64,000 bases of DNA. Origin: an uncultured Desulfuromonadaceae bacterium (GTDB lineage: Bacteria > SDB-A). A program made the position numbers and the translations under genes. Location of the stretch: assembly GCA_964397545.1 (NCBI GenBank), contig CAYNIW010000003.1:134-64133 (forward strand), written 5' to 3'. The stretch's first letter is position 1; the number at the start of each line of letters is the position of its first letter. The notes under the pieces are model-generated. The model saw only the letters and a list, made by a program, of their open reading frames with translations, was not told where the DNA came from and made no database searches. This document shows, piece by piece, positions 1 through 64,000 of this stretch.

Positions 1-2
1 AA

Positions 3-2333
3 GTGATTTTTCTCGCCTCAACGCTGCTTGCCTGTCAGATAAACGCCGAAGCGCTGTTCGAAGAACACATACTGTTTCAGAATTTAGGCGGAGCTATTTC
101 AGACAAAGGCGTAGACCTCAACAATGACGGATTCACAGACATAGTCTATACTTCTTACCTCAACAACCACATAAAATGGTTCGAAAACGACGGAAATCAG
201 AACTTCACGGCTCATCTTATTGCTGAAAACTATTCCCACCCCAGAGCTGTCGACGCCGCTGATTTGGACGGGAACGGGACAATCGACCTAGTCTCGTCAG
301 GACAAAACAAAATTAGCTGGTTTTCAAACGACGGGAACGGAAATTTTACTGAAAACGTGATAACCACAAGCTGGTATGTTGTCAACGGAGTTCAGGTCAA
401 AGATCCGTTTACAGATTTAATAATTGACATCAACTCTGACGGAAAAGTCGACATACTGGCGACTTCATGCACTTCTGGCGTGCTTGGATGGTTCGAGAAC
501 GACGGATCGGGGAATTTCACAGAACATATAATAAAGGACAACTGGACCCTCGTCAGCGAGGCTTCGTCCGCCGACATTGACTCGGACGGAGACGTAGATA
601 TATTCGCCGCGGCTCAGGCTTCCGGGATATGGTGGTTTGAAAATGACGGAAACGAAAATTTCACTGAACATTTAATATTCAACGGATGGGTAAAACCCAA
701 CAGGATTCAGGCGGGTGACATAGACGGGGATGGCGATATGGATTTCGCGGCAGGTTCGTGCGGGACAAGTGCTGTTGTCGGGTGGTTTGAAAACGACGGA
801 AGCGAAAATTTCACATGCCATCCCCTGAGGACAAGTTTCGGAGGTCCTAGAACCCCTGTCCTCTGTGATGCCGACGGAGACGGCGATGTAGATATTTTCG
901 CGACTGCATGGTCTGCCTCGCTGACAATTTTTTTTGAAAACGACGGATCGCAGGATTTCTCCCAGCACGTCATCAGCACCGACGCCTGGGATCTTCTGGA
1001 CATCGACGCTGCCGACCTGGACTCTGACGGGGACATCGATTTGATAGGTGGAAGCGCCGAAGCCGCGTCAAACCAGCTGAGATGGTGGGAGAACATAGAT
1101 TCTTTCTGTATAGCTGATTTCGATATAGATATCAATTCAGGCCATGCACCTTTTACGGCTCAGTTTACCGACATGTCCTACAGCAAACCACCCGTGAACA
1201 GCTGGGCTTGGGACTTCAACTCCGACGGGACAATAGACTCTTACGAAGAAAATCCTCTCCACTCATTCTCTGCTCCAGGGATATACACAGTTACTTTGAT
1301 CTCCTCAAACTCATTTATTAGCGACACCTGCGTAATGGATGAGCTTGTGAGCGTATTTGACGGAGAGAGCGCTCTCAGATTTTACACTACTCTGAGTTCT
1401 GCTCTCTGCCCTGCTTCCCAGAGCATAAACATTACAGATTCCTTGACAATCGAAGCGTGGATCTATCCTACCGGGTGGGGATCCAACGCTTCTCTGGGAT
1501 ACGGGACGATCCTCGACAAAGTGAATTTTTCCCTCGTCCTATTTAAAAATGTCTACGGAGTCAACTGTCTCGGTTTTAAGCTCAAACACGAAGGAGGGCT
1601 CAACAGTCTCGCCGTAACACCGGATAATTCAATTTCTCTTAACGGATGGCAGCATGTTGCAGCTACATACAGCTATTCCGACGGCATCGTGAGAATATAT
1701 ATAAACGGAGTAGAGCAGGCGCTCACATTCAACCCCACCCCTTCCGGTAAAATTGCCGACAACACGACCTTAAGCCTCTCGATAGGTCTTTTACAGAATA
1801 ACAATTTTAGATTCGACGGTATCATTGATGAAGTGCGGCTCTGGAATGTAACAAGAACTCATCAGGATATTCTTGACAATATGTCAGGATGCCTGAATGG
1901 AAACGAAGAAGGGCTTTCCGGTTACTGGAAGATGAACGAGGGCAACGGAGACTCGCTATTTGACTGTTCGCCGAATCAAAACGATTTTTCACTGACTTTT
2001 GTAAAATGGGTTCAAGGAACTCCTTTTGACCCGACGGGAATTGAAGAAAACACAATACCTTTGATTCCTGTAGATGATTTTCATAGGTTTAAATGCCTAA
2101 CTCTTCCCGGCAATCGTTTTGAGGTCAGCTTTCTCCAGAACTCTGCGTGCGAGACCTCCCTTTCTCTATTTGACGTATCAGGCAGGGAAGTGAAAGAAAT
2201 ATTCAAAGGGATTCTCTATCCGGGGCTCAATACTCTATTTTTTGAATTGCATTCCATGCCTCTGGGGCAATACTTTTTGATGATAAAAACCGATAATAAT
2301 CTTTATTCTGCAAAAATTGCTCTATTCAAATAG
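3..2333 (+). CDS. Exported FG-GAP/VCBS repeat beta-propeller + PKD + LamG-like domain protein with T9SS/FlgD-type C-terminal sorting domain (5' end may lie before the window)
   Basis: About 7 repeats of D-x-D-x-D-G-D-x-D ... W-F-E-N-D-G-x-x-N-F-T-x-H; PKD motif SWAWDFNSDG; LamG motifs TIEAWIYP, WQHVAATY, FDGIIDEVRLWN; tail SLFDVSGREV...GQYFLMIK. The GTG at 3 may be internal. Confidence 0.8.
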   Translation: MIFLASTLLACQINAEALFEEHILFQNLGGAISDKGVDLNNDGFTDIVYTSYLNNHIKWFENDGNQNFTAHLIAENYSHPRAVDAADLDGNGTIDLVSSGQNKISWFSNDGNGNFTENVITTSWYVVNGVQVKDPFTDLIIDINSDGKVDILATSCTSGVLGWFENDGSGNFTEHIIKDNWTLVSEASSADIDSDGDVDIFAAAQASGIWWFENDGNENFTEHLIFNGWVKPNRIQAGDIDGDGDMDFAAGSCGTSAVVGWFENDGSENFTCHPLRTSFGGPRTPVLCDADGDGDVDIFATAWSASLTIFFENDGSQDFSQHVISTDAWDLLDIDAADLDSDGDIDLIGGSAEAASNQLRWWENIDSFCIADFDIDINSGHAPFTAQFTDMSYSKPPVNSWAWDFNSDGTIDSYEENPLHSFSAPGIYTVTLISSNSFISDTCVMDELVSVFDGESALRFYTTLSSALCPASQSINITDSLTIEAWIYPTGWGSNASLGYGTILDKVNFSLVLFKNVYGVNCLGFKLKHEGGLNSLAVTPDNSISLNGWQHVAATYSYSDGIVRIYINGVEQALTFNPTPSGKIADNTTLSLSIGLLQNNNFRFDGIIDEVRLWNVTRTHQDILDNMSGCLNGNEEGLSGYWKMNEGNGDSLFDCSPNQNDFSLTFVKWVQGTPFDPTGIEENTIPLIPVDDFHRFKCLTLPGNRFEVSFLQNSACETSLSLFDVSGREVKEIFKGILYPGLNTLFFELHSMPLGQYFLMIKTDNNLYSAKIALFK

Positions 2334-2960
2334 ATGATGCATAATAAACATTCTATGAACAGAAAACAGAGGGAAATAGAACAAAGAAGAGAGACAATGC
2401 TGAAGACGGCGAAGGAACTCTTTCTCAAAAAGGGCTACGACGCCGTCTCTCTCGCGGAAATCGCCGAAAAAGCTGAATTTTCAAGAATTACCATTTATTC
2501 ATATTTTAAAGGAAAAACCGATATCCTCGTGGCTATAATCGCCGAAGCTTTTCTTGAAGGGATTCAAAAATACGCTCTTATGATAAAGGACAAAAAATCC
2601 TGTTACGAAAAACTCAAATCTTACGGAATTCACGAATACAGGACATTCAGACAGCATCCCCAGTATCATCTCCTGATAGTCCGTTTTCGCCAGCACAGGC
2701 TCGAAAAAGAGAATATATCCGACAGGAACCTTGATCTTTTGAGAAAAAGCGACGAAATAGCGTTCAATCTCTTTTCTGAGATTATCAACGAAGGCATTAG
2801 TAAAGGAGAGTTCAGAGACGACCTCGACATTGAACTCTCGCGCCACTTTTTCTCAAAAGCCGTTTTCGCTATAGTCCATCCATATGTCTTCAGAACAACG
2901 AAAGATTTATCAAAACTCGAAATTGAGATTGATTATCTCCTACGGGCTTTCACTCCATGA
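2334..2960 (+). CDS. TetR/AcrR family transcriptional regulator
   Basis: N-terminal HTH: AKELFLKKGYDAVSLAEIAEKAEFSRITIYSYFKGK; 208 aa. Confidence 0.9.
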   Translation: MMHNKHSMNRKQREIEQRRETMLKTAKELFLKKGYDAVSLAEIAEKAEFSRITIYSYFKGKTDILVAIIAEAFLEGIQKYALMIKDKKSCYEKLKSYGIHEYRTFRQHPQYHLLIVRFRQHRLEKENISDRNLDLLRKSDEIAFNLFSEIINEGISKGEFRDDLDIELSRHFFSKAVFAIVHPYVFRTTKDLSKLEIEIDYLLRAFTP

Positions 2961-3101
2961 CTATGTAATAATTTTATACAAAAACAGACGAGAAAACATG
3001 AACTCATTATCGGACAGGAATCTGAAAAAATAAAATTTATATAATTGTCGGAATATTTGAACTTTGCTTCCGGTAATAGATGTAAAAAACCGGAGGTATT
3101 T

Positions 3102-4589
3102 ATGACAGGGAAAAAAATCATTTTGCCCAAAATCGTTTTCTCAGCTTTTTTTCTTCTTCTTTCAAACGCCATACTATGCATGGAAAACCAGATAATTGAA
3201 TTTATATCAAAAATTCAGTCAGACATGCTGGTTCAATCCTATTACTATTCTGATGAGATTGAGGGGGCTCCATGCGTAATCAAAGATCCTTCGGAATACG
3301 CCTCTTACAGGCCTTCATTCTTCGAAACAGACGAGGATATGAGAGGATGGGTTCTCCCTCTTCCTGAAGGGCTTCCTCTTGCGACTCCCGCTTATGATAA
3401 CGGCACTCTGTTCGTCGGTGGCGGTTTCGGCTCATATTCCTTCTATGCGGTTGACGCTGAAAAGGGAACAATAAAGTGGGCGGTTCACACCGGCGATGAC
3501 GGGCCCACCGCGGCAGTCGTAAAAAACGGCATAGTAGTCTTCAACACAGAATCTTGCATAATATACGCTTTGAGAGCCCGTGACGGACAAAACCTTTGGC
3601 AGCACTGGCTCGGCGATCCGCTCATGAGTCAGCCGGCGATATCGGGGAACAAGGTTTTCATGGCTTATCCCGGCCGGAACGGACATGTCTTGGCATGCTT
3701 CGATCTTTTTACAGGAAGAAAAATCTGGAGCAAGAGTATTGTTTCGGATATTATTTCCGCTCCGGTTGTCTGCGGAACTGAGGTTTTTCTATCGAGTTTT
3801 GACGGAATGGTCTATTCCTATGACATCAATGACGGGAAAGAACTGTGGCGTGAAAATTACAACGCAAGCTCAGCTCCTTGGGTTCACGGCGACAGAATAT
3901 ACACAAGCATGAGACAAGACGAAGAAACAATGAATTCTTCTGGAGAAGTCGTTCGGCAGAGATATGAAGGTTTCGGATATTTGTCGAGAGGAACCGGAAG
4001 ACAGCTCAACGAAACGCAGATAAGCTACATTATGGCTGACTATCTCAACGCTGACAGGACATCGGCTTCAGCTCAAGAGCAGGCTGATCTCGACGCCCAA
4101 GTCGGTTTTTCAACAGCTCCCGCGACGGCTATGCTTTCGCTTGCAGAAGATAATGTTGGCGTGCATACTGTGTCCGGAGCATGGTCCTATCAAGGTTCAA
4201 GACCAGTCATATATGATTCCGACCTTTTCAGTTCACAGGGCAATCTGTTGAGAAGGAATGATCCTGTCTCAGGCGAAAAAATATGGGAGTTTGAATATCC
4301 CGACACTGCAGGATTCGGTAGGTCTTTAACCCCCCCTGCCATCGTAAACGGGAAGATATTTGTGGGAAGCGTTTCAGGCGAGATCTTCTGCATTGACGCC
4401 CAAACAGGAAAAGTGATTTGGAGTTACTCATGCGGAGAACCCGTGGTTTTTCAGCCTTCGGTCATGGACGGTAAAGTTTTCTGGGGCACTACGCGCGGAA
4501 AGTTATACTGTATCGACACCGGCGAAAGAGAAAACACGGGCTGGGCTATGTGGGGCGGCAACAGCGAACACAACGGCTGGGCAGAATAA
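3102..4589 (+). CDS. Exported PQQ-binding-like (BamB-type) beta-propeller repeat protein
   Basis: Trp-docking repeats (AVDAEKGTIKW, FDLFTGRKIW, IDAQTGKVIW); signal-like N-terminus. Start moved from 3045 to the ATG at 3102, which follows GGAGGT. Confidence 0.8.
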   Translation: MTGKKIILPKIVFSAFFLLLSNAILCMENQIIEFISKIQSDMLVQSYYYSDEIEGAPCVIKDPSEYASYRPSFFETDEDMRGWVLPLPEGLPLATPAYDNGTLFVGGGFGSYSFYAVDAEKGTIKWAVHTGDDGPTAAVVKNGIVVFNTESCIIYALRARDGQNLWQHWLGDPLMSQPAISGNKVFMAYPGRNGHVLACFDLFTGRKIWSKSIVSDIISAPVVCGTEVFLSSFDGMVYSYDINDGKELWRENYNASSAPWVHGDRIYTSMRQDEETMNSSGEVVRQRYEGFGYLSRGTGRQLNETQISYIMADYLNADRTSASAQEQADLDAQVGFSTAPATAMLSLAEDNVGVHTVSGAWSYQGSRPVIYDSDLFSSQGNLLRRNDPVSGEKIWEFEYPDTAGFGRSLTPPAIVNGKIFVGSVSGEIFCIDAQTGKVIWSYSCGEPVVFQPSVMDGKVFWGTTRGKLYCIDTGERENTGWAMWGGNSEHNGWAE

Positions 4590-4596
4590 ACTTATG

Positions 4597-5646
4597 TTAT
4601 TGAAGTTCAATTCTGCCCTTATTTTCTGTGATTTCTCCTATCAAAGAACCTTTTACTCCTTTTGACGCGAGTTCTTCGATATACCCTCGAGCATCTTTTA
4701 TGGCAAGAAGAAGCCCGCCCGAGGTCTGTGGATCGAACAATATTTCAAAAATCAGGTCGTCAACTTTTGAAAAGCGATCCACTTGGCATCCGAAAGCTTT
4801 TTTATTCGCACCTGCCCCTCCTGGAATCATACCCGATGACGCATGCTCAAGGACGGAAGAAAAAAGCGGAACCTCCGAAGACTTTATCAGCGCTCCTTTT
4901 CCCGAACCTCCGAGCATTTCACTGAGATGGCCTATTAATCCGAATCCCGTGACATCCGTGCAGGCGCTCGGAAAATATTTTTTTGCCGTTTCCGAAGCGG
5001 TTTTATTGAGAAAAGACATGGATAGGACAATTTCAGCTTCGTCTTTCTCATCTGACATTCCGGCTTTTATCGCTGTCGATACTATTCCTGTGCCGAGGGG
5101 CTTTGTCAGGACAATGCCGCACCCCGACTCCGGTGTGTTGTTACGCCAAAAATAATTCGGATGAACGATCCCTGTGACTGAAAGTCCGAACTTTAGTTCT
5201 TTGTCATCAATAGAATGTCCGCCAATCAAAAAAGCCCCCGCTTCTTCTACGGCGCTGAGTGCTCCGGCGAGTATTTTCCTGAAAACCCCGCTTTTAAGTT
5301 TGGCGACAGGGAAAAGACAGACATTTAATGCCGTCAGAGGTTCGCCGCCCATGGCATAAACGTCACTCAAAGAATTAGCCGCGGCAATCCTTCCGAATGA
5401 ATACGGATCGTCGACAATCGGAGTTATGAAATCTACTGTCTGAACAAGAGCTGTTTCTTCATTCAGTTTTATGACTCCGGCGTCGTCGGAACTCTCAATG
5501 CCGACCAATACTTTAGGCGCTTTTCCGACATCCAGCCCTCTGAGCAGGTCTCTTAGGTCGCACGGACCTATTTTCGCCGCTCAACCGGCTTTTTCGGCGA
5601 ATTTAGTCAGAAAGATTTTTTCTATCTGGTCCACCTGTCTCCTCAT
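4597..5646 (-). CDS. selD: Selenide, water dikinase (selenophosphate synthetase), selenocysteine-containing form
   Basis: The frame extends past the ORF-track start (5508) through an in-frame TGA at 5583-5581: MRRQVDQIEKIFLTKFAEKAG-U-AAKIGP...SSDDAGV...TVDFITPIVDDPYSFG...DVTGFGLIGH. G-U-A-A-K matches the SelD catalytic G-[C/U]-x-x-K motif. Alternative start is GTG at 5634. Confidence 0.95.
5554..5570 (-). promoter_or_regulatory. Bacterial SECIS-like hairpin of selD
   Basis: Minus strand UAGGUC-CGUGC-GACCUA: perfect 6-bp stem with a G-containing loop, starting 10 nt after the in-frame UGA. Confidence 0.8.
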
Positions 5647-5647
5647 T

Positions 5648-5878
5648 TCAAAGTTTTATGATTTCCTTTACTTCTAAACCGATGATTTCTATTCCTTCCC
5701 TGACCGCAACGCAGTCTTTCCATAGAAAACGAAGACTCGTTCCGCAGTCCGAATCAATATGACGAGGAGTCGGGACCAATTTTAGCGGAATATTCTTTGA
5801 CTTTAAGTGTCTTTCGAGTTTAAAAGCCGAAGAAACCGAATGAAACAAAACGACTCCGAAAACTTCTTTCTCAGACAT
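5648..5878 (-). CDS. DUF3343 domain small protein (putative Se/S carrier-like)
   Basis: VVLFHSVSSAFKLERHLK...LVPTPRHIDSDCGTSLRF; lies between the aminotransferase and selD; ATG at 5878 overlaps the upstream stop. Confidence 0.8.
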   Translation of the reverse strand: MSEKEVFGVVLFHSVSSAFKLERHLKSKNIPLKLVPTPRHIDSDCGTSLRFLWKDCVAVREGIEIIGLEVKEIIKL

Positions 5879-7040
5879 TTTTGCATTTCCCCGCAATTTC
5901 TTTCATCGCTTTTACGGTATAATCGATTTGGTCTTCTCCTGTGAAATAACCCGGCGCCAGACGAATAGTCCCGTCCGGATAAGTGCCTATAGTTCTGTGG
6001 CATGACGGACTGCAGTGCAGGCCCACCCTGGTCTGTATTCCGTAATTCTCATCGAGGATGTATCCGGCGTCGCTGACGCTGACACCTTCGATAGTCACTG
6101 AAAAAGTGCCGGACTGTTTTTGGGGCGAAAATGATCTGTATATTTTCAAACCTGGTATTTCTTCAAGGGATTCCGTGAACCTTGAAAATTTTTTTCTCGC
6201 CTCATCGAGTATATTTTCAAGTCCCGTCTTTTTTATCCATCTCAGGCCGGCTAAAAGTCCCGCCACTCCCACCGCGTTCATAGTCCCGCTTTCAAGTTTA
6301 TCCGGAAAAAAAGAGGGTTGGCATTCTTCAGCCGAAAAACTTCCTGTCCCTCCCCTTTTTAGAGGCCTAATATCTTTTTCTTTTACTCTATCGCTTAAAA
6401 GTAGAGCCCCTATTCCCATCGGTCCATACAGCAATTTATGACCCGTGACTGCGAGAAGGTCTATTTTCATCTTCCGCATGTCGATTTCGAATTCTCCCGC
6501 GCTCTGAGCCGAATCGACGAGAAATAAAACACCGCTCTCGCGTGATATTTCGCCTATTTCCTTGACGGGCGCGAGAGAACCTATTACGTTGGAGCAGTGA
6601 TTGACTACAAACATTTTAGTGTTCTTCTTTAGTGCTTTATTGAAATCGCTTGGATCAATTTCGCCTTTCTCGGAAGACCTGACAACTGTATATTCAACGG
6701 ACATTTTATCTCTGAGAAAATTCAAAGGTCTCATCACCGCGTTGTGCTCGAGCGAAGTTGTGACGACGTGGTCTCCGGGATTCAAAAGACCGAAAAGGGC
6801 TGTATTTATTGATTCTGTAGCGTTGAGCGAGAATACGACCTTCAGAGGATCATCCAATCCGAAAAAACCGGCCATTTCTTCACGGCATTCATAAGTCATG
6901 CGTCCGGATTCAACCGACATCCGGTGCGAACCCCTTGAAGGGCTCGCTCCCGGATATTCCATAAAAGCCTTCACTGCCTCAATAACCTCAGGCGGTTTCG
7001 GCCAAGAAGTTGCAGAGTTGTCGAGATATATACACTTCAT
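5871..7040 (-). CDS. Class V PLP aminotransferase (cysteine desulfurase / selenocysteine lyase family)
   Basis: YLDNSATSWPKP, EHNAVMRP, VDSAQSAG, TGHK (PLP Lys), RVGLHCSP (catalytic Cys). Confidence 0.9.
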   Translation of the reverse strand: MKCIYLDNSATSWPKPPEVIEAVKAFMEYPGASPSRGSHRMSVESGRMTYECREEMAGFFGLDDPLKVVFSLNATESINTALFGLLNPGDHVVTTSLEHNAVMRPLNFLRDKMSVEYTVVRSSEKGEIDPSDFNKALKKNTKMFVVNHCSNVIGSLAPVKEIGEISRESGVLFLVDSAQSAGEFEIDMRKMKIDLLAVTGHKLLYGPMGIGALLLSDRVKEKDIRPLKRGGTGSFSAEECQPSFFPDKLESGTMNAVGVAGLLAGLRWIKKTGLENILDEARKKFSRFTESLEEIPGLKIYRSFSPQKQSGTFSVTIEGVSVSDAGYILDENYGIQTRVGLHCSPSCHRTIGTYPDGTIRLAPGYFTGEDQIDYTVKAMKEIAGKCKNV

Positions 7041-7259
7041 TTATTTCGACAATTTTACCTTGAATTCGCCGCCGTTTGAAACTTCAATTTCAGCATGAAA
7101 ACCTTTTTTTTCCGCCGCTCTTCTGACGTTGTCTCTCGAAGTCGTAGTGTCCACGAGGACGATTATGATTCCATCTTCGTATTTTTTTATCGCATCAAGA
7201 GTCTCCAGAACCGGCTGAGGGCATGAAAGACCTCTGGCGTCTACCAAAACATCCTGCAT
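7041..7259 (-). CDS. TusA/SirA/YedF-family sulfur/selenium carrier
   Basis: VDARGLSCPQPV motif; 72 aa; adjacent to yedE. Confidence 0.85.
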   Translation of the reverse strand: MQDVLVDARGLSCPQPVLETLDAIKKYEDGIIIVLVDTTTSRDNVRRAAEKKGFHAEIEVSNGGEFKVKLSK

Positions 7260-7260
7260 T

Positions 7261-8391
7261 TCAATCTCCTTTTTTTGTTCTGACGCTCTTCATCGTAACT
7301 CCGACGATAACGCAGAAAATCAATCCTATTATCACTGCGTATTTCCCGAAAAGCCCGGGTCCTCCAATTATTAGCTTTCCCGTTTCAGACAATTTATCGG
7401 GAGATGACGCGAGAAGAAAATTGTGTGAAAATCCTGCGCCGACGATCATACCTAAGACGAAAACACCCGCGTCCTGATCGCCTTCTCCGGACAAGAACAA
7501 CTGCCGGCCGGGGCACCCTCCGGCGAGGGCGAAAGCCAACCCCGCCAAAGACATGCCGAGAAAATTCCACAGATGAGAAGAGTGCGAGACTGGCTGTAAG
7601 GCAATACCCGCGTGAAACTGTTTCAGGAAGATATTAAGGATAAAAGCCGCGAGAACAAGTGCAGTTACACCGCTTAACAGGTGAAAATCTTTAATAAGGA
7701 CCGCGTCTCTGAACGCCCCCATTGTGCAGAATCTCGATCTCTGGGCTATCGCGCCTATCAAAAGACCCGCTCCGAGCGATATAGACAAAGGGGCGAATTT
7801 GGACCCGGGACCGCTCTCGCTGAAAAATATCGGAGCTCCTTGACCGAAAGAGACCTTAAAGACGAGAAAGAGCAGAAGAACAATCATAAAAAATGGGAAT
7901 ACCAACCCTCCAGTCGCGGAAGTTTTGACGCTTTTACCCAGAGAATATCCTCTTTTGAGAAAAATAGCGCCGAGGACAACTCCGGCGAAAAGACCGAGAA
8001 TACCGGATATCGCGTTTAAGTCGCCGCCTGAAAGCCTGAGAAGGGCTCTCCAGGGACACCCTAAAAATATGAGAGCTCCGGTCATGGCGAAAACCCCGAG
8101 AAAAAACCTGACTACGGGAGAAGAACCGCCTCTCGGTTTGAATTCCCTGAAAAAAATAGCAGATAAAAGAGCCCCCAGGACAAAGCCTATGATCTCGGGC
8201 CTAATATACTGGACAACTCCGTTTCTGTGCAGGCCGATAGCGCCTGTAATGTCTCTCTCGAAACATGCGACACAGACGCCCATATTTGCGGGGTTGCCGA
8301 ATTTCTGAAGAAAAACGGCAATAACTCCGATTAAAGCGCCGGAAAATACGATTCCCAGCCACGACGCGAAAAATCTCGTGACCTTAACCAC
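7261..8391 (-). CDS. yedE: YedE/YeeE family putative selenium transporter membrane protein
   Basis: GNPANMGVCVACFERDI, LGCPWRA, RSRFCTMG, LAGGCPGRQL motifs; multi-pass hydrophobic; GTG start after AAGGAG. Confidence 0.9.
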   Translation of the reverse strand: MVKVTRFFASWLGIVFSGALIGVIAVFLQKFGNPANMGVCVACFERDITGAIGLHRNGVVQYIRPEIIGFVLGALLSAIFFREFKPRGGSSPVVRFFLGVFAMTGALIFLGCPWRALLRLSGGDLNAISGILGLFAGVVLGAIFLKRGYSLGKSVKTSATGGLVFPFFMIVLLLFLVFKVSFGQGAPIFFSESGPGSKFAPLSISLGAGLLIGAIAQRSRFCTMGAFRDAVLIKDFHLLSGVTALVLAAFILNIFLKQFHAGIALQPVSHSSHLWNFLGMSLAGLAFALAGGCPGRQLFLSGEGDQDAGVFVLGMIVGAGFSHNFLLASSPDKLSETGKLIIGGPGLFGKYAVIIGLIFCVIVGVTMKSVRTKKGD

Positions 8392-8436
8392 GCCTCACTC
8401 CTTTCACGATTGAATTTCTACAGGAAACGTAAAATC

Positions 8437-8454
8437 TTCCGCCCCTCGGCGGAA
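8437..8454 (-). other. GC-rich hairpin in the selenium-operon leader (terminator, attenuator or SECIS-like; function unresolved)
   Basis: UUCCGCC-GAGG-GGCGGAA: perfect 7-bp stem followed by GAUUUUACGUUU, 45 nt upstream of the yedE start. Confidence 0.45.
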
Positions 8455-8612
8455 ATATATAAATGTCAGGGATTTTTAATACTTCAGGAGATATTCTCAA
8501 AAGAGAAAGCAGAGCAGAAAACATTTTCGCGGTTTTCTTTCAGGACCCAACTGGTCTTTTTTCTGCCGTCTCAAATACGCAGGATTGTATTATAGTTTTT
8601 AACCATAGAGAA

Positions 8613-8641
8613 ATAGTAAACAATGAATTATTTTATGTCAA
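8613..8641 (-). promoter_or_regulatory. Sigma70-type promoter of the selenium operon
   Basis: TTGACA (8641-8636), 17-bp spacer, TACTAT (8618-8613); predicted start site near 8606. Confidence 0.7.
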
Positions 8642-8655
8642 TACAATAGTGTGTC

Positions 8656-10509
8656 TTACTCCATTACAGTAACTTTCTTCGTAAATGACCTTCCTCCCGC
8701 CGTGCAAGTGACAATAAACACGCCATTATGGGAAGGTTGATAATCGACATTATAGACATCAGCCCTAAAGACGCCCGACATGGGTTCGTCCAGCAGTCTT
8801 CCTGTTACGTCAAATATTCTGATAGATACTTCGGATGATAGTGTGAGATTAAGTCTGATAGAGATTTTTCCCTGAAGTGAAGGCAAAACATCAAAAAAAA
8901 CAGGTAGATAATGGTCGTTTTCTTGGACTCCCATTGTTCCTATGGCCCAAAAACAAAACTGCTGTGCGGGAGCTCCTTCAGGATCATACGAAACTATTCC
9001 GACCTGATTAACGCCGCTTATGTAATAACATATCTGCACTGTGTCGTAGAAGTTTATAGCGGGAATGAAACCGTAAAACCAATCATCTCCCTGAGCATTC
9101 ATCGCTACAGAAACAATTGAATTATCAAAACCCCATCGCCTGTAGTTCAAAAAGACACCTGATATGCCGGTGGAATCATAAACTTTCGTGAAAACAGGAA
9201 ACGGTCCGGAATAATTTATGTCATGCCAGACTGTCGTAGATTCAATCGCGGGCCCGACAAACATTGAATCAACCAGAAAGCAGTAAGCGCTATCTGGTCC
9301 CTGAGCAGGATCGAATGAGAAGAAAGTTCTGTCCCAGGCTTGAATGTAATACATGACAGTGTCAGGAGACTGTGTAACCTGAGGAATAGAATCAAGATAA
9401 TCCGGTTCTGAAACCATCGTCATGCGCTTCACGCAATACCCGGGATCTTCACTCCTTTTGTAAAACAAAAGAACGCTGTCAACTCCCGAATGGTCTGTCG
9501 CTTTTGTGTTTATTAAATAGGGACCTAAACTTGCCGTGTTGTGGATAACAGTCGTGTTTGATATAACAGGCGGAAAAGTGTCTACAGAGGAGCAAGCAAA
9601 AATTTTCAATCCGCCGTATCCGTCTGCTACATAGACTTGTTCTCCAGTCATGAACACATCACAGGTATAACCGCTCAATAAAGCTGAGTCGCACGGAAAA
9701 GGATTGGCAGGATTCGTGACGTCGACAAGATATATTCCTCTGTCCAAATCGGATACAGTGACATAGCCGCTGTCGTAGAAATTATGGTAGTTTAGATATG
9801 AAAAATAATACTCTGACATTAAAAACGGATTTGAAGGATCTAAAATATTGACAATATTAAAACTCCCGTTTACCTGGGTTAAATAGGCGTAATTTACATG
9901 GACTGAAACGTCAGATGCATAACCATCCCCGGTAAAATTTCCTGTTATGAAAGGAGCGCTTGGATTTGTTATGTCAATAATATAAAGATTTCCCGCTGCC
10001 AAGTATGCAAAATTGCCCAAAATGTCCAACCCTATCGCGTTGCGATTAATTGATAATTGAGAAACCAACAACGGTAACGTGGGATTTGTAACGTTTAATA
10101 TCATCAGATAACCAGTTTTAGCCAAAGCTGCGTAGGCATTGCCGTTTTGAACTTGAACTGAATAAACTGCATTGGGGCAATCGTACTGACCGACGAGAAC
10201 AGGATTTGTGGGATTGCTCACATCAACGATTTTCAATCCTTGGTTGAAATCTGCCGTGCCTACATACGCATAGCCGTCTTCAACATAAACACAAAACGAG
10301 TTTGAGTTCAAGTCAACATTTCCGGTGAGAACAGGGTGCTGAGGATCTGAGATATTTATAATATCGAGACCTGCACCATACGATGCGACGTAAGCAAATG
10401 AATCAAGGACGAAAACTTCGTTTGCTTTGTCCGAGGTCGGACACTGACCTTGATATAATAAAAACGGCAAAGATATTACCGCATAACATACAAAAACTAT
10501 GCATGGCAT
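8656..10509 (-). CDS. Exported LVIVD-repeat protein with T9SS/FlgD-type C-terminal domain
   Basis: Repeats such as YAYVGTADFNQGLKIVDVSNPTNPVLVG; tail IRIFDVTGRLL...GVFIV...KKVTVME; ATG at 10509 follows GGAGG. Confidence 0.8.
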   Translation of the reverse strand: MPCIVFVCYAVISLPFLLYQGQCPTSDKANEVFVLDSFAYVASYGAGLDIINISDPQHPVLTGNVDLNSNSFCVYVEDGYAYVGTADFNQGLKIVDVSNPTNPVLVGQYDCPNAVYSVQVQNGNAYAALAKTGYLMILNVTNPTLPLLVSQLSINRNAIGLDILGNFAYLAAGNLYIIDITNPSAPFITGNFTGDGYASDVSVHVNYAYLTQVNGSFNIVNILDPSNPFLMSEYYFSYLNYHNFYDSGYVTVSDLDRGIYLVDVTNPANPFPCDSALLSGYTCDVFMTGEQVYVADGYGGLKIFACSSVDTFPPVISNTTVIHNTASLGPYLINTKATDHSGVDSVLLFYKRSEDPGYCVKRMTMVSEPDYLDSIPQVTQSPDTVMYYIQAWDRTFFSFDPAQGPDSAYCFLVDSMFVGPAIESTTVWHDINYSGPFPVFTKVYDSTGISGVFLNYRRWGFDNSIVSVAMNAQGDDWFYGFIPAINFYDTVQICYYISGVNQVGIVSYDPEGAPAQQFCFWAIGTMGVQENDHYLPVFFDVLPSLQGKISIRLNLTLSSEVSIRIFDVTGRLLDEPMSGVFRADVYNVDYQPSHNGVFIVTCTAGGRSFTKKVTVME

Positions 10510-11048
10510 AAAAACCTCCAATTTAGAAGTTTATTAGATTTATTATACACTTTTCCGAATACATTTTTTTGCATATTTTTTTTTGCATTACTTTTTAAAA
10601 ATAAATTTTCACTCATTTCGATTTCCAATATGTAATTCTACAACATTCATAAGCATTTTTTATTCCATTATTAGATATTTGTTAAACCTCTATATTATTT
10701 GATTTGTAATCAGAGTTAAATTTTTATCTTTTGCATTGTGCTAAATTACATTAGATTTCATGCAAAATGCAAATCACTGATCCAAAAGACTTATGTATCA
10801 ATTACTGTTTGGAATATTTAAAACAATGAGACGGAGAATGACTTTTATTATTATCAATATTCTTATAAAAACAGGGGTTAGATCAAAAGTAAATTTTATT
10901 GTAAAACTATTAACCGAATTGTTTAATTTTCTAACACCGCAGAATAAATTTGTTGAATATATCTTTGTTTACTTTTCCAAGTATTGCGTATAAACTCCTT
11001 TTCCCTGAAAAATAGTTTTTCATAATATTTCATAAAAGGATTCATAAA

Positions 11049-12872
11049 ATGCCGAATCAAAAAAGAAGAAAAGATATAAGGAACATAGCCATAATAGCTC
11101 ACGTAGATCACGGAAAGACGACTCTAGTAGATGCTCTTCTGAAACAGACAGGAGCTCACGAATTCAAGGAAGGCGAACACGCAATAATGGACGTAAATCC
11201 GCTCGAAAAAGAAAGAGGAATAACCATCGTGTCTAAAAACGCATCCATTCCCTACAAAGGCGTCCAGATAAACATAGTGGATACTCCCGGACATGCCGAT
11301 TTCGGGAGCGAAGTCGAAAGAATCCTGAAAATGGTGGACGGCGTTCTTCTCCTCGTGGACGCCTTTGAAGGACCTATGCCCCAGACAAAATTCGTCTTGA
11401 AAAAATCTCTCGAACTGCACCTAAAGCCTATTCTCGTCATAAACAAAATTGACAGAAAAAACTGCAGACCCGCTGAGGTCGCGGATATGACTTTCGATCT
11501 TTTCTGCCAGTTGAATGCCACAGACGAACAGCTCGATTTTCCGATTGTCTATACCTCTGCAAAAAACGGCACTGCGACACTTGATCTGGATGAAGAAGGC
11601 AAAACAATGAAGCCTCTCCTCGACACCATACTCCGCAGAGTTCTTCCGCCTGTAGCTGATCCCGACAGGCCTTTTCAGATGTTAGTGACAATGCTCGATT
11701 ACGACTCTTATCTTGGCAGATACTCCATTGGCAGAATATTTCATGGAAAAATTTCCAACGGGAGCCCTGTCGTCCTGATAAAGACCGACGGAACTGTAAA
11801 AGAAGCCAAAATAACAAAGCTTCTAAAATACATGGGCTTAAAAAGAGTCCAAGCTTCTTCAGCCTCTGCGGGAGATATAATACTCGCCTCAGGCATTGAC
11901 GATGTTCACGTCGGAGAAACTCTTGCTTCTCCAGAATTCCCAGTGGCTCTCCCGAAAATAAAAATTGACGAACCGACGATATCAGTAGTCTTTTCACACA
12001 ACACAAGCCCTCTTTCAGGAAGAGACGGCGGCCGTTTTCTAACATCGAGGCAGATAAGAGAAAGACTCGAATATGAAGCTCTCACAAACGTCGGGATAAA
12101 AATCGAAAAGTTTGAAGGTTCGGAAAAAATCAAAGTTTCAGGAAGGGGAGAACTGCACATTTCAATACTCATGGAGACGATGCGCAGGGAAGGATACGAA
12201 TTCGAAGTTTCAGCTCCGGAAGTTATAATGATTAAAATGAACGGAGACACTCTGGAGCCTGTAGAAGAAGTCCTCATAGAAATAGATCAGGGATATCAGG
12301 GCAGAGTGATAGAAGTTCTCGGTTCAAGGAAAGCGGAGCTTAAAAGCATGAAGACGACTTCCATCGGTACAGTCCGTCTGGAATTTCTAATACCTACGAG
12401 AGGCTTTATGGGCTTCAGGAGTGAATTCCTCAGAATGACCCGCGGAACAGGGACGATGTATCAGAATTTCTATATGTACCAAAAATTCAAAGGAGAGATC
12501 CAAAAGAGAAGAGGTCCGACTCAGATATCTATGAACGCCGGAAAAGCATCGGGTTACGCCCTCTTCGGGCTTCAGGAGAGAGGAGAAATATTCATTAAAC
12601 CCTCAGACGATGTATATGAAGGTATGATAATAGGGACAAGCCACAAGTCGAGCGACCTTGTAGTCAACGCGACGAAGGAGAAAAAGCTGACGAACATAAG
12701 AGCCGCTGGTTCCGACGATGCGATAAGGTTGACGCCTCCGAGAGAGATAACCCTCGAATTCGGACTCGAATTCATACAGGAAGATGAACTCATGGAAATT
12801 ACTCCCAAAACCATACGATTTAGAAAAAAACTGCTGACAGAGAACGAGAGAAAAAGATATTCCGCCGAATGA
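11049..12872 (+). CDS. typA: Translational GTPase TypA/BipA
   Basis: IRNIAIIAHVDHGKTTLVD, ERGITI, DTPGHADFG, NKID, GRGELHI, and C-terminal DDAIRLTPP...DELMEITPKTIR. Confidence 0.97.
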   Translation: MPNQKRRKDIRNIAIIAHVDHGKTTLVDALLKQTGAHEFKEGEHAIMDVNPLEKERGITIVSKNASIPYKGVQINIVDTPGHADFGSEVERILKMVDGVLLLVDAFEGPMPQTKFVLKKSLELHLKPILVINKIDRKNCRPAEVADMTFDLFCQLNATDEQLDFPIVYTSAKNGTATLDLDEEGKTMKPLLDTILRRVLPPVADPDRPFQMLVTMLDYDSYLGRYSIGRIFHGKISNGSPVVLIKTDGTVKEAKITKLLKYMGLKRVQASSASAGDIILASGIDDVHVGETLASPEFPVALPKIKIDEPTISVVFSHNTSPLSGRDGGRFLTSRQIRERLEYEALTNVGIKIEKFEGSEKIKVSGRGELHISILMETMRREGYEFEVSAPEVIMIKMNGDTLEPVEEVLIEIDQGYQGRVIEVLGSRKAELKSMKTTSIGTVRLEFLIPTRGFMGFRSEFLRMTRGTGTMYQNFYMYQKFKGEIQKRRGPTQISMNAGKASGYALFGLQERGEIFIKPSDDVYEGMIIGTSHKSSDLVVNATKEKKLTNIRAAGSDDAIRLTPPREITLEFGLEFIQEDELMEITPKTIRFRKKLLTENERKRYSAE

Positions 12873-12903
12873 GAATCCGCAGATCTAAAGCCGGTATTGA
12901 CTC

Positions 12904-13197
12904 ATGAATATTACAGGTTTCTCTGACGAAAAAATAATTGCCTACGCTAAAAAAAGAAATCTTTCGCTTTACATATCAGAAGAAGCCATAATCAGGGGTT
13001 GATGAAGCGCTTCATACGGCCCGGTCGGGTCGCTTGTCGGAGATATCGAAAACTTATCCGATTCCATTTCGTTTGAATATCAAGGGGTCAAGATATTCGT
13101 CCAAAAAGACTTGTTTGACAAATATTTAGAAAATGGATATCTCAAGTTCTTTACAGACAAATTCATCTGGACAGAGATTGTTTTTTCAAAAATCTAA
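12904..13197 (+). CDS. Candidate HesB/IscA-like selenoprotein with tandem Sec (G-U-U)
   Basis: ATG 12904 to TAA 13197, interrupted only by TGA-TGA at 13000-13005: MNITGFSDEKIIAYAKKRNLSLYISEEAIIRG-U-U-SASYGPVGSLVGDIENLSDSISFEYQGVKIFVQKDLFDKYLENGYLKFFTDKFIWTEIVFSKI. Fills the gap between typA and the convergent gene. FEYQGVKIFV is HesB-like. SECIS-like hairpin downstream. Absent from the ORF track. Confidence 0.8.
13017..13032 (+). promoter_or_regulatory. SECIS-like hairpin after the tandem UGA-UGA
   Basis: CGGCCC-GGUC-GGGUCG: 6-bp stem with one G-U pair and a G-containing tetraloop, starting 11 nt after the second UGA. Confidence 0.7.
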
Positions 13198-13199
13198 AT

Positions 13200-13775
13200 T
13201 CAAAAAAAAATATTATATATCGCCTCAGAAAAGACAATCGCCGTAAAAAGCCCTATTGAAACCATTGCCGCTTTCCCATCAACCTCGCCCCTTGATTTTC
13301 CTAGGCCGAATTTTTCTCCTATTCCGTGCCAGAGAGCAAATCCAAGGCTTGAAGCAGCTGCTCCGAAAAGAACCATCACCCACAAAGGGCTTCCCATTCT
13401 CGACATGTCCTGAGCGTCGCCCAAACCCTGAATTGATCCCAGTCCGATGTAAAAACCGTTCGCTATAAGGCAAAAGCCGGCTAAAAACCGAAACATATAG
13501 CGACCCGGCAATCTCAAAATCCTTGCCGCCGCGCAAATGACAAGACCAAACAAACTTCCGAAAAAAGGTCCCGCCCAAACGACAAAAAAAGGATGTGGAT
13601 TGTGGGAAAGCCCGGTCATTGAAACTGAAAGGGGATGAAGATAGACCTTTTCAATTTTACCTCCTGTCAAATATGCCCCTAAAACGTGTCCGAGTTCGTG
13701 AAAAACCTGCATGATCAGCCAGCAGAAGCCCGTGAATGAAAATATCAACGCAAATTGTTTGAATCTGACTTTCAA
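13200..13775 (-). CDS. Membrane protein with HEXXH motif (M50/M50B peptidase-like)
   Basis: VFHELGHVLGA inside a hydrophobic segment, WAGP motif, several TM helices; TTG start overlaps the upstream stop. Confidence 0.65.
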   Translation of the reverse strand: MKVRFKQFALIFSFTGFCWLIMQVFHELGHVLGAYLTGGKIEKVYLHPLSVSMTGLSHNPHPFFVVWAGPFFGSLFGLVICAAARILRLPGRYMFRFLAGFCLIANGFYIGLGSIQGLGDAQDMSRMGSPLWVMVLFGAAASSLGFALWHGIGEKFGLGKSRGEVDGKAAMVSIGLFTAIVFSEAIYNIFF

Positions 13776-14746
13776 ATATGCAGTTCCACTATGTCTTTAT
13801 CAGACAACTTGTGATCCCTGCTGACAAGCTGGCCGTCATATATTCCCGAGCCCCAGACTTTGGCGGATCTTAAATGTTTTCTGAAATCCTGATGAACGAC
13901 GGAAGCGAAATCTTCGACGGTGGAGCCTTTTTTCAAAACAAAAGGCATGGTCAAATCCGCTTGGAAACCGGGTTTTTTTGAATATACTCTGATGACATTC
14001 AGTTCATTGAAAAATTTTTCTCTGAGTCCGTCGAGATTCCATCCGGTTTTCGAAGAAACGGGTACGGGGTCAAAAGGACAATCACTGAGTTTTTTAAAAA
14101 TCTCAAAATCTTCTGCAAATTCCGAACCGTCGTGTTTATTTGCAATTACAATGATTTTCGCCCTGTGTGATTTTTCATCAAAAGCTTCTACTTCCGGTTC
14201 TATCCTGTGTTCTCTTAAAATATCGAGGGTCTCTGCGGTCTGCGTGAAAGGGTCTCCTTCGAGATCTACTGTCAAAGCCAACAGATCGGCTCTTTTCATC
14301 ATGTCGAAAAGTTCGGGCATCACGAACTCTTTGTTTAAAGGCGGCGTGTCTATTAGCTGAATATGAATGTCTTGGTACTGCATCATTCCGGGCATAGGGT
14401 TCCAGGTTGTATGCGGATTCGGGCTTATTTCTGGTATCGCGTGAGTCAATGAGGCGAGCAGTGAAGACTTTCCTGCATTTGTCTGTCCAATAAGGACTAT
14501 CTGACCCGCTCCTTCCTTTTTTATACAAAAGACCGATTCATGTCTTGATGAACTCTTTCTGGAATTTATAGACTCTTTGAGCTTGGAGAGCTTTTTTCTC
14601 AAGTCAGCCCTTAGCTTGTCAGTCCCTTTATGCTTTGGAACAGTACCTATAAGTTCTTCGAGCAGTGTTATCTTTTGTGGCAGGTCTGTCGCGTTTTTGT
14701 ATCTCTTTTCAGCTTCAAAATACTCAGGCGGCAGATTTGTCGGCAT
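13772..14746 (-). CDS. OBG/DRG-like GTPase with C-terminal TGS domain
   Basis: MPTNLPPEY N-terminus, PKHKGTDKL, G1 GQTNAGKSS, G3 DTPP, G4 NKHD, TGS GSTVEDFA...VH...DIVELH. Confidence 0.85.
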   Translation of the reverse strand: MPTNLPPEYFEAEKRYKNATDLPQKITLLEELIGTVPKHKGTDKLRADLRKKLSKLKESINSRKSSSRHESVFCIKKEGAGQIVLIGQTNAGKSSLLASLTHAIPEISPNPHTTWNPMPGMMQYQDIHIQLIDTPPLNKEFVMPELFDMMKRADLLALTVDLEGDPFTQTAETLDILREHRIEPEVEAFDEKSHRAKIIVIANKHDGSEFAEDFEIFKKLSDCPFDPVPVSSKTGWNLDGLREKFFNELNVIRVYSKKPGFQADLTMPFVLKKGSTVEDFASVVHQDFRKHLRSAKVWGSGIYDGQLVSRDHKLSDKDIVELHI

Positions 14747-14753
14747 ACCTGTC

Positions 14754-15551
14754 CTAATTCAGCCCGTATTCGTCATTCATTTCATCCCTCAGTTTTTTTA
14801 TCATGCCGAGAGCTCTCTTTAACTTTTTTGGCAACATTGAAGGTTCGGAGATAAAAAGAAGATCGCAGACGGTTTTGAATACATCAGGAGGATAATCTCT
14901 CTTTGAATACCTGAAACCGAAATCATACTTGCTCTTTCTGTATTTGAGATTTAGTAATCCTGCGAGGTGTCTGTTTAATATGGCATCGTAACTCGTTTTG
15001 GCATCTACATAATTTCCTCTTGTGCAGTTTTTCCTCGCTTCAATTTCCAAAATCCAGAAAGGCCCTTTATCGAGATTTTCTAAAAATTTTAAGCATTTTT
15101 CTCTTAAAGCATCTTCTTTTAGAGGCGAACTGTCTATTATTGATTTTTTATCGAACCATACCTTGGCGATTCCGTGTCTGTCGCTTTCTGTAAGTTTGTC
15201 TTTTGAAGACAGCTTCATCACCGCCAAATCTATGTAATAATACAAAGGAGAGTTTTTTAGGAGATAAAAACACTGGGAGTGCCCGTGCCAGGTCGGTTCC
15301 GGCATTCTAAATCTGTTGTTAATTGCATTTTCTTTTTCAAGGTAATTCTCAATTATCTCAAAGACTTCTTCTACAAAATCATCTTCGCACACAACTGCGA
15401 GATCGAGATCTGAATAATCGTCGTTAAAACCCGTAGCGACAGATCCTCCTTCCCAACACGCAATAACTTTTTCTTCTCTAAATAGAATACTTTTTAAACC
15501 CTCATCCATTTTATGCCGGTAATTCTGCGCTTTTATATCTATATTTACCAT
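14754..15551 (-). CDS. Nucleotidyltransferase (Pol beta superfamily) domain protein
   Basis: GGSVATGFNDDYSDLDLAV (G-S...D-x-D) followed by a helical C-terminal domain. Confidence 0.7.
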   Translation of the reverse strand: MVNIDIKAQNYRHKMDEGLKSILFREEKVIACWEGGSVATGFNDDYSDLDLAVVCEDDFVEEVFEIIENYLEKENAINNRFRMPEPTWHGHSQCFYLLKNSPLYYYIDLAVMKLSSKDKLTESDRHGIAKVWFDKKSIIDSSPLKEDALREKCLKFLENLDKGPFWILEIEARKNCTRGNYVDAKTSYDAILNRHLAGLLNLKYRKSKYDFGFRYSKRDYPPDVFKTVCDLLFISEPSMLPKKLKRALGMIKKLRDEMNDEYGLN

Positions 15552-16420
15552 ATTAACACAGCCCTGATTTCAGCGTTTGAAGGATCTGATCCCTTTCTGA
15601 TTTTTCCGGAAAGCCACCATCCGTCGTTTTCGAGAACAAAAGAGATCTTTTCTTCCGCTACTATCAAAACCGGTTCACCGCCATCCCCCCACTCGGGGGT
15701 CAATTCACCATACGCGAGAGTTGCTTCTTCGTAAGTTGAACCTACTGCGATGCCTTTTTCTGTCATAAAATCAGAATTGTATACAGTCATTGAAAAAACT
15801 TCTGTTTGAGTTTCATCGAAAAAAAACTCAATAACATCATGCTCCGAATCTACAAATAATTTATATACCGTTTCTTCGACACCTTCAATATTCCTCAAAG
15901 AACTGTCAATTATTAAGTCATCATACGCTATAATGTTATATAAAATGTCCTCTTTTTTCATGCCCAAACCGAATAACCCGGCTCTTCCCCCTTTTATCCT
16001 GTAAAGGCAAGATCGATCTGCACCTGCGTCAACAAGGTATCTGATTATTTTGACATTACCTCTTTCAACAGAAATTTCAAATGGTGTAAGCCCTGATATA
16101 CTGTCATAATAATCAAAAAGAGCCCCTTTGGAGAGCAATAGATCAACCAGTTCTTCATTTTGTTTTTCAATAGCATACAAAATGGGAGTTCTGCCGTCTT
16201 TTGACTTGTCGTTCACATCTGCGCCAGCACTAATTATTTCGGCAACAAGATCCATGTTCTCTTTTTCTATTGCAAGTATCAAAGGCGTATAACCATCGCT
16301 GTTTTTTGATTGGATGCCTTCAAAACCGTTTTCCCTGAGAAAAACTTCTAAGGGCGTCTTTGTCTTAAAGCAGGCTAAAACCATTGTGATAAAAAAGGCT
16401 ATAATTAACCAATTCTTCAT
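15545..16420 (-). CDS. Ankyrin-repeat lipoprotein
   Basis: Lipobox MVLAC; ankyrin repeats GYTPLILAIEK, GRTPILYAIEK, GLTPFEISVER. Confidence 0.8.
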   Translation of the reverse strand: MKNWLIIAFFITMVLACFKTKTPLEVFLRENGFEGIQSKNSDGYTPLILAIEKENMDLVAEIISAGADVNDKSKDGRTPILYAIEKQNEELVDLLLSKGALFDYYDSISGLTPFEISVERGNVKIIRYLVDAGADRSCLYRIKGGRAGLFGLGMKKEDILYNIIAYDDLIIDSSLRNIEGVEETVYKLFVDSEHDVIEFFFDETQTEVFSMTVYNSDFMTEKGIAVGSTYEEATLAYGELTPEWGDGGEPVLIVAEEKISFVLENDGWWLSGKIRKGSDPSNAEIRAVLIW

Positions 16421-16434
16421 TGTTTCCCCTTATT

Positions 16435-19302
16435 TCATTGTATTTTTTCTATTTTCAATATTTTATCTCCTTCTTCTGTCTGAATAACAATAAAGTAAAC
16501 TCCCTGACCTTGAATATTCCTGCTGATTTCATAGGAATACTTTCCGGGGCCTAAATAACCTCTATATATCTCAGAAACGATTCTTCCAGATATGTCAAAC
16601 ACCCTCAGTGAGACATCTCCGGGTCTGGTCAGTGTGAAATAGACCCTGTTATTTTCTGTGAAAAAAGTTTTTTCAGCTCTGAAACTGAAGAAAACCGGTA
16701 AATCCTCTTCCAACTGAACTTCGACACCGGATGCGTTTTTCAATAAAACCTTTATTGCCCAGCAAATATTGTTGCCGTATCCTGACATATAACTCCAGTT
16801 AGGACCATTTTTGAAATTATCAGTCTGAAGAGGTATACACTGCGCTCCGAAAGTAGCGTGAAACGGATTTTCCCCAGTTCCATGAGTAAAACCAACTTCA
16901 AACCACATATCCTGAGATGAGTTCACTGAAACCGCTTCAGCATCGCTGTAAACCACATAGTTCCAGCCTGTATCACCGGATACATTAAAAGATTTAGAGA
17001 ATATTAACGGGCCAGGAATCGCCGGACTAGCTCCAGAATAAATATTCACGACAGCGTCATTTATAGTGTTTGTTCCTCCGTTGAGGTAAAAGTAAACCCT
17101 CTTGATTTTCCAACCCTGATAAATATTCAGTAGAGGCGGAGTGTATCTATGAGCCATTCCAAAATACGTATTTGGCGCATTTGAACCAAAAGAAACAGTC
17201 GAATCGTTTTCATCTGAGAAATATGTCAAAACAGCTGAAGTTATGGCTGTATCTATATATATAGTATCCTGATAGTAAAGATGATCTTTGGCATATACTG
17301 TCAAAAGAAAAGGTTCCTGTGTGTTTGCACTGTATTCGACAGCGGCTTTGCCCATAGAACCTGTTTTGCCTCTGAACCAGAATAATGTGTCATAAGGTTT
17401 TGAAAGACAGCACATAGCACCGGAGACCGGCAGACCAGATGAAGTCACAGTTACATCAAGAATGCCAGATAAATTTTTCAGCGTATCTTCGTGACTTACA
17501 GTAAGAGCTGTCGGCTGTTTTGAATAGATCTGCGTCTCGGGATCTCCGAAAAGGTTGAATTCGTTTATACACCAGTGTTCGCAGTCCCCAAAACCCCATG
17601 TCCAATTCATGAGTTGATCTTTAGAGAGGGCGTGAGCTCTTCCAATATTCCTTATTTGGTTTAAAAAGACATTTTGCGCTACCCTTATACACATATATTC
17701 AGAAGGACCGAGATATGGCGGATAACCCCAGCCGTAACGCGCGTTGAACATGACAGCTATGGCTCCGCCCGCAGAAGCGTTAAAAATATACTCTCCAACG
17801 CATTCCCTTCCGTCAAACCATCCGGGTTCACATGCCATAGAACTTATGACAAAAAGGCTGTCCCCGTTTGTCAGGTTCTGCATGGTAGTATTGCTTATAA
17901 TATTCGGCCAGCTCTGATAATAATACCAGGAGATAGAGCTGGACGATCCGTGAGCGGCTATATATGACCAGTGAAATCCTCGACTCAGCGAGTCTGAGAA
18001 CCCCGGCGGATAGCTCGTAGTGTCAGTCTGATACATTTTTCTGTCAGTCCAATATGACGGAAGCATGTAATCTGCTATAGAATCACACGATGAGCTTCCA
18101 TAGTATGAATAGACCCAAGGCGGAGTTGAACTGAACCACAAACCCGCTCCTGCAAATAGCGACTTTTCGATGAATCCTGAAGGGGGATTTTTCTCATAGG
18201 CTAAAACTTTTGAAACCCAGTTCTGAACTTCAGAAACATTGTTTAAGGGTAATCTTCCCACATAGACATCTGAGTAAAAATCACAGCTGTCGACAATGTA
18301 TTCTCCGTAAATATTGTTGTTGTTGGCGTCCCAGTCCTTAGTATACGGGACTACGTCGGAAAAATACAGGTCTGAGGGCAAATTGTTTGAATACCCAGAT
18401 GTGCTGACCGGGACCATTCTCGCACCGAGATTGTCATAATCACCGGCTAAAACGAGATATACAAGCCCTCTGTTCTGATGACTATCCCGGACGAAATCTC
18501 TTATACTTTCCATGGCGTCATAAGCCGGGTAGTTTGATGTAATCCATGTTGTTGTGACGACTTTAGCGCCGACCCCCCTTGTGATTTTCCATCTTATCAG
18601 AGGTTCAAATGCCGCAGAAAGATTGGCCGGGCAAACGACGACATATTCGTATTCTGAGAAGGGAACCCTTTTTAAAAAGGGAGAAAATCTATCTATATCC
18701 GATCTATTTTCAATCATTAAAAGAATTTCTTCTCTAAAAATCTCCATCTGATTTTCCGTAAGATATACAGCTTCCTGAAGTCCTTCTTCGTAAATTACTT
18801 CGAGATCTGCACTCGTGATAATCTGCAAGTTTCCTGATATCGGATTATATCTAAAAGGGGTATAACTTACATCAGCTAAAATAAATCCTGATTTTGACCC
18901 CGTCCTGAAAAAAACCTCAGGATAATTGGGGTAATACATGTCGCTTTTATATATTTGCTCATCTCCGGACACGAACAAAGGATATTTAGATGTCGGAACG
19001 GGATTCTGAGCAGGCAATATATTGTATTTCCCAACGTCAGTCCATACTATATTTTTTAACTCTGCGTTAATTACCTCTGAAGTCGGCGGAATCAAAATTG
19101 TTTTTGATATACCCTGAAGAGCAGGATGCCCAGGAAAAGGAGACGGAGCTCCGTTGCTTAAAAATATTACGTCAAAATCACCTATTCTCTGGACGTTGAA
19201 ATCAGTTAAGGAATATCCGATGGGCACGATTAATGCCCCTGAGTAAATATACATCGTAAATACGATGCTTGCAGATAAAGCAAGAAAACATTTTTTCATC
19301 AT
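16435..19302 (-). CDS. Gingipain-like C25 cysteine peptidase with propeptide and T9SS/FlgD-type C-terminal domain
   Basis: Propeptide (PGHPALQGISKTILIPP), YLVLAGD, SDLYFSD, VYVGRLP, catalytic His in AAHG and Cys in MACEPG, NLFGDP; tail LRVFDISGRIV...GVYFIVI. Confidence 0.9.
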   Translation of the reverse strand: MMKKCFLALSASIVFTMYIYSGALIVPIGYSLTDFNVQRIGDFDVIFLSNGAPSPFPGHPALQGISKTILIPPTSEVINAELKNIVWTDVGKYNILPAQNPVPTSKYPLFVSGDEQIYKSDMYYPNYPEVFFRTGSKSGFILADVSYTPFRYNPISGNLQIITSADLEVIYEEGLQEAVYLTENQMEIFREEILLMIENRSDIDRFSPFLKRVPFSEYEYVVVCPANLSAAFEPLIRWKITRGVGAKVVTTTWITSNYPAYDAMESIRDFVRDSHQNRGLVYLVLAGDYDNLGARMVPVSTSGYSNNLPSDLYFSDVVPYTKDWDANNNNIYGEYIVDSCDFYSDVYVGRLPLNNVSEVQNWVSKVLAYEKNPPSGFIEKSLFAGAGLWFSSTPPWVYSYYGSSSCDSIADYMLPSYWTDRKMYQTDTTSYPPGFSDSLSRGFHWSYIAAHGSSSSISWYYYQSWPNIISNTTMQNLTNGDSLFVISSMACEPGWFDGRECVGEYIFNASAGGAIAVMFNARYGWGYPPYLGPSEYMCIRVAQNVFLNQIRNIGRAHALSKDQLMNWTWGFGDCEHWCINEFNLFGDPETQIYSKQPTALTVSHEDTLKNLSGILDVTVTSSGLPVSGAMCCLSKPYDTLFWFRGKTGSMGKAAVEYSANTQEPFLLTVYAKDHLYYQDTIYIDTAITSAVLTYFSDENDSTVSFGSNAPNTYFGMAHRYTPPLLNIYQGWKIKRVYFYLNGGTNTINDAVVNIYSGASPAIPGPLIFSKSFNVSGDTGWNYVVYSDAEAVSVNSSQDMWFEVGFTHGTGENPFHATFGAQCIPLQTDNFKNGPNWSYMSGYGNNICWAIKVLLKNASGVEVQLEEDLPVFFSFRAEKTFFTENNRVYFTLTRPGDVSLRVFDISGRIVSEIYRGYLGPGKYSYEISRNIQGQGVYFIVIQTEEGDKILKIEKIQ

Positions 19303-19358
19303 TCCCTCCGGTTATATTATATATATTGTAGTTACGGAGCACATAATATTAACATTTA

Positions 19359-20699
19359 TTAGCCTTCGTTGTCAAAATCATCATAATATGATTCTAAAAC
19401 AGGAAAGATCTTTGGGACGAGGAGATTGTTTTCATCTATGTAGTAAAAATTTGTCCATCCCTTTTTTATCTGATCAAAATTTCCTGAAAAATAATCTCTC
19501 ACTTCAAACTTTGATGAACTATCACCTATTTCTATCAGTTTTAGGCTCGATAAATAGTGCGCATAAAAAACCGGTAAACCCCTCAATTCACGATTTTCAT
19601 AAAAATCCACTCCTTGGACTGTCCTGACATAGTATGAATTTGGATGGTAATCGCCTAATATAATGTAAACAAAAGATATACACCAAGGATTTTTAAATTC
19701 TGTTATAGAGCCTTCCATGAAATCCATATATTCCATCATTATCTCTGTGCCTACATCAGGTATATCAGGATAAAAAGCATGATGTCTGAAATTGGCAGGG
19801 AGCGGCTCTAAATCACTGAAATTCCATATAATAGCGCCAGCATAACTTCTGTTGTAAAATTTTGACAAATTATCAGACTTATATCTTTCAGATATTTCCT
19901 TTAATGGATCAGAGGCTGTATATCCGTCCAAATATACTTCTGGCAGAGGCATAAGTGAGCCTATGAAAAATTTCAGCGCTCTCTTTACCTCTTCGTCTTC
20001 AAAGAGAACTGATATCCTGCCTTTTCGGATGTTGTTAGCCCATGAAGAACCCGTAAAAAGAGGATAACTCAATCTGAACATTTTGTTTTCGTAGTCGGAA
20101 GTCAAAAGGTATTCCTGCGAAAATTCAATAAATTTTGTTGATTTTTCGTCAAATTTGACCTTCCAAAAGGCTAAAAGAGCTTTGGCCTCGTAAGCAAAAT
20201 CCCGACTTTTTTCATCGATTTTATAAAACAGGGGTTCGCCTTCTTGTGGCTCATTTATATTTAATACTTCATAACACGCAGAAAACTCTTCCCAGCTCAT
20301 ATCCCTCATCATGGAGCTGTCCCAGACATCGTAGTAGAAAATATCCACAGGGCAGATCTTTCCATCGACCAGAACTTCGATTTTTAGACTATCTGCCCAA
20401 TAATTCGAAAGACCCACCGGATAAAAAGGAGTCCTCACTTCAAGAGGGAAATACATCAGGACTTCAGATTCATCTCCAAAATTATCAAAGACAAACACGC
20501 TGTTGACTTGAGCTTTGATAATCCCCGAGTCCTCGTATATACTTATAAATACCTCTTCGTAAGACATCTGTATTTCTATTGAGTCATTATCAATAAGGAC
20601 TGGCGAAGGTCCTGATGTGACAGAACGAAGATATCCGGCATCAGAGAAAAGTTGAGAACACAACAAAAAAAATAGAAAGACCAAAAATCCTTTTAGCAT
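19359..20699 (-). CDS. Exported hypothetical protein (N-terminus resembles DUF4424)
   Basis: Signal peptide followed by DAG...IEIQMSYEEVFI and YPLFTGSSWANNI; ATG at 20699 follows GGGGGG. Confidence 0.6.
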   Translation of the reverse strand: MLKGFLVFLFFLLCSQLFSDAGYLRSVTSGPSPVLIDNDSIEIQMSYEEVFISIYEDSGIIKAQVNSVFVFDNFGDESEVLMYFPLEVRTPFYPVGLSNYWADSLKIEVLVDGKICPVDIFYYDVWDSSMMRDMSWEEFSACYEVLNINEPQEGEPLFYKIDEKSRDFAYEAKALLAFWKVKFDEKSTKFIEFSQEYLLTSDYENKMFRLSYPLFTGSSWANNIRKGRISVLFEDEEVKRALKFFIGSLMPLPEVYLDGYTASDPLKEISERYKSDNLSKFYNRSYAGAIIWNFSDLEPLPANFRHHAFYPDIPDVGTEIMMEYMDFMEGSITEFKNPWCISFVYIILGDYHPNSYYVRTVQGVDFYENRELRGLPVFYAHYLSSLKLIEIGDSSSKFEVRDYFSGNFDQIKKGWTNFYYIDENNLLVPKIFPVLESYYDDFDNEG

Positions 20700-20745
20700 A
20701 AACACCCCCCTTGACTCACTGCCGGATTTTCTTTCTCGCCCCCTC

Positions 20746-21567
20746 TCAGAGGTTTATTTTGAAAAGTCCGGTCATAATCAGAATGGCCAATATGCCTCCC
20801 ATTATTATCCTGTAAAGAGCAAAATATTTCAACGACGTTCTCCGCAGTATTGCCATGAATAATTTGATAGAGACAAGAGCCACTATAAATGAAGTTATAA
20901 ATCCTATTGATAACAGTATCGCGTTGTCCGTTTTTAATAGTAGATCTTTCGATTTGTAAGCGTCGTAAAATGCGGCTCCCGTCATCACAGGCACTGCCGC
21001 CAGAAAAGAATATTCCGCGGCGGTTTTTCTGTCGAACTTCATGACGAGCCCGCCTGAAATCGTGCTCGCCGAACGGGACATTCCCGGGAAAAGCGCGATG
21101 ACTTGGAAAATACCTATTAATATGGCGTCTTTATATGTAAGTGAATCTATACCTGTCCTCTTTTTAGGGCAATATTTTTCTGCTATGGCCATCAGAATGC
21201 CCCCTATTACGAGAGCGAATGAAACTGAAAGCGGATTAAAAAGATAACTTTTCACCAAAGAATGCAGAAGGGCTCCGGCAATAACAGCAGGCAGAGAAGT
21301 GAGAAAAAGCGAGAAAATAGTTCTCCAGCCGTAAAAACCCGGCCTCCTGAAAGAGAATATTCCCTTAAACCTCTCTTTGTATAATACTACAACGGAGAGA
21401 ATCGCCCCGAACTGAATAATAACTTCAAATGCCTGAGCGAATTGCCTGTCCCTGAAAGGAAACAAAGACTCGACAATTATCAAATGCCCTGTTGAGGACA
21501 CCGGAATGAATTCCGTTAGTCCTTCGACGATACCGAGTATAAAAGATTTGGCAATTTCATAAATCAT
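20746..21567 (-). CDS. uppP: Undecaprenyl-diphosphate phosphatase
   Basis: GIVEGLTEFIPVSSTGHL, FEVIIQFGAIL, PGMSRSASTI, AAEYSFLAAVP; ATG at 21567 follows GGGGAG supplied by the IS end. Confidence 0.95.
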   Translation of the reverse strand: MIYEIAKSFILGIVEGLTEFIPVSSTGHLIIVESLFPFRDRQFAQAFEVIIQFGAILSVVVLYKERFKGIFSFRRPGFYGWRTIFSLFLTSLPAVIAGALLHSLVKSYLFNPLSVSFALVIGGILMAIAEKYCPKKRTGIDSLTYKDAILIGIFQVIALFPGMSRSASTISGGLVMKFDRKTAAEYSFLAAVPVMTGAAFYDAYKSKDLLLKTDNAILLSIGFITSFIVALVSIKLFMAILRRTSLKYFALYRIIMGGILAILIMTGLFKINL

Positions 21568-21801
21568 ATACTGCTCCCCGTCAATCAAGCGGGAATTTTG
21601 TTAGAAATAGCATAGAATATTTTTCATAACCTTCAGGGGTTTTCCATTTCAGTGATGATTGCAGAAAATCCGTATTGTAATTTTTAATCCATTTATCCAA
21701 AGCATTTTTTAACCGGTAGAAATTGTCCCAATAATGCGTCCAGGCAAATTCTTCTTTCAACATCCTGATAATCCGTAATTTCTTTTAAGGAGAGCAGTAT
21801 A
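21567..21801 (-). mobile_element. 235-bp internally deleted IS (IS3/IS481-like, MITE-type) with both terminal inverted repeats and a 4-bp target duplication
   Basis: Ends TATACTGCTCCCCGTCAATCAA (21567 onward) and, on the reverse strand, TATACTGCTCTCCTTAAAAGAA (21801 downward): first 10 nt identical, 17/22 overall. Flanked by ATCA at 21563-21566 and 21802-21805. Contains a transposase C-terminal fragment. Confidence 0.8.
21581..21775 (-). pseudogene. C-terminal fragment of an rve-type (IS3/IS481-like) transposase
   Basis: RIIRMLKEEF...LDKWIKNYNTDFLQSSLKWKTP resembles the consensus ERFxRTLKEE...WIxxYNxxRPHSSLGYxTP; the N-terminal ~85% is absent. Confidence 0.75.
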
Positions 21802-22035
21802 ATCATACTTACTCTTTATCAGATAAATAAAAAAAGATAAACCTGATTTAACCGTGTTGGAGAAACCAAATATTAGAAATACTTTTTTGTTAAATTAGAT
21901 CTAATAGGTTTAAGTTGATGAAAATCCAAAACCGATATAACATAATCGAAGATAAAAATATGGAGGACAATTGAACGGATCTGCAATGTTAAAACTGAAT
22001 CCTGGCCGGCTTAAAGCTTTAATTTCAGAAAAAAG

Positions 22036-22839
22036 ATGCTCGGCATCCTGATCTTATTGACATCAATGGCTCCGTTTACACAGGAATCTCTCGAAAATAT
22101 CATTTTTTCGGTCAACTCCAGAGAAATGAATACCGGTGATCGAATCGCCTATTACTCCGCTCTTTTCATCGGAACCCAATACGAACTCGGGCCTCTCGGA
22201 GAAGGCGGCGGCAATCCCCCCGACACCGACCCTCTTTACAATTTTGAGAAAGTTGACTGCGTCACATTTTGCGAACAGGTTATAGCTCTGTCCCTTACAA
22301 AAAAAGGTTTCGAAGATTTTCTGGACATTCTGACGCACATCAGATACAGGCAAGGTTTAATTTCCTTCGAAACAAGAAACCATTATTCATATCTCGACTG
22401 GATTCCCAACAACTCCTGGTTTTGCGATAACGTCACAGATAAATTCCATTCCCCGTGCACTTGTGTCAAAATTATTGACAGAGACAAATTCCTTTCAGAA
22501 CACGGGTTTTATACTGAAATAACCACTGTGCCTTCCATCGTGGAAATATTATACATCCCGCAGGATTACATGGTTGAAATAACTGATTTCCTTGAAAACG
22601 GCGATCTGATAATGATAGCTACTTCAAAACCCGGAATCGATATAGCACACTGGGGTTTTTACATCAAAGAGAATAATGCCTTCAGACACGCCTCCATGAG
22701 CCGCAGAGAAGTTACAGACCTCGACTGGGATTCTTTTGTCTCATATATTTTTTCCAAGAACGATTTTATAGGAATCTCTGTAGTTAGGATTTCGAAAAAT
22801 CCTTTTTTTTACTGGCGCGAAAATGGCTCTGCGTTTTGA
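22036..22839 (+). CDS. DUF1460 / N-acetylmuramoyl-L-alanine amidase-like (NlpC/P60 fold) protein
   Basis: FIGTQY, KVDCVTFCE (catalytic Cys), IRYRQG...RNHY, GIDIAHWG, FRHAS. Confidence 0.85.
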   Translation: MLGILILLTSMAPFTQESLENIIFSVNSREMNTGDRIAYYSALFIGTQYELGPLGEGGGNPPDTDPLYNFEKVDCVTFCEQVIALSLTKKGFEDFLDILTHIRYRQGLISFETRNHYSYLDWIPNNSWFCDNVTDKFHSPCTCVKIIDRDKFLSEHGFYTEITTVPSIVEILYIPQDYMVEITDFLENGDLIMIATSKPGIDIAHWGFYIKENNAFRHASMSRREVTDLDWDSFVSYIFSKNDFIGISVVRISKNPFFYWRENGSAF

Positions 22840-24052
22840 TATCTACATCCTGAGACAACACGCTGTCCCGTTTTTACTTTCTTTCTTCGTCTACACTTTT
22901 GTCCTTATAATGAACAGGCTTTTCGAACTCGTCGATCTGATTTTCGGCAAAGGTCTTGAACCTTCCACGGTCACCCTTATTTTCCTATACAGTTTGCCTT
23001 TTATAATCGCCATAACAGCACCCATGGCTTTCCTGACATCGGTCCTCGCCGTTTTCGGCAGAATGTCTGAGGATTTCGAAATAATCTCACTGAAAGCTCT
23101 CGGAATAAGCCCTCTTAGGATTCTTCCGCCTCTTGTTTTTTTTGCGGGTATATTTATCATTTTCATGGTCTATTTCAACAATCACATTCTCCCCGACACA
23201 AACCACAAAGTGAAAATGCTTCTTCTCGAAGTCGGTGAAAAAAGACCGGTCGCGGAACTTGCTCCGAGAAGTTTTATATCAAATTTTCCCGGATATATTC
23301 TCTACTCGAGAGCGATAGACAAATCATCAAACCCTGCTAAACTCGAAGACGTAATACTCTACAGAAAGAGCGACGACAATCTGACAGGATCTGAATTCAT
23401 AATTTCAAGAGAAGCCGGCATTTCCATAGACAGAGAGCAAAACCTGATAACTTTCACAATGTCAGGAGGTCAGCGTCACATTTTGGGACAGTTCGGAGCG
23501 TATTGGAACATGGATTTCGACACCCAGTATATTAATGTTTTTCTGCCCCCTGAAGCCCGCCCGGACACTTCTTACCGCGGGGACAGGGAATTATCCGCTC
23601 AGCAGATGTCCCAAAGGGTCCGGCTCTGGGAGAAAGATCTCGACTCGTTAAAAAGACTTAAAGACTCTGTCTCGTTATTTTCGGATTATCCCGATGAAGG
23701 CACGTTGATTTCTGCTGATATTCAGATGCAGGGAATAAAAAACGACATAGACAGATATTCAGTCGAAATTCACAAAAAATATTCTCTCCCGTTCGCGGCT
23801 CTGACATTCATTTTTCTCGGAGTTCCTCTTGGCATTTTAACAAGAAAAGGCGGCATGGGAGCGGCTTTCGGAATTGCAATTCTGATAACAACGGTTTACT
23901 ATATATTCATAGTCAGCGGAGAAACCCTTTCAGATAGAGGATTCCTCAATCCTGCCGTGGCTATGTGGTCGGCGAATTTTTTCTTTCTCGCGCTTGGACT
24001 TTTTCTCTACCACGGATTTTTCTTTGACTCTATTCACTTTTGGAAAAGATGA
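22823..24052 (+). CDS. lptF: LptF/LptG family LPS export permease (LptF)
   Basis: GRMSEDFEIISLKALGISP, EIHKKYSLPFA, LGVPLG, AMWSAN; 3+3 TM helices around a periplasmic domain. Confidence 0.85.
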   Translation: MALRFDIYILRQHAVPFLLSFFVYTFVLIMNRLFELVDLIFGKGLEPSTVTLIFLYSLPFIIAITAPMAFLTSVLAVFGRMSEDFEIISLKALGISPLRILPPLVFFAGIFIIFMVYFNNHILPDTNHKVKMLLLEVGEKRPVAELAPRSFISNFPGYILYSRAIDKSSNPAKLEDVILYRKSDDNLTGSEFIISREAGISIDREQNLITFTMSGGQRHILGQFGAYWNMDFDTQYINVFLPPEARPDTSYRGDRELSAQQMSQRVRLWEKDLDSLKRLKDSVSLFSDYPDEGTLISADIQMQGIKNDIDRYSVEIHKKYSLPFAALTFIFLGVPLGILTRKGGMGAAFGIAILITTVYYIFIVSGETLSDRGFLNPAVAMWSANFFFLALGLFLYHGFFFDSIHFWKR

Positions 24053-25155
24053 AAATAATCGATTATTACATATTAACTAAATACTTAAGATTTGTTTTGA
24101 TGGGTGTTTTAGGCTTTGTGTTTATATATATAACCGTCGATCTTATTGATCACATAAGCATATTCCTCGACAGAAGCGTTCCGGCAATGACAATTTTCAA
24201 ATATTACTATTTTCAAATACCCTCTTTGCTGGTATTGCTTACTCCAGTTGCGGTCCTGCTTTCATGTTTTTTCACTCTTGGCAAACTCTCCAAAAATTTC
24301 GAAATAATCGCAATGCAGGCAGTTGGAATTAGTTCATACAGAATTATGCTGCCGGTTATAATATCCGCTTTTTTCATTTTTTTAGTGCTTTTCTACTTAA
24401 ACGAGTATTTTGTCCCGCAATACGCGAAGAAATTCATTTTCACTAAAGAAGTCGAAGTTTACCGATCTCAGCCTCCATGGTTTACCCAAACAAGCGATTA
24501 TTCTTTCAGAGGCCGGGAAGACGATTACTATTTCGCGAAAATTTTTGACCCCGGAAACAACTACATGGAATCTCCGTCAATAATAATAATAGACGGCGCA
24601 TGGAAAGTGAAAAAGAAAATCGATTCCGAAAAAGCCGTTTGGAACGGTGAATACTGGATTTTTCAGAACTGTTACGTCAGAGAATTCGACATCTCTAAAG
24701 ATCTCGGAGAACCTTCATACGAAAATTGTTTTTTCTCGGAAGAAACGACATTTTCCGGTATCGCAACTCTCGATGAGATGATAGTCAGGCAGGTAAGACA
24801 GGATGAAATGTCCATCCGAGAATTAAGACATTACCTTTCAAGAGCGGTGTCTTCGGGAGCGAGACCTGAAATAGTCAGAAAAATAATCGTCGATATGCAT
24901 AAAAGAGCCTCATATCCCGCCGCCGCTTTTGTCATATCGCTTCTTGGAGCTCCACTGGCGCTGGACAGGAGAAGATCGAGCATAGGCGTGGGTTTCGGCC
25001 TTAGCCTTCTTCTATCATTCGTATATTGGGGTATTCTTCAGATAGGAATTTCCATGGGATACGCCGGGACTTTGCCCCCTTTTGTAGCTTCATGGGGAGC
25101 CAATATAGCTTTCGCATCTTTCGGTTTCTGGATGTTCCTTAAAATTAGAAGATGA
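24049..25155 (+). CDS. lptG: LptF/LptG family LPS export permease (LptG)
   Basis: LSKNFEIIAMQAVGIS, HKRASYP, LPPFVASWGAN; ATGA overlap with the lptF stop. Confidence 0.85.
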   Translation: MKIIDYYILTKYLRFVLMGVLGFVFIYITVDLIDHISIFLDRSVPAMTIFKYYYFQIPSLLVLLTPVAVLLSCFFTLGKLSKNFEIIAMQAVGISSYRIMLPVIISAFFIFLVLFYLNEYFVPQYAKKFIFTKEVEVYRSQPPWFTQTSDYSFRGREDDYYFAKIFDPGNNYMESPSIIIIDGAWKVKKKIDSEKAVWNGEYWIFQNCYVREFDISKDLGEPSYENCFFSEETTFSGIATLDEMIVRQVRQDEMSIRELRHYLSRAVSSGARPEIVRKIIVDMHKRASYPAAAFVISLLGAPLALDRRRSSIGVGFGLSLLLSFVYWGILQIGISMGYAGTLPPFVASWGANIAFASFGFWMFLKIRR

Positions 25156-25916
25156 ACCTTCTCACTATATCCATAGTTCACTACGGAAAAGATAAACACA
25201 CATCGTCTCTCATAAACACGCTTTTATCCGAGACCGAACTTCCCGAAAACACTGAAATAGTCCTTGTCAAAAATTCGCCGATAGAAACGCCTTTCGACCG
25301 CAGGATAATTACGATTCAGGCCAAGGGAAATATCGGTTTCGGCAAAGGGCATAATCTCGCATTTAAAAAAACAAGAAGTTCTTTTTTTCTTGTCCTTAAT
25401 CCGGATGTCACCCCAGAAAAAAACTCAATATTATCTCTCTTGGAATTCATGAAAGACAATCCGTCAGCAGGTATTGCCGCTCCAAAACTTTTTCTCCCCG
25501 ACGGCTCAAGGCAGTTTTCAGTCAGGAGACATTACAGCATTTTCAGCCTTTTGTTCTCAAGATTCCCAGTGAAAGAAAGGCATAAAAGGCTTTTCTACTC
25601 AGGCCACCTCATGTCGGAAATTGATGATTCAAAGCCCGTCCAAGTCGACTGGGCAGCGGGTGCATCGTTGATGATAAGAAGCGACTTGGCCCGAAAAAGA
25701 GGTTTCGTATTCGACCCGAGATTTTTCCTTTATTTCGAAGACGTGGACCTATGTATTTATTGCAAAAGAACCGGCAAATCCGTATATTACGTTCCTGAAA
25801 GCGTAATGAGTCACTGTCACATGAGAGAAAGCGCCGCTGTTTTCTCGAGAGCCGCGACTATACATGTATCGAGCGCCTTGAAATTCATCCTCAAATACTG
25901 GGGGTTTCCGAAATGA
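25152..25916 (+). CDS. Glycosyltransferase family 2 (rhamnosyltransferase-like)
   Basis: NIGFGKGHN, LVLNPD, WAAGASLMIR, FDPRFFLYFEDVDLC. Confidence 0.85.
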   Translation: MNLLTISIVHYGKDKHTSSLINTLLSETELPENTEIVLVKNSPIETPFDRRIITIQAKGNIGFGKGHNLAFKKTRSSFFLVLNPDVTPEKNSILSLLEFMKDNPSAGIAAPKLFLPDGSRQFSVRRHYSIFSLLFSRFPVKERHKRLFYSGHLMSEIDDSKPVQVDWAAGASLMIRSDLARKRGFVFDPRFFLYFEDVDLCIYCKRTGKSVYYVPESVMSHCHMRESAAVFSRAATIHVSSALKFILKYWGFPK

Positions 25917-26857
25917 AAGAAATGTATTTTTCAAAACCGAGGGTCGCTATAAGCAAATGTATAGAATTCAATTCCTGCAGGTGGAACGGAGCTGTTATTT
26001 CAAGTCCAGTAGTGAAAAAATTTATCGGCAGTTTTGATTTCATTCCTGTCTGTCCCGAGGTTGAAATAGGATTAGGCATTCCGAGAAAACCACTCAGGTT
26101 GATAGACAGAAAAGGTGAAATCCGGATGATTCAGCACGAAACCGAAGCTGACTTCACGTCCGAGATAACCGACTTTTCAGATAATTTTCTTTCTTCTCTT
26201 AAGAGCATCGACGGTTTTATCCTAAAAGACAGATCCCCATCATGCGGTATAAAGGACGTAAAGATTTATCCTCCGGGTGACAAGAAACAGCCTATAAGTT
26301 CGAAAGGCTCCGGATTGTTCGGAGAAAAAGCGGTGTCGAAATTTGGCTCTCTTGCTATTGAAACAGAGGGGCGTCTCAACGACTCAGCCATAAGAGATCA
26401 TTTTCTGACGAAATTATATGCTCTTGCTCGTTTCAGGGAAATTTCAGCACAGCCTGCTATGGGCAAACTAGTCGAATATCATTCGGATAATAAATACCTT
26501 TTTATGGCATACAATCAATCAATATTAAGATACCTCGGAAGAATAACGGCAAACACTGAAAGGGAAAGCGCGGAATCAACATTCTTAAAATACGCCGAAA
26601 AACTGCCCCATGTTTTTATAAGGCAGATGAGGAAAGGCTCTGCTGTCAATGTTCTTCAGCACACGCTTGGCTATTTCTCTGATAAACTGACCCCCAGAGA
26701 GAAAAAATATTTTCTCATAACCGTCGATAAATACAAACAAAACAGATCAGCTCTGAGTGAATGCAGATCTCTTGTAATGTCATGGATAGTCAGATTTGAA
26801 GAAGAATATCTGTTGCGCCAGACATTTTTCTCCCCATATCCGGAGGATTTGTTCTGA
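25913..26857 (+). CDS. DUF523 + DUF1722 domain protein (YbgA / thiouracil desulfidase-like)
   Basis: SKC...CRWNG, VCPEVEIGLGIPR, SPSCG (Fe-S cysteines); C-terminal LVEYHSDNKYLFMA and HTLGYFS...YLLRQTFFSPYP. Confidence 0.9.
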   Translation: MKEMYFSKPRVAISKCIEFNSCRWNGAVISSPVVKKFIGSFDFIPVCPEVEIGLGIPRKPLRLIDRKGEIRMIQHETEADFTSEITDFSDNFLSSLKSIDGFILKDRSPSCGIKDVKIYPPGDKKQPISSKGSGLFGEKAVSKFGSLAIETEGRLNDSAIRDHFLTKLYALARFREISAQPAMGKLVEYHSDNKYLFMAYNQSILRYLGRITANTERESAESTFLKYAEKLPHVFIRQMRKGSAVNVLQHTLGYFSDKLTPREKKYFLITVDKYKQNRSALSECRSLVMSWIVRFEEEYLLRQTFFSPYPEDLF

Positions 26858-26862
26858 CCTCT

Positions 26863-27360
26863 CTAATTTTCTCCGTATGAGGATATTATATTTTCTGCGA
26901 CGGAAAAAAGGAAAAAACTGATACCACCGGAAAAGAGCATTCCTGTGAAGAACTGAAAAAACCATCTTGAATTTATTATACCCAAAAATTCCGATAGCCA
27001 TTCGGCAAAGATAAAAAAAGCGAATACAGTAATAAAAGCGAGATGAATCGGCCATGCCTCAGGATTCAAATACCTCCTTAAAACAGGATACAACAAAGCC
27101 CCCGCTAAAAAAAAACCCAAATCTATTCCAGTGCATCTGAAACAAACAGCAGCAGGATAATCTAAAAAATAAGGACAACGCTCCGGAATTCCGTGGCAGA
27201 GAGCTTTGTAAAAGATTCTTATTTTAGACGAAACCTCGAAAAAACCAAATTTGTCAAGAAATGCAGGCAAAATTCCCAGAGACCACACCGCGAGAAATAT
27301 TACCCCGAAAAATAAAGTCCAGATTGGATATTTTTTTCTGTCGGGATCGAATATTCTCAC
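26863..27360 (-). CDS. DUF2085 family membrane protein
   Basis: LCHGIPERC...VCFRCTGI motif within TM segments. Confidence 0.75.
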   Translation of the reverse strand: MRIFDPDRKKYPIWTLFFGVIFLAVWSLGILPAFLDKFGFFEVSSKIRIFYKALCHGIPERCPYFLDYPAAVCFRCTGIDLGFFLAGALLYPVLRRYLNPEAWPIHLAFITVFAFFIFAEWLSEFLGIINSRWFFQFFTGMLFSGGISFFLFSVAENIISSYGEN

Positions 27361-27373
27361 TTCTGACGGATTA

Positions 27374-28297
27374 TCAACCGATAAGGCACATTTTCAAAAG
27401 CGCCATCCTCACGAAAAGGCCGTTTTGAACCTGCTTGAAATATAGAGATCTGGGATTATTGTCCACTTCTGTCGAGATTTCATCAACCCTCGGCAGGGGG
27501 TGAAGAAGTATGGCTTCTTTCTTCATTGAATCTATTATTGTTTTGTTGACGACGAATTTACCCCTGGATTTTTCGTAATCGTTGGGCCTGTCGAGAAGTC
27601 TTTCTCTCTGTATCCTCGTCATGTACACGACATCAACCTCGGGAGCAATAACGCTTAAATCTTCGGATTCTTCCCAAGCCACATTATGCCTTTCGAGATA
27701 TTCCTTGATATCATCGCGCATTTTTAAACATTCAGGAGAAACAAAAAAGATTTTCACTCCTTCGTATTTGGCCAAAAGATATGAAAGAGAACGGACTGTT
27801 CTGCCGTTTTCGAGATCCCCCACAAGCGCTACTTTTAAGTTATCGCAACCGCTAAAAGACTGTTTAATAGTATGCATATCGAGAAGAGACTGAGTTGGAT
27901 GTTGGCCGGAACCGTCTCCTGCGTTGATAATCGGAACCGTGGCTACCTCTACCGCGGCTTTCGCCGCTCCGCTTTCGTAATGCCTTAGGACAATAATATC
28001 TGAATAACTCTGAAGCGTTCTTACGGTGTCTTGAAGACTTTCTCCTTTTGCCGCTGATGAAAACTCTTTAGCGTTTTCGGTCGATACTATTTCACCGCCA
28101 AGTCTGAGCATTGCCGATTCAAAACTTAACCTTGTCCTTGTGCTGGGTTCATAAAAAACCGTCGCCATGATATGATGCCTTAAAATGTCACTCCCGCCGG
28201 AAAAAGCGATTCTCTCCATTTCTTCAGCTTCACGGAATATTTCTTCCAATAATTCTTTGTTGAACTGCTGTGCTTCTATTACATGCCGAATTTTCAT
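27374..28297 (-). CDS. pyrB: Aspartate carbamoyltransferase catalytic subunit
   Basis: FYEPSTRTRLSFE, HPTQSLLD, VYMTRIQRER, LHPLPR. Confidence 0.97.
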   Translation of the reverse strand: MKIRHVIEAQQFNKELLEEIFREAEEMERIAFSGGSDILRHHIMATVFYEPSTRTRLSFESAMLRLGGEIVSTENAKEFSSAAKGESLQDTVRTLQSYSDIIVLRHYESGAAKAAVEVATVPIINAGDGSGQHPTQSLLDMHTIKQSFSGCDNLKVALVGDLENGRTVRSLSYLLAKYEGVKIFFVSPECLKMRDDIKEYLERHNVAWEESEDLSVIAPEVDVVYMTRIQRERLLDRPNDYEKSRGKFVVNKTIIDSMKKEAILLHPLPRVDEISTEVDNNPRSLYFKQVQNGLFVRMALLKMCLIG

Positions 28298-28316
28298 TCA
28301 GACCTCCGGAAGTTTT

Positions 28317-30755
28317 TCAGTGAGTTTCAAACCAATTCTCGCCCCAAGAAACAGAAACCGTCAAAGGGATATCGAGTTCAACCGCATTTTCCATCGTATT
28401 TTTAACTATTTCAGATGTTTTTTCAACTTCTTTTTCTTCCACTTCAAAAAGCAGTTCGTCATGAATTTGAAGGACAAGAGAAACAGGCAGGCTTTTAACG
28501 GCTTTATTCACTTTCAGCATAGCTATCTTGATAATATCCGCCGCTCCGCCCTGGACAGGAGTATTGAAAACTTTTCGTTTAGCTCTTTCTCTTTCATTGA
28601 AGTTTCTGCTGTCCAAACCTCTTATAAGTCTTCTTCTACCGGTAAAAGTTCTCACTTCCCCTTCAATTAATGCTTTATCAACGAGAGTTTCCTGCCAATT
28701 TTTTATTTTAGAAAACCTGCCGAAATAACTTTCAATAAAGCTCTTTGCTTCTGCTAAGCTGATATTTAAATCTTTGGATAGCTTAAACGGGGACATTCCG
28801 TAAAGGACTCCGAAATTTACTGTTTTTGCTAGATTTCTCTGAGTTATTCCGATTGTATCCGAATCGCCGGAGAAGAGTTCGGAAGCTGTCCGCGAATGTA
28901 TATCTTCTCCTTTCCTGAACGCTTCGAGAAAAGTTTCGTCTCCGGATAGATGCGCGGCAAGCCTCAATTCGATTTGCGAATAATCAGCGGAAAGAATTTT
29001 TTTCCCATCGGGCGCCCTGAAGGCTTTTCTTATCTCTCTCGCTCCTGGATTTTTAATTGGTATATTCTGCAGATTAGGTTCATGCGAGGCAAATCTTCCA
29101 GTCGCGGTGGAACGTAAGTCGAATTTACAGTGCAGTCTCGAAGAATCATCAACAAGGTCCGGTATGACATTTATGTAAGTAGAGAGCATCTTGGATATAA
29201 ATCTATGTTCAAGAATCATTTCGACCACGGGATGGAAAGCCCGTATTTGTTCAAGCGCGTAAGAATCCGTGGAATAGCCTGTCTTTGTTTTCGAAACTGC
29301 CGGAAGTTTCAATTTCTCATATAAAAAAAAAGCAAGCTGCTTAGGAGATCTCGGGTTGACATTCCCGCCGGATTCCTCCTTTATTTTTTCTTCTATTCTG
29401 TCCAATTCCTCTTTGTAATAAACACTCATTTGGCGAAGGAAAGGCGTGTCGACAAATATGCCTTTTTTCTCCATTTTATATACTATTGGAATCAGCGGCT
29501 TTTCAATATTTTCGTATAGATCAATAACACCGTAATCTTTCATGGAATTTCGGAGATTTTTCCAAACCAAAGGAAGAGAGCGTATCGATTCTTCAGGATT
29601 TAACTGCATTTTTAATTGCTTTCCTGCGAGTGCTTCCGGGGAAAAAGGTCCGCTTTCCGGATCAAGAAGATAGGAAGCAGTTCCCGCGTCTTCAAACTTC
29701 TGCGGCATAACGTCCGATACTTGAGCCAATTCTTTTATGTCGTCGGAGACAATCGAATCTTCGTAATTCATTAGCTCCTCTGGCAAAATAATCCTGCAAG
29801 CCCTCCCATCTGAAGCATAAATTCTTCCCTCTAAAATCGAAACTCCTATGTATCCGGAAATATACTCTGAATGCAATTTCTCCGTGGATAGAATTTCCTC
29901 TTTTTTATTCTTGAATCCGAATTCAGCCGCGATTTTTCTCATCCCCCATTCAACCAAATAGTCCGCGGCTTCTTTTTCTTGAAGCTTCACTTTTAATTCT
30001 TCAATTGAGGGGACTTTAAGATCCTGTCTCAGCTCAATCAATTGTTTTGCTTTCTCGATAGTAGCCGAGCTCTGCTCTATAGATCTTGTAATTCTCGCCG
30101 AAGCGTATTTTGAAGGATTTTCAATTAAATTGTCTATACCTCCGCTTTCCTGAAGAAGCTTTACGGCGGTTTTAGGTCCGACTCCGGGAACTCCTGGGAT
30201 GTTATCGCTCGAATCGCCTGTTAAAAGAAGATAGTCCTTTATCTTTGAAGGCTCAACTCCAAATTTAACTTTTACTCTTTTCTCATCTATGAGGTCCCAT
30301 TTCCCGTATTTATCCGGATAAATCAGTGACACGCCTTTTCTGACAAGCTGCGCGATGTCTTTGTCCCGGGTCACTATTAGTATTTCTTCACGTGAACTGT
30401 AAGCGTTGACAAGAGATGCTATTATGTCGTCCGCCTCGAAATCTTCCATTCTCAAAACCGGGCAACCGAATTTCGGGAGCCCCGTTGCCAAACTTTCTAT
30501 CTGTTCGGACAAGGCTTCAGGCATTTTTTGTCTGTTGGATTTGTATTCCGGGTATATTTCCTTTCTGAAAGAAGGTTTTTTCCCGTCAAACACGGCTACG
30601 ATATCATGAGAGGAAAATGTTTTTTTTAAGGACAATATTGTCTGAAGGAAACCGTAAACCACCCCGCTCTCTCTGCCGTCGGGAGACCTCAACTCAGCTT
30701 TCTGCAGGGCGAAATAACTTCTGTAAGCCAGTGAAAATGCATCTAACAATATCAT
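28317..30755 (-). CDS. polA: DNA polymerase I (5'-3' exonuclease + polymerase; vestigial 3'-5' exonuclease)
   Basis: EADDIIAS, GDSSDNIPGVPGVGPKTA, TGRFASHEPNLQNIP, ADYSQIELR, AKTVNFGVLYG, QIHDELLFE. Confidence 0.95.
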   Translation of the reverse strand: MILLDAFSLAYRSYFALQKAELRSPDGRESGVVYGFLQTILSLKKTFSSHDIVAVFDGKKPSFRKEIYPEYKSNRQKMPEALSEQIESLATGLPKFGCPVLRMEDFEADDIIASLVNAYSSREEILIVTRDKDIAQLVRKGVSLIYPDKYGKWDLIDEKRVKVKFGVEPSKIKDYLLLTGDSSDNIPGVPGVGPKTAVKLLQESGGIDNLIENPSKYASARITRSIEQSSATIEKAKQLIELRQDLKVPSIEELKVKLQEKEAADYLVEWGMRKIAAEFGFKNKKEEILSTEKLHSEYISGYIGVSILEGRIYASDGRACRIILPEELMNYEDSIVSDDIKELAQVSDVMPQKFEDAGTASYLLDPESGPFSPEALAGKQLKMQLNPEESIRSLPLVWKNLRNSMKDYGVIDLYENIEKPLIPIVYKMEKKGIFVDTPFLRQMSVYYKEELDRIEEKIKEESGGNVNPRSPKQLAFFLYEKLKLPAVSKTKTGYSTDSYALEQIRAFHPVVEMILEHRFISKMLSTYINVIPDLVDDSSRLHCKFDLRSTATGRFASHEPNLQNIPIKNPGAREIRKAFRAPDGKKILSADYSQIELRLAAHLSGDETFLEAFRKGEDIHSRTASELFSGDSDTIGITQRNLAKTVNFGVLYGMSPFKLSKDLNISLAEAKSFIESYFGRFSKIKNWQETLVDKALIEGEVRTFTGRRRLIRGLDSRNFNERERAKRKVFNTPVQGGAADIIKIAMLKVNKAVKSLPVSLVLQIHDELLFEVEEKEVEKTSEIVKNTMENAVELDIPLTVSVSWGENWFETH

Positions 30756-31321
30756 ATATAGATGCCGCGTTTTACTATGTAGGATGACAATTCGTTTCCG
30801 ACAAATGATGCCGCGCTAAGGCCGGTTTTGAAATATTTTCTTATCTCAGTAGAAGAGACGTCAATTCTTCTGTTTATCAGATGCAGTCTTTTTTCGGGTA
30901 TATTCAATTCTTCAAAGCCGTCGTGTCTCATCATCACTATAAAATCAACTTTATTTTTTAACATCTCTGCGTTCTTCCAGGAATCAATTGATTTCGCCTG
31001 ATCAAAACCTATCATGAGAAAAAAATCGTTTTTTCCGGCGAATTCTTTTCTCAAAGAATTAATGGTCTCACAAGTGAAATTCGGTTTTTGGAGATTTTCT
31101 TCTATTTGAGACACTTGGATAAACATAAAATTTTGAGTTAATATCCTGCAAAACTCTAATCTTTCTTTAAACGACGCAACAGGTTTTTCTTTATGGCATG
31201 GCGTGTGGTTGACAACCCATAGTATTTTTTGAAGTTTGAATTTGTTGAATGATTCTTCAGAAAAAATTAAATGTCCGATGTGAGGGGGATCGAAACTGCC
31301 TCCGAAAATCCCCAATCTCAC
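30752..31321 (-). CDS. nadD: Nicotinate-nucleotide adenylyltransferase
   Basis: GIFGGSFDPPHIGH, MIGFD, VSSTEIR. Confidence 0.92.
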   Translation of the reverse strand: MRLGIFGGSFDPPHIGHLIFSEESFNKFKLQKILWVVNHTPCHKEKPVASFKERLEFCRILTQNFMFIQVSQIEENLQKPNFTCETINSLRKEFAGKNDFFLMIGFDQAKSIDSWKNAEMLKNKVDFIVMMRHDGFEELNIPEKRLHLINRRIDVSSTEIRKYFKTGLSAASFVGNELSSYIVKRGIYI

Positions 31322-32107
31322 TTACTCCTCCAGAGTCGGATCATTCGTTTCCGGAGAATTTTGTAAACCAGGCATTTCCATCAATTTCTCTCTGGCTTTT
31401 TGCGAAAATTCGGTATCGTATTGGGCCGCTTTCTGTAAGTGCATTCGGGCGGCGGTATAGTCCCCGATTTTCAAAGCAGATAAAGCGGCTTCGTATTCCG
31501 CTTGGGAGACATAATCTGAATTAGGATATACAGTGGATGCAGCCGATAGAACGAGGTAGGCGGACTCATGCCTGTTCATCTTTCTATAGACCTGAGCCTG
31601 ATATATGAGTTTTCTCATTAAAGTATTTTCGCAATACCTTATTCTTTCATGAACTTCGGCGGATCTCCCGTCTGTAGGAAATCTCGCTAAAAAAAGCCTG
31701 TATGTTTCCAACGCATATCTTATTTTGAGAAGGTCCCTTTCAAAAGAAGGAGATGACTTCTCGTAGGACTGAGCCCAATAAAATACAGCGCTGGAGAGCA
31801 GAGAATCAGAGGGATATTTATTGTAGAATACTTTGAATGTCTCTACCGCGTCATCGTATTTCCTGTCGTTGAAATATGACAATCCCGACATATATAGAGC
31901 GTAGCTTTTATAACGCGTGAAATCGAAACTCAAATATAAGAAGTTGAAAGCTTCTGCCGCTTCTGAATAATCACCTTTCTCGAAAAGTTCCTGAGCGAGG
32001 GCGAGAGCGACGCTTTCATCTGTATAACTTTCCAAATTCAGTCTTTTCGGGGAACAGCCGGCTGCAAGAGTTATTGAGAATAATAATAATAACAAGGTTT
32101 TGTTCAC
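31322..32107 (-). CDS. bamD: Outer membrane protein assembly factor BamD-like TPR lipoprotein
   Basis: Lipobox LAAGC; TPRs; ERDL...ALETYRLFLARFP; DYVSQA. Confidence 0.85.
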   Translation of the reverse strand: MNKTLLLLLFSITLAAGCSPKRLNLESYTDESVALALAQELFEKGDYSEAAEAFNFLYLSFDFTRYKSYALYMSGLSYFNDRKYDDAVETFKVFYNKYPSDSLLSSAVFYWAQSYEKSSPSFERDLLKIRYALETYRLFLARFPTDGRSAEVHERIRYCENTLMRKLIYQAQVYRKMNRHESAYLVLSAASTVYPNSDYVSQAEYEAALSALKIGDYTAARMHLQKAAQYDTEFSQKAREKLMEMPGLQNSPETNDPTLEE

Positions 32108-32115
32108 TTTTTCTC

Positions 32116-33027
32116 CTATATCATTTGAAGAAGTTTAATCGCTTTTTCCCGAATTACCGAGCTTCGCTCTATTTCGAGAACTCTTTCAAGATAAATCCTT
32201 CCTTTTGTATAATTTTCAGAAGCCACGTATAGACTTCCAGCGAGCCATGCCGCCTCAGCCGAAGTCGTCCCCTGAGTGAGATAGGAAGCCTCAGAAAGAT
32301 AACCGAGCGCTTCTCCATGTCTTCCTTTTTCTATAAGCTCTCTGGACATTTCGACAAGCAAATCGGCTTTTTCCTGCATGATCTGAATTTTGTCCGCGTC
32401 TGGTTTAATCAAAGCGGAATCAAGCCATGAAACCGATATTTCGAACATTTTTCTGCTCTTGTATATATTGCTAAGAAGAATACAGGCGTTTAATGAAAGG
32501 TCTTCGTATTTGAGCGATCTCGATAGCACATTCAAGGCGTTTGCCGTGTCGTTTTCAAGAAGAAAAGAACGCGTGATTTCAGTCAAGGCTTGCTTTCCGA
32601 CTGCATTTTGATCTATTAGAAAAGCTTTTTTTGAAAAAATAACTTCTTCTGAAAATCTGCCTTCATAAGAAAGTTTATCAATTATCTGCGTATATCTCAA
32701 AATGACAGTATCTTTCATGTCTTTTCTCAGAGCATACAATTCTTCAAGTGTCGCAGAAGAACTCAAATACTCGCCGAGTTTTATATCTATATCCGCAGAC
32801 AGAATCAGCGCTTGAACTTTGTCGTTTTCCGACAAATCTTCAGAGATTAAAGAAGAATCGAGAACAACTTTTGCCCTGTCATAAAGGCCTTCGTAATAGA
32901 GCTTCCTGGCTCTGTTAAATCTGTCTTCTCCTGATTTGTTTGTGCAGAAAGAAAAAACTGCAAAAAACAATAAAGCCGAAGCCTTAAATATTCTTCTGTT
33001 CAAAAAGATTGTCGAGGGTTGGAACAT
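32116..33027 (-). CDS. Exported TPR-repeat protein
   Basis: Hydrophobic N-terminus with Cys (FSFC, possible lipoprotein); helical TPR-like repeats. Confidence 0.7.
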   Translation of the reverse strand: MFQPSTIFLNRRIFKASALLFFAVFSFCTNKSGEDRFNRARKLYYEGLYDRAKVVLDSSLISEDLSENDKVQALILSADIDIKLGEYLSSSATLEELYALRKDMKDTVILRYTQIIDKLSYEGRFSEEVIFSKKAFLIDQNAVGKQALTEITRSFLLENDTANALNVLSRSLKYEDLSLNACILLSNIYKSRKMFEISVSWLDSALIKPDADKIQIMQEKADLLVEMSRELIEKGRHGEALGYLSEASYLTQGTTSAEAAWLAGSLYVASENYTKGRIYLERVLEIERSSVIREKAIKLLQMI

Positions 33028-33532
33028 TTGACTTCATTTTACGTTTGATGTGAGGAAACGCGTCGTCAATTTCAACTTTTTTGTATTTAATTTCTCCTGA
33101 TTCAATCGCTTTTAACTGGGCTTCAAGAAATGCCTTTATCTGAGCTTTAATGTTAATCCTGTGAGTGTTTAATGCTGATATTTCGCTCGTGATTTCTACA
33201 ACCTGAGACCGTGCTCTCTCAATTATGGTCTCACCCTGCAATTTCGCATTCTGAATAATCAATTCCGCTTCCTGTTCCGCGTTTTTTCTTATTTGTTCTG
33301 ACGATTTCTGAGCTGAAGTCAGTGTGTTTTGAAGAGTAGATTCCATGCTCTTGTAATCTTCAAGCCTCTGTTCGAGATTTCTGAACTGTTCTTTCAAAGA
33401 CATATTCTCTCTATTCAAACTCTCCAGCTGATCTGCGACGATCTCAAGAAAACTTTCGACTTCCTGAACGTCAAAGCCGCGAAAAGCCTTCTTGAATTCC
33501 ATCTTTCTTATTTCAAGCGGCGTTATTCCCAT
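32984..33532 (-). CDS. divIVA: DivIVA domain protein
   Basis: ITPLEIRKMEFKKAFRGFDVQEVESFL followed by coiled coil; ATG 33532 follows GAGG. Confidence 0.9.
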   Translation of the reverse strand: MGITPLEIRKMEFKKAFRGFDVQEVESFLEIVADQLESLNRENMSLKEQFRNLEQRLEDYKSMESTLQNTLTSAQKSSEQIRKNAEQEAELIIQNAKLQGETIIERARSQVVEITSEISALNTHRINIKAQIKAFLEAQLKAIESGEIKYKKVEIDDAFPHIKRKMKSNVPTLDNLFEQKNI

Positions 33533-33533
33533 A

Positions 33534-34229
33534 TCAATACCTCTTTCCAAAAAGGGCTGAGCCCAACCTAATCATTGTGCTGCCCTCTTCAACAGCTATT
33601 TCGTAATCGGAACTCATTCCCATAGAAACATTGGGTAAATTACATTTCTGACTTAAATTATAAAGAATTGAAAACTGCCTTCTCGTCTCTTTATCCCCGG
33701 CGTTTAATTCTGCTATTCCCATAACGCCTTTTAATTCTATATTTTTACAGCTAAATAAATAATTTGTCAAATCATCGAAACACTCAAGGCTTACTCCGCT
33801 TTTAGATTTCTCTCCCGAAATGTTCACTTGAACGTATGACGGAAATTTATATCCTTTGTTATCAAGCATTTTCCCATCCAATATTTTTTCAATCTTTTCA
33901 GCAAGCTCTATTGAGTCTATCGTCTGAATTACATCAAAAAAGGAAAGTGCTTTTTCAACTTTGTTTTTCTGAAGATGCCCGATGAAATGCTTTCTAAAAC
34001 AACCCGTATCTTGACCAAATTTCGAAAATGCCTCCTGTACCCTGTTTTCGCCGATATCTGTGATTCCTTCCGATACAGCTATGTCGACCGCAGGTCTTTC
34101 AAAGCCTTTCGTAACCGCGAGAATAGTCACTTTCTCCGGCTGCCTTGAAGCTCTCATACATGCATCTAAGACTTTTTCACGGACGATTCGAAGGTTTTGC
34201 CTGAATTCATCAGGATCCAAAGCTCTCAT
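33534..34229 (-). CDS. yggS: PLP homeostasis protein YggS/YlmE
   Basis: LAVTK, IGENRVQE, HFIGHLQKNK, SMGMSSDYEIAVEEGSTMIRLG; start taken as ATG 34229. Confidence 0.92.
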   Translation of the reverse strand: MRALDPDEFRQNLRIVREKVLDACMRASRQPEKVTILAVTKGFERPAVDIAVSEGITDIGENRVQEAFSKFGQDTGCFRKHFIGHLQKNKVEKALSFFDVIQTIDSIELAEKIEKILDGKMLDNKGYKFPSYVQVNISGEKSKSGVSLECFDDLTNYLFSCKNIELKGVMGIAELNAGDKETRRQFSILYNLSQKCNLPNVSMGMSSDYEIAVEEGSTMIRLGSALFGKRY

Positions 34230-34233
34230 CCGA

Positions 34234-35517
34234 TCAGTTGTTTTGCCTTCTGAGATAAGCAGGTTCAATCAGTTCATCTGAATTGTAAAGATCTAATTCG
34301 TCTTCTATAGGTCTGTTTTTTCTCAGTCTCTGCCTCTTGTTAAAAATTTCCTTTTTCCTGTTTTCCTTTTCTTCTTCGGTTTCTTCCGATACCTCTTCGG
34401 CTGCTTCAATAACCTCACTGTCAAAAAGATCTTCATTTTCCTCTCCGGAAGTCCAGGCAAAATGCCTGTCCAGAGAGTTCTTCAACTGACTGTCTTTTTC
34501 CAAAACCAGTTCCTGAACACCTATGCTTCTAATGTCTTTCTTGCCTTTTTTGGCTCCTATACCTGTCGCAATTATGGTAATTTCGAGTCTGTTGTTGTAA
34601 GTCGAGTCGTATCTTATGCCGAAAAGGATTTCTTTTTCTCCGTCATCTCCGATTTTTTCCTGAATCAACTGCATGACATTGTCAATTTCTTCGAGTTTAA
34701 GGTCTTCAGGCCCCGTGATATTGACAAGAACGCTTGAGGCTTCCGTTATGGAAACGTCGTCGAGAAGGGGTGAATTTATCGCCTCATTCGCGGCTTGAAC
34801 GGCTCTGTCTTCTCCGCTTCCATAGCCAATTCCCATTAATGCTTTCCCGCCTTTTCCCATTACTCTTTTTATGTCCGCGAAATCAAGATTTATCTGGCCC
34901 TGTTTGATGATAAGATCAGAAACGCCTTTTGTGGCTTTGACGAGGACGCCGTCAACGTACTTAAAAGCGTCTTTAGCCGTGATCTGCTTAGAATAAAGAG
35001 TCCTTATGTTGTCATTGTGAATTACGAGGATAGTGTCTGATGAAGCTGAAAGCTCTTTTACTCCTCGCGTTGCCACTTCGAAGCGTTTTCTTCCTTCCCA
35101 GTTGAAGGGAAGCGTCACGACTGAAACCGTAACCGCTCCGGACTGCTTTGCCGCTTTGGCTATTGTTGAGGAAGCGCCTGTTCCCGTGCCTCCTCCCATC
35201 CCCGCAGTAATGAAAACCATGTCAATGCCTTTGAACATTTCTTCAATTTCCCTCAGGCTTTCTTCAGCTGCTTTTTTGCCCTTTTCGGGGTCAAAACCCG
35301 TTCCGAGACCGCGAGTTGTCTCTTTGCCTATTTGGATCTTTTTCTGAGCACGGGATTTTATGAGATCCTGAAGATCCGTATTGACGACGACAATATTCAC
35401 TCCTTCTATGCCTTCTTCAACCATTGTGTTCACAGTATTCCCACCGGCTCCTCCTACACCTACCACCACAATCTTTGCCAGGGGGAGTTCCTGCGGAGCC
35501 ATTTCAAATATCCCCAT
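34234..35517 (-). CDS. ftsZ: Cell division protein FtsZ
   Basis: VVGVGGAGGN, tubulin signature GMGGGTGTG, INLDFAD, C-terminal IEPAYLRRQ. Confidence 0.98.
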   Translation of the reverse strand: MGIFEMAPQELPLAKIVVVGVGGAGGNTVNTMVEEGIEGVNIVVVNTDLQDLIKSRAQKKIQIGKETTRGLGTGFDPEKGKKAAEESLREIEEMFKGIDMVFITAGMGGGTGTGASSTIAKAAKQSGAVTVSVVTLPFNWEGRKRFEVATRGVKELSASSDTILVIHNDNIRTLYSKQITAKDAFKYVDGVLVKATKGVSDLIIKQGQINLDFADIKRVMGKGGKALMGIGYGSGEDRAVQAANEAINSPLLDDVSITEASSVLVNITGPEDLKLEEIDNVMQLIQEKIGDDGEKEILFGIRYDSTYNNRLEITIIATGIGAKKGKKDIRSIGVQELVLEKDSQLKNSLDRHFAWTSGEENEDLFDSEVIEAAEEVSEETEEEKENRKKEIFNKRQRLRKNRPIEDELDLYNSDELIEPAYLRRQNN

Positions 35518-35570
35518 TTATTCCTCCTTTTACTTTATTCACCGGCGATTTAATCCTCTTCAGTATTCTT

Positions 35571-36803
35571 TCAGAAAAAATCGCTCAGCCATTTTTTTAA
35601 ACCTCCGACCATATTCTTTTTCTTTTCTTTTTCGCCTTTGAATTCGGTTTCTTCGTTCCCTGAAATCGAATACTTAATCAGTCCGATAGCCGTTGAAAAA
35701 GCTGGGGATGAAACTGCTTCAACCATTCCAAGCAGATCATTCTCCGGAGTTCCTGCCCTTACAGGAAGCTCGAAGATTTCCTCCGCCACTTCGACAATAC
35801 CTTTTAAGTTCGCAGTGCCTCCGGTAATTACTACTCCAGAGGCGAGATTATGAGCGTATTCACTTCGCTGAATCTTTCTAAAAGAGAAATCGATGATTTC
35901 TTCTATTCGAGCCTCGACAACGTCATGAAGCCTTTCAGTCGTCACTTTTCTGCTGGATCTTCCAGCAGTCCCTTGAATGTCAATTACTTCATCAGGATCG
36001 ACATAAGAAGGGTGGGCAGACGCTTTTTCTCTTTTAATTTTTTCTGCGAAAGCGTAAGATGTCGCCAGCCCCATAGAAATGTCTCTGGTGATGGAGTCTC
36101 CGCCTAATTTGACTAAACCGATGTCTCTGAGGGATCCTCCGAACCAAAGGGAGATGTTTGTCACGCCCCCGCCAATATCAAGAAGAGCTATCCCCTGTTG
36201 ACGGTCCTCTTCATCGAGCACAGCATACGAGGAAGCAAGATGCTGTAGAATCATCGAGTCAACAGCTAAACCTGCTCCTTCCACTGCTTTTTTTATGTTC
36301 CCGAGCGCGAGCGAAGAAGCTGTAATAATATAGATTATTGCTTCAAGCCTCATACCCATCAAACCGACAGGATCTATTATGTTCGGCTGGTTGTCGACGA
36401 TAAAATCCTGGGTCAGAGTGTGTATGATCTCTCTTTCAGCAGGAATAGCTATTCCTTTCGCTGATTCTTTAACTCTTTCCACGTCGGCTATAGTTATTCC
36501 CTGTTCCCTGCTGGTTATCGAGATCACGCCTTTGCTTGCAATTCCTTTTATGTGTTCTCCGGTCACTCCCACATTCACAGGTCCGGCCTGAACTCCCGCC
36601 ATCACTTCGGCATCGTGTATGGCATTTTTTATAGAAGACACTGTCTTGTCGAGATTTATCACCACGCCGTGTCTCATCCCTTCAGAAAGGGATTCGCCTA
36701 CCCCGATAATATTAATTTTATTTCTCGAAGCGATTTCGGCTATGACCGCGCATACTTTACTCGAGCCCAGATCAAGGGCAGTCACGATCATTTTTTTATC
36801 CAT
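35571..36803 (-). CDS. ftsA: Cell division protein FtsA
   Basis: ALDLGSSKV, LDIGGG, GVVITGG, SPAFSTAIGL; start at 36803 or 36809. Confidence 0.97.
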   Translation of the reverse strand: MDKKMIVTALDLGSSKVCAVIAEIASRNKINIIGVGESLSEGMRHGVVINLDKTVSSIKNAIHDAEVMAGVQAGPVNVGVTGEHIKGIASKGVISITSREQGITIADVERVKESAKGIAIPAEREIIHTLTQDFIVDNQPNIIDPVGLMGMRLEAIIYIITASSLALGNIKKAVEGAGLAVDSMILQHLASSYAVLDEEDRQQGIALLDIGGGVTNISLWFGGSLRDIGLVKLGGDSITRDISMGLATSYAFAEKIKREKASAHPSYVDPDEVIDIQGTAGRSSRKVTTERLHDVVEARIEEIIDFSFRKIQRSEYAHNLASGVVITGGTANLKGIVEVAEEIFELPVRAGTPENDLLGMVEAVSSPAFSTAIGLIKYSISGNEETEFKGEKEKKKNMVGGLKKWLSDFF

Positions 36804-36805
36804 TA

Positions 36806-37513
36806 TCATCCCCCATAGTATTCTCTGTTGTTTGTTAAACCGGATCTCCTGTAAATCAGAAGTTCTCCGGGAGAACTCAAATCGTAGCAATATTTTTTAC
36901 TCCACCAATCTGTTTCTTTCAAAGTGAGTATCACTCTATAGGATAAAACTATGTCTGTATTTCCTATGAATACAGCTATTTTATCCTCGGTCATCAAAGT
37001 TATTCCTTTTTCGCAGACAAAAACTGACTCAAGAAAAGGGAAACTTCTCCCTCTTGCGCAGACCGAGGCCACGTCGTTTAGAAAACGATCAGCCCCGGAC
37101 AGCATTCTGTCGCTGTCGGTATATTCATTGATTGTGTATGCTCTTAAAAAAATTTCCCCGGAATCGATTTTCATTATATACCCGTCCGCGTCAATGCCTC
37201 TTCCTCCTCCGATATCGAGCGAAGCGTATCTTTTTAACATTTCAACGACTACTGTATTTGATCCTTCTCTGCCTATTCGGACTTTTTTAGCCCTTATATT
37301 TTCAGAAAGCTTTTTTTGGGCCGCCGGCCAATCAATAAAAAAAACACACTGACCGCGTTTAATACCTGCCATACTGATTATTTCATCACCGCTAAATTCT
37401 GTGTCTCCGTAAATTTTAATATTTTCTACTCTGAACAAGCCTGTTTTTCCGACTGCGGCTCCTGCGCAGAAAACAATTACCGTCAACAACAAAAATGATA
37501 CTGTTCTAAACAT
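36806..37513 (-). CDS. ftsQ: FtsQ/DivIB-like POTRA protein
   Basis: N-terminal TM, FRVENIKIYG POTRA-like segment, position between murB and ftsA. Confidence 0.75.
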   Translation of the reverse strand: MFRTVSFLLLTVIVFCAGAAVGKTGLFRVENIKIYGDTEFSGDEIISMAGIKRGQCVFFIDWPAAQKKLSENIRAKKVRIGREGSNTVVVEMLKRYASLDIGGGRGIDADGYIMKIDSGEIFLRAYTINEYTDSDRMLSGADRFLNDVASVCARGRSFPFLESVFVCEKGITLMTEDKIAVFIGNTDIVLSYRVILTLKETDWWSKKYCYDLSSPGELLIYRRSGLTNNREYYGG

Positions 37514-38372
37514 ATTTGTATTTCCCGTTCTCGTCGAAAATTTTTATTTCTGTTTCGAGAGAAAAAGAATATTTTTTGAATACATCTTCCTTGATCGCGG
37601 CTACAGATTCGATAAAATCGCAACTCTTGGCGTTTCTCAGAGGAATAAAATAATTGGCATGTCTGTCCGAAATCAACACGTTCTTTATAATCTTCCCCTT
37701 CCAACCCGCCTGCTCGATCAGTTTTCCTGCAGGAGGTCCATTGGGAGGATTTTTAAAAATACATCCGGCAGTCCTTGAATTTCTCGGAAATCTGTCAATT
37801 CTGAATTTTTTTATCTGTGATATCGTATTTTCTATCTCCTTTTCATCCGATCTCTCGAGAATAAATTCAACTCCCAATATTAAATCCTCTATTCCTTTCC
37901 TGTATCCAAACATGTCTTTTGTAACCTCAAAAAAATTTTTTCCATTTGTCTTCACTTTTCTGACTCGCTCTCCCACTGTACCCCATTTCGTCCCCGCATT
38001 CATAAAAACCGCTCCCCCGATAGTCCCGGGAATGCCGAACATGCACTCAAGTCCTTTTAATCCGGCTTCTTTCGCTCTTCCGACAACTTCAGAAATGAGA
38101 GCTCCTGCACCGGCTTTTATTATGTTTTCTTGAACTGATATGTTTCTGAAACTTCCTGAAAGCTTTATTACGCATCCCCTGAAACCCTTGTCGCTGAAAA
38201 GGACATTACTGCCGGCACCCAATATAATGTATGGTATGTCATTTTTCTCACAATATGTGATAATTTTATCAAATTTCTGGTCATTATCAACATAACAAAA
38301 ATAATCGGCTTTACCGCCGAGCCTCAAAGTAGTGAAATCGGCAAGATCTATTTTCCTAAGGCAATCAATCAT
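37506..38372 (-). CDS. murB: UDP-N-acetylenolpyruvoylglucosamine reductase
   Basis: TTLRLGGKA, GAGSNVL, GIPGTIGGAVFMNAG, AGCIFKNP, HANYF. Confidence 0.95.
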   Translation of the reverse strand: MIDCLRKIDLADFTTLRLGGKADYFCYVDNDQKFDKIITYCEKNDIPYIILGAGSNVLFSDKGFRGCVIKLSGSFRNISVQENIIKAGAGALISEVVGRAKEAGLKGLECMFGIPGTIGGAVFMNAGTKWGTVGERVRKVKTNGKNFFEVTKDMFGYRKGIEDLILGVEFILERSDEKEIENTISQIKKFRIDRFPRNSRTAGCIFKNPPNGPPAGKLIEQAGWKGKIIKNVLISDRHANYFIPLRNAKSCDFIESVAAIKEDVFKKYSFSLETEIKIFDENGKYKYV

Positions 38373-39694
38373 TTGTCTTCCTTAAGTATTTTTTTTACTT
38401 CTTCTTTTGATGAATCAATATCACCCGCACCGAGGAGAGCGATGACTTCGCATGGCTTTAAGCCGGAAAGAATTTCAAGCATTTGATCTTTCGTCTGAGC
38501 CAAATAGGCTTTCTTACCGAGTTTTTGCAGATCATCTATTATCAACTCTGATGTTACTCCCGGAATCGGCTCTTCTCTAGCCGGGTATATGGGGAGAATT
38601 ATCAATTCATCTGCTGTTGAAAGAGCATCGGCAAAAGATTCGTGAAAATCTTTCGTTCTAGAAAACAAGTGAGGTTGAAAAATTGCTGTTATTTTCTTAC
38701 CAACAGATTTCAGCGCGTTCAGAGAAAAGCGAAGTTCGGTCGGATGATGAGCATAATCGCTTATTAAAACTCTATCCCTGTAATTAAAAACAACTTCCAT
38801 TCTTCTTTTTAATCCTCTGAACGATAAAAGAGATTCAGCGGCTTTTTCAGGCCGCACTCCCATTTCTTCAGCCGCGGCAACCGCAACGGCGGCATTTTGC
38901 AGATTATGTTTACCAGGCATTTTGAGCTTTATCTTCTGCCCGAAAAGCAATACTGAGTCTTCGTCAAAACTGTATTTCAAATCGCAACCCATTGCTTCGC
39001 CTAAAGTTACCGTTTTCGCCTTTTTCCCCTCCGCAGCATAGGCAGTCAGACTGTCACATACGTGTATTATGCATCTTTCGGAGTTATCTTCAAATTGCCG
39101 GAATGCCGCCAGAATTTCTTCTTCTCCTGAATAATACTTTCCGATATGATCCGCTTCTATTGAAGTTATTACTCCGAGTTTGGGAAAAAACAGAAGAAAA
39201 GTTTTGTCACTTTCGTCCAGTTCGCAAACGGCATTTTCTTTATCAGACCAGCACAGACCGCTTTCCCAGCCGAAAGGTGCTCCGCCTGCGATTCCCAGAA
39301 TATCAACGCCGTTTTCCCTCAGAATATGAACGAGCATTGAAACAGTTGTCGTTTTACCGTGAGTCCCTGCCACACCTGTCAAATGCAGGTTTACTAAACT
39401 GTTACTCAAGGCTTCTCCCCTGGAAAAGACTGGTAAACCAATGCTTAGCGCCTTTTGAATTTCTTCACACTTCATGTTAACAGCTCTTGAATACACGACT
39501 TTGTCGACTCCTTTAAGATGATCCGGTGAATGCCCCTTGATGGTTTTTATGCCCTCTGATTCGAGCAATAATGCGTTTTCATTTAAGCTCTTATCGCAAC
39601 CGCCGACATTGTTCCCTTTTTTCTTCAGCAATAAAGCAAGAGGCGTCATTCCCGAACCGCATATTCCGAGCATGTGAATATTTTCAGATTTCAT
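38369..39694 (-). CDS. murC: UDP-N-acetylmuramate--L-alanine ligase
   Basis: GICGSGM, VAGTHGKTTT, ELDESD, DYAHHPTE, IFQPHLFSRT. Confidence 0.95.
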   Translation of the reverse strand: MKSENIHMLGICGSGMTPLALLLKKKGNNVGGCDKSLNENALLLESEGIKTIKGHSPDHLKGVDKVVYSRAVNMKCEEIQKALSIGLPVFSRGEALSNSLVNLHLTGVAGTHGKTTTVSMLVHILRENGVDILGIAGGAPFGWESGLCWSDKENAVCELDESDKTFLLFFPKLGVITSIEADHIGKYYSGEEEILAAFRQFEDNSERCIIHVCDSLTAYAAEGKKAKTVTLGEAMGCDLKYSFDEDSVLLFGQKIKLKMPGKHNLQNAAVAVAAAEEMGVRPEKAAESLLSFRGLKRRMEVVFNYRDRVLISDYAHHPTELRFSLNALKSVGKKITAIFQPHLFSRTKDFHESFADALSTADELIILPIYPAREEPIPGVTSELIIDDLQKLGKKAYLAQTKDQMLEILSGLKPCEVIALLGAGDIDSSKEEVKKILKEDK

Positions 39695-40754
39695 CTAAAA
39701 TCTCCTCGATTATCAATCGCGCAGGATTGCATCTTCGCAGGGTCAAATTTTCTCTGGGTTTAGACACGGAATATTTCTTCTCAAAAGCTTTTTCAATACT
39801 GTTATACAGTGTTTCCGCATTCAATCTTTCTTCAGTAATAATTATCGCTGTTCCTTTTTTCTCAAGATGACGAGCGTTATCAATCTGATGACCTCTGGCT
39901 AATTTCAACGGCACCAGAACTGATGGAGTCCCGGAGGCTGACAGTTCGGCTACTGTCATAGCCCCGGAGCGCGAGAGCACAACATCCGCGCAGGCGTAAG
40001 CCGAAGCCATATCGCTGATGTAATCCAAAACAATCGGCTTTTCTCCGCACTTTTCAAAAAGACCTATTGAAAATTTTCCTGATGAAGCCAGCAATTGTGC
40101 TTTTTTCGGGATTCCGAATTTTCTGTACATCTCGTAAAAAGTTTTCTCCAGAATTTGAGACCCTTGACTGCCTCCGAATACGAGAACAACTTTTCTGTCG
40201 GGAAGGAGATTGAATTTTTTTAAGGCTTCTTTCCTCTTAACTTTTCCAATTTCCTTTCTCACGGGAGTTCCCGTGTGAACCGCTCTGACAGACCCCGGCA
40301 GGTATTTAACCGTATCGCTGAAAGCCAAAAACACTTTTTTTGAAAATCTGCAGAAAAGCCTTGTAGTCATTCCGGGCTTTATGTCCGCTTCGAATATGTA
40401 TATTGGAACAGAAAGGATTATGCAGGATAATATGACGGGAACAGTGGCGAAAGATCCCGTTCCAAAAACCGCATTCGGTTTTATACCAAGTATTTTTCTC
40501 ACACAGGAATAAATACCCCAAAAAAGAACCAGGGCGGACGAGATTTTCTCAGACAGCCTCTTTCCTGCCCATGGCAGACTCAATATTTTCACATAAGCAT
40601 AACCCGCATTATTCACTATTTTTTCCGACATTCCTTTGCCGATTCCGGAAAAAATAACATCCGCTCTTTCTTTAGCCTCCTGTGCCACCGACAAAGCCGG
40701 GTATACATGCCCGCCGGTTGTCCCCACGGCAATAAGAAGTCTTAATTTTTTCAC
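39684..40754 (-). CDS. murG: Lipid II N-acetylglucosaminyltransferase
   Basis: GTTGGHVYPA, TGTPVR, GGSQGS, SRSGAMTVAEL, HQIDNA. Confidence 0.95.
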   Translation of the reverse strand: MKKLRLLIAVGTTGGHVYPALSVAQEAKERADVIFSGIGKGMSEKIVNNAGYAYVKILSLPWAGKRLSEKISSALVLFWGIYSCVRKILGIKPNAVFGTGSFATVPVILSCIILSVPIYIFEADIKPGMTTRLFCRFSKKVFLAFSDTVKYLPGSVRAVHTGTPVRKEIGKVKRKEALKKFNLLPDRKVVLVFGGSQGSQILEKTFYEMYRKFGIPKKAQLLASSGKFSIGLFEKCGEKPIVLDYISDMASAYACADVVLSRSGAMTVAELSASGTPSVLVPLKLARGHQIDNARHLEKKGTAIIITEERLNAETLYNSIEKAFEKKYSVSKPRENLTLRRCNPARLIIEEILDEI

Positions 40755-42022
40755 GAGTTGTTTCCCGCCTTGTGTCTTGCAGAACCGATGTAATATCCTC
40801 TGCTATTCAGCTTGCTTTTAGTGCTGAGAAAAATCATCTCCCTTTTTTTCACAGTATTTTCATTCATCTGCCTGATTTTTGATTCAGCTGATATATTCAA
40901 AAGAATTCCGAGCATAAACAGATTTCCTACCATCGACGTTCCTCCGTAAGAAACAAAAGGAAGAACAAGGCCCGTAGCGGGAAGATAACCTATGCTGATA
41001 AAAGCGTGGATAATTGCAAAAACAAAGAAATTAACTGAAATGCCGAATGCAAGAAAAAACAGAAACCTGTCTTTGTCCTCAAAAAATAAAGCCGTCTTAA
41101 AACCGAGCACAAGAATCACAAAATACAAGGACATAAGGAAAAGTGTTCCGACAAATCCCATTTCTTCGCCTACTGCCGCTATTATAAGATCTCTGTCAAC
41201 TTCCGGGATAAATGATCCGTTTTTGAGTTCTCCTTTGCAGAGGCCCCTTCCAAAGAGCCCTCCGTTGGCAAAAGCTAGTAAAGAATTCTGCATCTGCGAG
41301 TTTTCCGGAACGACTGTTTCGCCTCTTTTAATGTTTATCACGTAGTTTTTTATTCTCTCGTCAATATGCTTGAACCTGCTGCCTGGCAGTAAATACAACA
41401 TCAACCCGATTGACAGCACACACACTATCAGGACCAAGGAAAACTTTAACGGGACATTTCCTACGAAAAAGAACACAAAAATCAGCAGGAGAAGCACCAA
41501 AGCCGTTGAAACATCCGGTCCTATCGCAACCAGTGCTATTATTCCTCCTATTATTACAAGAAGTCCCCATGACCATTTTGGGTTTTTTTCCTTTACTGTG
41601 CTGTTTTTTCTCCTTATATAGTGCGAAACGTAAAATATCAGGATGATCTTCGCAAGCTCTGACGGCTGAAAATTCAAGAATCCTATCTTTAACCATCTGT
41701 GAGCGCCGTTTATATTTGAACCGAAAAGAATCACGGCAAACAAAAGAATTATGACGGCAAATGAAAAGAACAGAATAAGAACCGTATTATCAAGCTTTTT
41801 CAAAGGAAGGCAAAAAGCTATAATCATCGCGATTAAACCGATGCCTATATTGAAAAGATGCTTGTATGCTGAACTTGAAGGACCGAAACTGAATACTGAA
41901 GCTCTTTGCTGAGCTGAAAAAACGCTAATAATTCCTATGGCAATCAGGACGGCAACTGCCAGCAGCAGCCCATAGTTGGCTTTCGCGGCTTTTTCCCCTA
42001 ATTTCACTTTATCCCTTCCCAT
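40751..42022 (-). CDS. ftsW: SEDS family peptidoglycan polymerase FtsW
   Basis: INGAHRWL, FQPSELAK, GPD, GGLFGRG, GLVLPFVSYGGTS; ATG 42022 overlaps the murD stop. Confidence 0.93.
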   Translation of the reverse strand: MGRDKVKLGEKAAKANYGLLLAVAVLIAIGIISVFSAQQRASVFSFGPSSSAYKHLFNIGIGLIAMIIAFCLPLKKLDNTVLILFFSFAVIILLFAVILFGSNINGAHRWLKIGFLNFQPSELAKIILIFYVSHYIRRKNSTVKEKNPKWSWGLLVIIGGIIALVAIGPDVSTALVLLLLIFVFFFVGNVPLKFSLVLIVCVLSIGLMLYLLPGSRFKHIDERIKNYVINIKRGETVVPENSQMQNSLLAFANGGLFGRGLCKGELKNGSFIPEVDRDLIIAAVGEEMGFVGTLFLMSLYFVILVLGFKTALFFEDKDRFLFFLAFGISVNFFVFAIIHAFISIGYLPATGLVLPFVSYGGTSMVGNLFMLGILLNISAESKIRQMNENTVKKREMIFLSTKSKLNSRGYYIGSARHKAGNNS

Positions 42023-43358
42023 AATAATCTCTGACTTCCCGCGTAAAAACATCTCCTCTTTCCTGAAAATCCTTGAACATGTCAAAACTTGCCATCCCCG
42101 GATTGAGAATAACCGTTTCCCCTGCCCCTGCTTTTTTCACCGCTTTTTCGACCGCATCCTTCATTCCTTGAGCAATTTGGTGGTCTACGTTCATCTCTAA
42201 AAGCATTTTTGAAAGATCAGCGGAACTCGCTCCTATCAGAATCACCGATTTTGCAAAATCTCTGCATGACAAAGCTATCTCTGACAAATCGGTGTTTTTC
42301 GCTTTTCCGCCAACTATTGCTACGGAACCGCGAAACGCGTCGAGAGATCTCCTGAAAGCCGATTCGTTTGTGCACATCGAGTTGTTTATGAATAATATTC
42401 CTTCAAAACATCCTATTTTTTCAAGACGGTGACGGAGGCCTTTGAATTTTTTCACCGCATCGACGATATCTTGCGGCTTTACTCCTATTAAATATGCCGA
42501 TATACCAGCCGCAAGGACGTTTTCGAGGTTATGATTTCCTTTGAGAAATAACTCGTCTTCTCCTACGCTGAATTCCGAGTCGTCTTCCGGGATGAAAACA
42601 GCTTTCGATCCCTTTAAGTAACCCCATGTTCTAATGCCTTTTCCGGAACCAAAATAATATTTCCTGCTCTGAGCTTTTTTCGACATAGATAATATTTCCG
42701 GGAAATCTGAGTTGAGAACTGCAAAACCGTTTCTTTTTACCCTTCTTATCAGATCCGCCTTCAAAGACGCATAAGTTTTCATATCTCTATGCCGGTCAAG
42801 ATGGTCGCTTGAGATGTTTGTCCAAACAGCCGCGTCGGTCGAAAATTCCTTTACTGTTTCCATTTGAAAACTGCTTATTTCCGCGCTTACCCATTCGCCT
42901 GGAAGAGCCTGGATGGAAATTTCAGACAGAGGAATACCGGGAGCCAGATTTCCTCCCATATGGCATTTTATACCTGAAAGATTTAAAATATGACAAAAGA
43001 GTGCAGTTGTTGTGCTTTTCCCGTTTGTTCCTGTGACTGACATAAGGTTTGACCTTAAAAATTTCGAGGCTATTTCGATTTCCGAAATAACATTGATTTT
43101 TCTTTTTATAAAATTATTGACAATATTAGAGTCCGGTCTGATTCCGGGACTTATGACAGCATAATCGCAGTCAAATGCCCTTTCCGTATGACCGTTTTCC
43201 TCAAATTGGACTCCAAGGGTTCTTAACGTATTTTCTGCGTCTTCGTTAATGGAATTATTATCCGACAAAAATACTTCAACTCCTTTTAGATTAAGAAGTT
43301 TTACGGCGGCTATTCCGCTTCTGCCTGCTCCTAATACAGTAATTTTTTCCATATTCAC
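42009..43358 (-). CDS. murD: UDP-N-acetylmuramoyl-L-alanine--D-glutamate ligase
   Basis: LGAGRSG, VTGTNGKSTT, EISSFQ, DHLDRH, LRHRLE, ASFDMFKDFQERG. Confidence 0.95.
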   Translation of the reverse strand: MNMEKITVLGAGRSGIAAVKLLNLKGVEVFLSDNNSINEDAENTLRTLGVQFEENGHTERAFDCDYAVISPGIRPDSNIVNNFIKRKINVISEIEIASKFLRSNLMSVTGTNGKSTTTALFCHILNLSGIKCHMGGNLAPGIPLSEISIQALPGEWVSAEISSFQMETVKEFSTDAAVWTNISSDHLDRHRDMKTYASLKADLIRRVKRNGFAVLNSDFPEILSMSKKAQSRKYYFGSGKGIRTWGYLKGSKAVFIPEDDSEFSVGEDELFLKGNHNLENVLAAGISAYLIGVKPQDIVDAVKKFKGLRHRLEKIGCFEGILFINNSMCTNESAFRRSLDAFRGSVAIVGGKAKNTDLSEIALSCRDFAKSVILIGASSADLSKMLLEMNVDHQIAQGMKDAVEKAVKKAGAGETVILNPGMASFDMFKDFQERGDVFTREVRDYYGKG

Positions 43359-44437
43359 CTTATTTTCAGTGTGCTGATTCCTATGAGGGCAAATAAAATC
43401 GCCAGAAGCCAGAATCTGACGACAATTTTGCTTTCAGGCAATCCGCACTTTTCGAAATGATGATGTATGGGAGTCATTTTAAAAATCCGTTTTCCGCCAG
43501 TCATCTTAAAATACGAAACCTGAAGTATCACAGACAAAGCTTCCACAACAAAAACTCCGCCTATAAAAATAAGTAGAATTTCCTGTTTTATCAGAATCGC
43601 AATCAAACCAAGAGCTCCGCCAAGTGAAAGTGAACCTGTATCCCCCATAAAGACCTGGGCGGGGTGCGCGTTAAACCATAAAAAACCAAGACAAGCTCCA
43701 AAAGCGGCGGCTCCGAAAACAGTGACTTCCGCCGCGAGCGGATCAAAACCTATATGCAGATACTGAGAAGCCTTGAAATTCCCTGCTATGTAGCAAACCA
43801 CCGCAAATGAGGCGAAAGAAGCCGCCAGTGAGCCTGCTGCCAGGCCGTCAAGGCCGTCGGTAATATTGACTGAATTTGAAGCGCCGAGTATCACAGTCAA
43901 AATTAGAGGAATGTATAACCAACCAAAGTCAACTATTAGATTTTTTAGAAAAAGTGCGTGAGTCTGAGTAACTTTCAGATCTCCTCCGGAAGGAAACTTG
44001 AAGAGCATGAACCCTACAAAACCCGCGAGAATAATTTGACCTATGAGTTTATATTTTCCTCTCATCCCTTTTTTTCTTTTCATTTTCATTAGATCATCAA
44101 GAAATCCAAAAGTTCCGAGCCATATCATGGATAAAAGAAGAATAATTATGTTTCTATTTGTCAAGTCACCCCAGATTATCACAGACACAAGAATTGACAC
44201 TACAATAAGAATTCCCCCCATTGAAGGCGTGCCTATTTTCTTTTCATGCCCTTCAGGAGTAAATTCCCTCAATACGGAACCGGTGCCGTGTTTTTGCAGT
44301 TTTCTTATTACGTAAGGTCCGGCAAAAAATGATATTAAAAGCGCAGTTATAACTGCGTAGGCTGACCTGAAAGTGATGTAACCCAAGACGTTGAAGACTG
44401 AAAAAGTGTCTTTTAGTTCAAAAAGCAGCTTATACAA
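43355..44437 (-). CDS. mraY: Phospho-N-acetylmuramoyl-pentapeptide transferase
   Basis: KIGTPSMGG, GFLDD, NSVNITDGLDGL, FMGDTGS, MTPIHHHFE. Confidence 0.97.
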   Translation of the reverse strand: MYKLLFELKDTFSVFNVLGYITFRSAYAVITALLISFFAGPYVIRKLQKHGTGSVLREFTPEGHEKKIGTPSMGGILIVVSILVSVIIWGDLTNRNIIILLLSMIWLGTFGFLDDLMKMKRKKGMRGKYKLIGQIILAGFVGFMLFKFPSGGDLKVTQTHALFLKNLIVDFGWLYIPLILTVILGASNSVNITDGLDGLAAGSLAASFASFAVVCYIAGNFKASQYLHIGFDPLAAEVTVFGAAAFGACLGFLWFNAHPAQVFMGDTGSLSLGGALGLIAILIKQEILLIFIGGVFVVEALSVILQVSYFKMTGGKRIFKMTPIHHHFEKCGLPESKIVVRFWLLAILFALIGISTLKIR

Positions 44438-45776
44438 TGCAACCGCCGGATTTTAGAGCATCAGCTATTTTATCCAGCTCCATAGCTCTGCTTCCTTTTA
44501 TTAAAACCACGTCTCCCTCTCTTACATCATCTATAAGTGCTTGGAAAGCCTGCTCCCAATCAACCGCTTCCCTGCAAATCAAACTTTTAGAGACTTTCTC
44601 TTTTGCCCCTTTAAGAACGAAATTTGAATAATCTCCTACAGCGATTATCTCTGAAAAACCGAGTTTTACGGCATTTGAACCCGCCTTCTCATGAAATTGC
44701 CCGCTTTCTTTGCCCAATTCTTTCATGTCGCCGATTACTGCCACCTTCCTTCCTTCAAAGGATTTTGAAACGTATTTCATGGCAGATTCCAGGGCGACAG
44801 GGCTGGAGTTGTATGAATCGTCAATCACAGTAATTCCGCGGGACTCAAACACATCCAATCTGTTCGGAGGAAGCTTCATTTCTGAAATTCCTCGCGAAAT
44901 CTCCCGCGCTTCAAGACCAAAAAACAAACCGGTTTTCAAAGCCGCCAAAGCTGCATAAAGGCCGGATTCACCCGGAGGGCTGACGCAAAATTCAATATTT
45001 TCAGCAATAAAATTTGTTTTTGTTTTACCCCATATAATGTTTGTGACCTTTTGATGCCGAACTCCGAATTGTTGAATCTTAGTCCCGTATTCGCCTATGC
45101 GTTTTGTGATTTCTTCATCGTCGCCGTTTACAAAAGCCTTCCCATTTTCCTTAAGATTTTCAATTATTTCAAACTTTGAATCGGCTATGGAGTCAAGCGA
45201 ACCGAAAATTTCAAGATGGACAGGCGCTATCCTTGTGAGAATAGCAATATCGGGCTTCGCTATAGAACATAGGTTTTTAATGTCCCCTTTTTTTCTCGCT
45301 CCCATTTCGAGAACAAAAAAGTCCGCTTCACTGCCTGTGTTCAATATTGTCAGAGGCATTCCAATTTCCGTGTTCATGTTTCCTTCGCTTGCCGTAACTG
45401 TGAAACCGGCTGAAAGGACTGATCTTATAGCTTCTTTTGTCGTAGTCTTTCCAATTGATCCTGTGACCCCGATTACTTTCGCCCCCGAGAGAGTTATTTT
45501 TGCTGAAGCAAGAATGCCTATGGCTTTTATGCAGTCAGGAACTAAAACAATGGGTCCTTGGATCTTTTTTTCGCACAATACGGCTGAAGCTCCGTTTTTC
45601 AGGGCTTGAGCGGCATGAAGATGTCCGTCAGTCTTTTCGCCCTTCAACGCGACAAATATATTGTTTTTAATTATTTTTCTCGAATCGGAAGAAAAACCCT
45701 TGACTTGTATTTTTTCGGAAATATTTTCTATTTTCCCTCCCGTAAGCTTTGCAAGATATCCTAATTCGATTTCCAC
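44430..45776 (-). CDS. murF: UDP-MurNAc-tripeptide--D-Ala-D-Ala ligase
   Basis: VTGSIGKTTTK, NTEIG, LEMG, DDSYNSSP, GDMKELG, KGSR. Confidence 0.95.
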   Translation of the reverse strand: MEIELGYLAKLTGGKIENISEKIQVKGFSSDSRKIIKNNIFVALKGEKTDGHLHAAQALKNGASAVLCEKKIQGPIVLVPDCIKAIGILASAKITLSGAKVIGVTGSIGKTTTKEAIRSVLSAGFTVTASEGNMNTEIGMPLTILNTGSEADFFVLEMGARKKGDIKNLCSIAKPDIAILTRIAPVHLEIFGSLDSIADSKFEIIENLKENGKAFVNGDDEEITKRIGEYGTKIQQFGVRHQKVTNIIWGKTKTNFIAENIEFCVSPPGESGLYAALAALKTGLFFGLEAREISRGISEMKLPPNRLDVFESRGITVIDDSYNSSPVALESAMKYVSKSFEGRKVAVIGDMKELGKESGQFHEKAGSNAVKLGFSEIIAVGDYSNFVLKGAKEKVSKSLICREAVDWEQAFQALIDDVREGDVVLIKGSRAMELDKIADALKSGGCIV

Positions 45777-47230
45777 CCTGCCTCCTCGAGCGCTATCCGC
45801 GCCTCTTCACTGTCATCGAATCTGAATTCCGTTGCGCCTACTATTTGGGTTGTTTCATGTCCTTTACCGCAGATAACTACTACGGCATTTTCTACTGCTT
45901 TATTTATCGCCTCCTTTATGGCTTCTTTTCTGTTTCTGATCACAAGCGGTTTTTTTCTCATCCCTGCGGCGATTTCTTCGATAATTTTTTCAGCGTCTTC
46001 GCCTCTGGGATTGTCGTCCGTCAATATGACTGCATCGGAATATTTTTCGGCAGTTTTTCCCATAATCGGTCTTTTTAGCCTGTCCCTTTCACCTCCGCAG
46101 CCGAATACAGTTATGAGCTTTGCAGGTTTTAGACCCCTGAGGCTTAAAAGCAGATTTTCCATGGCATCCGGCGTGTGTGCAAAATCTACAAAAACGCCGA
46201 ACGGAGCTTCAGATTTTATCTTCTGCATTCTGCCCGGAATTGTTTTAACAGATTCAATACCTTCCTTTACGCTTTGATGAGTTAAACCTAACTTTATCGC
46301 GCAAGCGGAAGCTCCAACTGCGTTGAGAATATTTATCGCCCCCGGTATATTAAGTTTTATTTCAAAATCAATGTTCTCCCCCTTCAAAAAAAAACACGAA
46401 CCTTCAAAATCAGAAGAGATTCGATCCGCCCGGAAATCGGCATTGTTTTTCATGGAATAAAAATAAACCGGCTTGTCAGTGGACTTAGTTATTTCATCTT
46501 TTCTGCCAACAGATTCACTCACGCATGAGAAGGAGTTTTTTTTCATAAGTGAAAAGATACCGAGTTTCGCGTTGAAGTAAGACCTGATATCTCCATGAAA
46601 GTCAAGATGATCGTGTCCGAAACTAGTAAATACCACTGCGTTGAATTTCATGTATTCAGCGCGGCCCAAGGCGAGAGAGTGGGACGAGACTTCAGCCACT
46701 ACATGCGTAACTCTTTTGCTTTTCATTTTACCAAGCAGCCTCGTAATCTCTAGCGCTTGAGGAGTTGTATTATAGGCTTTTTCTTTTTCGTCCGGAAAAT
46801 AATGACCTGTAGTCCCTATCATTCCCGATTTCAAACCGGCTCTATTAAATATTGATCTGAGCATGAAAGATAAGGTTGTTTTACCGTTTGTGCCCGTTAC
46901 ACCTGTTATCACAAGATTTTTTACGGGATCATCATATATGAAATCGGCTATCTCCATCGCAATTTTCTCCGGCTGTTTTGATAATATCTGCGCGACAGGA
47001 CGTTTTAATTCCACAAGTTTATCTGAGAGAATCGCCGAGGCGCCTTTTTCAATTGCTATTTTCGCCCACTCTCTACCTGAAGAATTTTTCCCGTCTAAAG
47101 CCGCGAATATATCACCTTTTTCAATTGTTCTTGAATCTGGTCCTATACCGCTCACTTGGGTCTTTTCCGTTTTTTCCCCGACAATTTCAATAGAAGGGAA
47201 GCGCAGGCGAATATCTTTTAACGTCTTCAT
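45761..47230 (-). CDS. murE: UDP-MurNAc-L-Ala-D-Glu--meso-diaminopimelate ligase
   Basis: VTGTNGKTT, TTP, EVSSH, DHLDFH, DFAHTPD, DNPR (mDAP-type specificity motif), GKGHE. Confidence 0.95.
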   Translation of the reverse strand: MKTLKDIRLRFPSIEIVGEKTEKTQVSGIGPDSRTIEKGDIFAALDGKNSSGREWAKIAIEKGASAILSDKLVELKRPVAQILSKQPEKIAMEIADFIYDDPVKNLVITGVTGTNGKTTLSFMLRSIFNRAGLKSGMIGTTGHYFPDEKEKAYNTTPQALEITRLLGKMKSKRVTHVVAEVSSHSLALGRAEYMKFNAVVFTSFGHDHLDFHGDIRSYFNAKLGIFSLMKKNSFSCVSESVGRKDEITKSTDKPVYFYSMKNNADFRADRISSDFEGSCFFLKGENIDFEIKLNIPGAINILNAVGASACAIKLGLTHQSVKEGIESVKTIPGRMQKIKSEAPFGVFVDFAHTPDAMENLLLSLRGLKPAKLITVFGCGGERDRLKRPIMGKTAEKYSDAVILTDDNPRGEDAEKIIEEIAAGMRKKPLVIRNRKEAIKEAINKAVENAVVVICGKGHETTQIVGATEFRFDDSEEARIALEEAGWKSN

Positions 47231-48873
47231 AAATTTATTCTCGCGGTCTCAATTATGTTCATCGTTCCGACTATGTAACGCGCAATTTCCTTGAAAACAG
47301 GTGAAGCTACAGCCCCTCCATAATAAACACCTTTTGGCTCTTCAATAACCACACAGATTACGTATTTGGGATCTTCTGCCGGGAAAAATCCTATGAAGGA
47401 TGAAATATAAGCGTCTTCCCTGTAACCTCCGCTTTCAGATGCGATCTGAGCTGTTCCGGTCTTTCCCGCTACACAAACCCCCTGAATTCTTGCGTTTCTT
47501 CCAGTCCCCTCTTCCACAGCCATCACAAGGAGGTTTGTGAGAGTATCCGCCAAATCTTTTGAAAGCACTCTTCTTATCGTGTCTGTTCTTTTTATCATCG
47601 CCCCTCTGACCGGCGACACGATACTGTCGACGATTTTCGGCCTTATCAAAAATCCGCCGTTTGCCACGGCGGCGTAGGCTGAAGCCATTTGCAGCGGGGT
47701 CACCGATAAGCCTTGTCCGAATGAAATTGTTGCCAACCTGACATCCATCCATAGATTTTCGCTCGGTATATTGCCTCTTGCTTCATGGGGAAGGTCAATT
47801 TCCGTTTTTTCGCCGAAACCGAATAGCAAAATATACTTATACAAAACGCCCTTTCCTGTTCTTTTTGCGACATTTACCATTCCTACATTCGATGAATGGA
47901 CGAAAGCTCCCCTGAAATCAAGAGGTCCATGCTTTTCTGCGTCTTTTATAACATAATCACCGATTTGGATTCTGCAATCTCCCGTCTCTACAAGTTCCTC
48001 GAGCTCTGTGGACCGCGAAGACAAAGCCGCAGCGGTGGTTATCAGCTTGAAAGTAGAACCTGGTTCATATTGCCAATCCACGGCCATGTTTAGGTTCTTT
48101 CCGCCGATAGTAGCCATAGCTCTAACTTCTCCTGTCCCGGGGTCCAGAACGATTACTGAGCCGGATTTTGCCGAATGGCTTTCAACCGCTTTTCTCAGTG
48201 AGTTATAGGCAATTTCTTGAATATCCATGTCTATGCTCAAATAGACATCGTCGCCCCTGAACCTCGTCCTCTGAAGAGCTGAAGGTCCGATATACATGTT
48301 CCCCTTCTGGGTCAACGACATCACTGCAGTGTCTTTTTCACCTCTTAGAAACTTGTCGAATGTATATTCAATTCCTGACAACCCTTTATTGGAAGGATCG
48401 ACTGACCCAATTAGATTATTGAATACTTGCTCTCTGCCGTAATATCTAATCTGATCGTAATAAACACCTACTCCGGGAATCATTTCCCTCTTTACGGCAC
48501 TGCATAGTTCTTCCGGCGCATCTCTTTTTATCCAAGTAAAACCGGCTCTTCCATCGATTGTCTGAAGTATTTCCTCAAAGCTTGACACGCCCAAGCTTTC
48601 TAAATTCCTTGCGCATTGGATTTTGTTATCGACGCTTTCAGGGTAAACGAATATTGAAATCGCCTTGTGTGAATATGCCACACACCTGGACTTTCTGTCC
48701 AGAATCGAGCCCCTGAGCATTTCCGGAGAGAAGTTGTAGGCTGTTATTTCTCTCGCTTTTTGTCTGTATTCTTCCGACATAGCTACTTTACCCAGTTCAA
48801 GAGAGAACAAAACAAGCAAGGCGAAAGCTAAAACAGTAAGGATCTCTATCTTGGGATGTTTTTTTCTAATCAT
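47227..48873 (-). CDS. ftsI: Class B penicillin-binding protein FtsI/PBP2-type
   Basis: RGSILDR, YEPGSTFK (SxxK), SSN (SxN), GKTGTAQ (KTG). Confidence 0.93.
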   Translation of the reverse strand: MIRKKHPKIEILTVLAFALLVLFSLELGKVAMSEEYRQKAREITAYNFSPEMLRGSILDRKSRCVAYSHKAISIFVYPESVDNKIQCARNLESLGVSSFEEILQTIDGRAGFTWIKRDAPEELCSAVKREMIPGVGVYYDQIRYYGREQVFNNLIGSVDPSNKGLSGIEYTFDKFLRGEKDTAVMSLTQKGNMYIGPSALQRTRFRGDDVYLSIDMDIQEIAYNSLRKAVESHSAKSGSVIVLDPGTGEVRAMATIGGKNLNMAVDWQYEPGSTFKLITTAAALSSRSTELEELVETGDCRIQIGDYVIKDAEKHGPLDFRGAFVHSSNVGMVNVAKRTGKGVLYKYILLFGFGEKTEIDLPHEARGNIPSENLWMDVRLATISFGQGLSVTPLQMASAYAAVANGGFLIRPKIVDSIVSPVRGAMIKRTDTIRRVLSKDLADTLTNLLVMAVEEGTGRNARIQGVCVAGKTGTAQIASESGGYREDAYISSFIGFFPAEDPKYVICVVIEEPKGVYYGGAVASPVFKEIARYIVGTMNIIETARINL

Positions 48874-49180
48874 CTTCGAAAATTTCCATTCCTACCATTT
48901 GAATCGCTTTGTATTCTTGATTTCCAACGAAAACAAACTTCAGCGTTTCAGCCATCTGCTTTACAAATGCAGCGGAAAAATACATATCGTCCATTTTTAT
49001 CTGGGATTTGAGGAGATTCTGATTTTTCCTGTCAATCTCTCTTTCTATTGAAAAAGCCTCGTTTACAAGAGCCATCTCTTCTGATCTCTGCTTCACGGTC
49101 AAAAAAAACCCCGCAAAAACAATTAAGCCTATGAAAGCCGACAATGTCAGGATTTTTTTCAACTGTAAAACTCCGCACAC
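48866..49180 (-). CDS. FtsL-like bitopic coiled-coil protein
   Basis: One TM helix plus coiled coil, at the ftsL position between rsmH and ftsI; start uncertain. Confidence 0.6.
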   Translation of the reverse strand: MCGVLQLKKILTLSAFIGLIVFAGFFLTVKQRSEEMALVNEAFSIEREIDRKNQNLLKSQIKMDDMYFSAAFVKQMAETLKFVFVGNQEYKAIQMVGMEIFEDD

Positions 49181-50043
49181 CTCAAATGGGCGCTTCTCGA
49201 TTTTTTATTCTTGAGTTTTTCTTCTTTAGAAGGCTTAATAACCCGTTTAAAAAACCTTTTGGCAATTTTTTTATTTTCCCATTCAATCATCTTGTTTTTT
49301 ACGATAGTATCTTCGACAGAGTGGTATGATATGATAATTAACCTTGCCCCCGGTTTGAGCATTTGTGGTATTGTCTCAAGAAGCCCTGAAAGTTCTTCGA
49401 TTTCGTCGTTGACCTCAATCCTGAATGATTGAAAAACCCGCGAAAGTCTTTTAGCGGCATCATGTCTGATACCTTTTTTTCTGACAATTTCGACAAGATC
49501 TTGCGTGGTTTTAATATTGTCTCTGTTTTCAAATACGGCTTTGGCTATGGCTTTAGTCCCGTCTCTTCTGCCCGATAAAGAAAGTATTTCACATAGCTTA
49601 TCAAGAGAAGATTCCGAAAGAACGCTCTTAAGACTTTTTTCTTGAGACGCGTCCATTTTCATGTCGAGAGGGGAGTTGTTTTTATAACTAAAACCCCTGT
49701 CTGACATTAACTGCATATTGGACATTCCCAGGTCGGCGAGGATCCCGTCAAATATATTTGAACCATTTATCTTGTTGATTTCCGAAAATTTGATATGAAA
49801 ATATTTTGTCACCGAAGAATAATCCGAGAGGCGGTTTTTAGCGTAGTCCAAAGCTCCTGCATCCCTGTCGACACAAGCCAAATAAGAAGGCTTCAGGGAC
49901 TTTAATATCCAATAACTATGCCCTCCCTGACCGACAGTGAGATCGGCAAATCTTCCGCTGTAGAATTTGGAAAACAAAGCGACGACAAAAGGAACCATTA
50001 CCGGAACATGTTCATCCTTTGAAGGTATTCCGGTAAACTTCAT
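49159..50043 (-). CDS. rsmH: 16S rRNA m4C1402 methyltransferase
   Basis: HVPVM, DLTVGQGGHS, ADLG, FQSFRIEVNDE, ISYHSVED, SRSAHLR. Confidence 0.95.
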   Translation of the reverse strand: MKFTGIPSKDEHVPVMVPFVVALFSKFYSGRFADLTVGQGGHSYWILKSLKPSYLACVDRDAGALDYAKNRLSDYSSVTKYFHIKFSEINKINGSNIFDGILADLGMSNMQLMSDRGFSYKNNSPLDMKMDASQEKSLKSVLSESSLDKLCEILSLSGRRDGTKAIAKAVFENRDNIKTTQDLVEIVRKKGIRHDAAKRLSRVFQSFRIEVNDEIEELSGLLETIPQMLKPGARLIIISYHSVEDTIVKNKMIEWENKKIAKRFFKRVIKPSKEEKLKNKKSRSAHLRCAEFYS

Positions 50044-50333
50044 TTTGTCAGATCCGATTTCCAGTTATATCCGGAAAGATTCAGGACAGTTAAGAAATAA
50101 CTGCTGACATTTTTGAGTCTGAGGTTTTTACCTCTCGATTTTAGTTTTGATTTCAACGTTTCGAGTAAAATGCCGGATTGAAAATGCATATAATTGAGAC
50201 CCTTAAAATCGAGGATTATTTCATTTTCATCTCCCTGAGCGAGACTTTCGAGCCTGCTCATTATCGAAGGTTCTTTGAAAGGGTTAAAACCTCCGGATAT
50301 ATGAACGACTTTTCTCACTATTCTTTTTCTCAT
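50040..50333 (-). CDS. STAS domain protein (atypical)
   Basis: IILDFKGLNYM...KLKSRGKNLRLKNVSSYFLTVLNLSG fits the STAS pattern; 4-nt overlaps with both mraZ and rsmH. Confidence 0.75.
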   Translation of the reverse strand: MRKRIVRKVVHISGGFNPFKEPSIMSRLESLAQGDENEIILDFKGLNYMHFQSGILLETLKSKLKSRGKNLRLKNVSSYFLTVLNLSGYNWKSDLTK

Positions 50334-50758
50334 ATCTCCAGACCTTCGAAATAATTCACGATGTTTTCGTCAATTTTTTCCATTACCGGTTCATAGTATT
50401 CGTTGGACCACAACTCTATGACGTTACCTCTTCCCACGGCTGTTATCTCTTTTATTATTCCGGCGAAAACCATAAGTTCTGAAGGAATTTTCATTCTTCC
50501 CTTTCCGTCAATGTCAATATAGTCGCCAGACCCGATAAAATAGCGCAAAACACTTCTTACTTCATTTTTACTGACAGGAAGCCCAAGAAGTTTTTTTTCG
50601 AATTCAGTCCAGTCGGAGACGGTATATAAATTCAGGCATTTGTCAAACCCTCTGGTCAAGAACATCTTGTTTTCGCCGAGGTCTTTTCTGTATCTCGAGG
50701 GAAGGAAAAAACGTCCTTTTTCGTCTATTGAGCATCTGTGCGTTCCATAAAAACCCAT
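50330..50758 (-). CDS. mraZ: dcw cluster transcriptional repressor MraZ
   Basis: FYGTHRCSIDEKGRFFLP, DGKGRMKIP, VIELW; first gene of the dcw operon. Confidence 0.95.
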   Translation of the reverse strand: MGFYGTHRCSIDEKGRFFLPSRYRKDLGENKMFLTRGFDKCLNLYTVSDWTEFEKKLLGLPVSKNEVRSVLRYFIGSGDYIDIDGKGRMKIPSELMVFAGIIKEITAVGRGNVIELWSNEYYEPVMEKIDENIVNYFEGLEI

Positions 50759-50788
50759 TTTAACCCCTTTTTACCCATTTTTTCCCAC
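50754..50788 (-). promoter_or_regulatory. Four MraZ-box direct repeats
   Basis: GTGGG (50788), ATGGG (50778), AGGGG (50768), ATGGG (50758) at exact 10-bp periodicity; the fourth contains the mraZ ATG. Confidence 0.8.
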
Positions 50789-50793
50789 AGCTT

Positions 50794-50822
50794 ATTAAAA
50801 TAAACCTGCGCAACATTGTCAA
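50794..50822 (-). promoter_or_regulatory. Sigma70 promoter of the dcw operon
   Basis: TTGACA (50822-50817), 17 bp, TTTAAT (50799-50794); predicted start site overlaps the first MraZ box. Confidence 0.75.
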
Positions 50823-50866
50823 GTATTATTTTCAATTCCTTATATGGAGTTAATAACCAAAACTTG

Positions 50867-50895
50867 TTGTCCAACGAAGATAAAATAAATATACT
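50867..50895 (+). promoter_or_regulatory. Sigma70 promoter of rarA
   Basis: TTGTCC, 17 bp, TATACT; ends 15 nt before the ATG. Confidence 0.55.
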
Positions 50896-50910
50896 TAAAT
50901 CAAGGTAGAA

Positions 50911-52164
50911 ATGGATAACACTCCTCTGGCAGAAAGAATCAGGCCTAAAAGGCTATCTGAGTTTTTCGGACAAGGGCATATCCTCGGTGAAGGAACAGAA
51001 CTTAATTACTGTTTTAAAAATAAAAGATTTCCTTCCATGATATTTTGGGGCCCCCCGGGAACAGGCAAAACAACTTTGGCTAAAATAATATCCATGGAGA
51101 ACCCTCAGATTCCATTTCATTCTGAAAGCGCGGTTTTGATAGGAGTGAACAGAATAAGGGAAATAGCGAATTCGAGCTCTATCGGAATTTTTGGGAAATC
51201 ATTTCTTTTTCTGGACGAAATACACAGATTTTCGAAATCACAACAAGATGTTCTTCTCCCTTTCGCTGAAAAGGGAACGATTGTCCTGATAGGTTCAACT
51301 ACAGAAAACCCTTCATTCTATATCAATCCTCCTTTGCTCTCAAGAGTCAGGCTTTTTATTTTTGAAACCCTGTCAGAAAATGATTTACTTCAAGTATTGA
51401 AAAGAGCTCTGAAGCAATATCCACAAATGAAAATCCCATCGGGGCTAATGAAAAAAATTGCTGCTGCCGCAGAAGGCGACGCGCGAAGAGCTCTTAATCT
51501 GCTCGAATCCTGCTCTCAAGCTTCCGGCAATGAAAAAGAACTGGACAGAAGATTTCACAAAACACTTCTCTTTGATAAAAAAGGAGATTTTTTTTACGAC
51601 ACTATCAGTGCTTTTCACAAGAGTGTCCGGTCAAGTGATCCTCAGGGAACTTTGTATTATCTTGCGAGAATGGTCGTCTCAGGAACAGATCCCCAATACA
51701 TTCTCAGACGGATGATAAGAATAGCTTCCGAAGACGTGGGTATGGCCGACCCAAACGCCCTCACCGTAGCCGTCCAGGCAAGGCTCGCTTTTGACCTTGT
51801 CGGCATGCCCGAAGCCGAACTGGCTTTAGCTGAAGCCGCTGTGTATCTTTCCACTGCCCCGAAATCAAATTCTCTTTACAAGGCTTGGTCCAAGGTCAGC
51901 TCCGCCGTGAAGAAGACAGGAAACTTGCCGGTTCCCCTCCATCTTAGAAACGCGCCTACTGACCTCGCGGAGAAAATGGGACACGGTCAAGATTACAAAT
52001 ATGATCACGATTTTCCTGACGCTTTTTCAGGGCAAGAAACGCTGCCTCCGGTTCTTTCCAACAATAAATTCTATGATCCGTCTGACAGGGCGTTTGAAAA
52101 GGAAATCAAAAAAAGAATGGAATGGTGGAAAAAAAGAAAATCAGAAATAGATAAAAATAAATAG
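50911..52164 (+). CDS. rarA: Replication-associated recombination protein A (RarA/MgsA)
   Basis: PLAERIRPK, WGPPGTGKTT, LDEIHRFSKSQQD, TTENPSF, ISAFHKSVRSSD, IASEDVG, PKSNS. Confidence 0.96.
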   Translation: MDNTPLAERIRPKRLSEFFGQGHILGEGTELNYCFKNKRFPSMIFWGPPGTGKTTLAKIISMENPQIPFHSESAVLIGVNRIREIANSSSIGIFGKSFLFLDEIHRFSKSQQDVLLPFAEKGTIVLIGSTTENPSFYINPPLLSRVRLFIFETLSENDLLQVLKRALKQYPQMKIPSGLMKKIAAAAEGDARRALNLLESCSQASGNEKELDRRFHKTLLFDKKGDFFYDTISAFHKSVRSSDPQGTLYYLARMVVSGTDPQYILRRMIRIASEDVGMADPNALTVAVQARLAFDLVGMPEAELALAEAAVYLSTAPKSNSLYKAWSKVSSAVKKTGNLPVPLHLRNAPTDLAEKMGHGQDYKYDHDFPDAFSGQETLPPVLSNNKFYDPSDRAFEKEIKKRMEWWKKRKSEIDKNK

Positions 52165-52167
52165 AGG

Positions 52168-54480
52168 TTATTTGTATTTTTTTATTCTGTCTTTAATGTC
52201 CGAAAAGTCCGGATACACTTTCATTATCTGAAAGAACTGATGCTTGGCCTTTTCGTCTTCGCCGTTTTCTTCGTATAAATTGCCAAGAAGATACCTTATG
52301 CCGACAAGTTCGTTCTCGTTGAACTCGTTTCTGGATAATACTTCCTCAAGCTGTCTGACAGCAGCGAATTTTTTTTCAAGTTCGATTAGGCAGTTCGCTA
52401 TCATTTCAATGGATTTGACATAAGACTTCTTGGATTTCGTAGCTATGTTGAATTCCTCCATCGCTTCCTCTATCAAACCCATTTCCTTGAATGTAATCCC
52501 TAAATCGTAATGCGCGTCGAAATTCTCCCTCTCTGTTGAACTTATACTCTGATAGACTTCTTCTTTGAACTCGTCTATCAGAGAACCCATACCCTCTCCG
52601 GGAATTTTACTTTTCTGGTGCTCGTGTTCAAGCAGTTCACTTAGGTTCAAGGATCCGTTAATTTGCTCGTTCATGGCAGGTTTTGCGACATCTCTCGACA
52701 CTACTCCGGGATTGTCAGGCGCAAGTTTTCTAAGTTTTTTCATGGTGTCTTCAGCGTCAACGAAAGCTCCTCTCAGCTTTTGACAGTCATATAGATAAAT
52801 ATATGCTTTTACAGCTTTACCGCTGTCTTCGAGCTTCAGAGCTATCTGAACCATTTTCTGCCTTGGTCTTAGCTCGAACGGCCTGAGATCTACTATTTTT
52901 TCATAAAGGCTCCATGACTTCTCTAATTGCGTTTCGTCGTAATAGGCATCTGCGGCTTGATAAAGATAATCCACGGCTTCTTCTACTTCGCCCACGGAAA
53001 GAAGAAGCTCCGCCTGCTCTTCAAATTCTTCCCAAGTAGATCTCTCCGTCAGCATTTTATTTTGTGTTTCTTTAAGCTCTCCGATCGCTTTGCTGTCAAG
53101 CATCTCTTTTGCAAGTTCAGCGGCAAGATCGCTCCATGAGTCAACACTCCCCTCAAGAAGCGAATCGAGCGATAAAGACTGATCCAGAGAAGACATTGCC
53201 ACTGTGTCTTCTCTTTTCTTTACTTTCTCATTGACTTCTATCCTCTGCAGGTTGTCCTGAACAAAAACCGTATCAGTCGTCTTGATTTCCTTCATTTCCT
53301 TTATCAATTCATCAAGATCAAGACCGGCTATAAGATCCGGAGGTTCCGAATATTCTTCCTTGTCCTCTTCTATCAGATCAAAAAGTTCTTCAGTGGGTTT
53401 GTTCTGCATCCGGGCTGGAGTTATACTTTCAGAAGTGTCTTTCCCTGCTTTTTCTTTTACGGGCATTTTTTTCGGTTCGAATATGTCCTCAAGAGTTATC
53501 CCTTCGTCAACTTTTAAGGCGCTTATGTCAAGTTCTATGTCCTTTGAAGGTTTTAACGCCTTATCTGTATCTTCCTTCATATCAAGAGAGCCGAACGATT
53601 CTTCTCCGCCTATCTTTGATAGAGTCGGCAGGGCAGCCAACTGTGAATCTTCAAGTTTTATTTCAACATAAGGGTTTGTTTCAGCTTCCTTTTCTTTTTC
53701 TGCAACTGGAAAATCGTCATAGAAATTTTGCGTTATAGCCGAGGCAATCTCTTCATTGTCAGCTATTTCTTTAGCCGTGGCTTCATCTTCAGAGACAAAT
53801 TCTCCCAGCATGAAGCCGACATCCCCTCTTTCATCTTCAGTATATTCTTTTGTTTTTCCTGAGATAACAGTAGTCATCTTGGATTTAACAGATCCAATTT
53901 TATTTTCAAGATTGCGGACAGTTTTCGGATCGTTCTCTTTCTGAAAATATTTTTTCATAAATTCGTAATTTTCGACTGCTTTCTGATATTGACCTTTCTG
54001 TTCCAGAAGATCTGAATATTTTTCCCTTATCTGCATGTTCATAGGTTCGAGCTCAACAATTTTGTCGAATGATTTGAACGCCTCGCTTAGATTGTTCTGC
54101 TCAATTTTCTTAAACCCGTAGGAAGTGAGTTCTTTTATCGCTTCCGCTATCATGTTTCTTTTTAAATACAACTGAGCCTTGTCAAATCCGAGTTCTTCTT
54201 CATCGCCTCTCATAATTCTAGATAAACGGCGATAAATGCCGAGCGCTTCATTCCACATATCTAATTTTTCGTAAAGCTTCGCGGACATCAAAAAATGTTC
54301 TTTAGCGTCGTTAATTTTGCCTGTCCTCTCAAAAAGATCTCCGAGCTGCTGATGAACTTCGGGAGCGTCATTAGAATCTAGAATTTTCCTGCAAATCATT
54401 ATCGCTTCGTCATAACGCTTTTGACGCATAAAATCAGTAGCCTGTTTCAGAATACGTCTTTCACTCTGAGAAAGAGGCAT
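52168..54480 (-). CDS. Large cytoplasmic TPR protein with acidic linkers (SgmX-like architecture)
   Basis: N-terminal TPRs, acidic linker (~aa 210-480), middle TPRs, and C-terminal TPRs beginning AHYDLGITFKEMGLIEEAMEEF. Confidence 0.75.
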   Translation of the reverse strand: MPLSQSERRILKQATDFMRQKRYDEAIMICRKILDSNDAPEVHQQLGDLFERTGKINDAKEHFLMSAKLYEKLDMWNEALGIYRRLSRIMRGDEEELGFDKAQLYLKRNMIAEAIKELTSYGFKKIEQNNLSEAFKSFDKIVELEPMNMQIREKYSDLLEQKGQYQKAVENYEFMKKYFQKENDPKTVRNLENKIGSVKSKMTTVISGKTKEYTEDERGDVGFMLGEFVSEDEATAKEIADNEEIASAITQNFYDDFPVAEKEKEAETNPYVEIKLEDSQLAALPTLSKIGGEESFGSLDMKEDTDKALKPSKDIELDISALKVDEGITLEDIFEPKKMPVKEKAGKDTSESITPARMQNKPTEELFDLIEEDKEEYSEPPDLIAGLDLDELIKEMKEIKTTDTVFVQDNLQRIEVNEKVKKREDTVAMSSLDQSLSLDSLLEGSVDSWSDLAAELAKEMLDSKAIGELKETQNKMLTERSTWEEFEEQAELLLSVGEVEEAVDYLYQAADAYYDETQLEKSWSLYEKIVDLRPFELRPRQKMVQIALKLEDSGKAVKAYIYLYDCQKLRGAFVDAEDTMKKLRKLAPDNPGVVSRDVAKPAMNEQINGSLNLSELLEHEHQKSKIPGEGMGSLIDEFKEEVYQSISSTERENFDAHYDLGITFKEMGLIEEAMEEFNIATKSKKSYVKSIEMIANCLIELEKKFAAVRQLEEVLSRNEFNENELVGIRYLLGNLYEENGEDEKAKHQFFQIMKVYPDFSDIKDRIKKYK

Positions 54481-55310
54481 TAAAAATAGTCTCCCTTTCT
54501 GAAGCCGAGCATTTCTGCCACTTCGGCAACAAGGTTTTCGTCTATTGGTTTTTTATTGCTCAGAGCACCTTCAAACAGAAGGTTATCGCAAAGAGAGTTC
54601 GTGGTTCTCGGACTGCCCTTGGCATACTTAAAAATCAAAGCATAAGCGTTTTGTGTGAAAATTGAAGGATCTCCTCCTACGGTGGCAAATCTATGCTGTA
54701 TGTATTTTACTGTAGACTGAAAGTCCATAGGATTCAAAATAAGCCTCAAAGCCGCTCTCTGTGAAAGAGATTCGTTTTTGTCAAGGTGTTCAATGAATTC
54801 TGTTGTCCCAAAAAGAATAAAAGTCATTATTCTTCGGCTCCCTCTTTCAAGATTAAGAAAGCCTCGAATTTCTTCAAGTTGATCGGGATTAGTCATTTTA
54901 TTGGCTTCATCTATAAGAATGACTGTATGTTTATTTTCGTTATCGTAAAGAAGCAGTCTTTTCGTCACAAGAGCCAGCGCTTCCGTTTTGTCATCAGGAA
55001 TTTCTCTCATTCCGAGAAGGCCTGCTATTCTCTTCACGAGCCAGCCGGGTTCAAATTCACTGTGCATAAGGACGAGAAGGCCAGATTGAATATTTTTATC
55101 GCTTCTTAAAAGGTGGAGGAGGTGTCTTGCCATGGTAGTTTTACCCGAACCTACACAGCCCGTCAGAATTCCGAGTCCTTTTCTGTCTTTGGCGATTCTA
55201 AGAAGCCGTGAATAAATCCTTGTGTATTCGTTGCCTGGATAAAAGAATCTCAGGTCAGGAACATTGTTGAAAGGATCTTCTTTAAGCCCGTAAAAATCCC
55301 TGTAGTGCAT
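54480..55310 (-). CDS. ExeA/GspA-family AAA ATPase (ATPase domain only)
   Basis: YRDFYGLKEDPFNNVPDLRFFY, Walker A GCVGSGKT, Walker B VILIDEA, GSPRTTNSLCDNLL; ATG 55310 follows GGAG. Confidence 0.9.
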   Translation of the reverse strand: MHYRDFYGLKEDPFNNVPDLRFFYPGNEYTRIYSRLLRIAKDRKGLGILTGCVGSGKTTMARHLLHLLRSDKNIQSGLLVLMHSEFEPGWLVKRIAGLLGMREIPDDKTEALALVTKRLLLYDNENKHTVILIDEANKMTNPDQLEEIRGFLNLERGSRRIMTFILFGTTEFIEHLDKNESLSQRAALRLILNPMDFQSTVKYIQHRFATVGGDPSIFTQNAYALIFKYAKGSPRTTNSLCDNLLFEGALSNKKPIDENLVAEVAEMLGFRKGDYF

Positions 55311-55324
55311 ATATTCTCCTGTCA

Positions 55325-56872
55325 TTACAAAAAATCAATGTTGTCATCCGTCTCTTCCTCTTGTTCAGGGATCCCGTGCGATTCTTTCTCCGGCAAAGAA
55401 AATCCGGGAAATTTTTCTCCGGAAGATTCACCGGTCGGAATGGCTTCTGCGCCCTGCGAAGGCTCAATAGCATCGAACACATTTTTGTCATCCTGATTAT
55501 ATATATAAATCTCTTTTTTATTTTGATCTTCGTCGTGTTTCTCTGTTAAAACATGTTTTAGAGAAAAAATACCTCCTCCGAAAGATTTAGAATCATCGCC
55601 ATTCTTATCCCCGGGAGTCTTTTCTGTTTTGTCCAAACTTGGTTCAACCCGTTTTTCTTCTTTATCGTCGGGTTTCTTTTCGGAGAAAACACTCTTTCCT
55701 GTTTTCGTGTATATACCTATGGTTCCGCTGGGCTCGTCGAGTTTAGGTTCTTGAGGCAGCAGATCCACTTTTTCCATTGTCGACATTATTTCGCGAGTCA
55801 AATCGAGAACTTCTTTATCCGCGGGTTCCTGTTTCAAGACCTTAATGGAACTTATCTCTTCTTTGTTCACTTTTCCTGAATTATGAAAGAAATCCATGAC
55901 TTCATTGGCCCATTCAATATTATTGTTTGCGAGTTCAGAAAAAAGGTTTTCTATATATGACCTTCTCTGCTCTTCAGCATAAGTAAGAACAGAATACAGA
56001 TATTCATTTTTTGTCTGCTCGTAAAGAGCTCTCTTGTATAGAGAATGAGCGAATTTAACATGGTTTTCAGGGGCTTCAACGGATATTTTGTCAAATATTC
56101 CGTCAATATAATTGACAACAAGTTCAGATACGCTTCTTTCCGTCGGCCCGTAATTCGCTGTGTCCTGTGTGCTTTCAATAGTCTTTTTCAGTTCCTTGAC
56201 TTCCATAAGACCGCCATATCCGAGTCTTTCAAGAGCATCAATCGAATTCTTTACTTCGTCGTATCTCCTGAGTTCAACCGCTTTTTTAGCAAGCTTTATG
56301 TATGAATATGCCGCATTCTCATTTGAGCCGATTTTTTCAAGGTATTTTGGAACTGAAAAATCGAGACCTTCAGCTGTATTTTTAGCCGTGGCTGTTTCGA
56401 TCATTTTTTTTGTTTTCACAATGGTAGTAATGTCTTCAAAAACTCTCAAAACATCTGAATTCTGACTGACATATTGTTTGAGAGATTCTATATACTGAGA
56501 AACCCCTTCTGTGTCGTTTCCATAAGTGACAAAAACATCCCTCACGACGTCGAGCAGTCCGGACCAAAATTTTGCCTGTATTAAAATCCTGTTTTGGACC
56601 TTAAAATAATTCCTGTAATTCTTTTTCGAAAAAACTCTCATGGTTTCCATGAACGCGAGACATTCAAAAAAATCATGCCTTTTGATGTATTCTTTTATGA
56701 GCTCGGAGGATATATCTTCTCCTCTCTTTTTCTGATTGGTGTTGAAAAAAACAATTGATCTGAATTCTTTGGAAAGGTCTTCTTCAGGCAGTTTTTCACT
56801 GAATCTGAATGCTTCTTCCCATTTTGCCGTTTCGAACAGTTTTTTAAATATTTCTACTTCTTCTTTTTTCAT
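55325..56872 (-). CDS. Hypothetical helical protein with acidic, low-complexity C-terminus
   Basis: 515-aa uninterrupted ORF overlapping the hutI stop; no family recognised. Confidence 0.7.
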   Translation of the reverse strand: MKKEEVEIFKKLFETAKWEEAFRFSEKLPEEDLSKEFRSIVFFNTNQKKRGEDISSELIKEYIKRHDFFECLAFMETMRVFSKKNYRNYFKVQNRILIQAKFWSGLLDVVRDVFVTYGNDTEGVSQYIESLKQYVSQNSDVLRVFEDITTIVKTKKMIETATAKNTAEGLDFSVPKYLEKIGSNENAAYSYIKLAKKAVELRRYDEVKNSIDALERLGYGGLMEVKELKKTIESTQDTANYGPTERSVSELVVNYIDGIFDKISVEAPENHVKFAHSLYKRALYEQTKNEYLYSVLTYAEEQRRSYIENLFSELANNNIEWANEVMDFFHNSGKVNKEEISSIKVLKQEPADKEVLDLTREIMSTMEKVDLLPQEPKLDEPSGTIGIYTKTGKSVFSEKKPDDKEEKRVEPSLDKTEKTPGDKNGDDSKSFGGGIFSLKHVLTEKHDEDQNKKEIYIYNQDDKNVFDAIEPSQGAEAIPTGESSGEKFPGFSLPEKESHGIPEQEEETDDNIDFL

Positions 56873-58113
56873 TCTGAAGTTCTTATTACCCTTCCGTCTT
56901 TTACGACTGTTTTAACGGGATTTTGCCCGACAAAGTAAAAAACCTCTTTCAAATCGTCCTCTTGGATAAAAATCATATCGGCTTTATATCCTTCTTTTAT
57001 CAGTCCCACCGAATTATGAACCCCGAGAGAATACGCCGCGTTCACCGTAATGGCGTTGAGGACCTCTTCACAGGAAAGAGCCAGCTTCAGAACCCCTAAA
57101 CTGCCGATTAGCCAGAGGGATTGAATAGGGCAGCTGCCTGGATTGAAATCAGAAGCCAATGCTATAACGCAGTTTTTTGAAACAGCGTTTCTCGCAGGAG
57201 CGTATTTATTAAGATTTAAAACCAATTCAGTCCCGGGCAGAAAAATCATTACGGTATCTGTTTTCGAGATTTTAATAAGATCATCTTCATTCATTTCGAC
57301 GCAATGATCTACTGAAGCCGCTTTATATTCAACGGCGAGGTCCGTAATTCCCGACCTGTTGAACTGCTCAGCGTGAAATTTCATCCTCAATCCATTATTC
57401 AATGCAGACTCGGCTACTCTGCGGGAATCTGAAACGCTGAAAACCCCCTTTTCGCAAAACAAATCACAAAATCCGGCAAGACCCTTTTCTGCGATCCTAG
57501 GAATCATTTTTTCACAAACTAAATCCACATATTTGCCTTTATCGTCTTCAAACTCCGTAGGAATTGCGTGGGCTCCGAGGAAAGTAGGCACTATTCCTAA
57601 ATTTTTCCTTTTTGAGAGATTTTGTATTACTTCAAGTATCTTTATCTCATCATCCACGGTCAGTCCATAGCCTGATTTGACTTCAACGGTTGTCGTTCCG
57701 TAATCGATAAAGGAGTCAATGAACCTTGATGCGAAGTTTTCGATATCCGAAGATTCGGTTTTCCTGACACTTCTAACGGTGCTGAGAATTCCCCCTCCGG
57801 ATTCGAGTATTTCCAAATAAGATCTTCCCTGAGAACGCTGGTAAAACTCATTAGCTCTTGTGCCGAAAAAAACAGCATGTGTATGAGCATCGACAAGCCC
57901 CGGAAGAGCAGTCAATCCCTCAGCACTGTATAGCGCATCCACATCCGATGAGGAATAACGACCCTTTGGGGAAATTTCCTTTATGAAACCGTCTTCAGTC
58001 AGTATATCCACACCGCTCATTAGGCCGATTTTGCCCAAATCATTCCCTCTTTTGGGGATGCTGCCCTCGTCCATGGACACAACGGATTTGATGTCCTTAA
58101 ACAACTTTTTCAT
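56869..58113 (-). CDS. hutI: Imidazolonepropionase
   Basis: PGLVDAHTH, GGGILSTV, TTTVEVKSGYGL, TFLGAH, FHAEQ, ASDFNPGS. Confidence 0.95.
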   Translation of the reverse strand: MKKLFKDIKSVVSMDEGSIPKRGNDLGKIGLMSGVDILTEDGFIKEISPKGRYSSSDVDALYSAEGLTALPGLVDAHTHAVFFGTRANEFYQRSQGRSYLEILESGGGILSTVRSVRKTESSDIENFASRFIDSFIDYGTTTVEVKSGYGLTVDDEIKILEVIQNLSKRKNLGIVPTFLGAHAIPTEFEDDKGKYVDLVCEKMIPRIAEKGLAGFCDLFCEKGVFSVSDSRRVAESALNNGLRMKFHAEQFNRSGITDLAVEYKAASVDHCVEMNEDDLIKISKTDTVMIFLPGTELVLNLNKYAPARNAVSKNCVIALASDFNPGSCPIQSLWLIGSLGVLKLALSCEEVLNAITVNAAYSLGVHNSVGLIKEGYKADMIFIQEDDLKEVFYFVGQNPVKTVVKDGRVIRTSE

Positions 58114-58250
58114 TCAATAACACCGGTCCTTATAAACCGCCCTCATTGTAAAAATATGCAAATTTGTCAGCACTTTAGGAATAACACCTTAATCAGAACA
58201 TGTCAAGTTTATGCAAAGTTATGAAATTATATGTCTCTTTAAGTATTTAT

Positions 58251-58279
58251 TTGAAAATTTACGGTAAAGAATATATAAA
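58251..58279 (+). promoter_or_regulatory. Putative sigma70 promoter upstream of the M1 peptidase operon
   Basis: TTGAAA, 17 bp, TATAAA; the region is AT-rich, so a chance match is possible. Confidence 0.45.
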
Positions 58280-58305
58280 TAAACTGAAAGGAATGATTAT
58301 TTGAG

Positions 58306-60141
58306 GTGAACTTTTCGTCAGTTGCTTTTTTGTTGTTTTTTTTAAGCGCTTTTCCAGAAGAGGATAAATCTTCGGGCGCTGGTAGTTTTACCCAAACGGA
58401 TTCTTTCGGATTTGACGTGCTGAAATACGAATTGGATCTATGTTTTTATGAACCCTTCGACACTCTTGCCGGCAAAAGTGTGATGTTTTCCTCTGCTCTC
58501 AGACAAATAAATTTGATAAAATTTCATCTCGGCTCGAATATGAAAATAGACAGCATTTTATTCAACGGCGCTAAAGTTCAGACATTTGAAAGAAATGCAG
58601 ACACAGTGATTCTTCCAATCGAATTTTTTTTGGATTCAGGAAATTATTTTTCCGTGACAACTTTTTACCGCGGTAAACCTTCTTCAGGCCTTTATAGGGC
58701 TTTTGGCGGTTTTTTTACCGATGTCCAGATTTTGCAGGCATCAAAACAATGGTGGCCATGCGTTGATTTCTGCGACGAAAAAGCCGACAGCGGAATCGAT
58801 GTTTCGGTCACTGTTCCTCAGGGACTTTACGCGGTTTCTAACGGGAATCTGCATTACATGGATACATTAGAAAATAACAGACTGAGGTTCAACTGGAAAC
58901 ATCCTTATCCGATCTCAACATATCTCGTGGCAGTTCTGTGTTCCGACTATGTTATTCTTGAAAAAAACACAGCGACCGGAAAACTCATCTACTATTCAAT
59001 TAAAGGAAACGAAAATACCGCTTTGACTATGCTTGACAGTTCGGAACTGATTCTGTCTTTTTTTGAATCAATAATAGCTCCTTATCCTTTCAAGGGTGAA
59101 AAAATAGGCCAATGCCAATCCGGCGGAAGAGGTGCGATGGAAAATCAGACATGCATAAGATATTCTCCCGGAAGTTGGGCGGCGGCTATTGTCCATGCAC
59201 ATGAACTCACTCACACATGGTGGGGAAACGCAGTAACGTGTTCAGATTATTCAGAGATGTTTATCAACGAAGGAACAGCTTCATATTACGAACTTCTTGC
59301 AGTTCTGGAACTTAGAGGCGACAGTATGTTCAAGGAAAGGCTTCTCTACATGAAGGAAAGAGCTTTGAAATGGGATGACGATCATCACTGGCCAATAATC
59401 GACAGTCCTGACCCTTTCGGATTAAATGTCTATTGGAAAGGCGCTTGGTTTTACAGAATGCTTCGGGAGCTCACGGGAGACAGTCTTTTTTTTCTTTCAA
59501 TGAAAAATTTTTATTCCAAATTTCTCTGGAGAAACGCATCTTCAGAAGATTTGCTTGAGGTTTTTGAGATCAGTTGCGGCATGGAATTGAATTATTTTTT
59601 CGAGCAATGGCTGAGAGGGGTGGACTACCCTAATTTAGCCCTAAACTGGTTCGGTAACTTTGAATCTCTCAGCGTTATAATATCTCAGAACTCCTGGAGC
59701 GGCAGAGTATACAGTTTCCCCCTCGAAATAGCCCTCTGGAAGGAAGGCAGAGCTGATTCAATTTTTGTTCTATGGATGGATACGGACAGTGCGGTTTTCT
59801 TTATCCGTCATTATTTCCCTGATTCAGTCACGCTCGATCCGGATGATAAACTGTTTTTTAGAAAAACAAAAGACCTATCGGAAGAGACAGGCCAAAACTA
59901 CACTGCTCTGGTCTTCAGAGTCATCCCGGGAAAAGGTTTTATTCTCGAATCTAAGTTTTTCGACGGCTCGATTTTTTTATTTGATGCCGCGGGCAGAAAA
60001 GTTTTTTATTCTCAAATTCTCCCCGGAGAAATTCTGCGATGGGAAGGATTGTCCTCATCCGGAGTTATTCTCCCTGCAGGCAGGTATTTACTGCGTTCAG
60101 ATCCGCATTATTTAGTTGAAAGCATCTTGGTCATAAAATGA
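58306..60141 (+). CDS. Exported M1 family zinc aminopeptidase with FlgD/T9SS-type C-terminal domain
   Basis: GAMEN, HELTH-x18-E, VYWKG; tail FLFDAAGRKV...WEG...LPAGRY; GTG start follows GAGG. Confidence 0.9.
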   Translation: MNFSSVAFLLFFLSAFPEEDKSSGAGSFTQTDSFGFDVLKYELDLCFYEPFDTLAGKSVMFSSALRQINLIKFHLGSNMKIDSILFNGAKVQTFERNADTVILPIEFFLDSGNYFSVTTFYRGKPSSGLYRAFGGFFTDVQILQASKQWWPCVDFCDEKADSGIDVSVTVPQGLYAVSNGNLHYMDTLENNRLRFNWKHPYPISTYLVAVLCSDYVILEKNTATGKLIYYSIKGNENTALTMLDSSELILSFFESIIAPYPFKGEKIGQCQSGGRGAMENQTCIRYSPGSWAAAIVHAHELTHTWWGNAVTCSDYSEMFINEGTASYYELLAVLELRGDSMFKERLLYMKERALKWDDDHHWPIIDSPDPFGLNVYWKGAWFYRMLRELTGDSLFFLSMKNFYSKFLWRNASSEDLLEVFEISCGMELNYFFEQWLRGVDYPNLALNWFGNFESLSVIISQNSWSGRVYSFPLEIALWKEGRADSIFVLWMDTDSAVFFIRHYFPDSVTLDPDDKLFFRKTKDLSEETGQNYTALVFRVIPGKGFILESKFFDGSIFLFDAAGRKVFYSQILPGEILRWEGLSSSGVILPAGRYLLRSDPHYLVESILVIK

Positions 60142-60156
60142 TAAAAGGGGTGAAGC

Positions 60157-61482
60157 TTGATCAAGTCGTCGGATAAAATCTACCTTTCCGGAGCAGCAGG
60201 TTCCGGAATGGTGACTCTCGCTTCTTATCTCGCTTCGAAAAATTTCCGCATCACGGCTTCTGACAGGCTCTTCGATCAAGGAAAAGCCCTCTCACGTAAA
60301 AAACACCTGGAAGGGTTGGGCGTTGATATTGTAAGTGAAGACGGAGAAAAACTTGAAAAATCCTCTCTTTTAATAAGAAGTTCGGCAGTTGAGGATTCCA
60401 CACCTCTTATGAAAAAAGCTTTGGAATTGAATATGCCCGTATTTTCAAGATCTGAAACCATCTCTTTTCTTATCAGCATAGGTCGTTCAATTTGTGTCGC
60501 GGGCACTAGCGGCAAAACTACGACTGCCTTTGTCATGGGACACATTTTCAGATGTTGGGGCAAAAAGCCGGTTGTTTTTACAGGCAATGAAGGAAATCCT
60601 CCGGATTTTTCCGACACGGATAACTTTTTTATTGTGGAAGCCGACGAAAGTGACGGGAATCTTCCTCTATATAAACCCGACACCGGTATTTTGCTGAATA
60701 TCACAGAGGATCATTCAGGCGTTCTTCGACTCTTGCCTGATTTCAGACAATTTTGTTTGAAGTGCCAAAAATGCTTTGTCCACGACACCTGCTTCAAGAT
60801 GCTCGGCTGCGGCGTCAGATACCGGACCCAAAACACAATCCTTTCCCGTGAAAAAGACCCAAACGGAATTATATGGACGATGTTCTTAAACGAAGGAGAT
60901 GTTTTTAAGGTGCCTATGTTCGGTGATCACAACATTGAAAACTGCGTTTCTGCCAAAACGGTCGCTCTCGAATACGGCGTTCCCCTTGAAACTGTAAAAA
61001 ATGCTTTGGCATCGCTTCCTCCCTTAAAAAGACGGCTCGAATACAAGGGAAATGTCCTTTTGACGAGTTTTTACGATGACTTTGCTCATAACCCGGCGAA
61101 AATCCGGGCTTCTCTCAAAGCGCTTAAGGAAAATTATCAAAGAATATTCGTGATTTTCAAACCTCACGGTTTCACGCCCGTTAAAAACTTAGGCAAAGAA
61201 ATGGCTATGGCTTTTTCAGAATATTTATCACCCTACGATTCACTGCATCTGCTCGATGTTTTTTATTCTGGAGGAACGGTTCCCGAAAGAGAATATGATT
61301 CTAAATATCTCTGGGGTCTTATAAAAATATTTAACAAGGACATTCCGGTCTCATACGGCATGATGGATATCGAAGATATTGATTTCAGTTCTTTCGATGC
61401 CGTTGTGACTATGGGCGCGAGAGATCCTGAACTTGGAGAGATGACTGATGAAATCAGAAAAAAAAAGCAGAGACAGTTATAG
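60157..61482 (+). CDS. Second MurC/Mpl-family Mur ligase
   Basis: GAAGSGM, VAGTSGKTTT, VEADESDG, DDFAHNP, IFKPHGF. Confidence 0.85.
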   Translation: MIKSSDKIYLSGAAGSGMVTLASYLASKNFRITASDRLFDQGKALSRKKHLEGLGVDIVSEDGEKLEKSSLLIRSSAVEDSTPLMKKALELNMPVFSRSETISFLISIGRSICVAGTSGKTTTAFVMGHIFRCWGKKPVVFTGNEGNPPDFSDTDNFFIVEADESDGNLPLYKPDTGILLNITEDHSGVLRLLPDFRQFCLKCQKCFVHDTCFKMLGCGVRYRTQNTILSREKDPNGIIWTMFLNEGDVFKVPMFGDHNIENCVSAKTVALEYGVPLETVKNALASLPPLKRRLEYKGNVLLTSFYDDFAHNPAKIRASLKALKENYQRIFVIFKPHGFTPVKNLGKEMAMAFSEYLSPYDSLHLLDVFYSGGTVPEREYDSKYLWGLIKIFNKDIPVSYGMMDIEDIDFSSFDAVVTMGARDPELGEMTDEIRKKKQRQL

Positions 61483-62158
61483 GCCCGGCCACAGAAAAAG
61501 GCTCAGAGAAAAATATTTTGAAAATGGAATCCAATCCCTGACCGATGTCGATATAGTGGAGCTTTTACTCACGTTCGGTGTCCCGCGAAAAGATATGCGG
61601 GCTCAAGCCATGGAGATTATGAAAAAATTCAAATCCCTCTATTCTGTTTTCAACGCGGAAAAAACCGAACTCACTCAAATTGACGGAGTCGGAAGTTCAG
61701 CCGCTTTCGGTATCCTTTTTACTGGGACCGCCTACAAAAGAGCGTATCAGGAAAGTATTAAAAAAATCGAAATCAGAATCGACAATTACAATACAGCAGT
61801 GAAAGAACTTGAGAAAAAAATGTCCTTATCCCTGGGCGCTCTCAAAGACGAGTATGTATATTCTCTGTATCTCGACAATGCAGGTCATGTTCTAAAATAC
61901 GAAACCATATCAAAAGGAACAGTAGGCCAGGCAGAAGTCTATCCGAGGAAAATTCTAGAAACGGCACTTTTGAAAAAAGCCTCTTCCGTTATTTTGGTCC
62001 ATAATCATCCTTCAGACAATCCTCAACCGTCTGAAACAGATATAGTTCTCACCAAGAAGATTGAGAAAGTTTTGTCTTCGGCTGAAATAAGCCTTCTGGA
62101 TCACATAATAGTTTCAAAAAGCGGAATCTACAGCTTCAGAGAAAATGGATTCTTCTGA
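61448..62158 (+). CDS. radC: RadC/JAB domain protein
   Basis: GHRKRLR, HhH motif IDGVG, HNHPS...PSETD, LLDHII. Confidence 0.93.
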   Translation: MKSEKKSRDSYRPGHRKRLREKYFENGIQSLTDVDIVELLLTFGVPRKDMRAQAMEIMKKFKSLYSVFNAEKTELTQIDGVGSSAAFGILFTGTAYKRAYQESIKKIEIRIDNYNTAVKELEKKMSLSLGALKDEYVYSLYLDNAGHVLKYETISKGTVGQAEVYPRKILETALLKKASSVILVHNHPSDNPQPSETDIVLTKKIEKVLSSAEISLLDHIIVSKSGIYSFRENGFF

Positions 62159-62212
62159 ACCGTAAAAATACTTTCTTTTGCTTTGACCGCCATTTTTGTC
62201 TAAAATTAAAAA

Positions 62213-63079
62213 ATGGTGACTCCGTATTATATTGATTTAGGCTTCAAAGACGTCAGAGAAGGAATGTATGACAATTTCACCTTCGACACAGAAGGGATAC
62301 CCCTGTATAGGTATTCTTGGGGCGTTGAATACAACCCCATTTTCATAGAACACTATGCTCTTTATAACCTCAATATTTTCCTCCAGGAAAAAAAACAGGA
62401 GAAACTCGATGAATTTATGCGGATAAGCAGATGGCTGTTAGATCATTGCAGGCACTGCGGAGAGAGCTGTATCTACGAGTTTAATTTTCCCCTCAAGTAT
62501 CTCAACCTCAAGCCTCCGTGGATTTCGGCTATGGCACAGGGCAGGGCGGCTTCGGTTTTCACGAGAGCCTATGAAGCGTCAGGAGACAATCGTTTTCTCG
62601 ATGCCGCTCAGAAGTCTATTCTGCCTTTTTTCAAATCTGTAGGTGAGGGCGGGGTCAAAACCGAATTTCCCGACGGATCCCCTGCCGTAGAAGAATACAC
62701 CTCTACTCCGAAGAGCCTCGTTCTCAACGGCATGATTGTGGCTGTTTTTGGACTATTTGATCTCTGCAGGTTCCCTGTGGATTCTTCTTTTTATAAGATC
62801 AAAGAAGAATTGGCCCTTTCATTGGAAAAAAATATATTCCACTACGATACGGGTTTCTGGACATACTACTCTCTTTTCAAGCACAAACCCATAGCCAATT
62901 TGGACTATCACAGATATCATGTCCTGCTCACATGGAAGCTTCATGAGCTAACAGGAAAAAGAATTTTCTTAGAAAAAAGCCTCAAGTGGGATTCTTATCT
63001 GAATTCACCTGTTAAAATCCTCTCTCGTCATTTCATGAGATTTTTACAGAAAACAGGTTTGAAGTTATATATTTTATGA
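62213..63079 (+). CDS. D-glucuronyl C5-epimerase family protein
   Basis: YNPIFI, PWISAMAQG, EEY...LVLNGMI, YDTGFWTYYSL, YHRYH. Confidence 0.85.
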   Translation: MVTPYYIDLGFKDVREGMYDNFTFDTEGIPLYRYSWGVEYNPIFIEHYALYNLNIFLQEKKQEKLDEFMRISRWLLDHCRHCGESCIYEFNFPLKYLNLKPPWISAMAQGRAASVFTRAYEASGDNRFLDAAQKSILPFFKSVGEGGVKTEFPDGSPAVEEYTSTPKSLVLNGMIVAVFGLFDLCRFPVDSSFYKIKEELALSLEKNIFHYDTGFWTYYSLFKHKPIANLDYHRYHVLLTWKLHELTGKRIFLEKSLKWDSYLNSPVKILSRHFMRFLQKTGLKLYIL

Positions 63080-63100
63080 ACTTTCTCCTTTCAAATAAAA

Positions 63101-64000
63101 TTGAGGGAACAACTGCCGAATATTAAAAGATTTACGAATGCAAAAGAGTCAAAAAGAAAAATGGCTCTTTTCTACGCAGATCTTTCGGGCTTCACGCATA
63201 TAGTCAGCAGTTTTTCCAAAAAAGGCAAAGAAGGGATGGAAGAAATTGCAAATATCGTCAGTGAACTTTACGGGACTTTTATACAGGCGTATGAGCTAAA
63301 CGGTGGTGTTTTCATTAACGCTGCCGGTGATTCGGTATTGATATCACTGCCTTTCAACGCCGTTTCTATAAAAACAGTAAAAGAAGTCAACAAGAATTTA
63401 ATAAAAAAATTTACATCCTACAAAAAAATATTTTCATTCGAATATGTTGGTCTCAAATCAGCTTTCATATTTGAAGAATTTGACTATACTCCTTATTTTT
63501 GGAAAAACAACTACTTGTCAGTCTTATCAGGTAAAGCGAAAGAAATTCTATCGAACCTCGACCTCACAGACGGGTCGATATTTTTTTACCCCACGGTTTC
63601 CGCTTCAGAAAGACGAAAATCAATTTCAAAAATGATGTTCAAAAAAGACATTTCTGTCATTAAAAATCCTGAACACAGAGTTGTAGTTTCTATGATGATA
63701 CAATCTCCGGTAATTTCAGTTACAAATCTTGAAAATTACATAAAAAAAATCGATTATTACATCAACGCTCATAACGGAGAAATAAGCGATATTGATTGTG
63801 TCAATCGCGACGGTTTTAAGACTCTCGTTCTTTTCGGACACAAATCTGACAGCTTCACGGATTTCGAAGAAGTGCTGGATTGCGCGCAGAGAATAATCGG
63901 ATCGAACATATCCGGTTACAGAGGACTTAAAATAGGAATATCAGCCGGTTACGCCTATACCGGCATTCTCGACATAAAGGAAAAGTCCAAATTCATGGCT
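63101..64000 (+). CDS. Class III adenylate/guanylate cyclase domain protein (3'-partial)
   Basis: Frame open from 63080 to the window end: ALFYADLSGFT...INAAGDSV...KTLVLFG...LKIGISAGYAYTG. Missing from the ORF track because it has no stop in the window. Start is TTG 63101 or ATG 63161. Confidence 0.8.
   Translation, partial: MREQLPNIKRFTNAKESKRKMALFYADLSGFTHIVSSFSKKGKEGMEEIANIVSELYGTFIQAYELNGGVFINAAGDSVLISLPFNAVSIKTVKEVNKNLIKKFTSYKKIFSFEYVGLKSAFIFEEFDYTPYFWKNNYLSVLSGKAKEILSNLDLTDGSIFFYPTVSASERRKSISKMMFKKDISVIKNPEHRVVVSMMIQSPVISVTNLENYIKKIDYYINAHNGEISDIDCVNRDGFKTLVLFGHKSDSFTDFEEVLDCAQRIIGSNISGYRGLKIGISAGYAYTGILDIKEKSKFMA

What the first reader, a model, noticed from the sequence alone, without database searches (positions are those of the whole stretch)
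12904..13197. Hidden small HesB-like protein with two adjacent UGA codons: candidate Sec-Sec (UU) selenoprotein
Seen: the 327-bp gap between typA and the convergent M50 gene holds one frame, ATG 12904 to TAA 13197 (97 codons), broken only by GGT-TGA-TGA (codons 33-34). It ends 2 nt before the opposing gene's stop. A hairpin, CGGCCC-GGUC-GGGUCG, starts 11 nt after the second UGA; the selD hairpin in this same genome starts 10 nt after its UGA and shares a GGYCCG 5' arm. The sequence after the UGAs (FEYQGVKIFVQKD) looks like the HesB/IscA fold, and the UGAs fall where that fold has its Gly-Cys loop. Established: bacterial Sec insertion needs a hairpin just 3' of UGA (about 11 nt in E. coli fdhF), HesB-like selenoproteins exist, and a Sec-type SelD implies a working SelA/B/C system. 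Inference: a vicinal diselenol protein in which one SECIS drives two consecutive insertions. It could act as a redox switch or Se/metal carrier, and might be co-transcribed with the ribosome GTPase TypA. Gene callers would drop it completely.
Basis: partly seen in the sequence, partly recalled or inferred. Interest (0 to 1): 0.92.

Follow-up and report, generated by a model that had tools for sequence, protein, structure and literature searches.

The report
Small gene with two adjacent selenocysteines
An unannotated 97-codon gene in an uncultured WOR-3 bacterium is interrupted only by two adjacent UGA codons followed by a conserved selenocysteine-insertion hairpin, and three related species keep all of this, so it is most likely the first bacterial protein predicted to carry two neighbouring selenocysteines.

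Summary
ATG 12904 to TAA 13197 is one frame, broken only by TGA-TGA (13000-13005). A 6-bp hairpin with a GGUC loop (13017-13032) starts 11 nt after the second TGA.

The organism is a candidate division WOR-3 bacterium. I found orthologues in two other WOR-3 species, whose TypA proteins are 97% and 88% identical to the window's. Both keep the ATG, the frame, TGA-TGA at codons 33-34, and an identical hairpin at the same 11-nt distance.

- **Coding on both sides:** both halves evolve under purifying selection. The chance that the frame stays open with pN/pS this low is about 1e-4 overall and 6.5e-4 for the part after the TGAs.
- **Hairpin constraint:** the hairpin codons are frozen at synonymous sites (7/7 against 7/26 elsewhere, p = 8e-4).
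- **SECIS fit:** the hairpin meets the published bacterial SECIS consensus for both UGAs.
- **Sec use:** the genome has a Sec-type selD inside a yedE/yedF/selD cluster, and it otherwise uses TGA as a stop.

No homologue with Cys at these positions, and no homologue outside this clade, was found. HesB/IscA and "CC/Se motif" similarities are at noise level (about 14 bits). Linkage to typA is not conserved.

Verdict: probably a real Sec-Sec selenoprotein of a new, narrow family. Its function is inferred only.

The parts
12904..13197 (+). Whole candidate selenoprotein gene: 97 codons plus TAA. Product: MNITGFSDEKIIAYAKKRNLSLYISEEAIIRG-U-U-SASYGPVGSLVGDIENLSDSISFEYQGVKIFVQKDLFDKYLENGYLKFFTDKFIWTEIVFSKI
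   Evidence: Orthologues at L003:2784-3077 (97 codons, no indel) and L017:4763-5050 (95 codons, indels only in whole codons). All five other frames carry stops in both species compared.
12904..12999 (+). N-terminal coding part, codons 1-32, ending in the conserved AI(I/M)RG
   Evidence: pN/pS is 0.38 against L003. P(no stop and pN/pS this low) = 0.005 in 20000 simulations.
13000..13002 (+). First in-frame UGA (codon 33), proposed Sec. It lies 14 nt before the hairpin base and 20 nt before the loop.
   Evidence: Invariant in three species while the preceding Gly codon varies synonymously (GGT/GGC/GGA). The spacing is within the published 16-37 nt.
13003..13005 (+). Second in-frame UGA (codon 34), proposed Sec. 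It lies 11 nt before the hairpin base and 17 nt before the loop.
   Evidence: Invariant in three species. The spacing is within the consensus.
13006..13016 (+). 11-nt spacer between the second UGA and the hairpin. Its sequence varies (AGCGCUUCAUA / AGCGCUUCUUA / AACGCCACCUA) but its length is fixed.
13017..13032 (+). SECIS-like hairpin: 5' arm CGGCCC (13017-13022), loop GGUC (13023-13026), 3' arm GGGUCG (13027-13032). It is embedded in codons 38-44 (YGPVGSL).
   Evidence: dG is -8.9 kcal/mol. It meets all four criteria of the bacterial SECIS model quoted in PMC13188914. It is nucleotide-identical in three species: 7/7 codons against 7/26 other amino-acid-conserved codons, Fisher p = 8e-4. RNAalifold keeps it. 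No covariation is available.
13006..13194 (+). C-terminal coding part, codons 35-97. There is no in-frame ATG/GTG/TTG before codon 70 in the window or in L003 (codon 62 in L017), so it can only be translated by reading through the UGAs.
   Evidence: pN/pS is 0.42 against L003. P(no stop and pN/pS this low) = 6.5e-4. Substitutions fall 13/8/22 by codon position. AlphaFold2 of this part alone gives strand-strand-helix-strand-strand at low confidence, pLDDT 60.6.
4597..5655 (-). selD with an in-frame UGA at 5583-5581 (FAEKAG-U-AAKIGP). This shows that the organism decodes UGA as Sec.
   Evidence: TIGR00476 scores 362 bits with U written as C.

Best explanation
Positions 12904-13197 hold a real protein-coding gene for a ~10.5-kDa cytoplasmic selenoprotein. 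Its only chalcogen residues are two adjacent selenocysteines (G-U-U, residues 33-34).

**Proposed decoding (inferred).** A single SECIS hairpin, CGGCCC-GGUC-GGGUCG, lies inside the coding sequence. It recruits SelB.GTP.Sec-tRNASec when the first UGA is in the A site, with the hairpin base 14 nt downstream. After one translocation a second SelB complex is recruited for the second UGA, with the base 11 nt downstream, the classic E. coli fdhF spacing (my own knowledge). Ribosomes that fail at either UGA release a 32- or 33-residue peptide.

**Proposed function (inferred).** The mature protein presents a vicinal diselenol/diselenide on a loop between an N-terminal strand-helix-strand unit and a C-terminal strand-strand-helix-strand-strand unit. 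It most likely acts as a soft-metal or metalloid ligand, or as a low-potential redox or selenium-carrying site. This would be analogous to the adjacent Cys-Sec and Cys-Cys centres of known CU/CC proteins.

**What is shown:** the gene is conserved, both sides of the UGAs are under protein-level selection, the hairpin is under nucleotide-level selection at a fixed distance, and the genome uses Sec.

**What is inferred:** that both UGAs are read as Sec, that one hairpin serves both, and everything about function.
For: 1. Three orthologues in WOR-3 species (TypA 100/97/88% identical) keep the ATG, the frame, the length (97/97/95 codons), TGA-TGA at codons 33-34 and the motif RG-UU-xAxYGPVGSL.
2. 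Window against L003: pN/pS is 0.41 (Jukes-Cantor dN/dS 0.31) and substitutions fall 23/12/33 by codon position. In 20000 simulations that re-place the observed substitutions, the frame stays open with pN/pS this low in 1e-4 of cases overall, 0.005 for codons 1-32 and 6.5e-4 for codons 35-97. Against L017, synonymous sites are saturated while pN is 0.32-0.38.
3. No in-frame start codon exists between the UGAs and codon 70 in the window and L003, or codon 62 in L017.
4. The hairpin meets the published bacterial SECIS consensus for both UGAs: loop 3-9 nt, stem 4-16 bp, G in the first two loop positions, 16-37 nt from UGA to loop, dG <= -7.5. Only 5 of 2660 TGA triplets in the window have an equally stable simple hairpin of this kind, and two of those are these.
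5. The hairpin codons are identical at every synonymous site in all three species (7/7 against 7/26, p = 8e-4). The 11-nt spacer changes sequence but not length.
6. A competing hairpin that would sequester the UGAs is not conserved in L017.
7. A Sec-type selD sits in a yedE/yedF-like/cysteine-desulfurase/selD cluster 5 kb away.
8. TGA is the commonest ordinary stop in the window, 52 of 82 ORFs of at least 100 aa in a crude all-frame count, so this is not a reassigned code.
9. The sequence is identical in independent assemblies.
10. E. coli recodes a single UGA at 30-40% in vivo (PMC4513850), so two successive events could still yield roughly 10%.
Against: - No Cys-containing homologue was found, although nearly all known selenoprotein families have them (PMC13188914). 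A full HMMER search of 1.84 billion representative proteins with the C-terminal 63 residues gave only two spurious repeat-protein hits. The word-indexed search gave nothing.
- Only three closely related species carry the gene. Pattern scans of genome and metagenome collections found no others. Those scans also missed the known L003 orthologue, so they are weak negatives.
- The hairpin is invariant, so there is no covariation evidence for the structure.
- selA, selB and the tRNA-Sec gene are not in the window.
- No bacterial family with adjacent Sec residues is in a 2026 inventory of 119 families.
- It is untested whether a bacterial SECIS tolerates both 14- and 11-nt spacings and SelB reloading within one codon.
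- No Shine-Dalgarno sequence precedes the ATG. However, only about 37% of crude ORF starts in the window have one.
Confidence: 0.7

Rival explanations
1. The real product is only the 32-residue peptide, ended by a strong tandem stop (UGA-UGA). The downstream 63 codons would then be untranslated sequence conserved for another reason, such as a 3' UTR or RNA element shared by the convergent genes.
For: Tandem stops are a common way to enforce termination (my own knowledge). No homologue of the C-terminal part exists in the protein databases. Overall RNA folding of the region is unremarkable.
Against: The downstream part shows a coding signature in exactly this frame. It has no stop in 63/63/61 codons across three species, substitutions at 13/8/22 by codon position, pN/pS of 0.42, and a simulation P of 6.5e-4. 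Indels occur only in whole codons. An RNA-only constraint would not spare third positions outside the hairpin.
Confidence: 0.1
2. The gene is translated through the two UGAs, but not by Sec at both. Options are near-cognate read-through (Trp, Cys or Arg) stimulated by the hairpin, Sec at one position only, or ribosome hopping from the Gly codon 32 to the in-frame GGC at codon 39.
For: A downstream hairpin can stimulate read-through in other systems (my own knowledge). The 14-nt spacing of the first UGA is not the canonical 11 nt. An in-frame GGC landing codon lies inside the hairpin.
Against: Double near-cognate read-through would be extremely inefficient. The organism has a dedicated Sec system, and the hairpin fits the SECIS model, including a GGUC loop. 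For hopping, the take-off codon varies (GGT/GGC/GGA) and would not match the GGC landing codon in L017. Codons 35-38 (x-A-x-Y) are also partly conserved at protein level.
Confidence: 0.1
3. It is a decaying pseudogene, or a chance ORF in an intergenic spacer.
For: No database homologues were found, the taxonomic range is narrow, there is no recognisable ribosome-binding site, and gene callers ignore it.
Against: The gene is retained in three species at 51-67% amino-acid identity with pN/pS of about 0.4, and in a changed gene neighbourhood in L017. The flanking non-coding DNA upstream is unalignable, with a 31-nt indel. Two independent nonsense mutations fixed side by side and then conserved is implausible.
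Confidence: 0.05

Closest known systems
NCBIfam NF041239 'CC/Se motif family (seleno)protein' (Moor_selen_rel; hypothetical selenoprotein first predicted in Moorella thermoacetica)
   Same: Both are small proteins of similar size (profile 91 positions against 95-97 residues). One orthologue (L017, U written as C) aligns collinearly, residues 13-73 to profile 11-71. That hit is lost if either of the two adjacent Cys is replaced, so the UU falls on a pair of adjacent conserved Cys/Sec columns.
   Different: The score is 14.1 bits against a cut-off of 40, for one of three orthologues only. Shuffled controls show that E-values at this level are noise. The 2026 review lists this family with a single Sec. 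Here both positions are UGA in all three species.
HesB-like / IscA-family selenoproteins (TIGR01911, motif UxGP; NF038090 IscA_HesB_Se) and A-type Fe-S carriers (IscA, SufA)
   Same: The size is similar, with a Gly-(Cys/Sec) loop about 33 residues from the N terminus. A FEYQGVKIFV...L.NG.LKF stretch resembles IscA FEDKGVKVVV...LDGTQLDF. hhalign aligns G32-U33 with IscA G34-C35. The strand-strand-helix-strand-strand order of the C-terminal half is compatible.
   Different: NF038090 scores 14-16.5 bits against a cut-off of 85, for the window protein only. There is no TIGR01911 hit, no Pfam Fe-S_biosyn hit and no PDB IscA hit. hhalign probability is about 10%. The UxGP motif is absent (UUSASYGP). 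The C-terminal CxC of IscA is absent. There are two Sec residues instead of one.
Algal PDI_e selenoprotein with a GUGUU motif (Jiang et al. 2020, PMC7539508)
   Same: It is a predicted natural protein with two consecutive Sec residues, reported as the first such case.
   Different: It is eukaryotic and uses a 3'-UTR SECIS that acts at a distance, so consecutive UGAs pose no spacing problem. It has a thioredoxin fold and is unrelated in sequence.
Bacterial families with closely spaced or adjacent chalcogen pairs: UxxU (Prx-like, NF041115, FmdB family), UxxxxU (TsoB) and CU (SaoC, SaoL, HgcA, MbdU, KCU-star)
   Same: These carry two redox- or metal-binding Sec/Cys residues close together. Many are linked to metal or organometal handling. 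The UxxU families imply that one SECIS region can serve two nearby UGAs (inference).
   Different: None has two adjacent Sec residues, and none is detectably homologous.
Mammalian thioredoxin reductase C-terminal Gly-Cys-Sec-Gly centre and the mercuric reductase C-terminal Cys-Cys pair (my own knowledge)
   Same: Adjacent chalcogen residues form an eight-membered ring on oxidation or chelate soft metals. This is the chemical model for a UU centre.
   Different: Those centres sit on flexible C-terminal tails of large flavoenzymes. Here the pair is internal, in a ~10-kDa protein with no other Cys.

Membership tests
Bacterial SelB/SECIS-dependent selenoprotein gene | In-frame UGA flanked on both sides by sequence under protein-coding selection | tested here: met
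   pN/pS is 0.38 (N part) and 0.42 (C part). Simulation P is 0.005 and 6.5e-4. No start codon lies after the UGAs until codon 70, or codon 62 in L017.
Bacterial SelB/SECIS-dependent selenoprotein gene | UGA conserved at the same position in orthologues (or replaced by a Cys codon) | tested here: met
   TGA-TGA lies at codons 33-34 in the window, L003/L010 and L017. No Cys replacement was seen.
Bacterial SelB/SECIS-dependent selenoprotein gene | [quoted passage not shown] | tested here: met
   The stem is 6 bp, the loop is GGUC, the spacings are 20 and 17 nt, and dG is -8.9. Synonymous-site constraint gives p = 8e-4. No covariation is available.
Bacterial SelB/SECIS-dependent selenoprotein gene | selA, selB, selC (tRNA-Sec) and selD in the same genome | tested here: inconclusive
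   selD is present and is itself a selenoprotein, which implies a working system. No tRNA or Rfam hit occurs in the 64-kb window. The rest of the genome is not available.
Bacterial SelB/SECIS-dependent selenoprotein gene | Cys-containing homologues exist (true of nearly all families; used as a prediction criterion) | tested here: not met
   None was found in 5.8 billion clustered proteins (word index), in 1.84 billion representatives (C-terminal query), or in genome and metagenome pattern scans.
Bacterial SelB/SECIS-dependent selenoprotein gene | Selenium demonstrated in the protein | not testable with these tools
   This needs 75Se labelling or mass spectrometry.
HesB-like selenoprotein / IscA-HesB family (TIGR01911, NF038090, Pfam PF01521) | Score at or above the curated family cut-off | tested here: not met
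   NF038090 scores 14-16.5 bits against 85, for one orthologue only. There is no TIGR01911 or Pfam hit.
HesB-like selenoprotein / IscA-HesB family (TIGR01911, NF038090, Pfam PF01521) | UxGP Sec motif (HesB-like), or a Cys35 plus C-terminal CxC ligand set (IscA) | tested here: not met
   The motif here is G-U-U-S-A-S-Y-G-P. There is no C-terminal Cys, and no conserved Cys other than UU.
HesB-like selenoprotein / IscA-HesB family (TIGR01911, NF038090, Pfam PF01521) | IscA/HesB fold | tested here: inconclusive
   hhalign against four PDB IscA-family sequences gives P = 0.003 and probability 10-11%. A PDB profile search gives no IscA. AlphaFold2 of the C-terminal 63 residues reaches only pLDDT 60.6, and Foldseek gives no significant match.
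CC/Se motif family (seleno)protein, NF041239 | Score at or above the curated cut-off (40 bits) | tested here: not met
   The score is 14.1 bits (E = 0.038) for L017 only. The window and L003 proteins give no hit. Shuffled controls give unrelated hits at E of about 0.012.
CC/Se motif family (seleno)protein, NF041239 | Adjacent Cys-Cys / Cys-Sec motif at the equivalent position in a ~90-residue protein | tested here: inconclusive
   The alignment is collinear (13-73 to 11-71 of 91), and the hit is lost when either C is replaced by G. None of 10 shuffles that retained GCC hit this family. Family sequences could not be obtained for a profile-profile test.

The most novel reading that the evidence does not exclude
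This is the first natural bacterial selenoprotein with two adjacent selenocysteines. It founds a new small-protein family confined, so far, to one WOR-3 clade. A single coding-region SECIS drives two consecutive SelB-dependent insertions at spacings of 14 and 11 nt. The bacterial Sec machinery would therefore tolerate a one-codon shift and reload within a single elongation cycle.
Probability: 0.6. Interest if true: 0.8.

Novelty: new variant of a known kind. Interest (0 to 1): 0.72.

Why it matters
Bacterial Sec insertion is thought to depend on a hairpin at a nearly fixed distance from one UGA. A natural UGA-UGA served by one hairpin would be a ready-made test of two things:

- how much spacing the SelB-SECIS-ribosome complex tolerates;
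- whether a second SelB ternary complex can be loaded before RF2 terminates.

A vicinal diselenol is also a chemically extreme site, with a very low redox potential and very high affinity for Hg, As and Cu. It has no described bacterial example. The only consecutive Sec-Sec reported is in algal PDI_e, which uses a 3'-UTR SECIS (PMC7539508).

The case also shows that Cys-homologue-based selenoprotein searches and standard gene callers miss such lineage-restricted genes entirely.

Tried and rejected
**Searches that found no further homologues**
- Word-indexed protein search with U written as C: nothing.
- Full HMMER search with the C-terminal 63 residues: only two S-layer-like repeat proteins sharing a GYKVVVS..YPDNGY.YFTD motif. 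Their score is inflated by 3-4 repeats, and the stretch is proline-rich where this protein is predicted helical. I judged them spurious.
- Pattern scans of genome contigs and metagenome contigs with the single protein and with a 2-sequence alignment: no relatives. The genome scan missed the L003 orthologue that is in that collection, so these negatives are weak.
- A degenerate DNA pattern for [U/C][U/C]SASYGPVG in viral contigs: nothing.

**Synteny walks**
- M50B-like homologues gave only the L003 species again (L010) and non-syntenic planctomycete-type loci.
- TypA homologues at 76-78% identity (L014-L016, L018-L020) have no orthologue.
- The 88% relative looked negative at first, because an unrelated gene follows typA. 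A local tblastn over all fetched loci then found the orthologue 2.9 kb further on.

- Foldseek with the low-confidence C-terminal model was uninformative.
- Rfam and tRNA scans of the window gave nothing.

**Ideas rejected**
- A competing hairpin that pairs UGAUGAA with UUCAU is not conserved in L017.
- Ribosome hopping from codon 32 to the GGC at codon 39 is unlikely, because the take-off codon is not conserved.
- Co-transcription with typA is not a conserved feature.
Full report
**1. The observation**

The window between typA (11049-12872, +; Pfam GTP_EFTU and BipA_C) and a convergent M50B-like gene (13200-13712/13775, -) is 327 nt long. It holds one frame from ATG 12904 to TAA 13195-13197. 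That frame has 97 codons and is interrupted only by TGA-TGA at 13000-13005, codons 33-34.

The hairpin CGGCCC-GGUC-GGGUCG occupies 13017-13032, 11 nt after the second TGA.

The same DNA is found base for base in two independent assemblies, Logan ERR4539747 and ERR4519279. TGA is the commonest ordinary stop in the window (52 of 82 ORFs of at least 100 aa in a crude all-frame count), and typA itself ends in TGA. The genetic code is therefore standard.

**2. Whose genome it is, and whether it uses selenocysteine**

The closest genome record is a candidate division WOR-3 MAG (JAFGIG010000124.1), with TypA 97% identical.

About 5 kb upstream of the finding lies a selenium-utilisation cluster, all on the minus strand:

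| Gene | Coordinates | Evidence |
|---|---|---|
| yedE | 7264-8391 | TIGR04112, 483 bits |
| yedF-like TusA-domain protein | 7044-7259 | NCBIfam hit |
| Cysteine desulfurase / SclA-like protein | 5874-7040 | NCBIfam hit |
| Small ORF | 5651-5896 | no family hit |
| selD | 4597-5655 | TIGR00476, 362 bits with U written as C |

selD has an in-frame UGA at 5583-5581 (FAEKAG-U-AAKIGP). A Sec-type SelD implies working selA, selB and selC. These are not in the window, which has no tRNA or Rfam hits.

**3. Orthologues**

Protein-database searches cannot see this gene, because gene callers stop at the TGAs. The word-indexed search found nothing. A full HMMER search of 1.84 billion representatives with the C-terminal 63 residues found only two repeat proteins, which I judge spurious. 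Pattern scans of genome and metagenome collections were negative, but they also missed an orthologue that I later found in the same collection, so they are weak negatives.

Walking along synteny gave two further species:

- **L003** (WOR-3 Zod_Metabat.185, the same species as Logan locus L010). At 2784-3077, downstream of typA, there are 97 codons with no indel, 67% amino-acid identity, and TGA-TGA at codons 33-34.
- **L017** (WOR-3 GCA_016926475.1, TypA 88% identical). At 4763-5050 there are 95 codons, 51% identity, and again TGA-TGA at codons 33-34. Here the gene follows a BNR-repeat gene 2.9 kb from typA, and the M50B-like gene is missing. The convergent Obg/TGS-type GTPase is still the right-hand neighbour.

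The unit that is conserved is therefore the small gene itself, not its link to typA. More distant TypA relatives (76-78% identity) and M50B relatives showed no orthologue.

**4. Is it translated across the UGAs?**

The evidence below says yes.

- *Window against L003.* There are 68 substitutions, distributed 23/12/33 over codon positions. pN/pS is 0.41 (Jukes-Cantor dN/dS 0.31). The value is similar in codons 1-32 (0.38) and 35-97 (0.42). Every other frame contains stops.
- *Simulation.* I re-placed the observed substitutions at random 20000 times. The frame stayed open with pN/pS this low in 1e-4 of trials overall, 0.005 for the N part and 6.5e-4 for the C part.
- *Against L017.* Synonymous sites are saturated (pS 0.73-0.82) while pN is 0.32-0.38. 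The only indels are whole codons.
- *No internal start.* There is no in-frame ATG, GTG or TTG between the UGAs and codon 70 in the window and L003, or codon 62 in L017. The most conserved residues, SASYGPVGSL...SISFEY..VKIFVQKD, therefore cannot be made by internal initiation.
- *Upstream contrast.* The non-coding DNA upstream of the ATG is unalignable between the window and L003 and carries a 31-nt indel.

**5. The hairpin**

A 2026 review quotes the bacterial SECIS model as follows (PMC13188914):

- apical loop of 3-9 nt;
- upper stem of 4-16 bp;
- G in one of the first two loop positions, usually followed by G or U;
- 16-37 nt between the UGA and the loop;
- dG at or below -7.5 kcal/mol.

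The hairpin here has a 6-bp stem, a GGUC loop and a dG of -8.9. It lies 20 and 17 nt from the two UGAs, so it satisfies the model for both. Only 5 of 2660 TGA triplets in the window are followed by an equally stable simple hairpin of this type, and two of the five are these.

Codons 38-44, which encode the hairpin, are nucleotide-identical in all three species. Elsewhere only 7 of 26 amino-acid-conserved codons are identical (Fisher p = 8e-4). The 11-nt spacer changes at four positions in L017 but keeps its length, and the Gly codon before the UGAs varies (GGT/GGC/GGA). This pattern is what a functional RNA element at a fixed distance from a recoded codon should look like.

There are three caveats:

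- The hairpin never varies, so there is no covariation.
- The region as a whole is not unusually stable.
- An alternative hairpin that would bury the UGAs exists in the window sequence, but it is destroyed in L017.

From my own knowledge, the GGUC loop and the 11-nt spacing equal those of the E. coli fdhF minimal SECIS. I could not verify that from the paper library.

**6. Mechanism proposed**

Three things are shown. The gene is conserved, it is read through two UGAs, and it has a constrained SECIS-type hairpin in a Sec-using organism.

The rest is inferred. I propose that both UGAs are read as Sec by two successive SelB events on the same hairpin, first at 14 nt and then at 11 nt. E. coli recodes a single fdhF UGA at 30-40% in vivo (PMC4513850), so a yield of about 10% of full-length protein is conceivable. 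The remainder would be a 32- or 33-residue peptide.

The protein has no conserved Cys. L003 has one non-conserved Cys at residue 5. UU is therefore its only redox- or metal-active site. I infer a vicinal diselenol/diselenide that binds soft metals or metalloids, carries selenium, or acts as a very low-potential redox centre. This reasoning is by analogy with the adjacent CU/CC centres, many of which are linked to metal and organometal handling.

**7. Comparison with known families**

*HesB/IscA.*
- The window protein scores 14 bits on NF038090 (cut-off 85).
- That hit depends on the second U being written as C: AC keeps it, CA loses it, and GC raises it to 16.5 bits.
- The L003 and L017 proteins do not hit.
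- There are no hits to TIGR01911, Pfam or PDB IscA chains.
- hhalign against four PDB IscA-family sequences gives P of about 0.003 but only 10-11% probability. It aligns G32-U33 with IscA G34-C35, and FEYQGVKIFV with FEDKGVKVVV.
- The family's UxGP motif and the IscA C-terminal CxC are absent.

*CC/Se motif family (NF041239).* The L017 protein scores 14.1 bits (cut-off 40). The alignment is collinear and is lost if either C is changed.

*Controls.* Ten shuffled controls that kept GCC never hit either family. Two of them gave unrelated hits at E of about 0.012, so these E-values are at noise level.

Both memberships therefore fail the curated thresholds, and the resemblances remain leads only.

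*Structure.* AlphaFold2 could only be run on the C-terminal 63 residues. The model had pLDDT 60.6 and a strand-strand-helix-strand-strand order, and Foldseek found nothing significant.

**8. Novelty**

An inventory of 119 prokaryotic selenoprotein families lists CU, CxU, UxxU and UxxxxU motifs, but no UU. The only consecutive Sec-Sec I found reported is the algal PDI_e GUGUU motif, described as the first such case. It is eukaryotic and uses a 3'-UTR SECIS (PMC7539508).

A bacterial UU with a coding-region SECIS would be a new variant of a known kind, and a new, narrowly distributed family.

**9. Verdict**

The main weaknesses are:
- only three closely related species carry the gene;
- no Cys homologues were found;
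- the hairpin shows no covariation;
- selA, selB and selC were not seen;
- there are no expression data.

The HesB-like label and the typA link should be dropped or treated as unproven.

Noticed in passing
window 4597-8391 (-): This is a compact selenium-utilisation cluster. It holds yedE (7264-8391), a yedF-like TusA-domain gene (7044-7259), a cysteine desulfurase / selenocysteine-lyase-like gene (5874-7040), a small ORF with no family hit (5651-5896; it looks DUF3343-like from memory), and a Sec-type selD (4597-5655, UGA at 5583-5581).
   Followed up: partly
L003:2749-2777, just upstream of the orthologue's ATG at 2784: L003 carries a 31-nt insertion relative to the window. It creates a TTGACC-17-TAATAT promoter-like site ending 6 nt before the ATG, which would give a nearly leaderless transcript. 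The window has no equivalent. A weaker CTGACA/GATATT site inside the typA 3' end is shared by both (window 12834-12861; L003 2679-2708).
   Followed up: partly
window 13200-13775 (-); L017: The M50B-like membrane-protease gene between the small ORF and the Obg/TGS GTPase is absent in the third WOR-3 species. Apart from one 77% hit from the L003 species, its database relatives are at most 58% identical, and the few that carry a taxon name are planctomycete. The gene may be a recent acquisition.
   Followed up: partly
P0001 (894 aa) and P0002 (418 aa), hits: These are S-layer-like proteins with 3-7 tandem ~110-residue repeats carrying the motif F.GYKVVVS....P.YPDNGY..YITD. The motif resembles FEYQGVKIFVQKD...ENGYLKFFTD of the small protein. 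I judged it a chance motif match, but it is unexplained.
   Followed up: partly
window 62210-64003 (+), TGA at 63077: A long frame is open for 289 codons before and 307 codons after a single TGA, and it runs off the window end. This is probably two adjacent same-frame genes rather than a selenoprotein. I did not examine it.
   Followed up: no
window 16405-19311 (-), 8656-10521 (-); L010, L017: Large secreted-protein genes flank the locus in all three species. They include a C25 (gingipain-like) peptidase and LVIVD-repeat proteins, some with a Por_Secre_tail (type IX secretion) sorting domain. This suggests a T9SS-using lifestyle for this WOR-3 clade.
   Followed up: no
window about 35500-50100 (-): The ORF translations printed look like a division and cell-wall (dcw) cluster, with ftsA-, murG-, murD-, ftsI- and rsmH-like genes. 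None was scanned against a family library.
   Followed up: no

What the first reader, a model, noticed from the sequence alone, without database searches (positions are those of the whole stretch)
21563..21806. Miniature IS inserted inside the uppP start codon, rebuilding the ATG and supplying a new ribosome-binding site
Seen: a 235-bp element (21567-21801) with imperfect terminal inverted repeats (TATACTGCTC...), a 4-bp duplication (ATCA/TGAT) and only the last ~65 codons of an IS3/IS481-like transposase. On the coding strand the empty site reads AAAGAGTAAGT-ATG-ATT-TAT-GAA (M-I-Y-E), so the insertion landed within the start codon. The element's terminal A plus the duplicated TGAT recreate the same ATG ATT TAT GAA, now preceded by GGGGAG, with TTGATT/TTGACG hexamers just upstream. 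The displaced original ATG (21806) now opens a 37-codon junk ORF. Established: IS3-family ends can carry outward promoter hexamers, and UppP level affects undecaprenyl-phosphate recycling and bacitracin tolerance. Inference: a non-autonomous element kept because it rewires uppP translation or transcription without changing the protein.
Basis: partly seen in the sequence, partly recalled or inferred. Interest (0 to 1): 0.72.

Follow-up and report, generated by a model that had tools for sequence, protein, structure and literature searches.

The report
Dead IS3 relic at uppP start
A 235-bp dead remnant of an IS3-family jumping gene sits exactly at the start codon of the cell-wall recycling gene uppP in an uncultured WOR-3 bacterium, leaving the protein unchanged; this is a neat but ordinary case of a tolerated insertion, and nothing shows it is kept for a regulatory purpose.

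Summary
At 21567-21801 lies a 235-bp element with 18-nt terminal inverted repeats (15/18). It is flanked by a 4-bp duplication and holds only the last 67 codons of an IS3-type OrfB.

Three syntenic WOR-3 relatives lack it. The closest reads ...AAAGC ATG ATA TAT GAA, which is the predicted empty site.

Full-length ISs of about 1,145 bp with the same ends exist in metagenomes (IRL TATACTGCTCCCC, IRR GGGGAGCAKTACA). They have 4-bp duplications, OrfA, an A-run slippery site and OrfB. Their OrfB is only 33-46% identical to the remnant, so no direct parent was found.

The copy is solitary and retains no catalytic residue. It is present in all 24 contigs read, and its right junction is also held by a strain about 5% diverged.

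The "new" ATG follows from the duplication plus the terminal A that every family copy seen has. The GGGGAG is a conserved part of the inverted repeat.

The IRR -35-like hexamers cannot give an mRNA that contains the ATG. In a read-through transcript the two repeats are predicted to pair over the GGGGAG.

"Kept because it rewires uppP" is therefore unsupported. A tolerated, immobile relic read through from the native promoter is the better explanation. Interest is low to moderate.

The parts
20746..21567 (-). uppP (undecaprenyl-diphosphate phosphatase, BacA family), 273 aa, intact. The start ATG is at 21567-21565.
   Evidence: Pfam BacA 7.8e-79; NCBIfam NF001390 295 bits (cut-off 260), residue 2 aligned to profile position 3. 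The identical 273-aa product is on record in 29 assembly blocks. dN/dS against L005 is 0.10.
21563..21566 (.). Downstream copy of the 4-bp target-site duplication (ATCA on +, TGAT on -). It supplies bases 2-5 of ATGAT.
   Evidence: Read directly from the sequence. A 4-bp duplication is also seen in family members L071, L078 and L067.
21567..21801 (-). 235-bp internal-deletion relic of an IS3-family insertion sequence. Its transposase orientation is the same as uppP.
   Evidence: Absent from the syntenic relatives L005, L007 and L009. Ends match those of ~1,145-bp full-length ISs.
21567..21584 (-). Right inverted repeat (IRR) abutting uppP. Its terminal A (21567) is the A of the ATG. It contains the SD-like GGGGAG (21579-21574), and the hexamer TTGACG (21584-21579) lies within it.
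   Evidence: 18-nt arm. The family IRR is ...GCTTGATTAAYGGGGAGCAKTACA.
21581..21784 (-). Remnant of orfB: 67 open codons plus a TGA stop (21583-21581) 13 nt before the uppP ATG. It begins just after the position of the catalytic E, so no DDE residue is left.
   Evidence: It aligns to NADTE|RVIRTLKED... of full-length OrfB.
21784..21801 (-). Left inverted repeat (IRL), TATACTGCTCTCC... on the minus strand.
   Evidence: The family IRL is TATACTGCTCCCC(G/A)(T/C)TAA.
21802..21805 (.). Upstream copy of the target-site duplication.
21693..21806 (-). The displaced original uppP ATG (21806-21804), which now opens a 37-codon ORF running across the IRL into the relic.
21817..21842 (-). Conserved block upstream of the ancestral ATG: GTTTAT (21842-21837) ... 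TCTGATA (21823-21817). It is the probable native uppP promoter, now 239 bp further from the coding sequence.
   Evidence: TCTG(A/G)TA is invariant in 4 genomes at 11-12 nt from the ATG while the rest of the spacer diverges. The promoter reading is inference.
22036..22839 (+). Divergently transcribed AmiA-like amidase gene, first gene of an amiA-like/lptF/lptG unit. It marks the far side of the intergenic region, which is 468 bp here and 221-264 bp in relatives.

Best explanation
Identity (shown). This is a solitary, immobile internal-deletion relic of an IS3-family insertion sequence. The parent IS would have been about 1.1-1.2 kb, with IRL TATACTGCTCCCC and IRR GGGGAGCAKTA(C/T)A, making 4-bp duplications.

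History. The IS inserted in the lineage of this WOR-3 bacterium after its split from the nearest sequenced relative. It cut the target TGAT that spans bases 2-5 of the uppP reading frame. About 900 bp between the IRL and the last 67 codons of orfB are missing. Whether that loss happened before or after the insertion is unknown.

Why uppP survived. The element ends in A, as every family copy seen does, and the duplicated target begins with TG. The junction therefore reads A|TGAT and UppP is unchanged (M-I-Y-E...).

How it most likely works now (inferred).
- uppP is still transcribed from its own promoter-like block just upstream of the old ATG (21817-21842).
- That transcript reads through the co-oriented relic, which has no terminator on that strand.
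- UppP is translated from the regenerated ATG at 21567. The GGGGAG in the inverted repeat probably helps, since it sits at an ideal 6-nt spacing in an organism that does use Shine-Dalgarno sequences.

Why it persists. It cannot excise and it does little harm. No selected regulatory role is needed to explain its retention.
For: Structure and empty site
- TIRs, duplication and remnant are confirmed.
- Three syntenic relatives (89, 71 and 65% UppP identity) have a 221-264-bp spacer instead of 468 bp, with no element. L005 reads CTGGTAAAAAGAAAGC-ATG-ATA-TAT-GAA.

Family
- A scan with the IRR pattern found 65 metagenome loci.
- Fourteen of them are complete ~1,145-bp ISs with IRL TATACTGCTCCCC.
- Three of those show clean 4-bp duplications (P about 2e-5 by chance).
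- They carry OrfA with HTH_Tnp_1, a TTAAAAAAAAC slippery run, and OrfB with HTH_21, rve and rve_3 that passes the NCBIfam IS3 cut-off.

Immobile and solitary
- The remnant starts after the catalytic E.
- There is no second copy in the window.
- Contigs of 90-114 kb assemble straight through it.
- Nothing above 60% identity was found among 1.84 billion representative proteins.

Fixed in the lineage
- The junctions are identical in the four contigs whose DNA was fetched, and gene spacing is the same in the 24 read.
- In sediment run X7, a ~5%-diverged contig holds the right junction and a separate near-identical 146-nt contig holds the left one; no empty-site joint was seen in any run.

uppP still in use
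- The ORF is intact and dN/dS against L005 is 0.10.
- Its coding sequence appears in contigs of three sludge metatranscriptomes.

SD use and read-through
- 16 of 50 long ORFs have a GGAG, GAGG or AGGA core at -18..-5, against 12.8% for internal ATGs.
- No terminator-like site lies on the minus strand inside the relic.
Against: - No transcript start has been mapped. The RNA contigs stop at 21475, so they cover neither the 5' end of the gene nor the relic.
- In a read-through RNA the two inverted repeats are predicted to form a 13-bp stem that buries GGGGAG and the bases just before AUG. A local hairpin of -8.4 kcal/mol does the same. The 'new RBS' may therefore be weak or conditional.
- The promoter reading of the conserved block rests on four sequences. 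The sigma-70 scan found nothing above chance there.
- In run X7 the element and the uppP 5' end are much less diverged than the flanks (pooled P = 0.0004; within one contig P = 0.09). This could hint at constraint or recent gene flow, which a purely neutral view does not predict.
- The 67-codon remnant is still open (about 0.4% expected by chance at this composition). That suggests either youth or some constraint.
Confidence: 0.65

Rival explanations
1. Adaptive rewiring. The relic is retained by selection because it gives uppP a stronger ribosome-binding site and/or an IS-borne promoter. That would raise UppP levels and, for example, tolerance to bacitracin-like compounds.
For: - GGGGAG sits 6 nt before the ATG, where the ancestral site had only AAAGAG/AAAAAG or nothing SD-like.
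- The organism uses SD sequences.
- IS3-family ends often carry outward or proto-promoters (PMC12095673).
- The element is present in all 24 contigs read.
- The element and the uppP 5' end are unusually conserved in run X7.
Against: - GGGGAG and the -35-like hexamers are conserved parts of the family's inverted repeat and of the orfB stop region. They were not shaped at this locus.
- The hexamers are too close to the tip. The only fitting -10 (TATGAA, 17 nt after TTGACG) lies in codons 3-4, so that RNA would lack the ATG.
- The promoter scan over the region gives no more hits than shuffled sequence.
- The SD is predicted to be sequestered.
- Fixation is expected anyway for a relic that cannot excise.
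- No expression data cover the region.
Confidence: 0.15
2. Leaderless-to-leadered conversion with built-in control. The ancestral uppP mRNA began at or next to its ATG, with an extended -10 (TGnTAnnnW) 5-6 nt upstream and no SD.

The insertion turned it into a 239-nt-leader mRNA. Its 5' AUG now starts a 37-codon ORF across the IRL. Translation of that ORF, or of the 60-codon remnant that stops 13 nt before the uppP AUG, would open the IRL/IRR stem and free the SD. uppP translation would then be coupled to upstream translation.
For: - TCTG(A/G)TA is invariant at a fixed 11-12 nt from the ATG in four genomes, with no SD. More distant uppP genes do have an SD (AAGGA in L081, GAGAGG in L082).
- The 13-bp TIR stem over the SD appears in both the MFE and the centroid fold.
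- The 37-codon ORF covers the IRL.
- The remnant ORF is still open and ends 13 nt before the ATG.
Against: - No other gene in the window has an extended -10 5-8 nt before a long-ORF ATG.
- The -35 region is poor and the fold z-score is unremarkable, at -0.34.
- There are no TSS or ribosome data.
- Every step beyond the sequence motifs is inference.
Confidence: 0.12
3. uppP was crippled by the insertion and is decaying, with another undecaprenyl-diphosphate phosphatase (PAP2 type) doing the work. On this view the regenerated ATG is irrelevant.
For: - Many bacteria carry redundant UPP phosphatases (general knowledge, not tested here).
- The SD is predicted to be occluded.
- RNA coverage of uppP is very low.
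Against: - The 273-codon ORF is intact and full length against the family profiles.
- dN/dS against L005 is 0.10.
- There are no differences in uppP among four strains, and only 1 in 129 nt in the X7 contig over its 5' end (21438-21566).
- The insertion predates about 5% strain divergence, yet there is no stop or frameshift.
- The coding sequence is present in three metatranscriptomes.
Confidence: 0.08

Closest known systems
IS3-family insertion sequences. The IS407/IS150-type groups make 4-bp duplications; that group assignment is from memory and was not tested.
   Same: - OrfB C-terminal homology.
- Terminal inverted repeats of the T(G/A)TACTGC...CCCC type, and a 4-bp duplication.
- Full-length relatives with identical ends have OrfA (HTH_Tnp_1), an A-run slippery site and OrfB (HTH_21, rve, rve_3).
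- A -35-like hexamer in the IRR and TATACT at the IRL tip, as in the IS911/IS2 circle-junction promoter (PMC12095673, PMC3219604).
   Different: - The window copy has lost about 900 bp, including orfA, the frameshift site and all catalytic residues.
- Both of its tips read TA rather than the canonical TG...CA. Relatives have a TA tip on the IRL and a CA tip on the IRR.
- No parent closer than 60% protein identity is known.
MITEs and other IS-derived miniature elements, such as MITEAba12 (PMC6382973). Neisseria Correia elements are a further example, named from memory.
   Same: - Small size, terminal inverted repeats, a target duplication and no working transposase.
- Placed next to a gene start, where the TIRs can act as promoter, RBS or RNA-stem elements.
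   Different: MITEs are defined as amplified families that are mobilised in trans. This element is single-copy in the window, and long contigs assemble through it. It still carries a recognisable transposase fragment, so it is a one-off deletion relic.
IS-mediated activation of neighbouring genes by outward or hybrid promoters, reviewed in PMC12095673. The IS5 fusion promoter at fucAO (PMC11894529) is a case.
   Same: An IS end with a -35-like hexamer lies directly upstream of a gene.
   Different: The geometry does not allow a hybrid promoter that would include the start codon. The insertion is at the start codon rather than upstream of it, and no activation has been shown.

Membership tests
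IS3 family (insertion sequence) | DDE (rve) transposase OrfB homology | tested here: met
   The remnant matches NCBIfam IS3 at profile positions 321-369 of 369 (3.4e-7), and rve_2/rve_3. The fragment alone is below the whole-protein cut-off. Its full-length homologues P0129, P0130 and P0135 score 170-186 bits against a cut-off of 160 for IS3. They fall below the cut-off for IS481.
IS3 family (insertion sequence) | Two overlapping ORFs (orfA with HTH, orfB) joined by a -1 frameshift at an A-rich slippery site | tested here: not met
   Absent from the window element because it was deleted. Present in full-length ISs with the same ends: OrfA of 89 aa with PF01527, a TTAAAAAAAAC overlap, and OrfB. 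The window copy therefore descends from such an IS but is not itself a complete member.
IS3 family (insertion sequence) | Terminal inverted repeats ending 5'-TG...CA-3' | tested here: inconclusive
   The window has TA at both tips (TATACTGC.../...GCAGTATA). In 14 full-length relatives the IRL tip is TA and the IRR tip is CA. Four of the 65 IRRs end in TATA.
IS3 family (insertion sequence) | Short target duplication of 3-5 bp | tested here: met
   ATCA/ATCA in the window. CCTT, ATTT and TCTT in L071, L078 and L067. The binomial P is about 2e-5.
MITE (miniature inverted-repeat transposable element) | Small size, TIRs, a target duplication and no functional transposase | tested here: met
   235 bp, 18-nt TIRs, a 4-bp duplication, and a remnant that lacks all catalytic residues.
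MITE (miniature inverted-repeat transposable element) | Multiple near-identical copies in the genome, mobilised in trans | tested here: not met
   There is no other copy in the 64-kb window. Contigs of 90-114 kb assemble through it. No near-identical copy was found in the genome or metagenome scans. The rest of this genome could not be searched.
UppP/BacA undecaprenyl-diphosphate phosphatase | Full-length match to the family profiles above the curated cut-off | tested here: met
   PF02673 at 265 bits (cut-off 33.4). NF001390 at 295 bits (cut-off 260). TIGR00753 at 249 bits (cut-off 217.5).
IS-borne outward or hybrid promoter driving the neighbouring gene | A -35 in the IS end, properly spaced from a -10, giving a transcript that contains the gene's start codon | tested here: not met
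   TTGACG-17-TATGAA and TTGATT-17/18-GATTTA/ATTTAT all place the -10 on or after the ATG. The consensus scan gave no hit there and no excess over shuffles. Actual transcription is not testable with these tools.

The most novel reading that the evidence does not exclude
The insertion converted an ancestrally leaderless (or near-leaderless), SD-less uppP into a gene with a long leader that depends on an SD. Its ribosome-binding site lies inside an IS inverted repeat and is masked by pairing with the other repeat. It would be unmasked only when ribosomes translate the upstream junk ORF that starts at the old AUG. That would be an accidental translational switch built from a transposon relic.
Probability: 0.1. 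Interest if true: 0.55.

Novelty: new member of a known kind. Interest (0 to 1): 0.3.

Why it matters
This is a clean natural example of how a gene can survive a transposon hit on its own start codon. The target duplication plus the element's invariant terminal A restores the ATG, and the inverted repeat happens to carry an SD-like GGGGAG.

It also brings to light an apparently undescribed IS3-type group of about 1,145 bp (ends TATACTGCTCCCC / GGGGAGCAKTACA) in sediment, sludge and digester metagenomes. Among GTDB representative genomes, its nearest relatives to this remnant occur only as deletion relics.

It does not change what is known about IS biology or UppP. Its value lies in annotation: uppP should not be called disrupted, and the 60-aa ORF should not be called a gene. 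It could also serve as a test case for regulation created by a transposon relic, if transcript ends are ever mapped.

Tried and rejected
1. Parent IS by protein search. The word-index search found only the remnant itself. An exhaustive HMMER search against 1.84 billion representatives gave at best a 60%-identical fragment and 46-48%-identical full-length OrfBs. No direct parent was found.
A three-sequence alignment then found only three loci, all relics. The window's own genome is not in that collection.
3. Empty-site or excision alleles. Contigs of nine DNA runs and four RNA runs showed no joint that skips the element. These are contigs, not reads, so rare variants would not be seen.
4. TSS from metatranscriptomes. 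Only low-depth contigs inside the uppP coding sequence were found, with nothing over the relic. This was uninformative.
5. The sigma-70 promoter and terminator scan showed no excess over shuffles. The only terminator-like hairpin in the relic is on the antisense strand.
6. Family habit of landing on start codons. Only 1 of 62 right flanks begins with TG, and none gives a long ORF from the junction. Rejected.
7. General use of leaderless genes with an extended -10 in this window. No other case was found, so the leaderless idea stays speculative.
8. IS481 membership. Full-length relatives fail the IS481 cut-off and have orfA plus a frameshift site. Rejected.
9. The TTG at 21588 as the uppP start. 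That product is never on record, it has no SD, and the profile alignment favours the ATG. Rejected.
10. Rfam and tRNA scans of the window found nothing.
Full report
**What is there**

On the minus strand the region reads:

...TTTATCTGATAAAGAGTAAGT-ATGAT | TATACTGCTCTCCTTAAAAG ... CCGCTTGATTGACGGGGAGCAGTATA | TGAT-TTATGAAATT....

- The two arms, 21567-21584 and 21784-21801, are 18 nt long and 15/18 complementary. They are the longest inverted pair in the region.
- The 13-mer TATACTGCTCYCC occurs exactly only at these two sites in the 64 kb.
- A 4-bp direct repeat flanks the 235 bp: ATCA on the + strand, at 21563-21566 and 21802-21805.
- Inside, a 67-codon open frame (21784-21584) matches only the extreme C-terminus of IS3/IS481-type transposases.
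- When aligned with full-length homologues, the frame begins immediately after the catalytic glutamate (NADTE|RVIRTLKED). No DDE residue remains.
- uppP (20746-21567) is a full-length BacA-family gene. Its residue 2 aligns to profile position 3. The 273-aa product from the ATG at 21567 is the one on record in 29 assembly blocks. The 280-aa TTG alternative is never on record.
- The old ATG (21806-21804) now opens a 37-codon ORF.

The one caveat is that the flanking repeat can also be read as ATGAT or TATGAT. The ATG may then simply have been duplicated rather than 'rebuilt'.

**Is it an insertion, and where did it land?**

The organism is a candidate-division WOR-3 bacterium, judging by the names its closest UppP homologues carry. 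Three relatives were examined, with 89, 71 and 65% UppP identity. All keep the same gene order: glycosyltransferase, lptG, lptF and amiA-like on one strand, then uppP, a hypothetical gene and a C25 peptidase gene on the other.

Their amiA-like/uppP spacer is 221-264 bp, against 468 bp here. The difference of about 239 bp equals the element plus one duplication copy.

In the alignment the element is a clean gap. The closest relative reads TTTATCTGGTAAAAAGAAAGC-ATG-ATA-TAT-GAA-ATC, which is the predicted empty site.

**Does an IS with matching ends exist?**

The remnant's protein has no close relative. A word-index search returned only itself. An exhaustive HMMER search of 1.84 billion representatives gave a 79-aa fragment at 60% identity, a 59-aa fragment at 57%, and full-length OrfB-like proteins at 46-48%. 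Those full-length proteins pass the NCBIfam IS3 cut-off but not the IS481 cut-off.

A scan of GTDB representative genomes found just three loci. They lie in an Ignavibacteriales MAG, an Omnitrophota MAG and a bin labelled Promethearchaeota. All three are themselves internal-deletion relics.

A scan of JGI metagenome contigs with a degenerate IRR pattern (TTGATTRAYGGGGRGCAKTAYA) found 65 loci.

- Fourteen hold complete ISs of about 1,145 bp. Their left end is TATACTGCTCCCC(G/A)(T/C)TAA, the window's repeat, and their right end is ...GCTTGATTAAYGGGGAGCAKTACA.
- Three of the fourteen show perfect 4-bp duplications (CCTT, ATTT, TCTT). The chance probability is about 2e-5.
- A representative has an 89-aa OrfA (PF01527), a TTAAAAAAAAC slippery overlap and an OrfB, the typical organisation of the IS3 family.
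- Their OrfB is only 33-46% identical to the remnant.

The window element therefore belongs to this end-type group, but its direct parent remains unknown.

**Copy number and age**

No second copy exists in the window. Public contigs of 90-114 kb assemble straight through the element. It is therefore not a repeated MITE family in these communities.

A 700-bp stretch (21401-22100) spanning the element and both junctions is 100% identical in the four contigs whose DNA was fetched.

Sediment run X7 carries a strain whose flanking genes differ by 3-9%. A contig of that strain (21687-21974) spans the right junction. A separate 146-nt contig (21438-21583), almost identical to the window, spans the left one. 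The insertion therefore predates about 5% genomic divergence. It is younger than the split from the 89%-identity relative, where dS is about 0.6. No run showed an empty-site joint, although contigs cannot reveal rare variants.

**What does it do to uppP?**

The protein is unchanged.

The terminal A is shared by every family copy seen. It was fixed in the search pattern, and it is also the canonical IS3 end. CTCCCC, the complement of GGGGAG, is present in 13 of 14 left repeats that were found independently of the pattern. So neither the regenerated ATG nor the SD-like motif was shaped at this locus. Both come with any insertion of this IS whose target begins with TG.

Among 62 other right flanks only one begins with TG, and none starts a long ORF there. 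The arrangement is a one-off coincidence that allowed this particular insertion to survive.

The organism does use SD sequences: 32% of long-ORF starts have one, against a 12.8% background, and clear AGGAGG examples exist. GGGGAG at 6-nt spacing is thus a credible ribosome-binding site, and better than the ancestral AAAGAG/AAAAAG.

RNA folding raises a difficulty. It predicts a local hairpin of -8.4 kcal/mol over CGGGGA. In any transcript that contains both repeats it also predicts a 13-bp IRL/IRR stem covering GGGGAG and the bases up to the AUG.

**Where does transcription come from?**

The only compatible -10 sequences fall on or after the ATG, for example TTGACG-17-TATGAA in codons 3-4. Such an RNA would lack the start codon.

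Together with TATACT at the very tip of the IRL, these hexamers fit the known IS3 circle-junction promoter architecture (PMC12095673). One metagenome contig, L026, actually shows an IRR-T-IRL head-to-tail junction that gives TTGATT-N17-TATACT.

The consensus scan found no excess of promoter-like sites, and no terminator on the uppP strand inside the relic.

Just upstream of the old ATG lies a block that is conserved in all four genomes while the rest of the spacer diverges: GTTTAT ... TCTG(A/G)TA, 11-12 nt from the ATG. I read this as the native uppP promoter, now 239 bp further from the gene. Because the relic is co-oriented with uppP, read-through is the simplest source of uppP mRNA.

The geometry (TGnTAnnnW, then 5-6 nt, then ATG) and the lack of an SD in these relatives suggest that the ancestral mRNA could have been leaderless. 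More distant uppP genes do have an SD. No other gene in the window shows this pattern, so I hold the idea at low probability.

**Is uppP still used?**

- The ORF is intact.
- dN/dS against L005 is 0.10.
- No differences occur in uppP among four strains.
- uppP coding-sequence contigs appear in three sludge metatranscriptomes, at very low depth. None reaches the 5' end, so the transcript start is unknown.

**Unexplained**

In X7 the element (1 difference in 132 nt) and the uppP 5' end (1 in 129) are far less diverged than the adjoining intergenic and amiA-like/lptF sequence (29 in 509). The pooled P is 0.0004, and within a single contig P is 0.09.

The remnant frame is also still open over 67 codons, with about 0.4% expected by chance at this composition.

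A mixture of strains, local gene flow, youth of the deletion derivative, or some constraint could each explain these observations. They are the only hints in favour of a selected role.

**Verdict**

The structural reading is right and now has independent support from the empty site, the IS family with matching ends, and the 4-bp duplication rule. The family is IS3, not IS481. The element is a solitary relic rather than a MITE family.

The functional reading ('kept because it rewires uppP') is not supported. The relic cannot leave. Its helpful features are generic properties of the IS end. Its promoter-like hexamers are placed wrongly for uppP, and its SD may be masked.

This is a new member of a known kind. 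Interest is low to moderate.

Noticed in passing
L026 (MWWB01017284.1), about 424-480 in the oriented copy: An IRR ...GGGGAGCAGTACA is followed after a single T by an IRL, TATACTGCACCCCGCTAAGAC. This is a head-to-tail junction, either a tandem copy or an assembled circle junction. It creates TTGATT-N17-TATACT, the geometry of an IS3-type junction promoter.
   Followed up: partly
L010/L015 2300-2745; L012/L013 900-1235; L014 2700-3210: All three GTDB-representative hits to the remnant's closest subgroup are themselves internal-deletion relics. They combine an orfA start and/or an orfB tail between IS ends. They lie in unrelated MAGs: a 'Promethearchaeota' bin, Ignavibacteriales and Omnitrophota. 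L010 sits 54 nt upstream of a glycosyltransferase gene in a polysaccharide cluster.
   Followed up: partly
window 21817-21842 (minus strand), with the aligned positions in L005, L007 and L009: TCTG(A/G)TA is invariant at 11-12 nt upstream of the ancestral uppP ATG, and GTT(T/C)AT lies about 15 nt further up. There is no SD in these four genomes. The pattern is compatible with an extended -10 promoter and a leaderless or near-leaderless ancestral mRNA.
   Followed up: partly
window 21438-24015, compared with run X7: Divergence between the window and the sediment strain is very uneven. It is about 1% over the uppP 5' end and the relic, and 3-9% in the adjoining spacer, amiA-like and lptF genes.
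   Followed up: partly
window 21915-21950 (+ strand): A block of sequence (TTGATGAAAATCCAAAACCGATATAACATAAT) is conserved with L005 and L007. It is probably the promoter of the divergent amiA-like/lptF/lptG unit. The consensus scan flags ATGAAA-17-CATAAT here.
   Followed up: no
window 16435-19302 (minus strand) and 19359-20705 (minus strand): Downstream of uppP, and conserved in synteny in all relatives, are a 448-aa protein with no Pfam hit and a 955-aa Peptidase_C25 (gingipain-like) protein.
   Followed up: no
whole window: The window's genome is in neither the GTDB-representative collection nor the JGI contigs scanned: patterns that match the window did not return it. It is abundant in Logan assemblies of sludge, digester and other metagenomes (29 blocks, contigs up to 139 kb). 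No tRNA gene and no Rfam hit was found in the 64 kb.
   Followed up: partly
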